DNA of 44,537 nt, taken from an uncultured delta proteobacterium. GTDB lineage: Bacteria; Desulfobacterota; WTBG01; CAIYCZ01. Location: positions 1 through 44,537 of the forward strand of contig CAWDOY010000052.1 in NCBI GenBank assembly GCA_963803975.1, read 5' to 3'. This document shows positions 1 through 44,537 of the stretch, in pieces. Numbering within the stretch: position 1 is the stretch's first letter; every line of letters starts with the position of its first letter. A model generated the notes under the pieces. It saw nothing but the letters and a program-made list of their open reading frames with translations. It had not been told where the DNA came from and did not search any database. The position numbers and the translations under genes were made by a program.

Positions 1-48
1 TTAAAAAATTATTACTGTCCAGGATTAATTATCATTGAGAAGGAGAAC

Positions 49-3000
49 ATGATGAAAAAACTATGGCTGATTCTATTTTGTTTAAGTATAGCACTGTGCT
101 TTGCTCATTCCAGCTATGCATATGAAAACGTTCAGGATTGTTTAACATGCCACCCTGAAGGGGCATTTGGTGCAGCAACACCTCCTCAACTGCATGGCAT
201 AAGTGCTCATACAGCCAACTGTGCAAATTGTCATCCTGGTGGCGTACCTGGACAGAATGTAACACCGAGTTCCTGTATAGTATGTCATCCGGCAGGGAAC
301 CTGGACTCTGTGCTCTCATCAATGCGCAGCCATCCCATGGCAATTCATGTCTGTCATGTCATTCTGAATGTACTCCACCAAGCACTACTACCACAATACC
401 AACCGGTACTACTACAATACCAGCAAGCACTACTACCACCACACCTGCCGGCACTACTACAACTACAATGATAATACCTGGAGGCACTTCTGCTCTCACA
501 TTAAGTGATATGGCGCTGCCGTGCGCTCTTTTGGCGCATCAGCAGTCATGCCGATACTCTGACCAACACAGCCGGTGCAGCACCCAATATTGCCGGTGTG
601 AGCACGGACATCACGTTTGATGACAGTTATTTAGATTTCACCGGCGCAACCGTCGGGCCGGCCGGCTCAGCAGTGGGTAAAACTGTTTCATTCAACCTGC
701 TGTCACCCGGCGTGGTGCGTGTCGGCGTATTTACCGAAGGCAACACCACCCCCATCGGCGATGGCGTAGTGGCCTATGTAAATTTCACGATAAAGAAGAA
801 CCCGGTAGGCGGCGTAGACCTGACCAACCTGTGCAGCGCATCTGACCCGGCAGGAAACGCGTTGGGGATCGCCTGCGTGTCAGGCAGTTTCTTTACTGCC
901 AAGACCGCTGACTTTAACCTGGACGGCGTAACGTCCATTAACGAAATACTGATGGAAGTGAGAATGTTTCTGGGGATAGACCCGGTCGATCCCTTAGGTG
1001 ATCCAACCGCAGACAACAAGGTTTCGATTGATGATGTGATCAAGGCCATCAACTGCTTCTTAGAGACCAAGGAATGTGCCTGCCCCACGGTTGACGTGAT
1101 ACCCCAGGAAGAGCTGTGGAAGGAATCCGGCCATGCAGACACTACCGCGATGGCCTTCAACGACTGGAATGAATGTACTCCTGTACCCCCAGCCACTACC
1201 TGTACCCCAGCGGTTCCTGTCGGCTGTGCCAAGTGCCACAGCACCCCGGGCTACCTTGACTACCTGGGCGCAGACGGCACCGCAGCCGGCGTGGTAGATA
1301 ACCCGGCACCGATTGGCACGGTCGTCTCCTGCGAGGCATGTCATAATCAGAAGGCAAGCTGAGCTGACCAGCGTGGTGCTGGAGTCCACCGGTGATACCG
1401 GAGCGGTTCCCCCGATTGCCAAGATTACGCTCACGGGCCTTGGTAAAGAAGCGCGCTGCATGGTATGCCATCAGGGTCGCGCATCAACGGATACCGTGAA
1501 TATATACATTGGAGGCAGACCGCTACTGGCAGGAGACCCTGATGCGGTGGATAGCGGCGCATCGTTTAGGAACATCCACTACTTTGCAGCAGCAGCAACC
1601 CTGTACGGCAACCAGGCAAAGGGCGGCTACCAGTATAGCGGCAAGGTCTATGATGCCAAGTTTGCCCACGTGGAAGGCTATGACACCTGCATCACCTGTC
1701 ATGACGCGCATTCTCTGGAACTCAAGTATGACAAGTGCGTAACCTGCCATACCGGCGCCACGGACAAGGCAGCCCTGAAGAATATCCGCATGAAGGGCTC
1801 TCTGGAAGACTATGACGGCGACGGCAACATAACCGAAGGTCTCTACTATGAAGTAGACGGCCTCAGAGCCAAGCTGTATCAGGCTATCCAGGCATATGCT
1901 ACAAACGTGTCAGGTAAAGGCATTGTGTACAATCCGGCAGCAAACCCCTACTGGTTTGTTGATGACAATGGCAATGGTGTGGCAGATCCAGCTGAAGTCA
2001 CCCGGTACAATGCCTATACCGCGCGCCTGCTGAAGGCGACCTACAACTACCAGGTATCAACCAAGGATCCTGGTTCCTATGCGCACAATGGCAAATATAT
2101 CATCGAGCTGCTGTATGACTCGATCGAAGACCTGAACGCAAAGCTCTCCACCCTGGTACCATCAGCAGACGTGAGCCTTGCCGGCTGCAACCGGGTAGAT
2201 GAAGGCCATTTCAACGGTGCTTCCGAGGCCTGGAGACACTGGGATGTAGCAACTGCTCCGGCACTGCCAGGGCCTCCGGGTTCCTGCGCCAAGTGTCATG
2301 CAGGCCAAGGGCATCCCGTTCTTCCTGACCAACAATGTCAACATCCAGGAAGAGCCGGCTAACGGCATGCTGTGCTTGAACTGCCACACCAGTGTAACCG
2401 ACACGGTTGCACCGCGCCGTGCAGTGAAAGACGTAACCTTCCCCTCAGGGTTAAAAGCCAATATGGGTGGTGCAGGGGCAACTGACGACAGCAACCTGTG
2501 TCTGCTCTGTCACCAGGGCCGCGAGTCCAAGGTGAGCGTAGATACCAAGATTGCAGGTAGCGCCGGCCCGTACTCTTTCACCAATGTGCACTATTACGCA
2601 GCAGCAGCATCGCTGTTTGGCACGCAGGTGCAGGGCGGCTACGAGTACGCGGGCAAGACCTATGCCGGTCAGAACCCGTTCACTGCTCACGGCGGCAAGT
2701 TCAATAAGTGCGTGCAGTGTCATATGGGCAGTGACGGCCTGAATGCGTCGTACGCGTCGCACCGGGTAACCAAGCCCAACCCGAACAACTGCGTATGTCA
2801 CGCTGGTGATGTGTCGCAGACCGGCACCTTTGAATTCGCTAACATTCGCCCGGCCACAGGATTTGGCAGCACTGACTTTGACGGTGACGGCAATGTGACC
2901 GAGTCGATAAAGAGCGAGATCGAAGGGCTGGAAGATACTGTATACGCAGATTCGGGCGTACTCAGCCAATCCGGCAGGCTTCAACAAATTCATTGCCTAT

Positions 3001-3241
3001 GATGGCGCTGCGTACCCGTACTGGTTTGAGGATCCCAACAACAACGGTATCCATGATGCTGGTGAAGCAACATCCTTCACGAAGTTTGATGCAGCGTTGT
3101 TGAAGGCAGCCTACAACTACCAGTTCAGCAAGAAGGAGCCGTGTGGCTTTGTTCACAACTCGCTGTACGTTGCGCCAGTGTTTAGCTGACTCTACCATAG
3201 ATAGTCGGCGGCACCGTGCCGAACACGGTATCTGGAGGTAA
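49..3241 (+). CDS. Large secreted multiheme c-type cytochrome (~14 hemes) with Thr/Pro linker, cohesin-like and dockerin-like domains; reconstructed across several frameshifts
   Basis: Signal peptide MKKLWLILFCLSIALCFAHSSYA; 13 CxxCH motifs plus one CxCH across ORFs 49-471, 228-620, 505-1362, 1313-2362, 2298-3002 and the tail YDGAAYPYWFED...KAAYNYQF ending near TAA 3239-3241; internal duplication; terminator follows. Confidence 0.8.
375..470 (+). repeat. ACT/ACC-rich low-complexity stretch encoding a Thr/Pro linker
   Basis: PPSTTTTIPTGTTTIPASTTTTTPAGTTTTT in ORF 228-620; repeated cactactacca units. Confidence 0.8.
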
Positions 3242-3263
3242 TCTGGAATAAATTTATATAACG

Positions 3264-3307
3264 GCAGAAAAGGGGTAGCATCTTCTACGGTGCTACCCCT
3301 TTTCTGC
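3264..3307 (+). terminator. Intrinsic terminator (probably bidirectional)
   Basis: GCAGAAAAGGGGTAGCA / TGCTACCCCTTTTCTGC 17-bp inverted repeat just after the cytochrome stop. Confidence 0.85.
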
Positions 3308-3423
3308 GTGGTGCTGATAATATAAAATAAAGCCCCTGGCGTGAGGGGGGGTCTCCCGACAAAAGAGGAAAGGGGGAAAAGAGGTCAGCGTTCAGCTCTC
3401 ATTTTATTTTGAAGAAAAGCTTC

Positions 3424-3464
3424 TTGACATGATTGGGCAATTGGTATACTCACCAGGTAAGTTA
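3424..3464 (+). promoter_or_regulatory. Putative sigma70 promoter with overlapping TetR-type operator
   Basis: TTGACA 3424-3429 and TATACT 3445-3450 (15-nt spacer, short); ACTCACC-A-GGTAAGT imperfect palindrome overlapping the -10. Confidence 0.45.
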
Positions 3465-3480
3465 CCTTTGTGGAGGCAGT

Positions 3481-4077
3481 ATGGCAGAAGCAGCAGTAAA
3501 GGAAAATCGCAAGGAAGTCATTTTTGATGCAGCATTGAAATGCTTCAACAAAAACGGCTACTACAAGACCTCCATGGATTTGATTGCAGAAAGCGCGGGC
3601 ATGACCAAGCGCGGCCTGTACTATCATTTCAAATCAAAAGACGAGCTCTTTATCAATCTGTTCAATTACATGAATGACCATTTTTATGAACAGATACCCC
3701 CCGATGCCGCGCACATCAAGGACCCGGAGGAGCGGCTCATGCTGTTTGTTAAAATTGCCCGCACCGTGCTTGCCGAGCATGCTGATTTTCTGAAATTTTC
3801 CCAGGAGTTCATGTCCATCGGCATGCGCAAGCCCAAAATCAGAAAAGTAATGACCTCTTATTACAAAGAGCAGGTTGAGAAAGTAAGCAGGACCATTGAG
3901 CAGGCTGTGACCATGGGCAAGTTTATGAATGTCGATCCCCTTAAAATGGCGCGCGCCATCGTGCTGATGACCATGGGGGCATTCAATGTTTATTTTTGTC
4001 TGGATGCTGATTTTAACCTTGCTGACCAGCACTCATTTGATATTGAACAGATACTTCGCTGTCTAAAAAAGCAGTAA
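3481..4077 (+). CDS. TetR/AcrR family transcriptional regulator
   Basis: IFDAALKCFNKNGYYKTSMDLIAESAGMTKRGLYYHFKSKDELF HTH; GGAGG RBS before ATG 3481. Confidence 0.92.
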   Translation: MAEAAVKENRKEVIFDAALKCFNKNGYYKTSMDLIAESAGMTKRGLYYHFKSKDELFINLFNYMNDHFYEQIPPDAAHIKDPEERLMLFVKIARTVLAEHADFLKFSQEFMSIGMRKPKIRKVMTSYYKEQVEKVSRTIEQAVTMGKFMNVDPLKMARAIVLMTMGAFNVYFCLDADFNLADQHSFDIEQILRCLKKQ

Positions 4078-4187
4078 GAGTGATGCGTGGCCAGTCGATA
4101 GAAGTGAAACGTTTAAGTGAACCGTGGTTGCTCCTGCGGTGAGCTTGTCGAAGGGTCAGCTGACAGCTAATAACTAATGGAGTCCAC

Positions 4188-6059
4188 ATGAAAGCCGCTT
4201 CCGAAAAGATGATCGTTGTTGATTTGACCAGGGAGAAAATCAAGATCGTGCCGATGCGCAGCGACCTTGAACGTGACTACATGGGCGGCGAGGGAACGGG
4301 AACGCGGCTTGTCTGGGAAATGGTTCCAGCGGGCATTCACCCGCTTGAGCCGAAGAACACCATTGTTTTTGCCGCTGCCCCGCTCAACGGGACAATTTTT
4401 CCGGCCGGGCCGCGCGGCACCATTGTATTCAAGTCACCGGAAACGGGAACGATCTCCATGACCAATATCGGCGGGAGCTGGGCAGCGCGCCTGAAAATGG
4501 CCGGGTACGCCCTGTTGGCGGTGACCGGCAGCGCAAAAAAACCGGTCTACCTTTTTATTGATGATGACAAGGTTGAAATTCGCGACGCCCGCAAGCTCTG
4601 GGGTAAGACCATCCCTGACATGCAGCAGATGATCCGCGATGAGCTTGGCGACGGAAAAATCGAGGTGGTGGGCATCGGCCCAGCGGGGGAGAACCTGGTG
4701 CGCTTTTCCAATATCGCAAACAACATCCGCTTTGCCGGCAAGGGCGGCAGCGGTGCGGTTATGGGCGCAAAAAAATTGAAAGCGATTGCGATCAGGGGCA
4801 CGGGCACGGTCCACTGCAGCGACATCTGGTGGCTGCGGGAAATAAGCTTTGAGATTATGAAGGCCATGGAGCAGAGCCCGCCCATTCAGATGCTTAAAAC
4901 CGGCAGCTCTGCCGCGTTCAATCAGGCCGTGGCCGAACTTCAGGACTTCGGCTACAAGCATTTTCAGGAGGGCGGGTTCAAGAACGGGCATAAGCTCTAT
5001 ATCGAAAACATCAAACGCAATGTCGATCAGGAACACCGCGCCTGTTATACCTGCCCCATCGGCTGCGGGGTCATGTCAAAGGTGACCAAAGGCAAATTCA
5101 AGGGCACTGAAAGCAGCGGACCCATGGCCGAGGCATACTGGAACTGGGGGTGGAAGTGCGGCATCACCGACATAGGCGCTATCATAAAAATTGCAAAGCT
5201 GTGCAATGAAAACGGCGTGTGCGTCAACTCAGCGTCTGAACCCATTGCCTGGGTCATGGAGTGCCAGGAGAAGAATCTACTCTCAACCGAGGAGACGGGC
5301 TTGCGCGTGAAATGGGGCGACGGCCCTGCATCGGTAAAACTCGTGGAGATGATCATCGCGCGCAAGGGGTTCGGCAGCGTGCTGGCTGAAGGCGTCAAGA
5401 AGGCCGCGGAGATGGTCGGCACCAATACCGAGGAACTTGCCATGCATGTCAAGGGCATGGAGCTCGACGGGGATGAGTGGCGGCAGAACAAGGCTTCGGC
5501 TTTGACTGCCGCGACATCCGAGCGGGGGGCCTCGGTGGTGCGGCCGTGGGGTTTCCCCATCGACATGGGTATGCTCTTCCCGGAAGTTACCGGGCTGAAA
5601 GAGAAACCCGACCCGGACAAGGAAGAGGGCATCGCCGCATGGTACAAACCCTACAAGGAATTCACCGTCGCCTCCAACTGCATGGGCATCTGCCTGTACC
5701 CGGGACTGTTCAATATTCCCAGCCCGCAGCAGACGCTCGACGCTTTCAAGGCGATAACAGGCAGAGCTTTGAGCCTGAAAGATTACCTGAAGATCGGCGA
5801 GCGCACGGTGTGCGTGCAGCGCGCGTTCAATGCCCGGGAGGGATTCACCCGCAAGGATGATACGCTTCCCAAGCGGATACTTAATGAACCCATAAAAGGA
5901 GGCAGGTATGACGGCAGGCGCATTAGAAATTTTGATGCCATGCTTGATGACTATTACAAAGAGTCAGGATTTGATAAGAAAACCGGCTGGCCGACACGCG
6001 CTAAGCTGAAAGAGCTGAACCTGCAGGATGTGGCAGATGTGTTGTATAAGAGGGGGTAG
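4188..6059 (+). CDS. aor: Aldehyde:ferredoxin oxidoreductase (tungsten AOR family)
   Basis: KSPETG, CIGPAGEN-like GIGPAGENLVRF, GSGAVMGAKKLKAIA, CYTCPIGC, LAEG, HVKGME, FNAREG..DDTLPKR motifs. Confidence 0.92.
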   Translation: MKAASEKMIVVDLTREKIKIVPMRSDLERDYMGGEGTGTRLVWEMVPAGIHPLEPKNTIVFAAAPLNGTIFPAGPRGTIVFKSPETGTISMTNIGGSWAARLKMAGYALLAVTGSAKKPVYLFIDDDKVEIRDARKLWGKTIPDMQQMIRDELGDGKIEVVGIGPAGENLVRFSNIANNIRFAGKGGSGAVMGAKKLKAIAIRGTGTVHCSDIWWLREISFEIMKAMEQSPPIQMLKTGSSAAFNQAVAELQDFGYKHFQEGGFKNGHKLYIENIKRNVDQEHRACYTCPIGCGVMSKVTKGKFKGTESSGPMAEAYWNWGWKCGITDIGAIIKIAKLCNENGVCVNSASEPIAWVMECQEKNLLSTEETGLRVKWGDGPASVKLVEMIIARKGFGSVLAEGVKKAAEMVGTNTEELAMHVKGMELDGDEWRQNKASALTAATSERGASVVRPWGFPIDMGMLFPEVTGLKEKPDPDKEEGIAAWYKPYKEFTVASNCMGICLYPGLFNIPSPQQTLDAFKAITGRALSLKDYLKIGERTVCVQRAFNAREGFTRKDDTLPKRILNEPIKGGRYDGRRIRNFDAMLDDYYKESGFDKKTGWPTRAKLKELNLQDVADVLYKRG

Positions 6060-6313
6060 GGGCTGGGGATTCGGGAAATTAGGGAACAATAAGAATTGCG
6101 GATGAAAGGCATAAGGCAACCTACCTTCGCGCGAGGCTGATCGTGACACGCAGGCACAAAGGAAATGCTGAGTGCAGAGCAACCCGAGAGCCACGCATAC
6201 ACGCTGTCCGCCTACCGAAGACACTTCGTGCGGAGGGCAGGCAGTGCTACGGAGGACGGGTGCCCTCTGTGGTTATGTTTTTAACATACGATAATCGGGC
6301 GGAGAACTAACCA

Positions 6314-7914
6314 ATGAAAGACAGCTATGACGTAATTATCATCGGTGCCGGCATGGGCGGGCTCACCTGTGGTGCATGGCTTACGCACATGGGAATGAAG
6401 GTTCTTGTGCTTGAGCAGAATACACAGGTGGGCGGCTGCTGCTCAAGCTATAAGCGCGAAGGATTCAACTTCACTCCTGCCGCATCCATCATAACCGGTA
6501 CCACAAAAAAAGACGGCGTGTTCGAGCGGCTGATAAACAGGCTGGGCATCACCATTCCATTCATTCCGCTTAATCAGGGCTATCATGTACATTTGCCGGA
6601 CTTTGACTATTACCTTTACTCAGGCGGCGAGCACGCGCGCGACCAGCTGATCGAGCAGCTCATGCGGATTTTCCCCCATGAGGCGCAGGGCATTAAGGCT
6701 TTTTTTGCAAAACTGGGAAAGCTCTATGCGGAGATGGAGTATGCCACTTTCTTCGGCACCGGTCCGCGGGATATTGCCCGCATTCTGCTGAAGTGCCGGA
6801 CACTGCTCTTCAACATGGGCAAGGGAATCCTGCCGTTTGTGGACGACTTTGTTAAAGACCCGAAACTCAAAACCGTTCTGTCTATCAACTCAACCTGCTG
6901 CAACCTCCCGCCGTCACGGATGTCAGTGCTCGGGATCGCCGGCCTGCTGCTCGAGGGCGGGCTCTCAAATCCCCATGTGAAGGGCGGCGCGATTGCAGTG
7001 CCTGAAGCTTTTGCTCAATACATCCGCAGCAAAGGGGGCGATGTTGTGCTTGGCACGCAGGCGGAAAAGATTGTTACGGATAACGGTACTGCAACCGGCG
7101 TCCGCGCAATAAAATCCCCGCTTGCTCAGGAACAGGGATATAGCCAGGGCATAGCAGATATCCGGGAATTCAAAGCAAAATACATTGTTTCCAACGCTGC
7201 TGCCCGGCAGACGTTCATGAAACTTGTCGGCGCTGATAAACTTCCTGACAAGTTTACCAGCATGCTTGGCCGCCAGGAGCCAACCCCGCCATTCTGCGCG
7301 CTGCTTCCTCGGGCTCGATATGGATTTAAAGAGCATGGGGATTTATTCCCGCCCTGCATATTTACAGCTCAACCTATGATACTGATGAGCAGTTCAGAAA
7401 TGTCGAGGCAAAGATTTTAAGTGAAAACGGTCCGGCCCCGTTTTTCCGGTTCCAGCTTGCACCGTTAAGCGATCCAACCTCCGCCCCGCAGGGCAAGACC
7501 GCGCTGGTTATCCATGCGATACCTGCTCCCGTTACCGGCTGGGAAAATCCGGATTTTGAGAAAAAGGTTGCTGATGTCATGATCAGACGGGCGGAAAAAA
7601 TAATCCCCGGACTTTCTCAGAAAGATCATGTACCGGAATTCTGGTCACCAGCTACCATGAACAAATACCTGATGTGCGGGGCTGACGCGAGCATGGGCTG
7701 GGCGCTCACGCCGCAGCAGGTGGGGCCGAAACGGCTGGCGCAGAAGACACCAATTAAAAATCTGCTCTTGAGCGGCCACTGGACCGCGCCGGCAGTGGGC
7801 GTGATGTCAACCGTGGTATCCGGACTGCAGGCGTCAGGGATGATACTGAGGTCAGAGGGAGTGAAAGAGCCTCTTGCGGATATCGGCATCAGGCAGGGAG
7901 TTGTGATGTCGTGA
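6314..7914 (+). CDS. Phytoene desaturase / retinol-saturase-like FAD-dependent oxidoreductase (frameshifted near 7300 and 7620)
   Basis: YDVIIIGAGMGGLTCGAWL..VLEQNTQVGGCCSSYKREGF; SDPTSAPQGK in the middle frame; C-terminal KTPIKNLLLSGHWTAP.GV..V.SG. Confidence 0.8.
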
Positions 7915-7983
7915 TAACCAGGATTGCGGCAGCTCGTCAAAAGACGTAAGGCTTTACTAACAACTACATAACAGGGGGTTACA

Positions 7984-9385
7984 ATGAGGCCAAATCAAAA
8001 AAACAGGCAGCGTGATGACAGCACCATTGACAGCAGCAGGAGAGGTTTTTTAAAGACCCTTGGTATTACAACCGCTGGCTTAACGACTCTTGGTCTGACC
8101 GATGGCTTCACAGCCACTGCGCAATCGCAAACCGGTTTGAAAGCCCTTGCCGGCGGGCCGGGTAATTTCATGGATGAGTGGTACTGGCTCAAGGTGCGCA
8201 TGCAGTTTGTTTTAAAGCCTGATTTAATTTATTTAAACACCGGTACCGAGGGCGCGATGCCCCGGATTGTTCTGGATAAAATGCGCGATTATTTCAGGCA
8301 GTTTGCCGCCTTCCCGTATGATGCCATCGTAAACGACCCATGTTTGGGCGCAGGGTTGAGCAGGGAGATTGAGGCCCTTGCTGCATTTTTTGGCGCTGAT
8401 AAGGAAGAAATTGTCATAACCACTAATACCACCGAGGGCCTGGGCTGGGTTTCCAACGGTCTGGAGCTGGCAGAGGGTGATGAAGTGCTTTCCACCACCC
8501 AGTTCCGGCCTTACAGCTCCTGCTGGCAGGTGCTGATAGACAGAAAAAAAATTACCCTTACCGAGGTTGAGCTGCCCATTAAACCATCAAACAAGCAGGA
8601 GATCATTGACCTCTTTGAAAAAGCCATAACCCCCCGGACAAAAGTAATGACCTTCTGCCATATTAATTATACCAACGGGCTGCGCATGCCGGTCAGAGAG
8701 CTCTGTGACCTGGCCAGACAGAATGGTATTATAACGCTGGTAGACGGCGCCCATGCTCCGGGGATGCTGATCTTTGACCTGCATGAACTCGGGTGTGATT
8801 TTTACGCCGGCTCACTGCACAAATGGCTGTGCGGCCCTCCCGGGACCGGGGTCTTATACCTGCGCAAGGATATGCAGCACCTGCCTGTGGCCCACCGAGT
8901 GCGAGACATATACGGCAGGAGCAGGGACTATAATAAATTGTGAAAAATTCAATGGGCGCGGCCAGCTGATAACCCCGGCGATTGCAACACTGCTGGATGC
9001 GATGGATTTCCAGAATACTATCGGGAGAGATACCATCCAGAAACGGATTCTTGCCTTAAATAAGTACTGCAAAGAGAGGATCATAGACGAATGGGGCCCG
9101 GAAAAACTTTTATCGCCTGCAGCGGATAATGAAGATTTGTGCACCGGCCTTGTTGCTTTCAATCCGTTTGAAACACCCTATGCAACGCAGCCTAATAAAA
9201 TAAGTGCGGTTTACAAGGCGCTGTATAAGAAAAAAATAGCGGTAAGAACTATCGGGTATAAGGAAAAACATGCGGATGAAAAACCCATTTCAGCGCTGCG
9301 CATTTCAACGCACCTCTATAATAACTACGAACAGATTGACACCGCGATAGAGGAAGTAAAAGAGATTATCAAGACACTGCAATAA
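7984..9385 (+). CDS. Tat-exported PLP-dependent aminotransferase class V (CefD/C-DES/EgtE-like C-S lyase family); frameshift near 8885
   Basis: Twin-arginine SRRGFLKTLG; YLNTGTEG, TTNTTEG, DGAHAPG, GSLHKWLCGPPGTG (PLP Lys), RISTHLYN. Confidence 0.85.
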
Positions 9386-9415
9386 ACAACCACAGTGTTA
9401 AGAAAGGAGATATGC

Positions 9416-10234
9416 ATGAAGCGAACATCACGGACGATACTGTTTGCAGCGGTTCTGCTGCTGGCTGCCGGTACCCTGGGCGGCTGTCTGTCGGAGGACC
9501 AGCTTATTACCTATGATGAGCTGAAGGCCCTGATTGACGACAATGCCGCCATGGAAAACACAACCATTGTAGATGTGCGGTCAGTTGCGGCATGGAAGGA
9601 AGGATATATACCGGAGGCTATTAATATTGAATATGATGCGGTGCTTGACGCCTTCGGCGGCCTAAAAGACGGCGGAGCAGCGCTCACTTCAATCGTTACC
9701 AATAAAGACGGCACACTGGTCATTTATGGAACGGGTACTGATAATGCTTCGCTGTTTGCCGCACGGGCCATCCAATCAGGTTATACGGATGTAAAGTTCT
9801 ATCAGGGAGGAATGGCCGACTGGCGGGAGAGCCACGGGGACTATTTGTATATAAACTATGAGGGATTCAGACAGTGGTATGATGCCGCGTGCCCTTTCAC
9901 AGACGGAGAGAACTATCTGGTCGATGCGCATCCCCCGAGCCTGTACACGGATTACGGCCATATCCCGGGCGCCATCAATATCATGAGCAAGCATTTTACC
10001 TTTCTTGACCCCGGCAGCTTAAAGCCGATAACGGATTTTATTTCCAACAGGGAAGCAAAGATTGTCTTTTATTGCGTTAACTATACCTGACCGGCAAGCC
10101 GCAAATCGGCACGTGATGCCGTATCGCTTGGCTATACCAAAGCCTATTCTTTTGTCGGCGGCTGCCAGGATTGGAAGGCAGAAGGAAACACGCTGTATCA
10201 GGGAGAGGATAAAGGCTCCTGCGCTGAAAAATAG
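9416..10234 (+). CDS. Tandem rhodanese-domain lipoprotein, predicted selenoprotein (TGA 10088-10090 = Sec, motif YCVNYTU)
   Basis: AGGAGA RBS; lipobox LGGC; two rhodanese domains; the frame continues past TGA as PASRKSARDAVSLGYTKAYSFVGGCQDWKAEG, completing the second rhodanese fold, to TAG 10232-10234. Confidence 0.85.
10095..10130 (+). promoter_or_regulatory. Candidate bacterial SECIS element for TGA 10088
   Basis: Upper stem CGGCA-(CGTGA)-TGCCG at 10107-10121, lower stem CAAGC/GCTTG; loop begins about 21 nt after the UGA and has G at its second position. Confidence 0.65.
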
Positions 10235-10269
10235 TTGATCCCATGTACCACAGATATGGAGAGAGAGCT

Positions 10270-11593
10270 GTGCATAGCTTCTATATTTTAATGGTGTGCC
10301 TGCTGTTGCTTATCCCTGCCTGCAAGCCGGTCCCGCAGGACACTCTGACGCTGCTCTACACCAGCGACACAACAGGGGAGATTGAGCCCTGCGGTTGAAA
10401 CTCAAACCCTTTAGGGGGGCTTGCCCGGCGGGCAAGCTATATTAAATCCGCGCGGCAGTCAGAAAAAAATGTTCTGCTGCTTGATGCCGGCAATGTTTTC
10501 GGCTATCCCGGCGTGCAGTCACGCCTGAAGAGTGAAACTGCCGTGGAAGCCATGTCCCTGATGTCCTATGCGGCGCTCAATATCAGCAACCTTGAGTTCA
10601 GCTTTGGCCTTGATTTCCTTCGTGATACCACACAAAAGTTTCAGATACCAACCCTCAGCGCCAATATTGTCTATGAAGACACCAATGAACCAATAACAGA
10701 AGCAGCCCGTATTATTTCATTCGATACTTTCACGGTGGGCATCACCGGAGTTGTCGGAAAAAAATATGAAAAAATCATTCTGCAATCCAATGCGGAAAAT
10801 GCCCGGCCGGTAAACGTGCTTGATGAAATGACCGCACTCCAGCAGCAGGTTGATGCCATCAGAGGCGCTGTTGACATACTCATAGTTCTTGCCAATGCGG
10901 GCGTGGAGCGCGCCAAAGAAATCGCACAGCAGATATCGGGGATTGATGTCATCGTCTGCGGGCACGGCGCTGATGAAATAAAGGCGCCCTACTTTATCAA
11001 TGGCGTGTACGTCGTTAAGGCAGGCTACGATGGGACCAGCATCGGAAAGCTGGCGCTCTCTCTTGACCGGAACAATAAAATTATCGACGCGCAGGGAGAA
11101 GTCGTCACCCTCGAGAAAGATATTGACGAGGACCAGGAGATGCTCGGACTTCTTGACGCCTACCATAAGAGCCTGAAGGAGCACGCCGACGAGCTGTTCA
11201 CCGGCGAACAGAAGCCGCCGTCTTCCGGCGGCTCATATGCGGGTTCGGCCCAATGTGCAGGCTGCCATCCAGAGCCAGGCGCAGCAGTGGAACACTACCG
11301 GCCATGCGCAAGCCTTCAGCTCCCTTATCGTAAAAAACCAGGATTATAATCCGGAGTGCGTAATCTGCCACGTGACCGGATTTGGTTATACGGGCGGCTT
11401 CAAGCGGCCGGATCAAAGCCAGGACCGGGCCAATGTTCAGTGCGAAATGTGTCATGGGGCCGGAGCGGAGCACGCGGCACAGCCGGCTCCCGGTTATGGC
11501 GCGATTTCAGCGCTTATCTGTATAAACTGCCACACCAGCGACAAGAGCCCGAACTTTGATTACGCAACGTACTACCCGAAGATCAAACATTAA
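10270..11593 (+). CDS. UshA/5'-nucleotidase-fold lipoprotein fused to a C-terminal tetraheme cytochrome c; predicted selenoprotein (TGA 10396-10398, motif EPCGU); frameshift near 11270
   Basis: GGAG RBS before GTG 10270 (alternative ATG 10243); lipobox IPAC; LLYTSDTTGEIEPCG-U-NSNPLGGLARRASYI...LLLDAGN in frame with ORF 10513; hemes CAGCH, CVICH, CEMCH, CINCH. Confidence 0.85.
10419..10437 (+). promoter_or_regulatory. Candidate bacterial SECIS element for TGA 10396
   Basis: Perfect hairpin GCTTGCCC-GGC-GGGCAAGC with G-starting loop about 28 nt after the UGA. Confidence 0.65.
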
Positions 11594-11663
11594 CTGCAGG
11601 TACATATAGTACATTTTATCGGCTAAATGACCGGGCTTTTGATTTTAGAAAGGGGGATTGTAC

Positions 11664-12771
11664 GTGAAAACAATAAAAACAATTTTACAAGTGAGCATTT
11701 TCCTTCCTGTTGTTCTTCTTGCAGGCTGCTCTGATGAGGTGACGCGATAAAATTGCTGCTGTTATTCATGACAAAGTTCTAACCGTCGATACCCATGTTG
11801 ATACGCCGCTGCTGCTGGTATCTGAAAATTTTGACCTGGGTATGCGGCATGAACCTAAAAAGATTATTTATAAACTGGATTTACCCCGCATGGAGGAAGG
11901 GGGGCTTGATGCGGTGTTCTTTGCCATTTTTGTCTTTCAGGGCCCTCGAACTCCTGAAGGCAATGAAAAGGCAAAGCAGAATGCCTTGAAAACCTTTACT
12001 GCCATTAAAGACAGTCTCGATCAAAATGCTGATGCCGCAGAACTGGCGCTGACGCCGGATGATGCCTACCGGCTGCAGCGGGATAAAAGGCGGGCAATAT
12101 TTATCGGCATGGAAAATGGGTATCCGGTCGGCACAGATCTCTCCCTTATACAGACCTATTATGAACTGGGTGCCCGGTATATTACCCTGTGCCACTGGGC
12201 AAACAATGATATCTGCGATGCCGCCACTGACCCGGCTGGCCCTGAGCATAACGGCTTGAGTGAATTTGGCAAACAGGTTGTTGCAGAAATGAACCGCCTG
12301 GGAATGATGGTTGATATCTCACACGTCTCCGACAAAACAGTGCTTGATGTGCTGGAGATGTCCACAGCGCCCATAATTGCCTCGCATTCGAGCGCACGCG
12401 CTGTCTATGAACACCCCCGAAACCTGCCTGATGAACTCCTGAAAAAGATTGCCGACAAGGGTGGTGTGGTGCAGGCAACCATAGAGTATGTGAAAGCTCA
12501 TGCCTCATATGAACGTCCGGAGCTTCCCACGGTGGCAGAGTTTGTTGACCATATTGATCATATTGTTCAGGTTGCAGGGATTGACCATGTGGGCATCGGC
12601 ACTGATTTTGACGGCGGCGGAGAGCTTGCGGACTGCTATGATGTGAGCGAAATGGGAAACATCACCCGCGAACTGGTAAAGCGGGGCTACACGGCTGCGC
12701 AGATAGAGAAGATCTGGGGCGGCAACCTGATGCGGGTATTCAAAAATGTTCAGGAGGCGGCAGAAAAATAA
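11664..12771 (+). CDS. Membrane (renal-type, M19) dipeptidase lipoprotein; frameshift near 11745
   Basis: GTG 11664 with signal and lipobox VLLAGC; VDTHVDTP, GMENG, ITLCHWANN, MMVDISHVS, ASHS, HPRN, HVGIGTDFDGG, IWGGNLMRV. Confidence 0.88.
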
Positions 12772-13140
12772 CAAGGAACGAGCAAGTCGCAAAAGTTTTA
12801 AGCTGAAGAAGTATATTCAAGAAGTAGCTACATAATCATAAACCAATACAATTCGGACTTAGTTTTAACCTGACCAGGAAAGACATTCTTCTGATAATGT
12901 TAAGCGCTTACCAATTGTCCAAATAGCAATAACCTTCACTGGCAATAAAAATTCAAAGCTCAAGAATCATAGCCGCATGTTGCACTTTTTGTAGACGGTA
13001 AAATTGCTGCTTTCTTAATAAAGTGTTGAATTGTTTAAGCAGTGAGAATTGTTGCGCTTATAAACAGAAGCTGCAACTTTTTCTGATAATGGCCCACCAC
13101 AAGATGTAGGTGCAAAAAAGCAAGGCCATTGATGGCTAGC

Positions 13141-14470
13141 GGTGTATGAAAATGTCTGTGTAATACTGGATTAGATAAAGAAACTCAATCCATTAAACAG
13201 GAGGACTACACATGCCAATCAAAGACGAATCGTGCTTGATGAATTACTGAAGGAGTATAAAAATCCGGAAGACCTCATTGGGAAAGACGGCATACTGAAA
13301 CAGCTCACCAAACGTCTGGTAGAAAAGGCGATGGAATCGGAGCTGACCCACCATCTGGGCTATGACAAGAACAGCCCTGCCGGCAACAACACGGGCAATT
13401 CCCGTAACGGTAAATCCTCAAAAACCATCAAAGGTGATTTTGGCGAAATCCCCATAACGGTCCCCCGGGATCGCAACGGGGAGTTCAACCTCCAGATCAT
13501 AAAGAAGAACCAGACGCGTTTTGATGGTTTTGACGATAAAATCATTTCCATGTATGCCCGTGGGATGACCACCCGCGACATTCAGGCCCATCTGCAGGAC
13601 ATCTACGGTGTTGAGGTATCCCCCGACCTCATATCCAATGTCACTGATGCAGTTATCAACGAGGTCAAGGAATGGCAAAATCGCCCCCTGGCAGACATAT
13701 ATCCCATTCTGTATCTTGATGCCACGATAGTAAAAGTCCGCAGCGAGGGCCGTGTTATTAACAAAAGCGCTTATCTTGCTGTCGGCATAACGCTGGATGG
13801 CACCAAAGACGTGCTGGGCATCTGGCTTGAGCAGACCGAAGGAGCCAAGTTCTGGCTGAAGGTTATGACGGAATTAAAGAACCGGGGTGTGCAGGACATC
13901 TATATCGCCTGTGTCGATGGATTAAAGGGCTTCCCTGATGCCATAGAGGCCATGTTCCCTAAAACCGAGGTGCAGCTCTGCATCGTGCATATGGTCCGGA
14001 ACAGTTTACGGTTTGTCTCCTGGAAGGACCGCAAAAACGTTGCTGCCGATCTCAAGGCTGTTTACCAGGCTGCTACCGAAGAGCAAGCTCGGATGCGCCT
14101 TTCTGCATTTGCTCAGAAGTGGGACGCAAAGTATCCCACCATCGCAAAGTCATGGGAAGCAAACTGGCAGCGCCTGATTCCGTTTTTTGCCTACTCCGAG
14201 GAAATCAGGCGAATTATCTATACAACAAATGCCATCGAGTCATTGAACAACTCACTGAAAAAGACTATAAAAAACAGGGCTTCGTTCCCCAATGACGAGG
14301 CCGCTATAAAGCTTTTGTATTTGTGCCTTGAAAAATATTATGAAAAAATGGACAATGCCAGTACGAAATCTGGGGCACGGCTCTGAATCAGCTGGCGGTA
14401 CGTATATGCTGACCGGATGCCCATTTAATGAGCAACGGGAATTATCATTTACACGGAATCTCGATACTTT
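13141..14470 (+). mobile_element. IS256-family insertion sequence
   Basis: Transposase flanked by imperfect inverted ends GTATGAAAATGTCTGTGTAA (13144-13163) and TTACACGGAATCTCGATAC (14449-14467). Confidence 0.85.
13212..14428 (+). CDS. IS256 (Mutator) family transposase, frameshifted at both ends
   Basis: RNGKSSKT, VPRDRNGEF, YLDA, VDGLKGFPDAI, QLCIVHMVRNS, IYTTNAIESLN; RBS GGAGGA before ATG 13212. Confidence 0.92.
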
Positions 14471-14627
14471 AGATTTTGAGCTTCTCTATCCTTTAGCGCA
14501 GCTGCCATGCTGACTTCATTTAAAAAGAAGTCCTTTTCCCCTTCATATTGATATTGCAAGTGATCTGATTTCCGGTTATACACATATTTATTGATCAACC
14601 ATGAAGTTAACCGCAAGGAGTTGAGAT

Positions 14628-16559
14628 ATGAACCAGGTACGCAATTTTGCAATAATCACTTTTTTCCTCTTGTTCGGTATTGTGAGCGCTATTCCGCTGG
14701 CTATCGCTGCTGATCCGTGCAACTTAACTGTTAGCCAGGGAGGGGCGCAGAAAGAAATTATAGACACTGACTGTGACGGTCTGCCTGATACAGCCTGCGC
14801 TGACTGCACGCCCTCTTATCCAAAGGCTGACAACTGCCCGTATATACAAAATGCAAATAGTAAAGGGACATGCACTGCCGGCACAAAAATCGGAGAACTA
14901 TGTACCGGCAATACTGAATGCGGCTTTGGCGGTTTCTGCAGCATGAACCAGGAGGATGCGGACGAAGACGGGTCCGGCGATGCCTGCGACTACTGCGCAG
15001 GCACCGGCGGCTTTGATAAGGATGCTGACGGCATCTGTGACGGGGAAGACAACTGTCCCACCGTTCCCAACCCGGATCAGAATGACAATGTCTGCCTCAA
15101 TAAAATAGAGAAGTTTGCACCGGTTGGTATTTTTAAGGGCAGCTGGTATGACATCGGGCGGCAGGTCGGCCAGGCTTTCCCGGACAGCATTATCGATTTC
15201 AGCAACACCATGAGGCTCGTCATTACTTTTGTCGGCCCCGGCCATGGCTGGACAGCACAGAAGTATTATGATGCAGTTCAAGATTTCATCCCGCAGAGCG
15301 CAAAGGACCATATGCAGGGCATGGCAGCAGGCCTGGCAGATGTCAGGCCGATGAGCTACGATACTGCCTGGGATATGGTAATAACCCTCAATATGGCCAC
15401 AGAGCTGCTTAACATGGACAACATGTCGTCCATCCCTGATGCCCCTGCATACGAGCTGCGCGGCTGCACCGGGTTTGCTGTTTCTTCAGCTGCCGGGACA
15501 TTTTTTGGCCACAACACTGATGCACAAAGCATGGTCAACGGCAGTGCAATTATGTATTTTGAGCCGGATAACGGTGATTATTCCTATATCAGCATAGACC
15601 CTCCGGGCTGGGTATTTGTGGGTTACGGTCTTAATGAAAAGGGAATAGCCGTCACCACCAATGCCGGCAGCCCAAGCCCTGATGCATTAATGGGCCTGGA
15701 CCCAAACCTGATGCTGCGCACCGTCATGGAACATGCCGCAACGCTGGAGGAGGCGGTTGACCTTTTTCAGGATTTCCTCTCAAGCGGGAAAAACTTTGGC
15801 ACTGGCGGGGCAATTATTCACATTGTGGATTTCAACCAGTCCACCATGGCAAAAATCCAGGTCCGCTCAAAGGTGATAGAGGTAACCTACGGGCAGCAGT
15901 CGCCGTACGGGGTTGATTATATCGGTTCGGCCAATCATTTTGTGGGCGATTTTAATGTTGATCCGGATTATTATTACGAATCTTCATGGAAGCGTTATGA
16001 ACGATTAATGCAGCTGTTAAATCAAATGCAAACCTTTGACATGCAAGCCTGCTGGACGGTGCTCAGCGATACCAGTCAGGAAAAACCCAATAACAACATA
16101 TCGCGCACCGGCGGCTTTGGTCAGAGCGTCACTCAGTTTGGCACTATTTTTACCAGGGATGGGATGTATTATACCCTGCAGGCGCCGCACCGGTACTTTG
16201 CAGAATATGACGACGCCGCAGTTCCTGAGCTTTCCCTCAGGGCGGGGATACCCTTGCAACATGCAGCGCTGCTCCCCGGTTCCGCAAGGTGATTCTCAGC
16301 TGGACAACAGCATCTGAGGCTGATATTGCCGGTTTTAACCTGTACCGTTTGGAAGCAAAGGGCGGCAAGGCACTAAAGATCAATGCTGCGCTGATTCCGG
16401 TAAAGGGAGCGGGACAGGCGTATGAAGTTACTGATACTAATGTAACGAACAGAAAGACCTACTATTACCGGCTTGAAAGCGTTGACAAGAACGGCGCAAC
16501 AACGCTGCTTGATATAATGAGCGCAACACCACGGCTGTTTATTCTGGCTCGGAAAGTAG
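14628..16559 (+). CDS. Secreted C45-family (Ntn-hydrolase) peptidase/acyltransferase with N-terminal thrombospondin type-3 repeats and a C-terminal FN3-like domain (frameshifts near 16220-16290 and 16540)
   Basis: Signal peptide; DADEDGSGDACD and DNCPTVPNPDQ repeats; G/CTGFAV autocleavage site, GHNTD, GLNEKGIAV, SANHF; tail LSWTTASEADIAGFNLYR...YYYRLESVD...ATPRLLFWLGK* after removing one T. Confidence 0.75.
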
Positions 16560-16586
16560 CAGGACGTATTGGTCGGCAATTACAAA

Positions 16587-16613
16587 AAGGCGGAGTTATA
16601 GAAACTCCGCCTT
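16587..16613 (+). terminator. Intrinsic terminator
   Basis: AAGGCGGAGTT / AACTCCGCCTT stem followed by CTTT. Confidence 0.75.
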
Positions 16614-16705
16614 CTTTATAAAAACATCGCACCGGTAAACACGGATGGGCTGAAATTCTGAACAGAACCGCGAATAAAACAATACGGAAACGGAGGTTGT
16701 AATCA

Positions 16706-18028
16706 ATGGCACATTTTGATGTTGCGATTGTTGGGGCCGGTCCGGCCGGCCTTGGCGCATGTCTTAAGGCTGCCTCCCTGGGGCTGAAGGTGGCGCTCAT
16801 TGAGCGCAGAAGCAGGCTATCCCCGATTACGCGTGCCTGTTCCGAAGGGCTTCTCTACGAAGAGCCGTATAACGGGGACGCGATACGCGTCAACAGGGAA
16901 AAAGGCCGTATCGAGTTTATGAACTCAGGCTTTTCTCTGCGCTACACCGGCCCCATACGAGAGGTGCCTTATTTTGCCAACATCTCATACCGCGGCAACC
17001 GGATGAAAATCGTGCGGGATGACGGCAAACCGATTCACCTGGTGATTGATAAGGGAAGGTACCTGGAAGAGAATCTTGAAGATGCAGTCAGGGCCGGTGT
17101 CTCATACTTCCCGGACCGGACTGTTGTTGATCTTGACAATTCACAACAGGGTATTGTCATCCAGACGGATAAAGGCAGTTTTACATCCCGGTATTTGATA
17201 GCAGCAGACGGCCACAACTCAGTCTGTGCACGCATTGCCGGGTTTAATCTTGAGCGGCAGTTTTACGGAACCCTCACCGGTGCCTGCTGGCATATTCAGG
17301 GGGCGACACCGGAAGATGCGGCACATATCCATCTGCTCGAGGGAAAAGATAACCCGTCTGTTTTCTGCATGTGCCCGCGGGTGGATGATGGAGAGTTCAG
17401 CGTTATGATATCCGGATTTTCTCCTGATCCGCATTATGCTGAACGGTTTGAGCAGGTTAAACATAATTCTGTCCTGTCTCCCATTTTTAAACAGGGGGTT
17501 ACCGTGAAGAGGATGCTTGCCTGCGTTCTGAATCTTTTTCACCCGCTTAACAACCCGTGCCGGGATAATATATTTGTAGTCGGTGATGCTGCCTGGCTCG
17601 GCCAGACCAGCAACTCCCACGCGGCCCTCACCGGCGCCAGGGCAGCAGAGTGCATCGGCGATGCTTTGCAGAACCAATGTAGTGCTGATGAAGCATACCG
17701 GCACTACCATGCCTGGTGGGAGGAAAATTATCTCAATTACGCAAAGGTGCCGGGCGGCGGAAACATTTTTGATGAGCTCACCAGGGATGAAATAGATGAA
17801 CTCTTTTCCTACATGCCTGCTGAAATCCCGGGCTCCATGGAGCCCCGCAAGGCAAAGCAGCTCATGGCCGCGTTTTTTCAGAAGCTTATCCCGGAAATTC
17901 AGCAGAAGAACCCCGCACTGGTGCAGCGGATAATGTCAATACAGCAGAAAACTGTTGATGATGCCTGGGCTGAAAAACGCCGGCAGGGTATTCCGGTGAG
18001 ACAAAAGCTCAGGAAAGAAATGGCATGA
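16706..18028 (+). CDS. Geranylgeranyl-reductase-like NAD(P)/FAD-dependent oxidoreductase
   Basis: FDVAIVGAGPAG, LIAADGHNS, FVVGDAA; CGGAGG RBS. Confidence 0.8.
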   Translation: MAHFDVAIVGAGPAGLGACLKAASLGLKVALIERRSRLSPITRACSEGLLYEEPYNGDAIRVNREKGRIEFMNSGFSLRYTGPIREVPYFANISYRGNRMKIVRDDGKPIHLVIDKGRYLEENLEDAVRAGVSYFPDRTVVDLDNSQQGIVIQTDKGSFTSRYLIAADGHNSVCARIAGFNLERQFYGTLTGACWHIQGATPEDAAHIHLLEGKDNPSVFCMCPRVDDGEFSVMISGFSPDPHYAERFEQVKHNSVLSPIFKQGVTVKRMLACVLNLFHPLNNPCRDNIFVVGDAAWLGQTSNSHAALTGARAAECIGDALQNQCSADEAYRHYHAWWEENYLNYAKVPGGGNIFDELTRDEIDELFSYMPAEIPGSMEPRKAKQLMAAFFQKLIPEIQQKNPALVQRIMSIQQKTVDDAWAEKRRQGIPVRQKLRKEMA

Positions 18029-18834
18029 CAAAAGTCAGAAGCACCCATATATGTGTTGAAAAACGTCCCTGCCTTCATATCAGCAACGGCATCCCCTCTC
18101 CGTCTGCCGTAACCATGATCCATGAAACCCCCGTGGAGCTACGGATCAACGGGCACCGGCTTATCCGCACCCAGTGCATGGCCCATGAAATAGAGCAGAT
18201 GGCTGTGGGCTTCATGGTATGCGAAGGCCTTCTAAAGAAGCGTTCCGAGCTGAAGCAGGTAGAGGCTGACGCAGCCGCAGGGGTTGTCAATGTTGTTGCA
18301 GACATTCCCCGGGAACGGATTACCTTGGCCGGTGCGCACACCCGCCTTGCTTCAGGCGGCAGCAAGACCGGGGTTATTGATCTTGTGCAGGAGAAGGTTG
18401 CCGGCGGCTTCAGCATAGCATCAAAAAAGACCATCGATGCCGTCCACCTGATCAGCCTTGGCAATGAGTTTAACAATTTTGCCGGGCTGTACCGTGACAG
18501 CCGTTTTGTGCACTCGGCAGCTCTTTCTGACGGGAGCACCATGCTTCGTCATTGTGAAGATGTAGGCAGGCATAATGCCGTGGACAAGGTGCTGGGTTAT
18601 GGCTTTATGGAAGGGCTGCAGTTTGACGGGCTGGTATTGCTTTGTTCAGGACGCTTCTCCCTTGAGATGGTATCAAAGGTTGCCTGCGTAGGAATTTCCA
18701 TCTATATTTCACCCGCTGCGCCAAGCGTTGAGGCGGTGGAACTTGCCGAGCGCATTGGTATGACCCTGTGCGGCAGGGTAAAAAGAGACACCGCGAACCT
18801 TTACTCCTGTCCCTGGCGGGTCACCGGCCGCTAG
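18025..18834 (+). CDS. fdhD: Formate dehydrogenase accessory sulfurtransferase FdhD family
   Basis: ETPVELRING, AVGFMVCEG, VHSAAL, EDVGRHNAVDKVLG, SGRFSLEMVSK. Confidence 0.88.
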   Translation: MTKVRSTHICVEKRPCLHISNGIPSPSAVTMIHETPVELRINGHRLIRTQCMAHEIEQMAVGFMVCEGLLKKRSELKQVEADAAAGVVNVVADIPRERITLAGAHTRLASGGSKTGVIDLVQEKVAGGFSIASKKTIDAVHLISLGNEFNNFAGLYRDSRFVHSAALSDGSTMLRHCEDVGRHNAVDKVLGYGFMEGLQFDGLVLLCSGRFSLEMVSKVACVGISIYISPAAPSVEAVELAERIGMTLCGRVKRDTANLYSCPWRVTGR

Positions 18835-18959
18835 CAGGCTGTTGAAAAACACCCATCTGCTTCGTTGCGCTCATCCTTCGTCATTGCGACGTACGGTACA
18901 GTACGCCTCATTCCTCTTGATTTCGCGCGCCTTGCATCCGGATGTTTTTGACCAGCCTG
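18835..18959. mobile_element. MITE-like non-autonomous element
   Basis: Terminal inverted repeats CAGGCTGTTGAAAAACA / TGTTTTTGACCAGCCTG (15/17) enclosing an internal palindrome CGTAC..GTACG; no ORF. Confidence 0.6.
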
Positions 18960-19140
18960 GGGAAAAACTACTTTTTTAACAACCCGATAGACAGGCAGAA
19001 TCCCTAATGGCCATGCAGGATGTCTGAGAAATGCGGGCCCCGGTTATTCGAAAATAGTTGCCTCTGACTCCCGCCAGTGCCTCTGCAAATTGTATACTCC
19101 TCTGTCTGTAAAAAAAATAATGCCTCCCGTAAACTTTATC

Positions 19141-19172
19141 TTGACAATGTTCCTATTTAGTAATAATTACTA
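19141..19172 (+). promoter_or_regulatory. Sigma70 promoter with Fur/PerR-type 7-1-7 operator
   Basis: TTGACA 19141-19146; perfect TAGTAAT-A-ATTACTA at 19158-19172 overlapping the -10 region, upstream of a Fur-family gene. Confidence 0.75.
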
Positions 19173-19231
19173 TTTCGTAATTAACCAATAAAGCTTGCTC
19201 CTCCCGGCCGGGGATTGCGGGCACCAACACC

Positions 19232-19651
19232 ATGGATATATCGAAAAGAGATCTGGCGGAGAAGATACGAAGCTGCGGCCTGAAGCCGACTGCCCAGCGC
19301 ATAACTATCTTGCAGAACCTTGCCGTGCGCAAAGATCATCCCAGTGCTGATGCAGTGTATCGCTCGCTGCGGGACGAGCATCCCAGCCTGTCCCTCAACA
19401 CCATACACATGAACCTGGAGAGCTTCGCGGCAAAGGGGGTTATCCTCAAGGTCAATGTGCTCCACGAGTCCGCGCGGTTTGACGGCGACAACGGCCCGCA
19501 CCACCACTTTGTGTGTGTCCGCTGCAAAAAGATTATCGATCTGCATAACGTGAAAGTCCCGAAAATTAAAATCCCCAGGGAACTGGGTGCAGCAAAAATA
19601 TTTTATCAGCATCTGCGCATTAACGGAATATGTGAAGCATGTCAGGGGTAA
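19232..19651 (+). CDS. perR: Fur-family regulator, PerR-like
   Basis: GLKPTAQR, HPSADAVY, RFDG...HHHFVCVRCKKIID, GICEAC; upstream of rubredoxin/rubrerythrin. Confidence 0.8.
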   Translation: MDISKRDLAEKIRSCGLKPTAQRITILQNLAVRKDHPSADAVYRSLRDEHPSLSLNTIHMNLESFAAKGVILKVNVLHESARFDGDNGPHHHFVCVRCKKIIDLHNVKVPKIKIPRELGAAKIFYQHLRINGICEACQG

Positions 19652-19698
19652 AGACAGCAGGACCAAACAATCATTACTTAATCATGGAAGGGGGTAGT

Positions 19699-20004
19699 AT
19701 GAACAAACAGGAATTAGACCAGTTTTTAGAATTACACCAGAATATCGAGTGGCAGGAGGATACGGATGCCCTACTATTCCGGAATGCAAACCTGCCGTGG
19801 TATCAGGAAGAGACGCACCGGGCTACGCGGGTGACCATTGCCAAGCTGCAGGAGCTCACGCCGGATCAATTGCTTCAGGGTATCAACAAGGGGCTTGATG
19901 TGGAATGCATAACACGGATTACCGGTTATTTTGCCAAGACCCGGAGTTTTAACCCCGGCAAAACTGCTGAGCTTAAGGATCGCTACAAGCCAGCCATGGA
20001 ATAA
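19699..20004 (+). CDS. Small stand-alone protein carrying the NrdD (class III RNR) C-terminal glycyl-radical motif
   Basis: 101 aa ending ECITRITGYFAKTRSFNPGKTAELKDRY, matching the NrdD C-terminal RxxGY...FNxGKxxExxDR pattern; GAAGGGGG RBS. Confidence 0.75.
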   Translation: MNKQELDQFLELHQNIEWQEDTDALLFRNANLPWYQEETHRATRVTIAKLQELTPDQLLQGINKGLDVECITRITGYFAKTRSFNPGKTAELKDRYKPAME

Positions 20005-20085
20005 AACAGATTCTCTCAGACAGCAGAGCTCAAGAATCATTGTAAGATGCCGGCTGATTATTCACATCAAACAGCGGCACGAGTA

Positions 20086-20239
20086 AAATTGACAAAGTCG
20101 TAAAAGGTTCCCTGCTGTCATTGTGAGGAGTGAAACGACGAAGCAATCCAGGGAATTTCAGAAAGTTGTGAGATTGCCGCGCTTTGCTCGCAATGACAAA
20201 TTGTTCGGTTTTCGGCTTTTTACGACGTTATCAAAATTT
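20086..20239. repeat. MITE/REP-like composite palindromic element
   Basis: Outer IR TTGACAAAGTCGTAAAA / TTTTACGACGTTATCAA; inner TGTCATTGTGAG..GAAGCAATC / GATTGCCGC..CTCGCAATGACA. Confidence 0.65.
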
Positions 20240-20262
20240 AAAATATGAAAGGAGAAAGTAAG

Positions 20263-20373
20263 ATGAAGAAATGGAGATGCAGTGTTTGTGGATATGTTCA
20301 TGAGGGAGCCAATCCCCCCGAAAAGTGTCCTATCTGCGGAGTTCCCAAGACCAAGTTTGAAGAGATTTCTTAA
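20263..20373 (+). CDS. Rubredoxin-like small protein (36 aa; absent from ORF track)
   Basis: AAGGAG RBS; MKKWRCSVCGYVHEGANPPEKCPICGVPKTKFEEIS*. Confidence 0.88.
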   Translation: MKKWRCSVCGYVHEGANPPEKCPICGVPKTKFEEIS

Positions 20374-20397
20374 TTTCTACACGAAGGAGGATATTAT

Positions 20398-20970
20398 ATG
20401 GGTTTTAAAGGGAGCCAGACTGAAAAGAACCTGTTAGCTGCCTTTGCCGGTGAATCCCAGGCACGGAACCGCTACACCTATTTTGCCAGCGCGGCCAAAA
20501 AGGAAGGCTACGAGCAGATTGCGGCTATTTTTCTCGATACTGCTGAGAATGAAAAAGAGCATGCAAAGATATTTTTCAAGCTGCTGCAGGGCGGAGATGT
20601 TGAGATTATTGCCGCGTACCCTGGCGGCGTAATCGGCAACACGCTTGCTAATCTGAAGGCGGCTGCAGCAGGGGAGAATGCTGAGTGGACTGCTGTATAC
20701 CAGAATTTTGCCGAGACCGCCAAGAAAGAAGGGTTTGAAGAAGCATACCAGGCATTTACCTGGATTGCCAAGGTTGAAAAACACCATGAAGCCCGTTACC
20801 AGGCGCTGATAAAAAATATCGCGCAGGGAAAAGTATTTAAAAAAGATGCTTCCGTGCAGTGGCACTGCATAAACTGCGGCTACGTGCATGAAGGGAAGGA
20901 AGCGCCGGACAAATGCCCGGTCTGCCAGCATCCCCGGGCTTACTTTGAGGTCCTGGCGGAGAATTATTGA
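20398..20970 (+). CDS. rbr: Rubrerythrin
   Basis: [45 protein letters not shown]. Confidence 0.96.
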
Positions 20971-20999
20971 GATCAATTCTCTTCAGCACCCCGGAGATA

Positions 21000-21041
21000 G
21001 AACAGGCATAATCCTTACGGGCTATGCCTGTTCGTTTTTTT
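21000..21041 (+). terminator. Intrinsic terminator after rbr
   Basis: GAACAGGCATA / TATGCCTGTTC stem followed by a T-run. Confidence 0.8.
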
Positions 21042-21210
21042 AAGCAATGCGCTTCAACAGGAAGCAGCCGGTTTGCCCTGGCAGCCGGGCATTGATCGCC
21101 GCTCTCTTCTAACCGCACCATTGAAGCCACAATGATCCACATGCGGGCGCCGCCTGTTTGCCGCCCGATAAGCCTTTTGTTTTGACAAGCAGCGCATTAT
21201 ATTTTATCCT

Positions 21211-21555
21211 ATGAACATGTCAAACAATGTCAGGGAAACATACTATCTCATTACCTACCGCGAGCCCAAAGACGGGCAAATAGTGACGCTTAAATCCCGC
21301 AGGGTAGCGGACTCGTCACTGGGCCTGAGCTTTATCGCCCTGTCGGATTTTATTTTTGATACCGATTCACTGGTGGTGAACCCTGCTGAAGAAGATCTGA
21401 AGAAACGCTTTGCCGCTGTCAAGACGCTTCACCTTTCCATTTACACGGTACTGTCAATTGAGGAAGTGGGCACAGAACATAAAGGCCTCACGTTCGAGAA
21501 AGACCGGTCAAACCTGGTCGTTTTTCCCACTACTCCGCGTCCCCCTAAACCATAG
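21211..21555 (+). CDS. Conserved hypothetical protein (DUF1820-like)
   Basis: SSLGLSFIALSDFIF...VVNPAEEDLKKRFAAVKTLHLSIYTVLSIEEV resembles DUF1820. Confidence 0.65.
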   Translation: MNMSNNVRETYYLITYREPKDGQIVTLKSRRVADSSLGLSFIALSDFIFDTDSLVVNPAEEDLKKRFAAVKTLHLSIYTVLSIEEVGTEHKGLTFEKDRSNLVVFPTTPRPPKP

Positions 21556-21683
21556 CGTTCCCGCTGACGGCAGCTTTAAATGCTTGCAGGATTTAAAAAG
21601 AGCGCGACTGATTGTAGTACTGACGCAGGTATGCCGGACGGCATGGTTTATCAACGAAGGGACTATTGCAGCAGGATTACCCT

Positions 21684-22568
21684 ATGGATGTTCTGGTAAA
21701 GGCAATGGCTCAGGATGAGCCCATTTTAGTGGTGGCGCTGGTTGATACGGAAACAGTTGAAAAGGCACGGGCAATGCACGACACCTTCCCCACTGCCACG
21801 GCAGCGCTGGGAAGAACCATGAGCGCGGCGCTCCTGCTCTCATCGCTGCTCAAGGAAGGGCAGAAGGTCATTGTGCAGGTGGCGGGAGACGGCCCGCTGC
21901 AGGGAGTTGTCGCGGAGGCAGACTGGCAGTGCCGGGTGCGGAGCTATATAAAGCAGCCCCATATCCACCTGGGGCTGAAGGATGGCAAGCTTGATGTGGG
22001 GCGGGCCATCGGCAAAGGGTTTTTCAATGTCATAAAGGATCTGGGCCTGCGCGATTATTATAAGGGCAGCGTGCCGCTGCAGACCGGCGAGATCGCGACT
22101 GATCTGGCATACTATCTCAACCAGTCAGAGCAGATTCCTGCCGCCGTATCCCTCGGCGTCTATGTTGAAACAGACAACGCGGCTAAGGCAAGCGGCGGCT
22201 TTATGATCCACTCTCTCCCCGGTTCCAGTGAAGAGATCATAGACTACCTGGAAAACAGGCTGCCGGGTGTACGCCAGGTGAGCGCCATGATCCGCGAAGG
22301 CCTCGGTCCGGAGCAGATCATTCACGAAGCACTGGGCCTTCCGTTTAAGATTCTGGAAGAGAGAGAAGTTCAATATTACTGTCACTGCACCAGAGGCAGA
22401 GTGCTGGATGCCATAGCTTCCATTGGCAAAAACGATATTGAAGAGCTCATACACAAAGGCGAAACAGTACAGGTGCAATGCGAGTTCTGCAAGGCTGAGT
22501 ACTCTGTGGCACAGGGTGAACTGGCGGCGCTCGTTAATGATTCCGCAGCAGTTTCTGCAAAAAAGTGA
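21684..22568 (+). CDS. hslO: Hsp33 redox-regulated chaperone
   Basis: PTATAALGRTM, GDGPL, GEIATDLAYYLNQSEQIPAAVSLGV, CHC...CEFC zinc motif. Confidence 0.95.
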   Translation: MDVLVKAMAQDEPILVVALVDTETVEKARAMHDTFPTATAALGRTMSAALLLSSLLKEGQKVIVQVAGDGPLQGVVAEADWQCRVRSYIKQPHIHLGLKDGKLDVGRAIGKGFFNVIKDLGLRDYYKGSVPLQTGEIATDLAYYLNQSEQIPAAVSLGVYVETDNAAKASGGFMIHSLPGSSEEIIDYLENRLPGVRQVSAMIREGLGPEQIIHEALGLPFKILEEREVQYYCHCTRGRVLDAIASIGKNDIEELIHKGETVQVQCEFCKAEYSVAQGELAALVNDSAAVSAKK

Positions 22569-22667
22569 CCTTCCTCCTTAACCCCTTCAACGTGAAAGGG
22601 TTGCACTTGCAGTGGCAGCATGGGTATGATACATATTGCCTTGCGTTAAAAGTTGAGCTGCCATACC

Positions 22668-24404
22668 ATGCCCCAAAATCCATTTTTCTCTGAATTTCTC
22701 ATCATATTGATTGCGGCCACCGTGGTCGCCCTTGTCTTTGAACGCATTCGGCTGTCGGTGATACTGGGATTCCTGCTTGCCGGGGTGGTTATCGGCCCGC
22801 ACGGCTTAAAGCTCATTACCGACTCTGAGCGCATACATATCTTTGCCGATATCGGCGTCATCCTGTTAATGCTCACCATCGGGCTTGAGTTCTCTTTTGC
22901 CCGGCTCAAAGGCTTGCGCAATCTTGGTGTATTCGGCGGTGGAGCGCAGATCATTCTTTCTATTGCCATTGCCGTCCTGGTGGCGCGGTGGTGGGGCTGG
23001 TCATATTACGCTGGTTTTGTTCTTGGCGCCGTTGTTGCCCTGAGTTCAACAGCCATTGTGTTAAAATATCTGACGGACCGGGCTGAACTTGATACGCAGC
23101 AGGGGCGGATTGCCGTTGCCATCCTCATTTTTCAGGATTTGGCATTTGTGCCGCTGATGATTCTTATTGGAACCCTTGGCGCAAGCGGAGAGGCGGTGTA
23201 CCTGAGGCTTGCGTGGGCGATTGTCAAAGCAGCGCTGTTTTTTGCCGGTGTTATTTTTTTCGCGCGCTACCTGCTGCCCCGCTTTTTTCAGCGGATTGCG
23301 CTCTCCCGCAGTCGTGAAATTTTTCTGCTGACCGCGGTGATCATCATCCTGGGGACCGCCTGGCTGAGCGGCCAGTTGGGCCTTTCGATGGCCATCGGCG
23401 CATTTGTGGCCGGCGTTATGTTTGCAGACACTGATTTTGGCAATCGCCTGGTGGGCGAAACCATTGCGTTTCGCCATATATTTGTGAGCCTGTTTTTTGT
23501 TTCCATCGGGCTGCTGTTTGATCTTCAGTTCGCTGCTGCCCACAGTATCACTATAGCCCTCGTCGTGGGGCTGGTGCTGCTGGTCAACTGCGTGGTAACA
23601 GCGCTGGTAATTCTGTTTTTCAGCTATTCTCTGCGGGTTGCGCTGGCAACAGGCATTATTCTTGCCCAGATTGGCGAGTTTTCATTTCTGCTCCTTGAGG
23701 CTTCACGAAATACCGGCGGCATTGATGCGTTTTTCTATAATGTGCTGCTTTCAAGCGCCTTCCTCACCATGTTTTTAACCCCGCTCTTATTCAGCCTGCT
23801 TCCGTTGCTGCTCCAGCTCTCACAGCGCATCCCCCTGTTCGGCGTAGCGCTGGGGCGCGCACAGGGCAGCGCAGAGATTTCCTGTCTGGAAATGAAGGAG
23901 CACGTTATTCTGTGCGGTTTCGGCCCTCTGGGAACAGACCTTGCCCAGGCATTCCAGGATGAGGGCATTCTGTTTGTAATTATTGAGATGAACCACCGCC
24001 TGGTGCGTGAAGCGAAAAATCACTTATACCCGGTTCTCTATGGCGACGCAGCCAATGAGGAGATCCTGAAGAAAGCCGGCATTCACCGGGCACGGGCGCT
24101 GGTGGTCACGTTTGCCGATCCTACGGCAATGGCGCAGATCGTGCGCGTTGTCCAGGTGCTCAGCCCGGGGACGTTCGTTGCGGTGCGCAGCCGTTTTGAG
24201 CGGGACATTCCCGCGCTCTATGAGCTGGGCGCTGATGCTGTGGTGATGGAAGAACTGGAGGCAAGCTGCGAACTGAACCGCATCATCCTGGAGCATCTGG
24301 CAGTTGATCTGCAGCAGATAGAGCATTACCTCAACCGCATCCGGCAGCGAAAAGAGCTCAACATCGAGGCGGCAATCTTCAAGCGCATGCAAAAACAGGC
24401 ATAG
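22668..24404 (+). CDS. CPA2 cation:proton antiporter with TrkA-N (KTN) domain (KefB/C/YbaL-like)
   Basis: GVILLMLTIGLEFS, LSSTAIV, IFQD, FFVSIG, LAQIGEFSF, HVILCGFGPLG, YGDA. Confidence 0.92.
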   Translation: MPQNPFFSEFLIILIAATVVALVFERIRLSVILGFLLAGVVIGPHGLKLITDSERIHIFADIGVILLMLTIGLEFSFARLKGLRNLGVFGGGAQIILSIAIAVLVARWWGWSYYAGFVLGAVVALSSTAIVLKYLTDRAELDTQQGRIAVAILIFQDLAFVPLMILIGTLGASGEAVYLRLAWAIVKAALFFAGVIFFARYLLPRFFQRIALSRSREIFLLTAVIIILGTAWLSGQLGLSMAIGAFVAGVMFADTDFGNRLVGETIAFRHIFVSLFFVSIGLLFDLQFAAAHSITIALVVGLVLLVNCVVTALVILFFSYSLRVALATGIILAQIGEFSFLLLEASRNTGGIDAFFYNVLLSSAFLTMFLTPLLFSLLPLLLQLSQRIPLFGVALGRAQGSAEISCLEMKEHVILCGFGPLGTDLAQAFQDEGILFVIIEMNHRLVREAKNHLYPVLYGDAANEEILKKAGIHRARALVVTFADPTAMAQIVRVVQVLSPGTFVAVRSRFERDIPALYELGADAVVMEELEASCELNRIILEHLAVDLQQIEHYLNRIRQRKELNIEAAIFKRMQKQA

Positions 24405-24628
24405 CCGGCGAGCCTGTTTTGTATTATATAGTAAATGCTGAAATGAGCGGCGTCGAGGCTCCCAGCCTGTGTCGCAGCCCGGTTCACGGGCCTTTTTATA
24501 ACAACCTGTTGAAATTATTTCGCTGCTGCAAAGCGGTTTATTGTTCCGCATTGCAGGAATCTTCCAACCACTTGAATTAACATATCTTTATTTGGCTGCT
24601 CAAAAAATGAGCAATGTGCTGCAACCCC

Positions 24629-24715
24629 TGTGGTTATGTGCGTCCGAGCACTTTTTATGGGCAGTTATCCACAGGGTTTACACAGAACCTGTGGATTTGT
24701 CAGGATTGTGTTAAG
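24629..24715. promoter_or_regulatory. Cluster of DnaA-box-like 9-mers
   Basis: Perfect TTATCCACA 24665-24673; GTTTACACA 24676-24684; reverse-oriented TGTGGTTAT 24629, TGTGGATTT 24690, TGTGTTAAG 24707. Confidence 0.4.
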
Positions 24716-24816
24716 AGCGTGTCTTTCTTGTTGTAACAGATGCTCAAACAGAATATGGTTAAGGCGGGTGCTTTAAGAGAAAAATCACTTAATTATTCAG
24801 AAGGAGGGCGAGTACC

Positions 24817-25149
24817 ATGAAAAAAAGTTTAATAATCACTGTTACTATATTTGCGGCCTGTTCTTTTATGTCAGCTGCTTCAGCAGGAGAACCAGCAGCA
24901 ACGGCGAATGCGGGGGAAAAACTTTTTACGCAGCAGTGTGCCGTATGCCACCCGCAGGGCGGAAACATTATCAATCCTCAAAAAACCCTGTCTAAAAAAA
25001 TCCTTGCTGCCAATAATATCAAAACAGAAGCAGACATTATTAAAATTATGCGGAATGGTGCCCCCGGAATGTCAAAATTCGACACAGCCGCAATTTCAGA
25101 TGAAGACGCGAAATTGATAGCCGGATATATTCTGAAAACTTTTAAATAA
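24817..25149 (+). CDS. Monoheme class I cytochrome c (c6/c553-like)
   Basis: Signal peptide; GEKLFTQQCAVCHPQGGNIINPQKTL; distal Met in PGMSKF. Confidence 0.9.
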   Translation: MKKSLIITVTIFAACSFMSAASAGEPAATANAGEKLFTQQCAVCHPQGGNIINPQKTLSKKILAANNIKTEADIIKIMRNGAPGMSKFDTAAISDEDAKLIAGYILKTFK

Positions 25150-25208
25150 ATCTGCACAACGGCCGCTGTTGCGGGATGTGGAGCCATTTAAGCAGAAAGG
25201 AGAAAGAT

Positions 25209-25511
25209 ATGCCGGTTAAGCCGACTGAAAGGGAAGAAGAATATTTTGCGCGCACGGAGTTTGAACGGTTAAAGAAAATAGAGGAAGAAAAGCATAAAAA
25301 ACTTGCCCAGGAACAAAAGAAGCATTTGCGGGACCTCCACTATATGCGGTGCCCGAAATGCGGTATGGAACTGGTGGAGATTGATTATAAGGGCATCACA
25401 ATAGACCGATGCTCAGAATGTGACGGCGTATGGCTTGATGCCGGCGAGCTGCATAGTGTGTCGAAGCTTGAGAAAAGCGGGCTGGATAAATTTTTCAGCA
25501 TTTTTAAATAG
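25209..25511 (+). CDS. zf-TFIIB-type zinc-ribbon protein
   Basis: EEEYFAR..E; MRCPKCGMEL..IDRCSECDGVWLDAGEL; AGGAG RBS. Confidence 0.85.
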   Translation: MPVKPTEREEEYFARTEFERLKKIEEEKHKKLAQEQKKHLRDLHYMRCPKCGMELVEIDYKGITIDRCSECDGVWLDAGELHSVSKLEKSGLDKFFSIFK

Positions 25512-25545
25512 AGCGCATCTATCACAAAGGCTGAGCAGGTAAGTT

Positions 25546-26565
25546 ATGAAAACTATACAGCTGGGCAAAACCGGCATCAACGCAAAAAAACTTGGCTTTG
25601 GCGCCATGTACCTCCCCCGGATTACGCCGGAAGAATCAGACCGGCTGCTGACGAGGGCGCTTGAGCTCGGGATAAACTACTTTGATACTGCATCCGCCTA
25701 CATGGACAGCGAGGAAAAGCTTGGCAGGGTGCTCTCCAAACGGGAGAAGGATTTTACCATCATGACCCGCTCCATAGCCTGGAGAACCGGCATTGATGAT
25801 TTAAAAAAAGATTTTGCCCAGAGCTTTGCGCGGCTTAACGTCGAGACCCTGGATTTCTACGGGTTCCACGCGGTCAACCAGCCTCCTGAGCTTGACCTGG
25901 TCATGAAGGAGCCGCTTGACTATCTCAAGGAACAGAAAGCACGAGGCAGGATCAAACATATCGCCATTACCGGCCACAACCCGAAGACCCTGACCACGGC
26001 ATTACAGACCGGGGAGTTCGGCATGGTGATGTTCCCGTTCAATGTGATCGAGCAGGAGCCGCTCCAGGAGCTTATCGGGACGGCCAATGCGATGGGCGTG
26101 GCCACCTCCATCATGAAGCCGCTGGCAGGAGGGGTTATTGAAAGCAAAGCCCTTGCCCTGCGGTTTTTTCTCTCTCACGCAATCGATGTTATTACCCCCG
26201 GGATGATGTCGCTTGAGGAGCTTGAGGAAAATTTCCAGGTCATTGATAAGGGCGCGCCGCTTTCAGCAGAAGAACTGCAGCGGCTTGAAGACGAGGTCAG
26301 GGCGCTGGGCAAAGAGTTCTGCCGGCGCTGTTCATACTGCATGCCGTGCCCCCATAACATCATGATTCCCTTTGTGCACATGCTGCACATGAAGTGCTAT
26401 GGAAAAGAGATGAATGATGATGTGGCCTACACGCTGGAGCTGGCACGGCGCATGCTGCCGCAGCTTGAGGCGTGCGAAGCCTGCGGCAAGTGCATTGAGA
26501 AGTGCCCTTACACTATTCCGACACCAAAGAGGATTGCAGAATTAAAAGAACTGCTTACATCATAA
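25546..26565 (+). CDS. Aldo/keto reductase with C-terminal 4Fe-4S dicluster domain
   Basis: LGKTG..LGFGAM, GINYFDTASAY, MKPLAGG, CRRCSYCMPCP, CEACGKCIEKCP. Confidence 0.92.
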   Translation: MKTIQLGKTGINAKKLGFGAMYLPRITPEESDRLLTRALELGINYFDTASAYMDSEEKLGRVLSKREKDFTIMTRSIAWRTGIDDLKKDFAQSFARLNVETLDFYGFHAVNQPPELDLVMKEPLDYLKEQKARGRIKHIAITGHNPKTLTTALQTGEFGMVMFPFNVIEQEPLQELIGTANAMGVATSIMKPLAGGVIESKALALRFFLSHAIDVITPGMMSLEELEENFQVIDKGAPLSAEELQRLEDEVRALGKEFCRRCSYCMPCPHNIMIPFVHMLHMKCYGKEMNDDVAYTLELARRMLPQLEACEACGKCIEKCPYTIPTPKRIAELKELLTS

Positions 26566-26585
26566 TAGACGGGACGGGTTAGATC

Positions 26586-27185
26586 ATGGACGAGCTGTTA
26601 CGGGACAAGAATGATTTTTTACGCAACCTGTTTGATGCATTACCATCGATGCTGTTTGTGGTTGATGAAGATGTCAGAATACTCTTCTGTAATGCTGCGG
26701 CAGCAGCATTAGTCGGCACCAATGCAGAGCAGGTTTTTAAGAAGCGGGGAGGGGAGGCGCTTCACTGCATTCATGCAACTGATGTTCCCGAAGGGTGCGG
26801 CAGGGCGGAATACTGCAAAGATTGCGTGGTACGGCAATCAGTGAACGAAGCATTTCGCGGCAATTCGGTATGCCGTAAAAAGACCAGAATGGAGCTACAA
26901 AACAATGGCAGCAATACGATAATAGACGTCTATGCTCTGGTTACTGCAGCTCCTTTTGTCTGTGACGGCGCATCGTATGCATTGTTGGCGCTGGAAAACA
27001 TAAGTGAACTAATAAAACTCAGAAGCACCCTGCCCATATGTGCCAGCTGCAAAAAAATCCGTAACGACGAGAATTACTGGGAAACAATTGAAAAGTATTT
27101 TTCCACCCATCTTGATGTTGAGTTTTCCCACTCCATTTGCCCGGAGTGCCGCGCCTCCCTGTATCCAGAGACAAAGACTGGGTGA
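26586..27185 (+). CDS. PAS-domain protein with C-terminal Cys-rich motif
   Basis: LFDALPSMLFVVDEDVRILFCNAAA; LPICASCKKIR..YW..IEKY..FSHSICPEC. Confidence 0.85.
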   Translation: MDELLRDKNDFLRNLFDALPSMLFVVDEDVRILFCNAAAAALVGTNAEQVFKKRGGEALHCIHATDVPEGCGRAEYCKDCVVRQSVNEAFRGNSVCRKKTRMELQNNGSNTIIDVYALVTAAPFVCDGASYALLALENISELIKLRSTLPICASCKKIRNDENYWETIEKYFSTHLDVEFSHSICPECRASLYPETKTG

Positions 27186-27189
27186 AGCA

Positions 27190-27405
27190 GGGAGAAGAGG
27201 CACAGAGACAACCCGCCTTCGCACGAGGCTATGGCGGGCGAGGAGGCACAAAGAATAAGTCGGTGAATCGGTGAATGCGGTGAAGAGGTAAAGAGACAGA
27301 AGAAAGTGCTGAGCGACGAGTAACGAGTGCTGAGTTCGGGTAACGAGTCACGAGCCCCAAGCCCCGAATCCCGAGTCGTGGGTCACGAACCCCGAGTCCC
27401 GAGCC
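27190..27405. repeat. Mosaic of degenerate 7-8-mer tandem repeats
   Basis: GGTGAAT(C), AACGAGT, CCCGA(A/G)T units; segments shared in inverted form with 33570-33745. Confidence 0.7.
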
Positions 27406-27552
27406 CCGCTCCAGGCACTGCTCCGTCGTTTCACCGGGCTCCACCTTGCCGCCGGGAAATTCCCACTTGTGCTCCAGCCGATCGCCGGGTTTGCGCCGGC
27501 TAAGAAAAATCTTTCCCTTTTCTTCCATCACCGCGCAGGTAACTGTCTGCAT
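27406..27552 (-). pseudogene. mutT: Truncated MutT/Nudix hydrolase (first 49 codons only)
   Basis: MQTVTCAVM..KIFLSRRK..KWEFPGGKVEPGETTEQCLER, then repeat-derived sequence; the Nudix box lacks E-x-x-EE-x-G. Confidence 0.75.
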
Positions 27553-28457
27553 GACAAACCAGCAATGCTGTTATCTTGCTCTGAGAAATGTTCTAAAACA
27601 AAAGCCAAAGTAAGGATGTATATATATACCCAGTTTTTGGTTTCCCAGGGAGTAGGAAATAGTATGGTATATACAACTGCTGATACAATAGTTACTGATA
27701 GATAATTCAATTTTAATTTCAGGTTAATTAGAAATGGTATTATGAACATCAATACAATAGGGATATAAACCAATCTGAACCCGTATCCGGTTAATGAAAA
27801 TAGCCCGACGGGAATCTGACCAGCAGAAACCGGCCGGGTTATTACAAAAACAATAATCCACCATCCTAAAAACATCAGCCCTGTTTTTAAAAACTTCTTT
27901 TCCTTGAAAAAATAGAGCAAGACGAGAAAAACAGACGTTTCCTTGTTAAAAGCCGCAAGAAAAACCAGACCACAGTAAGATACATATTTCGCTTTAAATT
28001 CCTTTTCCAACATTAAGAGCCCTATTGTTACAAATAATCCCTGCATCAGGTCTTTGGTATTAAAAATTGTATAACCCTCAGAAAACAATAAGGTAAACAT
28101 GGGAAACAATAACAGATTGCCAATTAGCGGGAAGGATTTTACACTGGCAAGATATTGGTGGAATGTTACAAAAAGTAAAAACAGCAAAACAAATCTTAAA
28201 ACAGGGTCTAAAACAGTAACTTCAACTGAAATAATCTTTTGTGCATTTTTTAAAATCCAATATTGCAGCGGCCTTAATGTATCATAGTCCGGCACTGAAC
28301 CAGCCTTTAAATCAGATTTTGGATTATTGAATTTAGATAGAGTATATTCTCTTTCAGATACAGTGCTATAATCGATATTTTTAAAATGCAAAAATCTATA
28401 TGTTTGTGTGGTCAATATTAATGATAAAATTGCATATAACAGTATATATCTCATCAT
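27528..28457 (-). CDS. AT-rich polytopic membrane protein (possibly GT-C-fold-like)
   Basis: Multiple hydrophobic segments, FLAAFNKETSVFL motif, visibly lower GC than its neighbours; GAGG RBS before ATG 28457. Confidence 0.65.
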   Translation of the reverse strand: MMRYILLYAILSLILTTQTYRFLHFKNIDYSTVSEREYTLSKFNNPKSDLKAGSVPDYDTLRPLQYWILKNAQKIISVEVTVLDPVLRFVLLFLLFVTFHQYLASVKSFPLIGNLLLFPMFTLLFSEGYTIFNTKDLMQGLFVTIGLLMLEKEFKAKYVSYCGLVFLAAFNKETSVFLVLLYFFKEKKFLKTGLMFLGWWIIVFVITRPVSAGQIPVGLFSLTGYGFRLVYIPIVLMFIIPFLINLKLKLNYLSVTIVSAVVYTILFPTPWETKNWVYIYILTLAFVLEHFSEQDNSIAGLSCRQLPAR

Positions 28458-28600
28458 TTTTCTGTTCCTCAAACTATAGTTACGTAATAAGAGGTAGCGT
28501 GACGGAAACTTATGACAAAGGGTTACCTTTTTTGCTACCCTCTACTACATATTTCTTGCACAATCAATTAAATAACTGTGAGCAGTAAAAAATATGAACG

Positions 28601-28649
28601 ATTAAAACAGAAAGGACTCAACCCCGAACTTTATGTTCAGGATTTAGCC
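28601..28649. repeat. 49-bp direct repeat, copy 1 (hairpin)
   Basis: ATTAAAACAGAAAGGACTCAACCCCGAACTTTATGTTCAGGATTTAGCC; 44/49 identical to 30137-30185. Confidence 0.85.
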
Positions 28650-28992
28650 ATTGATTTTCCCGAGCCTGCGGTGGGCCGTGAGCCGTGAGCCACTCGGCCT
28701 TGAGCTCGTGGCCGAAAGGCTTGTCGAACGGTCAACCATAATATGACACATGAAGATGACCCGCGTAACCCACTTTAAAATACTTGCAGGATGGAATGGT
28801 AAGCAGTAGTATCTAATGACAACTACGCCTTGGATGCGTTATTAAAAAACAAGTCTGCTGGAGATATTTTTCCATGTTTGCGGGGAGCACCGGAAATCTT
28901 TTCAAAAGCAAATTCACTGAAGCTTCCGTCACCATAGCAGATGATGGAAGCTTTTGCTTTTTACCAAATCACCTAATAAAAGGAGGTCGGCA

Positions 28993-30072
28993 ATGAGAAG
29001 CATATCCATAGGTCGCAGATCATTTATGCAGTGGGCAGGATTAACCAGCCTTGGTCTCAGCATGGGATTCCCTTTGCGCTCCCGGTGGGCTTTGGCAGGT
29101 GAGCCGGCGCGGACCAAAGCACTTGCCGGATGGAAGAAAAGAGCTGATGGTTACGAGTATTTTGTTCAAAACAATATCAAGACCAGCTGGCTTGATGACG
29201 GGTATCTTGCGGCAAAGCTTGACAACCGCTGGTGGATATATCCCACCGCGGCATATGAAGAGGAGTTTCATACCTGGTGGCTGCAGGAGAAAATGTATTA
29301 TTATGATGAACTGGAGAAGGCTATTCAAGAGGGAAGGGACCGCGTCGTGCCTAATGGCGGGCATCACCACCCCATGCTTGCAACCTACGGCGGCAAATAT
29401 TTAAATCGCGGCGATAGCGCGTTTCACCTCAACGTCACGCCAAAAGGCTACGCGCTGCTGCCCAAGGCAGCATATATACGGCAGATGATAAAAGATGTGG
29501 ATGAAATTTATGCCACATCCACCAATCTGCCTGCTGATGTTTTTAATTACCGCAGGGAAAATTACCGGCAGACAGAACTGTGGGATGCCAATAAATTTGC
29601 CACGCTTGAAGTTTACAGCGGACATCCAATTGATGATAAAGACCCCATGAAGCTGAGTTTCAAGGAAACCCATACCTTTCAGAATTTAATGGCAAACCCG
29701 ATGGCCACGCTCACCTTTATGTCCATCTATAACACCACGGGGGAACAGACCTATTTTTTTGGCGAAGAAGGACAGACCCCCACCTTTGAATTCAGAGGGT
29801 TCTGCTGGCTCATCAGCCCGTATAACCCTGATTTGACGCAATATGAAAGGGATGTGCTTGAATATCTGAACCAGGCGTTTTCGAAATATCACGGGTTGCG
29901 CAGTGATTTTATCGCCAACATTTTTGTTATCTGTGAGGAGTTTAACAATTCTCCGACTGATAGTGATAAATACGGGCTGGGCAAAAGAGTGGTACCGGCA
30001 CTCACCTATACCGGGACTGCAGGGAATAAAATAAAAGACAGGCTTGAGAAAAAGGGTAACCAAAGCAGATAA
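28993..30072 (+). CDS. Tat-exported hypothetical protein, possibly split-barrel flavin-binding-like
   Basis: AGGAGG RBS; GRRSFMQWAG twin-Arg signal; HTFQNLMANPMATLTF resembles PNPOx-like barrels (weak). Confidence 0.7.
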   Translation: MRSISIGRRSFMQWAGLTSLGLSMGFPLRSRWALAGEPARTKALAGWKKRADGYEYFVQNNIKTSWLDDGYLAAKLDNRWWIYPTAAYEEEFHTWWLQEKMYYYDELEKAIQEGRDRVVPNGGHHHPMLATYGGKYLNRGDSAFHLNVTPKGYALLPKAAYIRQMIKDVDEIYATSTNLPADVFNYRRENYRQTELWDANKFATLEVYSGHPIDDKDPMKLSFKETHTFQNLMANPMATLTFMSIYNTTGEQTYFFGEEGQTPTFEFRGFCWLISPYNPDLTQYERDVLEYLNQAFSKYHGLRSDFIANIFVICEEFNNSPTDSDKYGLGKRVVPALTYTGTAGNKIKDRLEKKGNQSR

Positions 30073-30136
30073 TTATATTATTGTGCTGCCGTACAGTTGC
30101 GGCGCTGGAAAGCTGACGTGCGGAGAGGTGTGTACC

Positions 30137-30185
30137 ATTAAAATAAAAGGGACTCAACCCCGAACTTAATGTTCAGGATTGAGCC
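30137..30185. repeat. 49-bp direct repeat, copy 2 (hairpin/terminator)
   Basis: ATTAAAATAAAAGGGACTCAACCCCGAACTTAATGTTCAGGATTGAGCC. Confidence 0.85.
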
Positions 30186-30287
30186 CTGCGGCTTCTTGAT
30201 GCCTGCTTAATTAGTGGATGTCCCCACTTTCTACCCTAAAGGTAGTGCGGCCCAAATAAAGCAGCCCGAAAAGGTAACGCTGAAAAT

Positions 30288-30330
30288 TAAAAGCCCCTGC
30301 TCACGAATCATGTTCGGGAGCAGGGGCCTT
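30288..30330 (-). terminator. Terminator downstream of tRNA-Ala
   Basis: GCCCCTGCTC / GAGCAGGGGC stem followed on the minus strand by TTTTAATTTT. Confidence 0.75.
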
Positions 30331-30335
30331 GTTTC

Positions 30336-30411
<76 letters not shown>

Positions 30412-30726
30412 AGGATAATACTGCATGATAGCTTTCAGCAGTCAGCTTTCAGCCATATATTTATACAACATTTATACCAGAACAGGCACGTTTGTCAAAG
30501 AGAAAAATGCAGCCCGCCTTCGCTGAAGCTGCGGCGCGGCAGGCAGGCACATAAGGCGAAGGCAGACAAAGGCTACGAGTGACGGTGCGAGTGGGAACGA
30601 GTGACGGGCCACGTGGTCACGAGTATCCCGAACTGCTGCCGGAGAAAAAGCTTGTCTTATTACTGCCAGGCGTTATAATTGTAATCCTGTATAAATAAAT
30701 GACCATTCAGACACAGGAGCCCGTTC

Positions 30727-31780
30727 TTGAACCGCACCGGGATTGTCCGCGACCAGCGATATCTTGAGCACAAAACTGGCGTCCATCACATAGAGATCCC
30801 CCAGCGTCTTGAGACCATCTACCATATGCTTGACTCTAACGGGTTTCAGGACGGATTCACCCTCATCCCTCCCCGCTATGCAACCCTTGAAGAACTTGAA
30901 ATGGTGCACGCGCCCTCCTACATCGAGCGCATCCTTGACACTGCGGGTGAGCCCCGGCGCTACCTTGATCCGGACACGATGACATCGGAGCGCTCCTGTG
31001 AGGCTGCGTTTCTTGCGGCCGGCGGGACGCTCGCAGCTGTGGAAACGGTTATGGCAGGGCGGGGTTGATAATGCCTTTGCCCTGGTCAGGCCTCCGGGCC
31101 ACCATGCTGAACGGGACCATCCCATGGGGTTCTGCCTGTTCAACAATATTGCTCTTGCAGCCGAATTCAGCCGCAGGCGCTACGGCCTGCGCAGAATCCT
31201 GATCGTGGACTGGGACGTCCACCATCCCAATGGCGTGCAGCATGCTTTTTATGACGACCCGGAGATTCTGCTCTTTTCAACCCACCGTCACCCGTTCTTT
31301 CCCGGCACCGGCGAAGCCACAGAAGTGGGCAAAGGAGCGGGCAGGGGGTTTACCGTAAATGTGCCGCTTCCGGCCCAGCGGGATGATACTGATTTTGGAA
31401 ATGTGTACCGGCATATACTGGTTCCCCTGGCACTTGAATTCAAGCCGCAGCTCATTCTCATATCCGCAGGGTTTGACACCCACGCGGATGACCCCATCGG
31501 CGGCATGCGCGTAACGGACCGGGGGTTTGCCCGGATTGCTGATATAATTCTTGATATTGCACGCAAGACCTGCGGGGGGAAAGTTGCTGCGGTGCTTGAA
31601 GGGGGCTATGATCTTGCTGCGCTCAGGCGCTCGGTGAAAGCGGTGCTGCAGACGCTGCGGGATGGTTCCTGCCCGGACCCGCAGCAGTTTATGGAAAAAG
31701 AGGATGCCCATTACCTGCGCATGCAGGAAATAATTGAAGAGATAAAAAAAATCAACCGGCCGTTCTGGAAATGTTTCTAA
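30727..31780 (+). CDS. Histone-deacetylase-family (AcuC-like) Zn-dependent deacetylase; frameshift near 31060
   Basis: HIEIPQRL, RPPGHHAE, GFCLFNN, DWDVHHPNG, SAGFD, DDPIGG, LEGGY. Confidence 0.92.
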
Positions 31781-31821
31781 GATGAGCACCCTTGATTATA
31801 CCTTAAAGCCACACAACCCCG

Positions 31822-33514
31822 ATGCCAACCTTGAAAGATTATGAAGCGCTCTACCGGAGCTTTCGCTGGGATGATGCCGGCAGTGCGTTTGACTGGCACA
31901 CCACCGGAAGCGTAAATATCGGCTACGAAGCAATAGACCTGCACGCTGATAATCCTGCAACGGCTGATGCAGTTTGCCTCAGCTATTCCCACGGCCGGAG
32001 AAAAGAAAGAATAACCTACCGGCAGATGAAGGAACTCTCCGGCAGATGCGGCACCATGCTGCGCCGGCTCGGGGCGCAAAAGGGCGACCGGGTATTTTTG
32101 TTCCTGCCGCGGATTCCGGAATTTTATATTGCGCTGGCAGCGTGCGCAAAAATCGGGGCGATTATTGCGCCCCTGTACAGCGAGTACCGGGACAGCGCGG
32201 TCAAGGACCGCATGCTCGATGGCCGGGGAAAAGTTCTTATTACTACCCCGCAGTATCTTGCCCGGGTGCCGGTTAATGAGCTTCCTGATCTTCACACAAT
32301 AATTTTAACCGGCACTCCCCGCGACACGGCCGGCCCGGGGACCGTATGGTGGCAGGAAGAGATGGCGCAGGATACCCCGGAACTTGCGATTGAGTGGGTT
32401 GACCCTCAGGCACCGCTGCTGCTCATCTACACCTCAGGCCCTACGGGAAAGCCCATCGGCCTGCTCCATCCCCATGACAGCATGCGCGGCTACCGTGCAA
32501 CCTCCCGCTGGGTGCTCGATCTCAAGGATGGGGATGTGCTGTGGACCCAGGCAGAGCCGGGCTGGCTGATGAATGTTGTGTACAGCGCATTTGCACCGTG
32601 GCTGTGCGGGGTCGAGAGCGTTATCACCGGGAAGATTAACACGGTAGAGGAGTGTTACCGCCTCATCGAGGAGCATAAGATAACCGTGCTCTACACTATT
32701 CCCACCATTTACCGGATGATAGCTGATGGGAGCAGAGGATGCCGCCCGCCGCTATTCTATAGAGAGTCTCCGGCACCTGTTGAGCGCCCTTGAACCACTC
32801 ACGCCCGAGCTTATTTACAGCGTTATGCGCATTCTGGGACTGCCGGTTCACGACACCTGGTGGACCGCTGAAACAGGCATGATCACCATTGCGAATTTTC
32901 CCAGCGTACCTATCAAGCCGGGATATCTGGGCCGGCCGTGCCCCGGTATCAGTGTCGCAATACTTGATGCCGACGGCAAAGACCTGCCGCCGTTTACCAT
33001 GGGAGAAATCGCCCTCGGCGGCGGATGGCCGGCACTGTTTAACGGGATCTGGGGAAATGACGATCGCTACCGTCAGTACTTCACTAAAAAGCCCTGGTTC
33101 ATTTCCGGGGACCGGGCCTTTATTGACTTCAACGGTTACTTTTTTTATCAGGGCAGGGCGGATGATGTCATCATCACCTCGGGAGGAAGAATCGGGCCCG
33201 CTGAAATTGAGCATGTCCTTGCTTTGCATCCGGCCATAGCTGAAGCCGGCGTGATCCGCATCCCTGATGAGACCGGCGTCAAGAAGGTAAAGGCCTTCGT
33301 CTGCTTAAAGCCGGCCTACCAGCCGACAGATATTCTCAAGGCAAAAATCATTTCCTATGTAGAGAACCAGCTATCCCCGGAAACTGCTCCCCGGGAAATT
33401 GAATTCTGCGACAGCCTGCCAAAGACGAGCAGCGGAAAAATTCTCCGGCGGGTGCTCAAAGCGTGGGAGTGGAAACTTCCGACGGGAAATATCGCGGCGC
33501 TGAGGGATGAATAA
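31822..33514 (+). CDS. Acetate-CoA ligase-like AMP-forming acyl-CoA synthetase (divergent); frameshift near 32730
   Basis: NIGYEAID.H, YTSGPTGKPIG, DTWWTAETG, GRADDVI, LPKTSSGKILRRVLKAWE. Confidence 0.88.
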
Positions 33515-33825
33515 AGGGTTCGAGTGGCCAAGGGGTCGAGGGGATGGGGATTTGGGGTTTGTGATCTCGTGACCAGTGACTCGGGATTCGGGGTTCGTGA
33601 CCAGTGAAACGCAGATGACAGAGAACAGACTTTCAGAAGTCAGACACCTCTTAACCTTTTAACCTCTTTTCCTATTCACCTCTTCACCGACTTTTCTTTG
33701 TGCCTTTGTGCCTTCTGCCTCTTCACCTATTCACCGATACATTCCGCATTGCCACTGTTGCCTTTTGCCTGCTTCTTTGTCCAATCACTTGACCCCTTGA
33801 ATCCTGGAACCCTTGAACCCTTCTG
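33515..33825. repeat. Intergenic array of short degenerate tandem repeats with inverted outer arms
   Basis: AGGGTTCGAG..GGGGTCGAG on the left versus CTTGACCCC..CTTGAACCCT on the right; internal GTGACCA, GGGATTC, TTCACCT units. Confidence 0.7.
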
Positions 33826-33827
33826 TT

Positions 33828-35160
33828 TTATTTCGCCATCTTCTCTTTTGCTTTGGAGACGAGAGAGGCCCAGGTGCCCATATCTGCGGTGCGCATGATT
33901 TTAAGCTTTTCAATTAAGGGCTGCGGCAGGCCGGGCAGGGTCAGGAAATAGTCCACCAGGCCGTTGGTGTAGTCATAGGGGTTTGCCTCCAGTGTTTCCG
34001 CCACCAGCGGCTGTTTGGCACCGAGATCAAACAGCAGATCCAGCTCGTCCGGCGTGATGAAGCGGAAGATAAGGGAGCGCTTGGTGTAATCAGCCATGCG
34101 CAGGGGGTTCGTGTTCCACTCAAAGGTCGAATTCCACCATCTGGTATAGCCGGCAAATCCGTCCTTTCCCGCAAGCTCATCAACCATCGCTTTGGCCGCC
34201 ATGTAGCCGCACATGGTTGCGCCCTGGTAGAGAGTTTCCGCAAAAGCAGCCGCATCGCTCACCAGGAGCACATTGCCCCGGTACGGGACCTTGATGGGTG
34301 CTGCTATGCCCACAATGGCGCCGGTCTTCTCCACAATACGGGCGTTCTTGAACCACTTTGCCAGCGCGCCGTCGTGAATCATGAATTCAATAATTCTGGT
34401 CGCCATCTCCGCGGGAATGGGGGAGAGGGTCTCGACCCGGTAGGCTTTCTTGCTGCGCATGCTCGGGATCATGATGACCGCTGCCGACAGGCCGATATTC
34501 TTTTCGCCAAAAATAAAAATATCACCCCGGTCGTACGGCACATCAAGGTTATCCATCTCATATTCAACGGTGCAGCCCTTGCCGAAAAAAGCCCTGCCCC
34601 GGTTAAACCCGAGGTTGTGCGCGATCCGCGACTGCAGCCCGTCTGAGGCGATCAGCTTGCTGCAGGTGAGGGTGCTGGTGGAGCCGTCTTTGCGAATGGT
34701 TACTTCAACGCCCTGCGCCAGTTCCTTAACCTTCAGCACCAGCGTGTTGGTAAAGAACGGCACTCCTGCCTTCTGCGCTTCCCCGTAGCGGTCGGAGAGC
34801 CATTTGGTGGGATTAAAAAGGTTGAACAGGGGTTTCAGGGTGCTGGTGATCTGCAGGTGCTTTTGCGAATGGGAAACGATGTGGGTATGGTGGATGGGCT
34901 CCAGAAGCCCTGAATAATCGATGGTGAAGCCGCATTTCTTGTAATGGATCTTTGTGTTTTTCCCCACCGGCTCCAGGCTGATGTACTCGCCGTTCATCTC
35001 CTGATCGGTGATAAAATATCCGGATGCGCTGCGGAAATTTTTCGCATAGATCCGTCTTTTTATCAATGCCCAGTACATTGACGCCTGCCTTTTTAAGCTC
35101 TGTTGCCGCCTTCAATCCCGCGGGACCGCATCCCACTACGATGACATCATAATGAGCCAT
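33828..35160 (-). CDS. Geranylgeranyl-reductase-like FAD-dependent oxidoreductase; frameshift near 35045
   Basis: MAHYDVIVVGCGPAG, LIASDGLQS, LLVSDAA, YTRWW; paralog of 16706-18028. Confidence 0.8.
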
Positions 35161-35283
35161 AGATTCCTGCTCCTTTCGTATGCAAAAAATATTTACAATT
35201 TGAAATATTATAAAATTAATTTTCTGCTGCGGTCAAGGTTTTTCTTGAACGATTCCGGGAGGTATGGCTGATTCCGGCGAAAT

Positions 35284-36636
35284 TTATTTCAGTTCTTTTG
35301 CAACGGCTTTTTCAAGCTTGGCCCGGGCAATATTGTAATCGCACAGGGCATTGTTGTAATTCATGCGGGCCTGTGAGAGCAGCGTCTGGGCATCGAGCAC
35401 ATCGGTGGTGGTTGCCACCTGCTGGTCAAAGCGCTCTTTATAGATACGGAAATTTTCTTCTGCCTGGGAAATGGCATCGCGGGCAACGCCTATATTTTCA
35501 TGGGTTTCCCCGGTTTCGAGAAAGGCGGACTTTACTTCGAGGTTGATGCCATCGACTATTTCCTTGCGCGCCTCCTGCGCGCGCTGCATCTTTACCCGGT
35601 TCTCGCCCACCTGATGATAGGTTTTTCCCCATTCCCAGAATGTCCACTGCAGGCTGATGCTCACATCCCATGAGGCGGCCTGCTGAAACTCGCTGCCGCT
35701 CACGCCCGGCTCATCCCCCTGCAGGTTGTAATTGTAGACAAGATACGACTTGGGGAAATAGCTGCTTTTGGCCAGGTCAACGCCGCGCTCGGCCTGTTTT
35801 ATGGTGTAGTCAATCTGCTTCAGCAGCGGCCGGTTCTGCAAAGCAAGCGCCTGGCAGTCAGGGAGCGCCAGGTGTATTGGCGCGTCAATGACGGCATCCG
35901 CTACCTCAACGGGAGTGTTGACATCCTGGTGCAGGACCGTGTTCAAAGAGGCCTTGGATATGGCCACACCGTTATCCGCGCGAATCAGGTCCTGCCGTGC
36001 CTGGGCCAGCCGCACCTGCGCCTCAAGCAGATCATTCTTGGCAATCATCTCCTGTTCGAAAAAGTTGCGCGCCATCTGCTCATGGGAGCGGATCTGCTCG
36101 ACTGCCTGCGCTGCCACGGTGCGCATTTTCTCCGCCTTGAGAACGGTAAAGTAGGTGGCTTTAACGTTGAGGATGATATCTTCCCGGGCAATCATCGAGC
36201 GCGCCTTTGCCACATCAACGCCCAGCTGCTCCAGCCGGTACTGGTTGAACAGAGCACCGCCGGTAAAAAGCGGCTGGACCAGTCCGGCGCGGAATTTATA
36301 GACCTTGCCGGGACCGACTTCCACCTTGTTCCCGGTCACCAGACTCTGCAGCGCGGAATTCTGCGTTGAAACAAACCGCATCTCCGGCGGCTGATCGAGC
36401 TTGGTGTAGGAGTAGTCAGTGCTCATCTTGGGGAAAAAATCAGCCCGGGCTGCTTCCTGCCGGTGGCCGGCCTCGCTTACGCCGAGCTTTGCGGAGTTGA
36501 GCATCGGGCTTTTTTCAAGGGCAAGGGAAACAGCCTTATCCAGAGTCAACACGGGAGCGCTTTCCCCGGCGCCAGCCGCGCTGGCGCTGAGCACTATCAA
36601 TGCACATAAACAGCAGGCTATCCTAAAGTATTTCAT
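35284..36636 (-). CDS. TolC-family outer membrane efflux protein
   Basis: Signal peptide; LTLDKAVSLALEKSP, QPLFTGG, DVLDAQTLL. Confidence 0.93.
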   Translation of the reverse strand: MKYFRIACCLCALIVLSASAAGAGESAPVLTLDKAVSLALEKSPMLNSAKLGVSEAGHRQEAARADFFPKMSTDYSYTKLDQPPEMRFVSTQNSALQSLVTGNKVEVGPGKVYKFRAGLVQPLFTGGALFNQYRLEQLGVDVAKARSMIAREDIILNVKATYFTVLKAEKMRTVAAQAVEQIRSHEQMARNFFEQEMIAKNDLLEAQVRLAQARQDLIRADNGVAISKASLNTVLHQDVNTPVEVADAVIDAPIHLALPDCQALALQNRPLLKQIDYTIKQAERGVDLAKSSYFPKSYLVYNYNLQGDEPGVSGSEFQQAASWDVSISLQWTFWEWGKTYHQVGENRVKMQRAQEARKEIVDGINLEVKSAFLETGETHENIGVARDAISQAEENFRIYKERFDQQVATTTDVLDAQTLLSQARMNYNNALCDYNIARAKLEKAVAKELK

Positions 36637-36656
36637 AGTAAAATTCCTTTTGAATG

Positions 36657-36742
36657 GTGAAACGTGGAAAGGTGAAAGGTGAAAGGTGAAAGGTGAAAGT
36701 GACAAATATCATTTCACGTTTCCCATTTCACTTTTCACATCT
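36657..36742. repeat. Heptamer (GTGAAAG)n array and its inverted counterpart
   Basis: GTGAAAGGTGAAAGGTGAAAGGTGAAAG followed by TTTCACG/TTTCACT/TTTCACA units. Confidence 0.85.
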
Positions 36743-38309
36743 TCAATGTATCGGCACTTTCACCCCGCCGTTATTTTTGTTTGGCTCCCGCACAAAAAGA
36801 CCAAACAAAATTACCGCGATAACCAGCAGCCCCAGCCACATAATGCCGCTCTGTATCGCATAGCTGTACGCCTTGGCGGTGGTGAAGAGCTCAAGCAGTT
36901 TCAAAGCTTTTTTTTCGATGAGGAGCTGCGGCGTTCCCTGTGAATAGAGATAACCGGAGAGCCCCCGCAGGGCATTCATCGCCGCAACATTGCCGTAGTT
37001 CAAATATTTTCCGAACGAGTCAAAATACATATCCGCCCGCCGCTCCATGATCGTGACCGCGATGGCAGTGCCGATGCTGCCGGCAAGCAGCCGGGAAACA
37101 TTCTGCGCGCACGATACCAGGTTCAGCTTTTCCCGCGGCACTTCATTAAACCCGATCTGCTGTATGGGCGGGAAACAGAATGCCATGGGAATATTCCAGA
37201 ACAGCCAGTACCAGATCACGGTGCTGCGTTCCGTGTACAGGTCTATGGAGCTTAAATTCCAGCAGGCGATAAGCATGAGCACTGCAGAGGTTAAGAAATA
37301 ATTTTTTAGGGCTGTATTTGTCGCTCAGTATGCCTGCCGCAAGCACGCCGAAACCGGCCAGAATTGAGCCCGGCAGCATGGTGAGGCCCGCGGTAAGGGT
37401 GGTAAACTGCCGGAAGCGCTCAAGATACATGGGGATCAGGAGAAAGATGCCGTAGATGGACATGCTGAAAATAAACATGCAGATAAAGCTCATGGTAAAA
37501 TCGCGGTAGCGAAATACCCGCAGGTCAAAGAGCGGCTCTTTGCGCTTTAATTGAATGCCGATGAACAGGGGAAAGCTTATCAAAAAAACTGCTATCAGGA
37601 GCAGGATGTAATCGGACTGCAGCCAGCCTTTTTCCTGGCCTTTGCTCAGAAACGTGATCAGAGAGCCGAAGGCTATGGCCATGGTGAGAAACCCCGGCAA
37701 ATCAAAGGAGCGGGCCTTTTCATGCTCGGGGCTGGTCTCGCGCAGCAGCACAATGGTGAGAAAGATGCCGATGATGCCGATGGGAACATTCACGTAAAAA
37801 ATCCAGCGCCAGCTCAAATGCTCGGTGATGATGCCGCCCAGCGTCGGCCCCAGCGCCGGTGCGCAGCTCGCCCCGAGCCCGTAGACCCCCAGGGCTGTTC
37901 CGCGCTCTTCATCAGGGAACACCTCGCAGAGTATGGTCATGCCGATGGGAACGATAATGCCCTCGCCCAGCCCCTGCATGAACCGGGAGAAGTTCATAAA
38001 GCCGATGCTCGTGGCCTGCCCGCACAGAATGGAAAAAAAGGTAAAGATGGCCAGCCCGACGAGATAGGTGTTGCGGTGCCCGATTTTCGCGCCCAGCCAT
38101 TCAACGCTGGTCATGGCAATGGCCGCGGCCGTGAGATAGGAGATAACCACCCACTGGACGCCGTAGGTGTCGGTGTTCATGGAGGACATCATCTTGGGCA
38201 GCACGATGTTAACAATGGTCGCGTCAAGCAGGGCGATAAAAATCCCTATCATGACAATACCGGCTGCCAGCCACTTGTTCATGGCTGGTTTGTGCTGGGT
38301 GGTATCCAT
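36743..38309 (-). CDS. DHA2-family MFS efflux permease (EmrB-like); frameshift near 37290
   Basis: FIALLDATIVNIVLP, WVVISYL, APALGPTLGG, WRWIFYVNVPIG, PLFDLRVF. Confidence 0.92.
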
Positions 38310-38327
38310 GGTGCGCGGCTGGCCGTA

Positions 38328-39437
38328 TCAGTTCAGTTTAATGTTGACGGTTACCGAATAGCCGGGCTTTAAAAGGCGCTCCGGATCATCGGTAATGGCG
38401 ATTTTGATGGGTATCCGCTGCACCACCTTGGTAAATTCTCCGGTGGTGGTGTCCCGGGGGATGAGCATGAACTTTGCTCCCGAGGCTTCGCCTATTTTTA
38501 TAACTTTGCCGTGAAACGTTTTGCGCGGGTACGCGTCCACGTCGAGATCAACGCTCTGGCCGAGCTGCACGCCCTGCATTTTTGTTTCTTCAAGATGCGC
38601 CCGCACAAACACGTTATCAATGTCATAGACGCTGAATACCGGAAAGCCGGGGTTGGCATAGTCTCCGGCAAAGATAAACTTTTTGGCCACCGTGCCGTTT
38701 ACCGGGCTTTTGAGCCGGGTGTGATCGAGGTTGAGCCGGGCAATGGCAAGCGCCTTTTCTGTTTCCTTAATGGACTGCTCCTGCGCTGCCAGAGTTTTTT
38801 CCAGCTCGGTTACGGTAAGTTTTGCCGTGACCGCCTTTTTGTTGGTGGAGCGGGCCACCTCTACCGCGGCTGACGCCGCGTGCACACCGGCGTCGGCACC
38901 TTCTTGCTGTGCCTGCATCATATCAAAGCGGGTCTTGGGCACGCTTTTAGTCCGGTATAAATTTTCTATCCGCGGATAATCTTTCCGCACCTGGTCATAG
39001 TCTGCACGGGCTTTCTGCAGCCCAGCCTGGGCCTGTTTGATGCCATCTTCTGAAATGATGATGTCGTGGCCCACCATCTCACGGGCCTTCTGCAGGGTGA
39101 CCATGGTGACCTCAACCGCCCGCTTGATCTGCTCCAGCTTTGCCTCATACATCTCAACCTGCGCCTGATAGTCCGCCGGGTCAAGCAGTGCAAGCATCTG
39201 GTCTTTTTTAATAACATCTGATTCATCCGCCAGCAGCTGCTTTATATGGCCGGGCACCCGGGGGCTCACGTTGATGAGGTCTGATTCAACAAACGCATCA
39301 TCAGTGATGGCATGGGTAAACCGGTAGGAGAGCCAGCTGCTGCCGAAGATTATCACGGCCACCAGCACGGCAAGACCGATACCAGCGGCAACTCTGTTCT
39401 GACGATTCATTCCGTTCCAGGTTTGTTTCATATTCAC
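38328..39437 (-). CDS. HlyD/EmrA-family membrane fusion protein
   Basis: TDDAFVESDLINVSPRVPG, TGEFTKVVQRIPIKI, LKPGYSV. Confidence 0.93.
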   Translation of the reverse strand: MNMKQTWNGMNRQNRVAAGIGLAVLVAVIIFGSSWLSYRFTHAITDDAFVESDLINVSPRVPGHIKQLLADESDVIKKDQMLALLDPADYQAQVEMYEAKLEQIKRAVEVTMVTLQKAREMVGHDIIISEDGIKQAQAGLQKARADYDQVRKDYPRIENLYRTKSVPKTRFDMMQAQQEGADAGVHAASAAVEVARSTNKKAVTAKLTVTELEKTLAAQEQSIKETEKALAIARLNLDHTRLKSPVNGTVAKKFIFAGDYANPGFPVFSVYDIDNVFVRAHLEETKMQGVQLGQSVDLDVDAYPRKTFHGKVIKIGEASGAKFMLIPRDTTTGEFTKVVQRIPIKIAITDDPERLLKPGYSVTVNIKLN

Positions 39438-39462
39438 GGTACCAGCTCCTGTAGAAGGTTTA

Positions 39463-40053
39463 TTAGCAACGGGTGAAAAGGCTCATGATATGAGCGTGAA
39501 TCGCGTTTCGGGAGGAGAGTTGGCAGCTCCGGCTGTTGAGAGCTGCTGCACCACCCGTCCCTGGGAAAAATGAAACATAAGTATGGCAATCAGCGACAGG
39601 GAGCACAGCTCGGGATCTGATTGACTGGCGAAATGCGCCTGCCGGATGCCGTCCCTGAAAAACTGCGCCATCTGAACGTGCATGTCGGAGAAATATTTTT
39701 TCGTGAGAAGCTCCACAAAGCGACCCTCTCCGGTGGTTTCGCGCTGAATAAGATAAAACATCTCCGGGTTGCTGCGGAATGTTTCATCGTAGAGGTCGAT
39801 GATCCTGCCCAGGACAACGGTATGGCTCCCGTTCGGACTGCAGCACAGCGAGCAGACCCTCATGGAGGGTGCCGATGTGCGTCTCCAGAAGGTGCAGGTA
39901 GAGGTCCTTTTTATTCTTAAAATGGTAGTAGATCATGGGCTTGGTGAGACGCGCTGATTCTGCGATTTCCCGCATGGACGCGCCGTCGTAGCCCTTTTTG
40001 GAAAAAACCCTGATGGCGGCTTTCAGCACTTTTTCTTTCGAGGTGAGAGCCAT
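39463..40053 (-). CDS. TetR/AcrR family regulator (frameshifted; 3' end approximate)
   Basis: KVLKAAIRVFSKKGYDGASMREIAESARLTKPMIYYHFKNKKDLY; C-terminal part in ORF 39483-39863. Confidence 0.85.
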
Positions 40054-40152
40054 GGCTTTTGTAAGTTATGGAGTTGTGAAGTTGCGGAGTTAAGGAAACG
40101 GGATTTTATATTTTTAATAACTCTTAAACTCCCCACTCCTCAACTCCCGAAC

Positions 40153-40206
40153 TTTTATTTACTTACCGGTAGGTAAGTAAATAAAATAAAAAAAAGAGCG
40201 TGTCAA
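40153..40206 (-). promoter_or_regulatory. TetR operator overlapping the efflux-operon promoter
   Basis: Perfect 15-bp inverted repeat TTTTATTTACTTACC-GGTA-GGTAAGTAAATAAAA (40153-40186); TTGACA on the minus strand at 40206-40201. Confidence 0.8.
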
Positions 40207-40215
40207 GAAAATAGT

Positions 40216-40545
40216 TTATTCTGACTCATCACGGGTAACGCTTCTGCGCACCTTTTTTTTCCGCGCCGTCAGCTTTTTACCGAGCAGGCGGCGCTCCGCA
40301 ACTGCTGACGGGGCAGCGGTTTTAATCCGCGGCTTCTTCCGCAGGGAGCGCTTCCTGAGCTTCTCATGCAGGCGCTCTAATGCCAGGGCGCGATTTTGCG
40401 CCTGGGACCTGAATTCAGTGGCACCAGCGGTGATGCCGGTCGGGAGGTGCGTCATGCGCACTGCGGTCTCAACCTTATTTTTTCGCTGGCCGCCAGGGCC
40501 GCTGCTGCGGTAAAATTGGATTTTTAAATCGCGTTTCGGAATCAC
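40216..40545 (-). CDS. Short peptide-chain-release-factor-like GGQ protein (ArfB-like ribosome rescue factor)
   Basis: FYRSSGPGGQRKNKVETAVR..RSQAQNR and a basic C-terminal tail. Confidence 0.85.
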   Translation of the reverse strand: MIPKRDLKIQFYRSSGPGGQRKNKVETAVRMTHLPTGITAGATEFRSQAQNRALALERLHEKLRKRSLRKKPRIKTAAPSAVAERRLLGKKLTARKKKVRRSVTRDESE

Positions 40546-40826
40546 GGCTTTTGTGCTTCAGGAAAAAACGACCCCGTCTCATCAAACTCTGCAACCTTCA
40601 GGGGACGGTCTTGGGCAAACAGCGTAAGTATCTGACCGATGGTATAGGCATTGCCTTTGAGCAGCAGTTTGCAATGGTCAACGCGGCAGCTGGTAAGGCG
40701 GGTTTCGCCTTTCTCCAGGATTACCAGACAATCCCTGAAATCACAGTTTTCAAACTGTTTGCCGTCAAGCTCAACCTTCTCGCTGGTAAAGGTTTTATTT
40801 TTAAAAGTAATGCTGTAGTTTGACAT
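40542..40826 (-). CDS. Hypothetical protein
   Basis: 94-aa ORF, VELDGKQFENCDFRDC repeat-like motif; overlaps the next gene by 4 nt. Confidence 0.7.
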   Translation of the reverse strand: MSNYSITFKNKTFTSEKVELDGKQFENCDFRDCLVILEKGETRLTSCRVDHCKLLLKGNAYTIGQILTLFAQDRPLKVAEFDETGSFFPEAQKP

Positions 40827-40922
40827 AAAAATATTAGTTAAGCCGTTAAGGAGTATGAGGAGTGGTGGAGTTTGTTACAGTACAACTCATTCAACTCGCA
40901 ACTCTTAAACTCCGCAACTTCT

Positions 40923-41759
40923 TTACATGATCGTTTTTTTAGTGAGCGTGGTGAGTGCCTTCCACATTTCATCAGGAGCCGAGCAGGCAAGCAGCTTGTC
41001 CCGGGCCTCGGTTTCACGAAAGGTCTCCATGATCCCGGCAATGAGCTGCAGATAAAAGGCGCTGGCAGCAAAGGGAATGACAATAAAAAATATAATCCGC
41101 GTCAGCCGGTCCCTGGGCGCGCCAAACTTTATGCCCTGTTTTTTCATTCCCAGAGAAAAGATCAGCCCGCCACCTTCAACACCACGCACATGGGGAAAAG
41201 CAAGCCCGTGCTCCACAGCAGTGGGGACGATTGCTTCCCGGTTGAGTGCAGCTGAAAGCAGGCTCTCCGGATTCTCGATGAATCCCTCGCTGGCCATAAT
41301 GCCGATCAGCTCTGAAAGCCCATCTTCACGGTTTTTTGCTTCAAGATTGGGAATCATGAGCTGGCTTGATGAAAACCGGGCAATACCTGCGGTCGGCTTC
41401 TCGCTGGGCTTGGTGATCCGTTTCAGCTGGCGCGGAGAGCCTTCCCTGGCATAGATAATGCGGGTGCAGCGGGGGCATTGCATAATTTCTTTGGTAACAT
41501 GAACTTCATAGGCAAGAGATGTCGGCAGTGTTACGCCGCAGCCTGAACAGCTGCCACCGGTTACCGGCACCACGGCTGTTGAGTACCGGGCATGAAGCGT
41601 CGCAAAAAGCTGTAAAAGGGGTCTGGGCAAGTTTTTCGACAGAGCTTTGATAGAATCTTCAAGCTCTATCAGGAATGTGTCTGCAAGCAGTGCCTGCTGT
41701 TCGGCCAGGGTGAAATTGAGGTCCTGCAACTGGATTAACTGGTTCAGTAATTTGTTCAT
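40923..41759 (-). CDS. C4 zinc-ribbon (DUF164-like) fused to PTS EIIA (Fru/Ntr type)
   Basis: L..LQDL N-terminus; AVVPV.GGSCSGC...IMQCPRCTRII; REAIVPTAVEHGLAFPHVR. Confidence 0.85.
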   Translation of the reverse strand: MNKLLNQLIQLQDLNFTLAEQQALLADTFLIELEDSIKALSKNLPRPLLQLFATLHARYSTAVVPVTGGSCSGCGVTLPTSLAYEVHVTKEIMQCPRCTRIIYAREGSPRQLKRITKPSEKPTAGIARFSSSQLMIPNLEAKNREDGLSELIGIMASEGFIENPESLLSAALNREAIVPTAVEHGLAFPHVRGVEGGGLIFSLGMKKQGIKFGAPRDRLTRIIFFIVIPFAASAFYLQLIAGIMETFRETEARDKLLACSAPDEMWKALTTLTKKTIM

Positions 41760-42139
41760 GGCACTTTTTCTCCTTAACGGTTATGCAGCGAGGCCTAATA
41801 TTTTCGTCTCTGTGTACCCCTCACTATTCAAAATAATGAATATGGAGAAAATTATCAAGATAAAACTCTTGCAGGACTTTCCCTAAAATTAAGGCATAGA
41901 AAACCGGCGCAGTTGAAGGTAAAAGAGGTGAAGAGGTATTTAATCTTTTAGCCTTTACTGGGCACCCGCCTGCGCTAAAGCTACGGCGGGCAAGCGAGCC
42001 ACTAATCCCGAGTTCCTCCCCCCTGCGCTCTGGTAATGCCAGCACTATAAATTTTGGGGAACGTCCTGAAAACTCTTGAACAATGTTGGAAGTGTTCTCA
42101 TGGCGGGAATGATGAGGAATGCTTAAAAAGAGAAGGAAA

Positions 42140-42185
42140 CATAAAGCCGCCAACAGGTCTAATAGTTCCTGAAGGCGGCTTTATG
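42140..42185. other. Strong stem-loop in a long AT-rich divergent intergenic region
   Basis: CATAAAGCCGCC / GGCGGCTTTATG with inner CAGG/CCTG. Confidence 0.5.
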
Positions 42186-42495
42186 CAGCCCCTGGGGTTC
42201 CCCCCCTCATCTATTTATTACGGTATAATTACGATAAATTATGGAATGATTATCCGGGAGTTGGGGCCAAATGTCAATAACCCAAAAAGGTTAGTTTCCA
42301 GACTATTTTATATTAGTTTTTGAAATAAAATTTATTAGATGTGGTTAATGCAATTTTTATCGGGGAAAATATTTGAACTGGGGTTATTGCTATGAAGAAA
42401 ATTAAATAAAATATTTATATTGTTCAATAAATAAACATACTTTATATTGATATAAAAATATAATCAGACATCTATCAACAGGAGCTAAAACTATT

Positions 42496-43463
42496 ATGCA
42501 GTGCGCGCTGAAAACCATTCCCCTCCATTCCATATCCATCGAGGATAGAACATTTGTTATCACCACGGACAGGAATAATAAATTGCTGCAGAATTCTATC
42601 GAACGGGTTGGCTTGTTATACCCTCCCTATCTTTATTATAATAACAATGCGCAATATTATCAGATCGTATGCGGCTTGAGACGAATTAAAGCGTGCATCA
42701 CGGCCGGCTGGAAGGATATCACCGCGCACATTATTGATCCGGGCAGTGATGAAAAGGAACTGTTTCTTCTCAGCCTTTATGACAACCTCTCACACCGGGT
42801 GCTCAATCCCGTAGAGCAGGCCCGGGCAGCGCTTAGGCTGCTTGCCTATGATGCTGGGGACACGGTTATCAGGGAGTACCTTCCCCTCATGGGATTGCCG
42901 CCGACAGAAAAAACCCTTAACCATCTGCTCTGCGTGGCACGCCTTGACCCGGAGATTCAGGATGCCGTGGCGCAGGGCAGTCTTTGCGAAGCCGCGGCTG
43001 TAAAGCTTGCTTACCTCGAAGAAGACGACCGGAAGGCTTTGTTCGGCCTTTTCTCGCAGATACATTGCAGCGCCAGCAAACAGGAGGAAATAGTCTCGTA
43101 TTGCATGGATATCAGCCTGCGGGAGGAAACCGGGTGCAGTAAAATACTGCAGGAGCAAGAGATACAAGCAGATCATCGCGGCGGATAAGCTGTCCCTCTC
43201 GCAGAAGGGCGACCGCGTGCGTGCTCATCTTCGCAGACGGCGCTTTCCCCGGCTTTCACAACGCGAGGAAAAGTTTTTACAGCAGCGCAAAAACTTGCGC
43301 CTTCCGGGCGGGGGTGCAGCTGTTGCCGCCGCCATCTTTTGAGGGAGGCAGATTCCGCGTCGAGATAGAATTTAACCATACCGCGGATTTGCAGCAGAAA
43401 GCCGAAGCGGTGATGAGCATGGCCAATAACGGGCTGCTGCAGGACATGGTGGAGAAAACGTGA
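42496..43463 (+). CDS. ParB/Srx-like N-terminal domain protein (frameshifted near 43170-43240)
   Basis: SIERVGLLYPP..YQIVCGLRRIKA..DNLSHRVLNPVEQA; tail LLPPPSFEGG.FRVEIEF. Confidence 0.78.
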
Positions 43464-44537
43464 CACCCTATATCCCGAAAAAGATCTTCATTGAAGAGGC
43501 GGTAAAGGACCTGCCCCTGACGCGCACGGTCCTCAGCCGCTGCGCAGCTGTGCCAACGGAAATTATTCCCGGCGCCAGAGAGCTTATCCGGGAAAGCGGT
43601 GGCAGACTTCCGCGCAGCCGGATGTGCTGCTTCTGTGCCGGAACAAGGGACGCTTTATCGAGCCCTGTCCCGGCACGTCATCATATCTCTGCTGCGGTTA
43701 TACCATCCTGAATACCGGCACCGGCTGCCCGCTCGCCTGCTCCTACTGCGTGCTGCAGGCGTATCTCAACAATCCCTTCATCACCCTCTATGCAAATCTG
43801 GATGAGATGTGGGACGAGCTTGCGGCAGGCGGATGCCTGCCGCAGCAGGAGACCCTGCGTATCGGCACGGGAGAATATGGAGACAGCCTGGCTCTTGAGC
43901 ACCTGACGGATTTTATTCCCTCAATGTTTTCATTTCTCGGCACGAAACGCAATGCGGTCCTCGAGCTTAAAACCAAAACCACGCATATCGAGCCGCTTCT
44001 CGGACGGGACCATGGCGGAAAGATTATCGTGTCCTGGTCTCTGAACGCGGAAGAAATTGCACAGAGCGAGGAACACGGGGCAGCCCTGATTGCAGCCCGT
44101 ATCAAGGCTGCCGGCCGTCTTGCAGCAGAAGGCTACCGGATCGGCTTTCATTTTGACCCGCTCATCGCTTTCCCGGGGTGGGAGCAGGGATATAAGCGGA
44201 CTGTTGAGATGATAGCATCCCATGTGCCCGCCTCAGCCATCGCCTGGGTGAGCCTTGGCGCGCTGCGCTATATGCCGCAGCTGAAAGCCATCAGCCGGCA
44301 GCGGTTCAGCGCCAGCAGGATTTTTACCGGAGAATTTGTGCCCGGTCTTGACGGCAAAATGCGCTACTTCCAGCCGATCCGGGTTGAACTGTTTGCCCGG
44401 ATTGCGGCATGGCTCAGAGCGTATTCGCCGGACATCTTCATCTACCTGTGCATGGAAAGTCCGCTGGTGTGGCAGCAGGCACTCGGGTTTGCGCCATCAT
44501 CAAATGCTGACTTGAAGCGGATGCTGGATGAGAGGGT
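43460..44537 (+). CDS. Spore-photoproduct-lyase-like radical SAM protein (frameshift near 43595-43615; runs off the window)
   Basis: FIEPCPGT..YLCCGY; TGCPLACSYCVLQAY (CxxxCxxC); RIGTGEYGDSL; ELKTK; GFHFDPL; YLCMES. Confidence 0.88.

Follow-up and report, generated by a model that had tools for sequence, protein, structure and literature searches.

What do four closely spaced genes, all encoding exported proteins and two with an in-frame TGA, do together in an uncultured delta proteobacterium? The window (the whole stretch of DNA that was analysed, 44,537 nt) holds a PLP enzyme, a double rhodanese, an UshA-like/tetrahaem protein and an M19 dipeptidase at 7984-12771, all on the plus strand. 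A sequence-only reading had described this co-directional quartet, correctly, and had proposed that it forms an extracytoplasmic sulfur and selenium relay. We found that the cluster is a real operon of a few uncultured freshwater-sediment bacteria. Its sequences suggest that it probably handles sulfur or selenium outside the cytoplasm, and we tentatively propose a chemistry that differs from the relay.

Gene anatomy and export signals

The gaps between the four genes are 30, 35 and 70 nt, the second shrinking to 8 nt if the UshA-like gene starts at ATG 10243, and a Shine-Dalgarno-like purine run stands ahead of each gene. No terminator-like sites were found between the four genes, which counts in favour of reading them as one unit. 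Upstream, a terminator-like hairpin (6246-6273) precedes a gene for a CrtI-family FAD oxidoreductase (6314-7914, +; several frame breaks in this assembly). This gene is directly 5' of the PLP gene and is probably the first of the transcription unit; its synteny is conserved in genome G003 and in metagenome contigs L149, L152 and L155. At the other end, an IS256-family transposase gene (13232-14386, +; NF033543, 3.5e-130) separates the M19 gene from the next conserved gene. The transposase is outside the system; in G003 and L155 this site lacks the element, and M19 directly precedes that conserved neighbour. The latter (14628-16292, +; PF03417, 3.6e-20), which also follows M19 in L154, encodes a possibly exported protein that combines an AAT/peptidase C45 (Ntn hydrolase) domain with a TSP3 repeat. 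Contigs from an RNA run cover portions of the PLP, rhodanese and UshA-like genes, which points to possible expression.

All four proteins carry export signals as read from the sequence, in agreement with the earlier description: a twin-arginine motif, SRRGFLK, in the PLP enzyme (8035-8055, +) and lipobox-like motifs in the rhodanese (L-G-G-C, 9476-9487), the UshA-like protein (I-P-A-C, 10312-10323) and the M19 protein (L-A-G-C, 11718-11729).

The PLP enzyme (7984-9385, +; frame 1 to a break at 8883/8884, frame 2 from 8885 to the stop) belongs to class V as previously assigned (Aminotran_5, 1.4e-34). R19, R20 and K24 of the twin-arginine motif are invariant among seven orthologues and paralogues. 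So are H279 and K280 of the motif SLHKW (8812-8826, +), which contains the presumed PLP-binding lysine and aligns with the 'hkw'/'hk' motif of PvdN and SufS. The enzyme's NCBIfam matches are the SufS subfamily (5.3e-31) and then PvdN (5.3e-29), both far under cut-off, with a PvdN score of 101 bits against a required 650. Among solved relatives of the intact orthologue in G008, PvdN ranks best (1.1e-35), ahead of SufS (2.1e-26) and C-DES (7.8e-23); the enzyme is closer to PvdN than to the C-DES type invoked earlier. The catalytic cysteine of SufS is missing from the cluster's enzyme, as it is from C-DES. PvdN is periplasmic, and the cluster's enzyme carries a Tat motif.

The last gene encodes an M19 dipeptidase lipoprotein (11664-12771, +), and its family assignment was borne out (Peptidase_M19, 4.1e-103). 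Because of an extra base at 11743, the signal peptide is read in frame 3, from GTG 11664, whereas the rest of the protein (11746-12771) is in frame 1. The zinc-ligand motifs HxD, E, H, H and D (at 11794, 12106, 12313, 12379 and 12601) line up with their counterparts in Sco3058, and the retained ligands suggest that the enzyme is zinc-competent. Its solved relatives include GliJ, a fungal M19 dipeptidase.

The two in-frame TGA codons

The rhodanese is a two-domain lipoprotein of 272 aa (9416-10234, +), defined by orthologue alignment and by two rhodanese stretches (2.3e-30). When its active-site loop, Y-C-V-N-Y-T-U (10070-10090, +), was aligned to 6mxv and 3o3w, Cys220 occupied the canonical position of the catalytic cysteine. 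Sec225, read from the TGA at 10088-10090, lies five residues beyond. Thus, the claim of a selenocysteine rhodanese stands as to its TGA and its domains, but the selenocysteine is off the canonical catalytic position. The same +5 spacing occurs as the CxxxxC of a solved protein, BH2092. The TGA is kept in G008 and in 7/7 close metagenome contigs, and a cysteine stands in that column in G009, L156-L160, P0024, P0026, P0028 and P0029. The protein sequence is conserved in frame beyond the TGA, and gene callers end about 23 rhodanese clusters (90% identity) at residue 223-227, just ahead of the selenocysteine.

The UshA-like protein (10270-11593, +; frame broken at 11269-11272) is a lipoprotein of 5'-nucleotidase fold fused to a c554-like tetrahaem domain. 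It probably starts at GTG 10270, because the extension to ATG 10243 contains stop codons in L149 and L152. Its two gene halves match NF041198 (UshA_like_PCGU) at 2.5e-60 (positions 5-274) and 4e-28 (positions 418-519), and the haem domain matches Cytochrome_C554 at 4.9e-13. Four CxxCH haem-binding motifs lie within 11254-11533 (+): CAGCH (11254-11268), CVICH (11357-11371), CEMCH (11441-11455) and CINCH (11519-11533). Together with the in-frame TGA of the P-C-G-U motif (10396-10398, +), these matches uphold the description of a selenocysteine-containing UshA-fold tetrahaem cytochrome. The protein was also compared by profile with 5'-nucleotidases, c554 and SoxB. The 5'-nucleotidase motifs DxH, GD and GNHE are here D-T-T, D-A-G-N and S-N-L-E-F, a sign that the ancestral metal site of the phosphoesterase has degenerated while a Cys-Gly-Sec motif has been gained. 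In the orthologue alignment the TGA is at the same column in G008, G016, G039 and G009 and in all six metagenome contigs that reach it; a paralogue on C23 has cysteine instead. Conservation in frame continues beyond this TGA as well.

A SECIS-like hairpin, GCUUGCCC-GGC-GGGCAAGC (10418-10438, +; centroid fold), begins 22 nt after the UGA of the UshA-like gene. Its consensus across five orthologues has a 9-bp stem, with compensatory changes in 4 of 12 predicted pairs. The rhodanese gene has a possible, weak SECIS hairpin (10107-10121, +; 5-bp stem, loop CGUGA) that was spotted by eye and differs from the minimum-energy fold; a stronger hairpin stands in the same register in the G008 gene. Fold z scores downstream of the two TGAs are weak (-0.44 for the rhodanese, -1.19 for the UshA-like gene). 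A tRNA-Sec and selA, selB and selD are all present in the genome. Both TGAs are well supported as putative selenocysteine codons because every orthologue examined has TGA or a cysteine codon in the matching column, because the decoding machinery is present, and because of the UshA-like hairpin. The two adjacent selenoproteins are therefore upheld, but they are less novel than had been implied, since both belong to catalogued families: selenocysteine-containing rhodaneses are already listed, and the UshA-like CxU protein is the known family NF041198.

Two nested modules and a model for their action

In a set with one genome per species, one other species, G008, has the full cluster, in the same order and at 42-61% protein identity. 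The cluster is also full in three complete close metagenome contigs (L149, L152 and L155), and it occurs in four more close contigs that are cut at their ends. Co-occurrence thus holds among these relatives, but in wider surveys the four families rarely meet. The full cluster was seen at 1/31 UshA-like loci and an UshA-like gene at 2/57 rhodanese loci; among 23 PLP loci, two had an M19 gene and one had rhodanese/UshA-like genes. Across the wider UshA-like family the gene neighbourhoods differ and include Tol-Pal-like genes and tsaD, dapB and cytochrome b fusions. PLP, rhodanese and M19 genes were sought in a genome of the same genus (G001, 91% complete) and none was found; given this genome, the gene set is dispensable.

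The cluster consists of two nested modules, PLP and M19 around rhodanese and UshA-like, because each pair is found alone elsewhere. In G003, a member of the same family that is Sec-capable and has selA, PLP adjoins M19 in the order TetR-AOR-CrtI-...-PLP-M19-C45, and no rhodanese or UshA-like gene was found. In G009, the rhodanese/UshA-like genes lie beside two multihaem cytochromes and a 4Fe-4S protein, in the order rhodanese-cytochromes-UshA-like, with neither PLP nor M19 nearby; a search of the whole G009 genome at E<=1e-60 gave no M19 match. The rhodanese and UshA-like genes are paired in 3/3 genomes with the window-type rhodanese (G000, G008 and G009) and in six of seven close metagenome contigs, the seventh stopping inside the rhodanese gene. 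Five contigs carry Cys-form rhodaneses (37-42%). One of these, L156, has no UshA-like gene in the 4 kb downstream, and in the remaining four the sequence flanking the rhodanese match is <=1.5 kb long on at least one side.

We lean, with reservations, towards a Cys/Sec chalcogen redox pair that is wired to haems and linked to a module that acts on peptides or cysteine conjugates. In this model the locus may be one transcription unit made of two periplasm-facing modules. Module B, the rhodanese with its Cys-x4-Sec loop and the UshA-like/tetrahaem lipoprotein, would be a chalcogen oxidoreductase with its own carrier. The rhodanese would bind sulfane sulfur (or selenium) in the form of a Cys-S-X-Se-Sec or persulfide adduct and hand it to the Cys-Gly-Sec site, where the four haems would reduce or oxidize the S-S or S-Se bond and exchange electrons with other periplasmic cytochromes. 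Module A, the putatively zinc-competent M19 and the PvdN-like enzyme that lacks the desulfurase cysteine, would have a peptide or a cysteine conjugate as its substrate. In lineages in which it flanks module B, its probable role is to deliver or take away that sulfur or selenium in amino-acid-bound form. What we observed are the layout of the genes, their export signals, the Sec codons, the conserved gene order and which catalytic residues are kept or lost; we infer all of the chemical steps, which way the electrons flow and that the two modules are coupled.

In its logic, although not by homology, module B resembles MccSep (ExtKL) of Geobacter. PMC13510729 describes MccSep as a selenoprotein with multiple haems that reduces both polysulfide and selenite, and proposes a haem-fed intermediate, Sec-Se-(S/Se)-S-Cys. 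The gene cluster of MccSep includes a rhodanese-like lipoprotein, ExtH. The component families are known, but their combination and its role appear undescribed: in line with the sequence-only reading, a literature search found no paper on this periplasmic pathway.

That reading had M19 cleave Cys-Gly or cystinyl-bis-glycine and the PLP enzyme act as a C-DES-type cystine or selenocystine lyase; the cysteine persulfide would pass through the Sec-rhodanese to the CxU protein, its haems and respiration, with a selenium-scavenging version included. In the processing of glutathione conjugates, the succession of an M19 dipeptidase and a PLP C-S lyase is well established, and GliJ acts on Cys-Gly conjugates. 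The absence of the SufS cysteine, the presence of C-DES among the solved relatives, the predicted zinc competence of M19, gene co-occurrence and the Sec machinery also agree with such a relay, and most of the checks by which the reading could have been refuted came out in its favour. However, PvdN and SufS outscore C-DES, and the modules occur apart in G003 and G009. In addition, the PLP paralogues adjoin TonB-dependent receptors (G009, G006), a nearby FGE-sulfatase (PvdO-like) protein (G016) and FAD oxidoreductases rather than sulfur genes. The relay chemistry thus gains no direct support, and we regard it as improbable. The TonB-receptor and FGE-sulfatase neighbours favour a pathway like that of pyoverdine maturation, where a Tat-exported PLP enzyme, PvdN, and the M19-like PvdM are encoded together. 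Here, a peptide-derived metabolite would be tailored or salvaged in the periplasm, and the rhodanese and haem selenoprotein would contribute an oxidative or thiol-modifying step. The PLP enzyme has PvdN as its best solved relative and second NCBIfam match, and a C45 acyl-hydrolase-like gene lies downstream. According to PMC9305348, PvdM is a periplasmic protein of the PvdN pathway that has lost four of five zinc ligands, whereas the cluster's M19 retains them. The low PvdN score also argues against this pathway, as does the failure of Pfam scans of the larger ORFs at 505-30072 to detect a TonB receptor or exporter; we consider it rather unlikely too.

It is also possible, if somewhat unlikely, that history alone placed two unrelated periplasmic modules in one operon and that they share no substrate. 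The PLP enzyme, M19, the downstream C45 hydrolase and upstream AOR/FAD enzymes would then degrade or recycle a peptide-like compound, and the rhodanese/UshA-like pair would be a separate redox device inserted or retained between PLP and M19. The separate occurrence of the modules, with the selenoprotein pair missing from G003 despite its selA, agrees with this, as does an AOR-like gene beside a 45-48% M19 relative in G074. Other genes can also lie within the cluster: G008 has one for a 408-aa repeat protein, and L152 and L154 have an ORF of about 300 aa that separates PLP from rhodanese. On the other hand, a neutral insertion ought to have fragmented by the time protein identity had dropped to 42-61%. 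The nested order and its short gaps, kept over that distance and in all complete close contigs, therefore count against unrelated modules.

Frame breaks in this assembly

The sequence-only reading overlooked that the PLP, UshA-like and M19 frames are each broken by one extra base (+1 shift), near 8883/8884, at 11269-11272 and at 11743. Contigs from three DNA metagenome runs, each of a different study (X1, X2 and X4), lack all three bases. Contigs of one RNA run (X19) leave out the base at 11272, the sole one of the three places for which they give a reading. In the CrtI-gene region, bases are left out at 6309 (X1, X2), at 7303 and 7341 (X1, X2, X4) and, in one of the X4 contigs, at 7619. The PLP gene is unbroken in L149 and L155, and the M19 gene in L149.

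The three frameshifts may mean that the cluster genes are inactive in this strain. If they are true mutations beside the IS256 insertion, the cluster would be a decaying remnant, non-functional here whatever its role in other genomes. About ten single-base length differences, the cluster's three included, fall within 6.2-13.3 kb, none in a homopolymer run; the IS256 element right behind M19 is found in this genome only; and errors do not riddle the whole assembly, since rpoC (1394 aa) is intact. However, of the 12 length differences listed, 11 consist of an extra base in the window, which looks like systematic consensus error and not a mutation spectrum. Moreover, this assembly also splits selA, a gene on which the genome's selenoproteins depend and which is whole in 5/5 relatives. 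We therefore think decay improbable; in metagenome contig L149, 98% identical, all four genes are intact.

Layout and reading frames of the cluster

The four genes lie on the + strand at 7984-12771 and are separated by gaps of 30, 35 and 70 nt. The first (7984-9385) encodes a PLP enzyme (Aminotran_5, 1.4e-34) with a Tat signal, whose twin-arginine motif SRRGFLK is at 8035-8055. The second (9416-10234) encodes a rhodanese with the lipobox LGGC, whose rhodanese match covers two stretches (2.3e-30), and it contains an in-frame TGA at 10088-10090. The third, UshA-like gene probably starts at a GTG at 10270 and runs to 11593; it has a TGA at 10396-10398, and its product carries a lipobox-like IPAC and a 5'-nucleotidase-like domain, as well as four CxxCH motifs. 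The fourth (11664-12771) encodes an M19 dipeptidase with the lipobox LAGC (Peptidase_M19, 4.1e-103). A purine-rich ribosome-binding stretch precedes each of the four start codons. No terminator-like sites were found between the cluster genes, and one such site was found at 6246-6273, ahead of the upstream CrtI-like gene. The sequence-only reading had described four co-directional, close-set genes with export signals, and this description was borne out: there is one Tat motif and there are three lipobox or lipobox-like motifs. The genes are present as that reading had them, but it missed that in this assembly three of the four have broken reading frames, with one additional base each near 8883, 11270 and 11743.

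We aligned contigs from three DNA metagenome runs, each from a different study (X1, X2 and X4), and from one RNA run (X19) to 6200-13300. At both 8883/8884 and 11743, contigs from all three DNA runs are one base shorter than the assembly. At 11269/11272, the one cluster break site of the three at which the RNA run could be read, a base is missing from contigs of the RNA run and of all three DNA runs. The frame is restored by each of these removals. In the metagenome contig L149, whose rhodanese is 98% identical, all four genes are intact and the junctions are as predicted (...DMQHLLWPTE... and ...CSDEVSDKIAAV...). Single bases are also missing from the CrtI-like gene at 7303 and 7341 (X1, X2 and X4), at 6309 (X1 and X2) and at 7619 (one X4 contig), and at 13230 and 13232 the metagenome contigs show further single-base differences. 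The window carries an additional base in 11 of the 12 length differences listed, and the additional bases lie outside homopolymer runs.

A uniform assembly error was ruled out as the full explanation because rpoC is intact in G000, the genome that contains the window. The selA gene of G000 is split into two ORFs covering model positions 1-49 and 53-453 (C20:69584-70952, - strand), and it is unbroken in a single frame in all five relatives; a further single-base error or mutation probably accounts for this split. The window's contig did not stand out in ORF-coverage statistics, which were therefore of no help with the frameshift question. We favour a local consensus error as the source of the frame breaks, but they may be genuine decay in this strain. 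Whether error or decay is at work here, the natural population has intact genes.

Directly upstream of the cluster, the gene for the CrtI-family FAD oxidoreductase (6314-7914) is split into at least two ORFs. The conserved upstream flank (3433-6059) has a TetR regulator gene and a gene for an aldehyde:ferredoxin oxidoreductase (AOR) of the tungsten type, and an AOR also adjoins an M19 relative of 45-48% in the genome G074. The conserved downstream flank (14628-18834) encodes a C45/AAT Ntn-hydrolase-like protein that contains a TSP3 repeat, along with an FAD-dependent oxidoreductase and FdhD. An IS256-family transposase gene lies between the M19 and C45/AAT genes at 13232-14386. It is absent there in G003, a genome of the same family, and in the metagenome contig L155, where the C45 gene directly follows M19. 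At 1313-2362 and 2298-3002, two overlapping ORFs in different frames both match Cytochrome_C7; a single multihaem gene interrupted by a frame break may underlie both.

The two selenoprotein genes

Two adjacent selenoprotein genes had been proposed. On the strength of alignments and genome content, we likewise take both TGAs as Sec codons, because of a Sec/Cys column, a conserved downstream frame, a hairpin and the Sec machinery of the genome. In the rhodanese gene, the TGA is kept in G008, a more distant relative, and in all seven close metagenome contigs. The same column holds Cys in the genome G009, in five contigs with rhodaneses of 37-42% identity and in four full-length proteins from the database (P0024, P0026, P0028 and P0029). 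The 46 residues past the TGA are conserved in frame. About 23 database rhodanese clusters (60-98% identity) stop at residue 223-227, right before Sec, as they would if cut by gene callers. In the UshA-like gene, the TGA occupies the same column in four other genomes (G008, G016, G039 and G009) and is kept in all six close metagenome contigs that reach this position.

Single-sequence folds 3' of both TGAs gave weak z-scores, and we therefore relied on the alignment fold. A hairpin 22 nt past the UshA-like UGA is the centroid fold; over five orthologues it has a 9-bp consensus stem and a GGC/GGA loop, with compensatory changes in 4 of 12 predicted pairs. The hairpin in the rhodanese gene is weak and, taken alone, gives no clear SECIS support. 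Rfam at gathering score returned one tRNA and no SECIS family over the window. A check for Sec machinery had also been suggested: G000 encodes tRNA-Sec, selB, selA and a TGA-containing selD. G000 additionally has a Cys-form paralogue of the UshA-like gene (C23:35426-36673, - strand), which encodes a 477-aa tetrahaem protein with C-G-C, scores above the NF041198 cut-off and adjoins dapB. This dapB neighbourhood recurs at loci in relatives (L049 and L053).

The PF00581 match over two stretches and the presence of the loop Cys make the second gene product a rhodanese. Cys220 aligns to the catalytic loop Cys of the solved rhodaneses 6mxv and 3o3w, and Sec225 follows five residues on, so that the loop around the TGA reads Y-C-V-N-Y-T-U. 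The active-site loop position of the N-terminal domain lacks a Cys. The family motif is Cys-x4-Sec/Cys, and the solved protein BH2092 has an equal C-x4-C spacing. The top NCBIfam match was TsoB (NF045694; 63.7 bits, cut-off 805), and rhodanese_LYCAU (NF041203) scored 49.8 bits against 115; the protein belongs to neither family. Like TsoB, it has two chalcogen residues spaced five positions apart (Cys-x4-Sec in this protein, Sec-x4-Sec, listed as UxxxxU, in TsoB), but unlike TsoB it is a two-domain lipoprotein without a DsbD-like membrane domain. Sec-containing rhodaneses are already listed in two reviews (PMC9312934, PMC13188914).

Both halves of the UshA-like gene, which is split by its frame break, match NF041198 (UshA_like_PCGU; 2.5e-60 and 4e-28). 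As halves of a split gene they score 204.6 and 98.3 bits (183 and 95.8 in the genome search), singly below the cut-off of 275 and above it as a rough sum. The motifs of NF041198 are present: PCGU is at 10387-10398, there are four CxxCH, and model positions 418-519 cover the haem part. In common with NF041198 proteins, the window protein has P-C-G-U near the N-terminus of a 5'-nucleotidase fold, a C-terminal c554-like tetrahaem domain and an export signal, and it shows no difference from them in itself.

The UshA-like domain aligns to 5'-nucleotidases and SoxB. The dimetal ligand motifs of metallophosphoesterases and 5'-nucleotidases are DxH, GD and GNHE. In the window protein, D-T-T stands for DxH, D-A-G-N for GD and S-N-L-E-F for GNHE, and the later His positions differ among orthologues. 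Because the metal-ligand motifs are replaced, the domain is, as judged from its residues, not a phosphoesterase, and we ruled out that it works as a true 5'-nucleotidase or as SoxB. What is new and conserved in it is Cys-Gly-Sec, which is followed by the c554-like tetrahaem domain. The family appears as "COG0737, UshA-like, CxU" in the GOS selenoproteome of 2008, where it is among the more frequent selenoprotein families of the ocean survey (PMC2398784), and again in the reviews of 2022 (PMC9312934) and 2026 (PMC13188914). The sections of these three sources that we draw on give no tested function for it.

The PLP enzyme and the dipeptidase

The structural comparison of the PLP enzyme was done with the unbroken G008 orthologue, for which the periplasmic, Tat-exported PvdN was the best solved relative (1.1e-35), followed by SufS (2.1e-26) and C-DES (7.8e-23). 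The catalytic Cys of SufS lies on a C-terminal loop. When the G008 orthologue was aligned to B. subtilis SufS, no Cys was found on the catalytic loop, and the window stretch "VRTIGYKEKHADEK" likewise has none by eye. The protein is not a member of the SufS/CsdA/IscS desulfurases (107.9 bits against a cut-off of 475, loop Cys absent), nor of PvdN (NF051467; 101.1 bits against 650), though the Tat motif is present. Thus, the enzyme appears to resemble PvdN in location without belonging to its family. It shares the class V PLP fold with C-DES, the L-cysteine/cystine C-S lyase of Synechocystis, and with SufS/CsdB, a cysteine desulfurase/selenocysteine lyase, and like C-DES it lacks the catalytic Cys that SufS has on its loop; unlike these cytoplasmic enzymes, it has a Tat signal. 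Against the C-DES-type enzyme of the sequence-only reading, PvdN scores above C-DES.

The M19 protein scored 345 bits against a cut-off of 26. The zinc-site ligand motifs of M19 proteins are HxD, E, H, H and D, and all five align with Sco3058 (3id7) and 2rag. Its identification as an M19 dipeptidase is thus confirmed by the family match and by the kept zinc-site motifs. PvdM is described as having lost four of five zinc ligands and as non-hydrolytic (PMC9305348); ligand loss of this type was not seen in the window M19. The two gene products together resemble PvdN/PvdM, in that a class V PLP enzyme, exported by the Tat route and lacking the desulfurase Cys, is encoded with a periplasm-facing, anchored M19-fold protein. 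They differ from that pair because PvdM has no zinc site, whereas the window M19 keeps all ligand motifs, and because pyoverdine genes are absent.

In glutathione-conjugate pathways, a dipeptidase acts first and a C-S lyase follows. The fungal dipeptidase GliJ is among the solved M19 relatives, which is consistent with such an order as a precedent. By analogy, PvdN/PvdM and the dipeptidase-then-C-S-lyase order would be the precedents for these two genes.

Paralogues of the Tat-PLP enzyme have other neighbours. The one in G016 (L081, C3) adjoins an FGE-sulfatase/MopE-motif (PvdO-like) protein and FAD oxidoreductases, and those in G009 (L083, C13) and G006 (L084, C8) are followed by a small ORF and a TonB-dependent receptor.

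Distribution of two modules and a possible pathway

Among the species-level genomes searched, one per species, the full cluster in identical gene order was found in G008 only. This genome belongs to the same taxonomic order as the source and to a different family, and its cluster proteins are 42-61% identical. Seven metagenome contigs have a Sec-rhodanese of 75-98% identity; L149, L152 and L155 show the complete four-gene order, and the remaining four end within the cluster but show the expected neighbours. Hence the neighbourhood search that had been called for recovered the four genes in the same order in G008, L149, L152 and L155. At least part of the window was present in 20 of 24 listed runs (15 studies), labelled mostly as freshwater and sediment metagenomes, and the lineage is therefore widespread. 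These matches are close relatives and are not independent evidence on function; X19 bins without RNA cover and small word shares in other runs were not counted as evidence.

Two other genomes have part of the cluster. G003 has a syntenic TetR-AOR-CrtI...PLP-M19-C45 order in which the PLP gene adjoins M19, and the rhodanese and UshA-like genes of the cluster were not found in it. Loss of the Sec trait was ruled out as the cause, as selA is present. G009 has a Cys-form rhodanese, two multihaem cytochromes and a Sec-form UshA-like gene, with a 4Fe-4S protein upstream and no PLP or M19 gene near the locus. In G001 (same genus, 91% complete), the PLP, rhodanese and M19 genes were all not found. PLP orthologues occur in 6 of 21 genomes of the order and M19 orthologues in 5 of 401 sampled genomes of the phylum (E<=1e-60). 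All four genes stand together at one of 31 UshA-like loci. An UshA-like gene was present at 2 of 57 rhodanese loci, M19 at 2 of 23 PLP loci, and the rhodanese/UshA-like genes at one of those 23. A search with a single UshA-like protein returned one distant locus only, and alignment queries performed better. L156, one of the five contigs with Cys-form rhodaneses of 37-42%, has no UshA-like gene in the 4 kb downstream; the other four reach at most 1.5 kb beyond the rhodanese match to one side or to both.

Additional ORFs were seen at some loci. In G008, a gene between the rhodanese and UshA-like genes (L036:2748-3974, - strand) encodes a 408-aa repeat protein (WGSS...VFAVG...GTILHYDG) with one in-frame TGA; this family has no Pfam match and is expanded in G000 (C38, C15, C1, C48 and others). 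L152 (5079-5912) and L154 (1-983) each have, between the PLP gene and the rhodanese gene, an additional ORF of roughly 300 aa, with paralogues on C26 and C35 of G000. Its VEAGTGPG stretch resembles a methyltransferase motif, an identity we rejected when Pfam gave no match. These ORFs and two in G003 were left out of our model, as they belong to multi-copy families or have no Pfam family.

On gene content and order, we favour a reading of the cluster as two modules: module A, the PLP enzyme and the M19 dipeptidase, and module B, the rhodanese and the UshA-like tetrahaem protein. The module B pairing occurs in all three genomes with the window-type rhodanese (G000, G008 and G009) and the module A pairing in G000, G003 and G008. 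Module B is nested inside module A in G000, its close relatives and G008. The conserved nested order argues for module A feeding module B, as in the sequence-only reading, but each module also occurs separately, which speaks against an obligate link.

By analogy, the closest functional precedent for module B is MccSep (ExtKL), a multihaem selenoprotein of Geobacter. It is reported in 2026 work to reduce polysulfide and selenite, and was shown in August 2026 to act as the polysulfide reductase in sulfur respiration, with a proposed haem-reduced intermediate, Sec-Se-(S/Se)-S-Cys (PMC13510729). Its cluster in Geobacter sulfurreducens encodes a rhodanese-like lipoprotein, ExtH (PMC5877670, PMC6148476). 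The two systems share a Cys/Sec pair, c-type haems, a rhodanese lipoprotein and an extracytoplasmic location, a likeness in logic and not in homology. MccSep is described with five haems and a partner Cys that ligates a haem, whereas here four haems lie on a c554-like domain and Cys-Gly-Sec lies on a separate 5'-nucleotidase-fold domain. Moreover, unlike in the ExtH system, the rhodanese is itself a selenoprotein. Neither UshA-like half matched the MccSep family NF040886 (NCBIfam, E<=0.01), and no porin or ExtJ-like gene was seen at the locus. Wolinella has a periplasmic carrier of the rhodanese type, Sud, which passes sulfane sulfur to the respiratory polysulfide reductase; this partner is a molybdoenzyme, and the system does not use Sec.

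One conceivable role, which we consider unlikely on present grounds, is an extracytoplasmic pathway that strips S or Se from cysteinyl or selenocysteinyl peptides or glutathione-type conjugates for periplasmic respiration or assimilation. The dipeptidase would act on the peptide or conjugate, and the cysteine-less PLP enzyme would then act as a beta-lyase. The freed chalcogen would be caught on the Cys-x4-Sec rhodanese and handed over to the Cys-Gly-Sec site wired to four haems. A metabolite-tailoring reading also stays alive, because PLP paralogues adjoin TonB receptors, the FGE/PvdO-like protein and FAD oxidoreductases. If the stripping pathway is true, it would be the first function for the widespread UshA-like selenoprotein family, and if the modules are coupled, they would form a new route for organic S or Se at the cell envelope of sediment bacteria.

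Our literature search, with supplementary files outside its scope, found no paper on the four-gene arrangement. The arrangement is absent from the operon section of the 2026 review (PMC13188914), and the pairing of the UshA-like protein with the Sec-rhodanese, the PLP enzyme and M19 is absent from that section and from the family tables of the three sources. The novelty claimed by the sequence-only reading narrows to the four-gene combination, as the UshA-like CxU and Sec-rhodanese families were already known. The locus represents a second, unrelated haem-plus-Sec protein with a dedicated Sec-rhodanese partner, to which a few lineages add the dipeptidase and the PLP enzyme. It supplies the UshA-like family with partner proteins and with candidate substrates, namely polysulfide, persulfides, selenite and cysteine conjugates.

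Follow-up and report, generated by a model that had tools for sequence, protein, structure and literature searches.

Gene organization at the locus

The window analysed here is an entire 44.5-kb contig (C52) from a source genome of 4.25 Mb in 57 contigs. On its forward strand, which carries all of the window features described below, positions 9416 to 10234 hold a gene for a predicted tandem-rhodanese lipoprotein of 272 residues, with selenocysteine (Sec) at residue 225. The gene begins at ATG 9416, with a Shine–Dalgarno sequence, read as AAGGAG at 9404 to 9409, 6 nt upstream, and ends at TAG 10232 to 10234. A TGA at 10088 to 10090 is the sole interruption of the 272-codon frame. Translation table 11 ends the frame at this codon, whereas reading the TGA as Sec leaves the frame open to the TAG.

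The first 24 codons (9416 to 9487) are predicted to encode a lipoprotein signal peptide, the lipobox of which, L-G-G-C, ends in the putatively lipidated Cys24 (codon 9485 to 9487). This cysteine is almost invariant in both alignments used here, namely a homologue alignment of 7 truncated and 5 full-length sequences (A1) and a set of representatives clustered at 50% identity, comprising 11 full-length and 4 truncated sequences (A3). The Pfam rhodanese profile PF00581 matches the read-through product at 105.4 bits, compared with a cut-off of 22.2, and does so in two stretches. The first of these (residues 33 to 138) corresponds to rhodanese domain 1 (9494 to 9835); rhodanese domain 2 (9851 to 10189) contains the loop C220-V-N-Y-T-U225-P, in which the TGA lies.

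Three further genes, for proteins predicted to be exported, surround the rhodanese gene. Upstream lies a gene for a class-V PLP enzyme with a Tat signal, which resembles SufS, PvdN and C-DES and lacks the desulfurase Cys (7984 to 9385; frame broken by an extra base at 8884). Downstream follow a gene for an UshA-like PCGU selenoprotein, with its own TGA at 10396 to 10398, joined to a c554-like cytochrome domain that has four CxxCH motifs (10243 to 11593; frame broken by an extra base at 11272), and a gene for an M19 membrane dipeptidase (11842 to 12771), in which an extra base at 11743 probably disrupts the 5′ part.

Active-site loop of the second rhodanese domain

We examined the placement of the two loop residues in an AlphaFold model built from a 13-row alignment (pLDDT 86.1). 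In domain 2 of the model, a strand formed by residues 215 to 219 leads into Cys220 (TGC, 10073 to 10075), the loop V-N-Y-T-U-P and a helix spanning residues 227 to 237. Cys220, directly after this central strand, thus occupies the place of the catalytic Cys in ordinary rhodaneses, and in the HMMER alignment Y219-C220 pairs with Y-C in 6mxv, a tandem rhodanese of known structure. Sec225, the assignment of which draws on the conserved TGA, the Cys-containing homologues and the Sec machinery, is located where this loop ends and reaches the mouth of the helix. The canonical rhodanese loop has six residues, and the loop of domain 2 is one or two residues longer.

Domain 2 has the arrangement of an active rhodanese, with central strand, Cys, loop and helix in succession, and is predicted to be active. 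By contrast, domain 1 has Gly105 at the place of the catalytic Cys, in a short loop without Cys between the strand of residues 100 to 104 and the helix of residues 108 to 120, and is therefore predicted to be inactive. The top Foldseek matches of the model are tandem rhodaneses, the best being 6mxv (E = 1.7e-14), the domain packing of which differs from that of the model (rmsd about 14 Å). These results bear out several points of an earlier sequence-only reading of this DNA: that the gene encodes a rhodanese lipoprotein, as the two PF00581 stretches and the lipobox ending in Cys24 indicate; that TGA 10088 lies exactly five codons past Cys220, in a C-x4-U loop; that read-through supplies the rest of the second rhodanese domain; and that the first domain has no catalytic Cys and looks inactive.

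Conservation of the TGA codon and its Cys counterparts

The TGA stands at the same codon in all six related metagenome contigs (L103–L108), whose products share 75–98% amino acid identity with the window rhodanese, and in a distant genome locus (G008/L100; 46% identity), and it is followed by a conserved peptide. Another relative (G009/L101) is of the Cys type, with Cys at the Sec225 column. The seven close sequences are kin rather than independent.

The sequence-only reading had supposed that gene callers shorten the protein, and the public records agree. In a search of 5.8 billion proteins, the C-terminal part is absent from all 23 matches with at least 60% identity, of which 21 are 223–227 amino acids long, one has 247 amino acids owing to a longer N terminus and one is a 180-amino-acid fragment; the first full-length match appears at 51% identity. 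The homologue alignment that the same reading had proposed for YCxxxx[C/U] gave a matching picture. All truncated sequences (7 of 7 in A1 and 4 of 4 in A3) stop at the residue before U225, and the Sec225 column is occupied by Cys in each of the five full-length A1 homologues, which share the motif Y-C-x4-C-P/G-x-S. In A3, the same column is Cys in 9 of the 11 full-length representatives and Ser in the other 2.

Cys220 is invariant in A1 and is present in 7 of the 11 full-length and all 4 truncated, Sec-type representatives of A3. Two of these 11 have Asn at position 220 and keep the Sec-aligned Cys, and the Sec position, rather than Cys220, may therefore be the indispensable nucleophile; two others have lost both positions. 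The Cys220/Sec225 pair is thus not universal, nor does the family require a selenenylsulfide. Most close relatives also retain a Cys near the C terminus (residue 269, in G-x-C).

The codons 3′ of the TGA are under purifying selection: dN/dS is 0.14–0.35 for the 44 codons after the TGA and 0.17–0.22 for the 40 codons before it. The synonymous rate is lower after the TGA than before it (dS of 0.14–0.44 versus 0.72–1.03), which fits the constraint of an RNA structure laid over the coding sequence. A contig assembled from a public run (X1) spans 9914 to 10191 with four differences from the window, all outside the TGA codon. Parts of the locus, among them the stretch from 9914 to 10188 with the TGA, are also represented in two contigs from RNA libraries (X19 and X20), although contigs as such cannot show transcription or decoding.

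The family is sparsely distributed, occurring in 4 of 41 relatives and in 3 of 401 genomes sampled across the phylum, with the window's own genome counted. A search of the genome contigs with A1 settled on generic rhodanese patterns and returned 80 loci, the best at 28% identity and none of the Sec type; among these 80 the C-x4-C motif occurs three times, in two loci.

SECIS-like hairpin and selenocysteine machinery

A two-part hairpin 3′ of the TGA, which had already been noticed in the sequence, was located at 10095 to 10130. It consists of a lower stem (10095 to 10099 paired with 10126 to 10130), an upper stem (10107 to 10111 paired with 10117 to 10121) and the apical loop CGUGA (10112 to 10116). 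In columns counted from the U of the UGA, the 5-bp upper stem occupies 20–24/30–34, the loop 25–29 and the weaker lower stem 8–12/39–43. The upper part of the hairpin starts 19 bases after the TGA, and its five-base apical loop lies 22–26 nt downstream of the UGA. The rule for a suitable distance between UGA and hairpin is that of bSECISearch, and the stem–loop geometry, with a G-containing apical loop just 3′ of the UGA, is SECIS-like.

The upper helix pairs in all six distinct sequences. In G008, the loop is CGGGC at the same columns 25–29, and the stem carries two compensatory pair changes. In a shuffle test of this covariation, 13 of 500 shuffles matched these counts, and two double changes also result from a slide of −3. 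The covariation is thin, coming from one distant sequence. The folding energy of the 76-nt stretch is ordinary (z = −1.38; 12 of 200 shuffles fold as well) and, not being significant, was left out as evidence for a SECIS. An Rfam scan of 9300 to 10700 matched no bacterial SECIS family, its sole match being a chance snoRNA (E = 8).

Similar elements follow the UGA codons of other genes in the same genome. Two genes for rhodaneses of the LYCAU type (L109 and L111) have a 5-bp stem at 20–24/30–34 with the loop CGGGU, in the same columns as the window hairpin; the two differ so little that they may represent a single gene assembled in duplicate. In a third such gene (L110), the hairpin is 3 nt nearer to the UGA, and in the neighbouring UshA-like gene a 9-bp stem lies a few bases further from it. 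The source genome encodes selB (382.6 bits), selA (574.3 bits), selD (397.4 bits) and tRNA-Sec (72.5 bits), all over their curated cut-offs. Its selD itself carries a TGA, and four other TGA-containing selenoprotein genes were found in the genome.

A true stop at 10088, giving a 224-residue protein in which half of the second domain is missing, with a decaying remnant downstream, would account for the 224-residue-type product in all public records found and would be in keeping with the other broken genes nearby in the window's assembly, but a decaying remnant is at odds with purifying selection on the 44 downstream codons equal to that on the upstream part. Moreover, the TGA is held at one column over 46–98% identity, distant homologues have Cys at this column, and in the AlphaFold model a 224-residue product would lack the helix of the active site as well as two of the strands that make up the fold. 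We consider a true stop very improbable. A sequencing or assembly error for TGC or TGT, a possibility that the sequence-only reading had itself raised, is contradicted by the TGA in six independently assembled metagenome contigs and in G008; neither indels nor listed differences touch the codon. Compared with L103, the window does carry about 10 single-base insertions over 6.7 kb, and the extra bases at 8884 and 11272 are absent from all public contigs covering them; the errors observed are, however, insertions and not substitutions, and an error at this codon is exceedingly unlikely. As judged from the sequence and its relatives, the in-frame TGA of this exported rhodanese gene is almost certainly read as selenocysteine, and the gene is whole.

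Comparison with known rhodaneses

In a 2026 review (PMC13188914), five forms of rhodanese selenoprotein are tabulated, with the motifs UxxS, UxxG (twice), CxU (NF041203) and UxxxxU (TsoB, NF045694); rhodanese selenoproteins are also tabulated in PMC9312934. The first form (PF00581, UxxS) has a Geobacter sulfurreducens exemplar taken from Zhang & Gladyshev 2005 (PMC13188914), and by its listed motif it resembles the window protein, which reads U225-P-A-S228.

Within the same phylum, C-x4-U-x-x-[S/G] occurs in four other rhodanese genes. These match domain 2 at E values of 1e-9 to 1e-11, compared with 1e-31 within the family. Among 29 loci from the sample of 401 phylum genomes, counted after three spurious wrong-frame lines had been dropped, the C-x4-U motif occurs in 5 and C-x4-C in 11, with the family's own G008 and G009 included.

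The best NCBIfam match of the window protein is TsoB (NF045694), which aligns through profile positions 40–155 with residues 140–259 at 63.7 bits, far under the cut-off of 805. TsoB shares the two loop positions and their five-residue spacing but carries Sec at both and has a DsbD-like membrane part. The window protein, by contrast, pairs Cys with Sec, is lipid-anchored, contains a second rhodanese domain and has no DsbD part. Rhodanese_LYCAU (NF041203, the third, CxU form) is likewise exported and has a Sec close to a Cys in its active-site loop; it is encoded by three genes in the same genome, two of which have the identical hairpin geometry described above. The LYCAU proteins are nevertheless distinct, being single domains of about 126 amino acids with Sec two residues after the Cys rather than five, and the window protein reaches 49.8 bits with this model, compared with its cut-off of 115.

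Among solved structures, BH2092 from Bacillus halodurans (3nhv, 3o3w) has the sequence Y-C-x4-C-x-x-A-T, which aligns without gaps with Y219-C220...U225 (HMMER, E = 5e-5). It is the only solved structure found with both loop positions. Unlike the window protein, BH2092 has Cys instead of Sec and a single domain, and it is presumably cytoplasmic, with no signal peptide.

The published descriptions of the Geobacter extHIJKL cluster offer a further parallel, in outline. ExtH is an exported rhodanese lipoprotein encoded beside the Sec-containing multihaem cytochrome ExtKL/MccSep, which acts on polysulfide (PMC6148476, PMC5877670, PMC13510729). In these descriptions ExtH has a mass of 49 kDa and is not called a selenoprotein, and its partner cytochrome belongs to another family.

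The Sec site is therefore of a known, recurrent type, and the protein represents a rare subfamily of predicted rhodanese selenoproteins. Its tandem lipoprotein architecture and its operon appear to be uncatalogued in the literature consulted; our searches on rhodanese selenenylsulfides, a second loop Cys and UshA-like selenoproteins found only catalogue listings. With every public record found ending at residue 224, and with scores under the cut-off of every NCBIfam model, the family is invisible as a selenoprotein.

Neighbouring genes and synteny

The PLP enzyme encoded upstream is about 465 amino acids long where its gene is intact (L103 and L108) and begins with a twin-arginine signal. It most resembles SufS, PvdN and the cystine lyase C-DES, with scores far under the family cut-offs; the match to the NCBIfam model SclA, at 72 bits, also stays under its cut-off. 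A search for related loci with this enzyme returned three, all of them distant. In an alignment with Bacillus subtilis SufS, the PLP Lys is kept and the catalytic Cys column is occupied by Lys. Given the kept PLP Lys and the absent desulfurase Cys, the enzyme is probably of the lyase type and not a classical desulfurase.

The downstream lipoprotein belongs to the UshA_like_PCGU family (NF041198; cut-off 275), whose model scores the intact L103 orthologue at 318.8 bits, and it carries P-C-G-U with its own TGA, and so has the C-x-U by which NF041198 is defined. A SoxB profile matches it weakly (97.7 bits). The M19 dipeptidase begins with a lipoprotein signal in L108 and G008.

The order of PLP enzyme (AT5), rhodanese, UshA-cytochrome and M19 dipeptidase is conserved in L103–L108 and in G008, in the latter at 45–63% identity. 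In G009, about 2.3 kb separates the Cys-type rhodanese gene from an UshA-cytochrome gene. UshA_like_PCGU proteins occur in 139 of the 401 phylum-sample genomes, 81 of them over the cut-off, and a rhodanese or PLP enzyme within about 1.5 kb was found at 0 of the 30 best loci in this sample. The UshA-like family is thus usually without the rhodanese, and the partnership is limited to a small clade.

Relative to their counterparts in related genomes, four genes neighbouring the rhodanese gene each contain a 1-bp insertion in the window. Such extra bases lie at 7303, 7341, 8884, 11272 and 11743. If these insertions are real, the pathway would be decaying in this organism.

Proposed mechanism

Collectively, these observations very probably describe an intact gene for a lipid-anchored tandem rhodanese, in which the UGA (10088 to 10090) would be decoded as Sec by SelA, SelB, SelD and tRNA-Sec under the direction of the downstream stem–loop, placing Cys220 and Sec225 in one loop. 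In the mature protein, domain 1 would serve as a non-catalytic scaffold. The selenolate of Sec225 would be the primary nucleophile and take up sulfane sulfur as an Se–S adduct; Cys220 would act as its partner, either by resolving the adduct or by forming a selenenylsulfide with Sec225 as a resting or protective state. The selenenylsulfide cycling that the sequence-only reading had suggested for this pair is plausible as a hypothesis.

Sec225 might instead act alone, as a plain carrier of sulfur or selenium, with Cys220 having a structural or protective part and no selenenylsulfide cycle taking place. Sec usually stands in for a catalytic residue, the two A3 representatives with Asn220 keep only the Sec-aligned Cys, and in the UxxG forms, as catalogued in PMC13188914, Sec is the only active-site residue. 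The invariance of Cys220 in A1 and its presence in 4 of 4 Sec-type A3 representatives point the other way, as do TsoB, with Sec at both positions (U-x4-U), and the LYCAU proteins, which pair Cys with a nearby Sec; such recurrent pairing suggests that the two residues cooperate. We regard action by Sec225 alone as a real possibility, on balance doubtful, and retain the paired mechanism.

From the conserved gene order, we infer that the rhodanese acts as a periplasmic sulfane-sulfur relay. On the donor side would be the M19 dipeptidase lipoprotein and the Tat-exported PLP C–S lyase. Lacking a persulfide-forming Cys of its own, the lyase would either release persulfide from cystine or need an outside nucleophile; C-DES releases persulfide from cystine. 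The M19 enzyme could feed the lyase from Cys-Gly peptides, and a mammalian M19 dipeptidase cleaves cystinyl-bis-glycine. The likely acceptor would be the UshA/SoxB-like selenoprotein fused to the four-haem cytochrome.

In an extended form of this relay, which we offer tentatively and think unlikely to hold in full, the four exported proteins would constitute an undescribed periplasmic pathway with two selenoproteins, running from the M19 dipeptidase through the PLP lyase and the rhodanese to the UshA-cytochrome. The dipeptidase would free cystine or cysteine from oxidised Cys-Gly peptides, the C–S lyase would release sulfane sulfur, and the C-x4-U rhodanese would capture it. The Gly-x-Cys tail of the rhodanese, 3–4 residues from the C terminus, would present the sulfur in the manner of the SoxY swinging arm to the SoxB/UshA-like C-x-U selenoprotein, and the four haems would carry electrons.

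The same four proteins could alternatively handle selenium, through selenocystine lysis or selenite reduction in the periplasm, with the rhodanese as selenium carrier. No sequence feature discriminates sulfur from selenium here. The SufS family includes selenocysteine lyases (the SclA match lies under its cut-off), two selenoproteins are encoded in one operon, and in Geobacter selenite reduction is impaired when extI, a porin gene next to extH, is deleted (PMC5877670). ExtH is, however, a protein of 49 kDa, and sulfur substrates are far more abundant than selenium in sediment. We consider a selenium function improbable and favour the sulfane-sulfur relay.

Implications

To our knowledge, no predicted rhodanese selenoprotein has been studied experimentally. 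The gene described here adds a tandem-domain, lipid-anchored form to this predicted group. The two-selenoprotein pathway, if it exists, would be a route by which the organism could respire or scavenge organic sulfur outside the cytoplasm. Furthermore, the conserved operon, which groups the rhodanese with three other exported proteins, namely another selenoprotein, a PLP lyase and a dipeptidase, provides a testable setting that bears on why sulfur-transfer loops recruit selenium beside cysteine, and this operon context is the part of the finding most deserving of experiment.

A second selenoprotein gene adjoins the rhodanese gene

The gene directly after the studied rhodanese gene (10243–11593, with an in-frame TGA at 10396–10398) encodes a UshA-like PCGU protein and is a second selenoprotein gene. 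The match to the UshA-like PCGU family (NF041198) scores 318.8 bits, as measured on the intact copy in the metagenome contig L103. The gene product also matches SoxB weakly. A cytochrome c554-like domain carrying four CxxCH motifs is joined to the UshA-like PCGU part, and a 9-bp hairpin is located 3′ of the TGA.

Frame disruptions and genes flanking the module

Compared with L103, the window carries extra single bases at positions 7303, 7341, 8884, 11272 and 11743, and also at 12780 and 12840. The crtI-like, PLP-enzyme and UshA–cytochrome genes are broken or disturbed by these bases, and the M19 dipeptidase gene is probably also affected, whereas the studied rhodanese gene contains no extra base relative to L103. 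The bases at 8884 and 11272 are missing from every public-run contig covering these positions. The extra bases do not sit in homopolymers and are probably assembly errors. A genuinely decaying operon in the strain of the window is less likely. Farther upstream, three overlapping ORFs in different frames (505–3002), with cohesin and cytochrome c7/c3 matches, resemble pieces of one or two multihaem or cell-surface genes that the same kind of frame error has split.

A CrtI/phytoene-desaturase-family FAD protein (window 6314–7914) is encoded directly upstream of the module in L108, another metagenome contig with a related module; it is a single 533-residue ORF in L108 and is present as two pieces in the window (6314–7420 and 7579–7914). 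This neighbour of the exported module lacks a signal peptide. Immediately 3′ of the M19 gene lies a Mutator-family (IS256-like) transposase gene (13232–14386). Because L108 has an exported AAT/thrombospondin-repeat protein at this position instead, the transposase insertion is specific to the genome of the window.

Selenocysteine machinery and related rhodaneses

The genome of the window (G000) contains matches to selA (C20:69584–70952) and selD (C31:46986–47909). The selA match is split, with the N-terminal 49 residues on a separate piece, which may be another assembly frameshift. The selD gene contains an in-frame TGA, and SelD itself is therefore a selenoprotein. The genome also encodes three LYCAU-type rhodanese selenoproteins, L109 (C39:92797–93153), L110 (C40:35404–35769) and L111 (C40:2426–2686), each with one TGA and a C-S-U or C-C-S-U motif. 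Apart from small indels, L109 and L111 are near-identical copies of each other, and their SECIS geometry matches that of the studied gene; the hairpin of L110 lies 3 nt nearer the UGA.

Two further cysteines of the studied rhodanese are conserved in its close family: Cys159 (9890–9892), within a C-P-F motif between the domains, and Cys269 (10220–10222), which belongs to a G-x-C motif in a flexible tail and stands three to four residues before the C terminus. They could be joined in a disulfide or work as a carrier arm. Elsewhere in the phylum, loci L134, L138 and L141 (genomes G197, G098 and G360) code for a rhodanese that contains Y-C-R-S-F-R-U-L-R-[G/S]; the domain after it has a C-x-G-C motif at its end. 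Their matches have no listed stop because the matched range finishes 5′ of the TGA. This rhodanese is another architecture bearing the C-x4-U site of the studied gene.

Follow-up and report, generated by a model that had tools for sequence, protein, structure and literature searches.

MccSep/ExtKL (NF040886), described in 2026, is a Sec/Cys-heme polysulfide reductase of Geobacter (PMC13510729). Its heme 2 is ligated by His and Cys, and polysulfide reduction requires a Gly-Sec loop that a different domain brings to within 3.6 A of that Cys; the enzyme also reduces selenite (PMC13510729). That report makes no mention of UshA or c554.

Selenoproteins with a UshA-like domain have a longer record. 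A 'COG0737 UshA-like, CxU' selenoprotein was catalogued by Zhang and Gladyshev in 2008, among the commoner predicted selenoproteins of ocean metagenomes, with 76 sequences listed in the GOS table, and the authors drew attention to its want of an obvious redox motif; the supplement includes sequences reading PCGUKKNPLGGL (PMC2398784). The family is also listed in Table 1 of PMC13188914, and a second family of UshA-like (seleno)proteins with a CxxU motif is described in the same source. A literature search, mostly outside subscription journals, found no functional study of a UshA-like selenoprotein or of its fusion to hemes. An earlier reading of the locus described here, made from the sequence alone (the sequence-only reading), had noted that such proteins were predicted before, and the 2008 catalogue and the NCBIfam entry NF041198 agree with it. 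The second heme of cytochrome c554 is its active-site heme, and it is open in the related OcwA (bioRxiv 10.1101/641308).

Within a window of 44,537 nucleotides (the whole stretch of DNA analysed, from an uncultured delta proteobacterium) lies a gene whose predicted product joins a 5'-nucleotidase/SoxB-type domain carrying a Cys-Gly-Sec loop to a tetraheme c554-type domain (Table 1). It resembles MccSep as a putative periplasmic multiheme selenoprotein in which heme 2 (here by alignment to c554) lacks a distal His and a second domain contributes a Pro-x-Gly-Sec loop (PDGU in MccSep, PCGU here). MccSep, however, has five hemes, a C-terminal Ig-like Sec domain and a Cys ligand that lies 86 residues from Sec, whereas here there are four hemes and the Sec is N-terminal. 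Homology between the two was considered and rejected: only the heme modules align (hhalign 95%, a rough value, with 2 of 10 alignment rows being wrong ORFs), and NF040886 does not match the UshA-like gene. Neither NF040886 nor dsrA is found over cut-off in the genome (98% complete), and a link to MccSep or to sulfate reduction in this genome was set aside. By analogy the UshA-like protein may work like MccSep, although it belongs to a different family.

The UshA-like gene and its product

The program-made ORF track opens only at 10513, downstream of an in-frame TGA. The frame extends upstream to a GTG start at 10270 and a hydrophobic leader, after which it reads TSDTTGEIEPCG-TGA-NSNPLGGLARRA; with one base removed at 11269-11272 it runs through the heme domain to give a predicted protein of 440 residues. 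Annotation would miss the gene twice in the window, through the TGA and through the probable assembly frameshift. A GER-V reading frame ahead of the leader is retained in L043 and L046, and an intact single frame through the c554 domain is present in L042, L044, L046 and L013-L017.

The sequence-only reading had followed the frame upstream through the TGA to a lipoprotein signal. The frame, the leader and Cys18 bear this out, but the lipobox IPA-C is non-canonical. Typical lipoboxes occur in the orthologues L013, L017 and L046, and L016 is without any; because the lipobox is non-canonical and those of the orthologues are mixed, export of the protein appears likely and its lipidation less sure. 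That reading's account of the gene is partly confirmed, the exceptions being a frameshift that it overlooked and its count of lost metal ligands.

Table 1. Features of the UshA-like gene and its neighbours; positions are those of the window.
Feature	Position	Strand	Basis
Tat-type class V PLP enzyme (C-DES/PvdN-like), split by extra base 8885	7984..9385	+	same cluster; conserved in L079
Tandem-rhodanese lipoprotein, in-frame TGA 10088-10090 (FYCVNYT-U-PAS), likely partner	9416..10234	+	conservation, adjacency
Candidate SECIS of rhodanese gene; stem of 5 pairs with CGUGA loop, 21 nt past TGA	10107..10121	+	folding
Ribosome-binding site GGAGAG	10258..10263	+	sequence; precedes GTG start
Predicted export signal ending at Cys18 (IPA-C; Cys codon 10321)	10270..10323	+	sequence; orthologue leaders
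5'-nucleotidase/SoxB-type N-domain, degenerate metal site	10324..11220	+	PDB sequence matches, fold searches, conservation
Cys41-Gly42-Sec43 motif; TGA 10396-10398	10390..10398	+	conservation; TGA/Cys codons in homologues
Bacterial SECIS-type hairpin; stem of 9 pairs with GGC loop, 28 nt past TGA	10418..10438	+	folding, homologue covariation
Heme motif 1 (CAGCH)	11254..11268	+	sequence
One extra base breaking the frame, likely assembly indel	11269..11272	+	absent in 4/4 runs and L042
Rest of c554-type domain, motifs 2-4	11273..11593	+	Pfam PF13435, NF041198 416-519, fold, conservation
Heme motif 2	11357-11371	+	
Heme motif 3	11441-11455	+	
Heme motif 4	11519-11533	+	
Stop TAA	11591-11593	+	
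M19 dipeptidase lipoprotein, split by extra base 11743	11660..12771	+	same cluster; L079 conserved, L078 remnant

Putative selenocysteine codon and SECIS-type hairpin

The sequence EPCG-TGA at 10384-10398 places a PCGU motif after the first strand of the N-terminal domain. Across 104 distinct loci the Sec43 column is occupied by TGA in 67 and by a Cys codon in 37; the closest Cys form (L013) is 45% identical, and a quick-version tree contains at least five, and likely nine, TGA/Cys switches. The TGA also persists in near-identical strains: it is present in all of L042-L046, and one contig of run X2 spanning 10010-10502 carries 11 differences, none of them in either this TGA or that of the rhodanese gene.

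The perfect hairpin noted in the sequence-only reading is present, with 8 Watson-Crick pairs (10419-10437) and one additional G-U pair, and its spacing and loop match the consensus bacterial SECIS model (PMC13188914). As stand-alone proof of a SECIS it was ruled out: 449 of 1000 synonymous recodings also pass the hairpin rule that we scripted (hairpin 16-37 nt past the UGA, a G in the loop, and a loop of 3-14 nt, against 3-9 in a review), and 111 of 1000 have an equally long stem. Taken by itself the hairpin is weak evidence, and it is the homologues that lend it support. The rule holds for 53 of the 67 TGA genes versus 11 of the 37 Cys genes, and among 11 close sequences two-sided changes are seen in four of the nine pairs, a score that none of 500 shuffles reaches, in a test that the relatedness of the 11 sequences can inflate. 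The genome has selA, selB, selD and tRNA-Sec; selD itself contains a TGA, and selA is split in the assembly by a frame break near residue 50. The exchange of Sec and Cys, the covarying hairpin and the Sec genes uphold the earlier proposal of a hidden selenoprotein, and we infer that the UGA is recoded as Sec at position 43.

Family membership and distribution

The gene adds a member to a family already catalogued as NCBIfam NF041198, 'UshA-like (seleno)protein' (UshA_like_PCGU). With a cut-off of 275, the intact copies L042, L044 and L046 score 318.8, 311.5 and 299.3, and the two pieces in the window score 208.9 and 99.1 separately. Five orthologues at the order or class level were also scored, of which one falls short at 271 and the other four pass. 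Because the second window piece aligns with model positions 416-519, the heme fusion already lies within NF041198, so the novelty of architecture that the sequence-only reading had implied falls away. NF049981, UshA-like (seleno)protein family 2, is related in its N-domain and matches at 60.3 bits, below its cut-off of 140 (model of 262 positions).

Of 301 genomes of the phylum, 65 have NF041198 over cut-off and 157 have a match to it; for MccSep the figure over cut-off is 11 of 121. A profile search at E 1e-30 returns 7370 cluster representatives, among which there will be ordinary nucleotidases. In the quick tree the gene's subclade is distinct (98% SH-aLRT); it is marked by the loss of the metal-2 residues (see below), by His and not Cys as the last heme ligand, and by the cluster with the rhodanese selenoprotein. 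The source genome also encodes a Cys paralogue (contig C23, 35426-36673; L004, L039; 393.6 bits), which has an ELCGC motif and Cys, not His, at the last heme ligand position (VKCP). Cys members from Nitrospina (L119-L130) keep a D-D-H-H metal-2 set, and a DsbA-like gene follows in L119.

Tetraheme domain and predicted structure

The heme domain matches cytochrome c554 of Nitrosomonas europaea (1bvb) with Z 12.8 and rmsd 2.2 over 122 residues at 30% identity, and like c554 it has four CxxCH motifs and three distal His. In 179 heme-fused members these are His345 (100%), His401 (99%) and His440 (62%), with no fourth; the His440 position is Cys in about 20%, which suggests a His/Cys heme in that branch of the family. 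Motif 2 aligns with the second motif of c554, and heme 2 is probably left open as it is there. Thr154-Pro155-Phe156 of c554 line the open face of heme II, and a mapping of the SPxF loop (S426-F429) onto them was set aside, the sequence alignments ending before the loop. Whereas c554 is a free electron carrier, the module here follows a CxU domain in the same chain and is predicted to be partly covered by it. Of the 104 locus members, 11 (this gene not counted) are complete without hemes, in a sample that favoured heme-fused ones, so the CxU motif does not need a fused heme.

An AF2 model of the intact copy L042 has a pLDDT of 96.4 and a pTM of 0.93, and its lowest internal block is the CGU loop (85). 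Among the structures listed in the fold searches none spans both the N-domain and the heme domain. For the Cys orthologue L013, each domain was entered as a chain of its own and the pair was predicted together with four hemes. This pair scores 0.66, against 0.01 for the best of three controls; in the calibration 116 of 157 solved complexes attained the mark, as did 2 of 215 mismatched pairs, figures that are only rough here. The calibration set had no ligands and used other alignments, and the L013 chains are halves of one polypeptide. Runs share at least 94% of contacts, with a partner pLDDT of at least 88. In the predicted interface residues 22 and 24-30 (the CGC loop) face residues 407-411 and the stretch 338-346, whose last residue is the leading Cys of motif 2; Cys26, the Sec equivalent, touches 408-409, and most of the tightest contacts involve the helix 279-296 near the linker.

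In this prediction the Cys-Gly-Sec loop rests against the heme domain next to the heme-2 motif; because the prediction returns no iron distance, ligation of heme 2 is our deduction. The sequence-only reading had raised the possibility that CxU fills the former dimetal site, and the prediction puts the loop at the heme-domain interface instead. Its broader suggestion of a redox protein wired to a tetraheme domain is backed by conservation and by the predicted docking. Mean-field DCA over 306 rows (effective 198) gave no signal of inter-domain covariation, gap artefacts dominating.

Gene neighbourhood

The rhodanese gene ends 35 bases upstream of the UshA-like gene, and its own TGA lies in a CxxxxU loop of the second rhodanese domain, the first domain having no loop Cys. 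This position is Sec in L042-L046 and in genome G008 and Cys in G009. Of 21 genomes from the order, 3 carry a tandem rhodanese gene, in every case no farther than 4 kb from the UshA-like gene. Its SECIS candidate is weak, depending on the segment folded and absent from a 60-nt fold. The Tat-type PLP enzyme lacks the persulfide Cys of SufS, as do C-DES and PvdN.

A wider cluster is kept in G008, with genes for an FAD reductase, FdhD, an AOR, the Tat PLP enzyme, the rhodanese, the UshA-like protein and the M19 dipeptidase. G012 keeps remnants of the cluster, and G016 has none of it downstream (its contig starts just before the gene). In G012 the cluster, rhodanese included, has been deleted around a Cys-form orthologue (L078:7833-9305), with a remnant of the AOR N-terminus in frame before it and an M19 fragment after it. 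An operon common to the whole family was rejected: among 79 loci scanned, the rhodanese/PLP/M19 cluster occurs only in the gene's subclade.

A second ORF with at least four heme motifs lies within 3.5 kb of the gene in 14 of 39 loci, versus 190 of 5000 random places in the genome; the 39 were chosen from the phylum as high-scoring matches on long contigs, and kin among them are not independent. AOR-family genes are found in five of the 39, with one further remnant. No nucleotide-salvage gene recurs among 146 nearest neighbours scanned with Pfam (taken from the 208 ORFs around an initial 19 loci and the ORFs around a further 20).

Several other arrangements were seen at these loci. A recurring pair of cytochromes, one with 9 hemes and one with 16 and a NapC-like N-terminus, flanks one branch that spans several families of the phylum (L085, L091, L093, L098, L099, L105-L111, L116). 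In L109-L111 two members of the UshA-like family stand in tandem, one of them heme-less in L110 and L111. AOR-family genes directly adjoin members in L084, L086, L092 and L097, from two unrelated families, with a Tat Fe-S subunit in L092. In the window a Mutator/IS256 transposase (13232-14386) lies between the genes for the M19 dipeptidase and a C45 peptidase, which are adjacent in L046, and 19232-20970 holds a Fur/PerR regulator, a 121-aa ORF with only the C-terminal glycyl-radical piece of NrdD, and rubrerythrin.

Proposed function

Taking conservation, the predicted structure and the MccSep analogy together, we rate the chances as about even that the protein works in the periplasm as a Sec/Cys-heme oxidoreductase acting on S-S substrates. 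Among the 195 members with Cys or Sec at position 43, 97% retain Cys41 while the metal ligands come and go, and because the prediction puts the selenium residue against the heme domain, the protein likely makes or breaks S-S bonds with heme electrons. In such a mechanism a likely inactive 5'-nucleotidase fold would carry the Cys-Gly-Sec loop, which would sit against the open heme 2 of the c554-type domain. Of Cys41 and Sec43, one would bind the heme-2 iron and the other attack the substrate, in the manner of Cys239 and Sec325 of MccSep, and electrons would be exchanged with a sulfur-sulfur substrate such as a persulfide, polysulfide or disulfide, reduction being the more probable direction. 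The neighbouring rhodanese selenoprotein would deliver or remove sulfane sulfur, possibly supplied by the Tat PLP enzyme acting as a C-S lyase. The active-site proposal, CxU at an open c554 heme by analogy with MccSep, is concrete and testable for a family that has been listed for 18 years. The steady rhodanese neighbour, the multiheme and AOR genes nearby and the lack of a recurring nucleotide-salvage gene speak for this reading. Against it stand the heme-less members, the 84 of 195 members with a metal-2-type set, the flat inter-domain covariation, the restriction of the sulfur-handling neighbours to this subclade, and the lack of dsrA or MccSep over cut-off in the genome.

More tentatively, and at less than even odds, we suggest that the UshA-like family is a second Sec/Cys-heme class, independently built on a dead phosphoesterase scaffold and more widespread than MccSep, which in this lineage would form a periplasmic sulfane relay together with the rhodanese selenoprotein and the PLP C-S lyase. 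If the active-site proposal holds, an unrecognised periplasmic enzyme of sulfur redox chemistry, evolved from a phosphatase, would be present in many anaerobes and also in nitrifiers such as Nitrospina, which have the Cys form.

An alternative that we consider unlikely makes the CxU motif a DsbA/CcmG-like exchange site and the hemes an electron store, so that the substrates would be periplasmic proteins in need of reduction or repair, such as maturing multiheme cytochromes, and not a small sulfur compound. The multiheme neighbours fit such a role, as do the DsbA-like, AhpC/TSA and MsrB genes that adjoin some members, the existence of heme-less members and the presence of cytochrome c assembly genes. 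The loop, however, is predicted to lie inside the domain interface and not on a free surface, and the steady neighbour in the subclade is a rhodanese, not a thioredoxin-fold gene.

Quite unlikely, in our judgement, is a role in metal or metalloid handling, whether CxU, Asp33 and the rest of the metal site bind a soft metal or oxyanion (Hg, As, Se, W/Mo) that the hemes reduce, or the protein acts as chaperone for the metal cofactor of AOR-type enzymes encoded nearby; this estimate covers both variants. Asp33 and Asn75 are present in all nine subclade rows, AOR and FdhD genes belong to the cluster here and in L079, AOR genes stand beside members of two other families, and the selenite reduction by MccSep offers a parallel. 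Against this, no metal-resistance or tungstate-transport gene recurs among the 146 neighbours, and the window's AOR has no visible export signal, whereas the UshA-like protein appears to be exported.

An RNA run (X19) was considered as evidence of expression and rejected, the gene being present there only as contigs, which cannot show transcription.

Degenerate metal site of the N-terminal domain

The N-domain shares its fold with UshA, CD73 and SoxB, with matches to 3ivd (Z 35.6), 1ush (34.6) and 2wdc (33.3); in those proteins a C-terminal substrate-binding domain follows, and the c554 hemes take its place here. The replacements listed in the sequence-only reading (DxH>DTT, GD>GN, GNHE>SNLE, LxH>LAN) are all seen in an alignment with CD73. 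Its statement that only GH remains goes too far: by what we take to be the metal-ligand and catalytic roles of the CD73-equivalent positions, Asp33, Asn107 and His232 are canonical (3/7), and the equivalents of His38, Asp85, His118 and His220 are lost (4/7). Scores against hydrolase families are 97.7 for SoxB (cut-off 550), 60 for NadN (436) and 47.9 for UshA (600). The only Pfam match on the N-domain, a sub-threshold Flu_PB2, was discarded as spurious.

These positions were followed in the 195 members with Cys or Sec at position 43 (100% there by definition, six further rows without either having been set aside), in which Gly49 is invariant (100%). His is not among the five commonest residues in the column of the catalytic His118 equivalent, and five of the seven canonical residues are kept by only one member. 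A metal-2-type set (D/E75, D/E/N107, His209, His232) is kept by 84 of the 195, and its positions covary (DCA), so part of the family may still bind metal; in the quick tree the set is absent from several separate lineages, including the gene's own.

A residual hydrolase, in which a one-metal or metal-free SoxB/5'-nucleotidase reaction acts on an S-sulfonate or phosphoester and the hemes and CxU form a redox switch, is very unlikely. The intact fold (overall Z 33-36) and the covarying metal-2 set would suit it, and in human CD73 the loop that corresponds to the CxU loop here also carries a Cys pair. Yet only three of the seven canonical residues remain, the subclade is free to vary at Asn107 and His232, the catalytic His is missing from the common residues, the substrate-binding domain has been replaced, and the SoxB score falls far below its cut-off. 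For this subclade the earlier statement that the protein is not a nucleotidase finds support in the loss of the catalytic His and the exchange of the C-terminal domain.

Probable assembly frameshift

In the window the frame from 10270 contains heme motif 1 only and then stops (TAA 11347-11349), and motifs 2-4 sit in a different frame. The fusion to four hemes claimed in the sequence-only reading stands once one base at 11269-11272 is removed; as assembled, the frame reaches a single heme motif. One base at 11269 or 11272 is missing from the contigs of all four public runs compared over 9300-11700, which are close strains (95-99% alike) whose link to the source sample is unproven. In the metagenome locus L042 a single frame covers the whole protein, and the two pieces in the window are identical to it at 314 of 316 and 105 of 105 residues (419/421).

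Compared with L042, the window has single-base insertions at 7303, 7341, 7617, 8885, 11272 and 11743, across four adjacent genes, and selA (G000, C20) and one EF-Tu gene (G000, C16, 21368-22250) are likewise split in the assembly. An indel-prone assembly is the simplest reading of the extra base, and a likely one. A true pseudogene in the sequenced strain, with the extra base real and the cluster and selA decaying, is highly improbable: the four broken genes and broken selA, the descent of the comparison runs from strains not shown to be the source sample and the IS256-type transposase 1.6 kb downstream speak for it, but the breaks are nearly all single-base insertions, the EF-Tu gene is broken in the same way and the near-identity of the pieces to the intact copy gives no sign of decay.

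The many single-base insertions at 6314-12771 split genes for a CrtI-like protein, the PLP enzyme, the UshA-like protein and the M19 dipeptidase, and findings of split genes or frameshifts from the source genome warrant comparison with reads. At 505-3002 the window contains gene pieces for a cohesin-domain protein and a multiheme cytochrome that are probably indel-split too.
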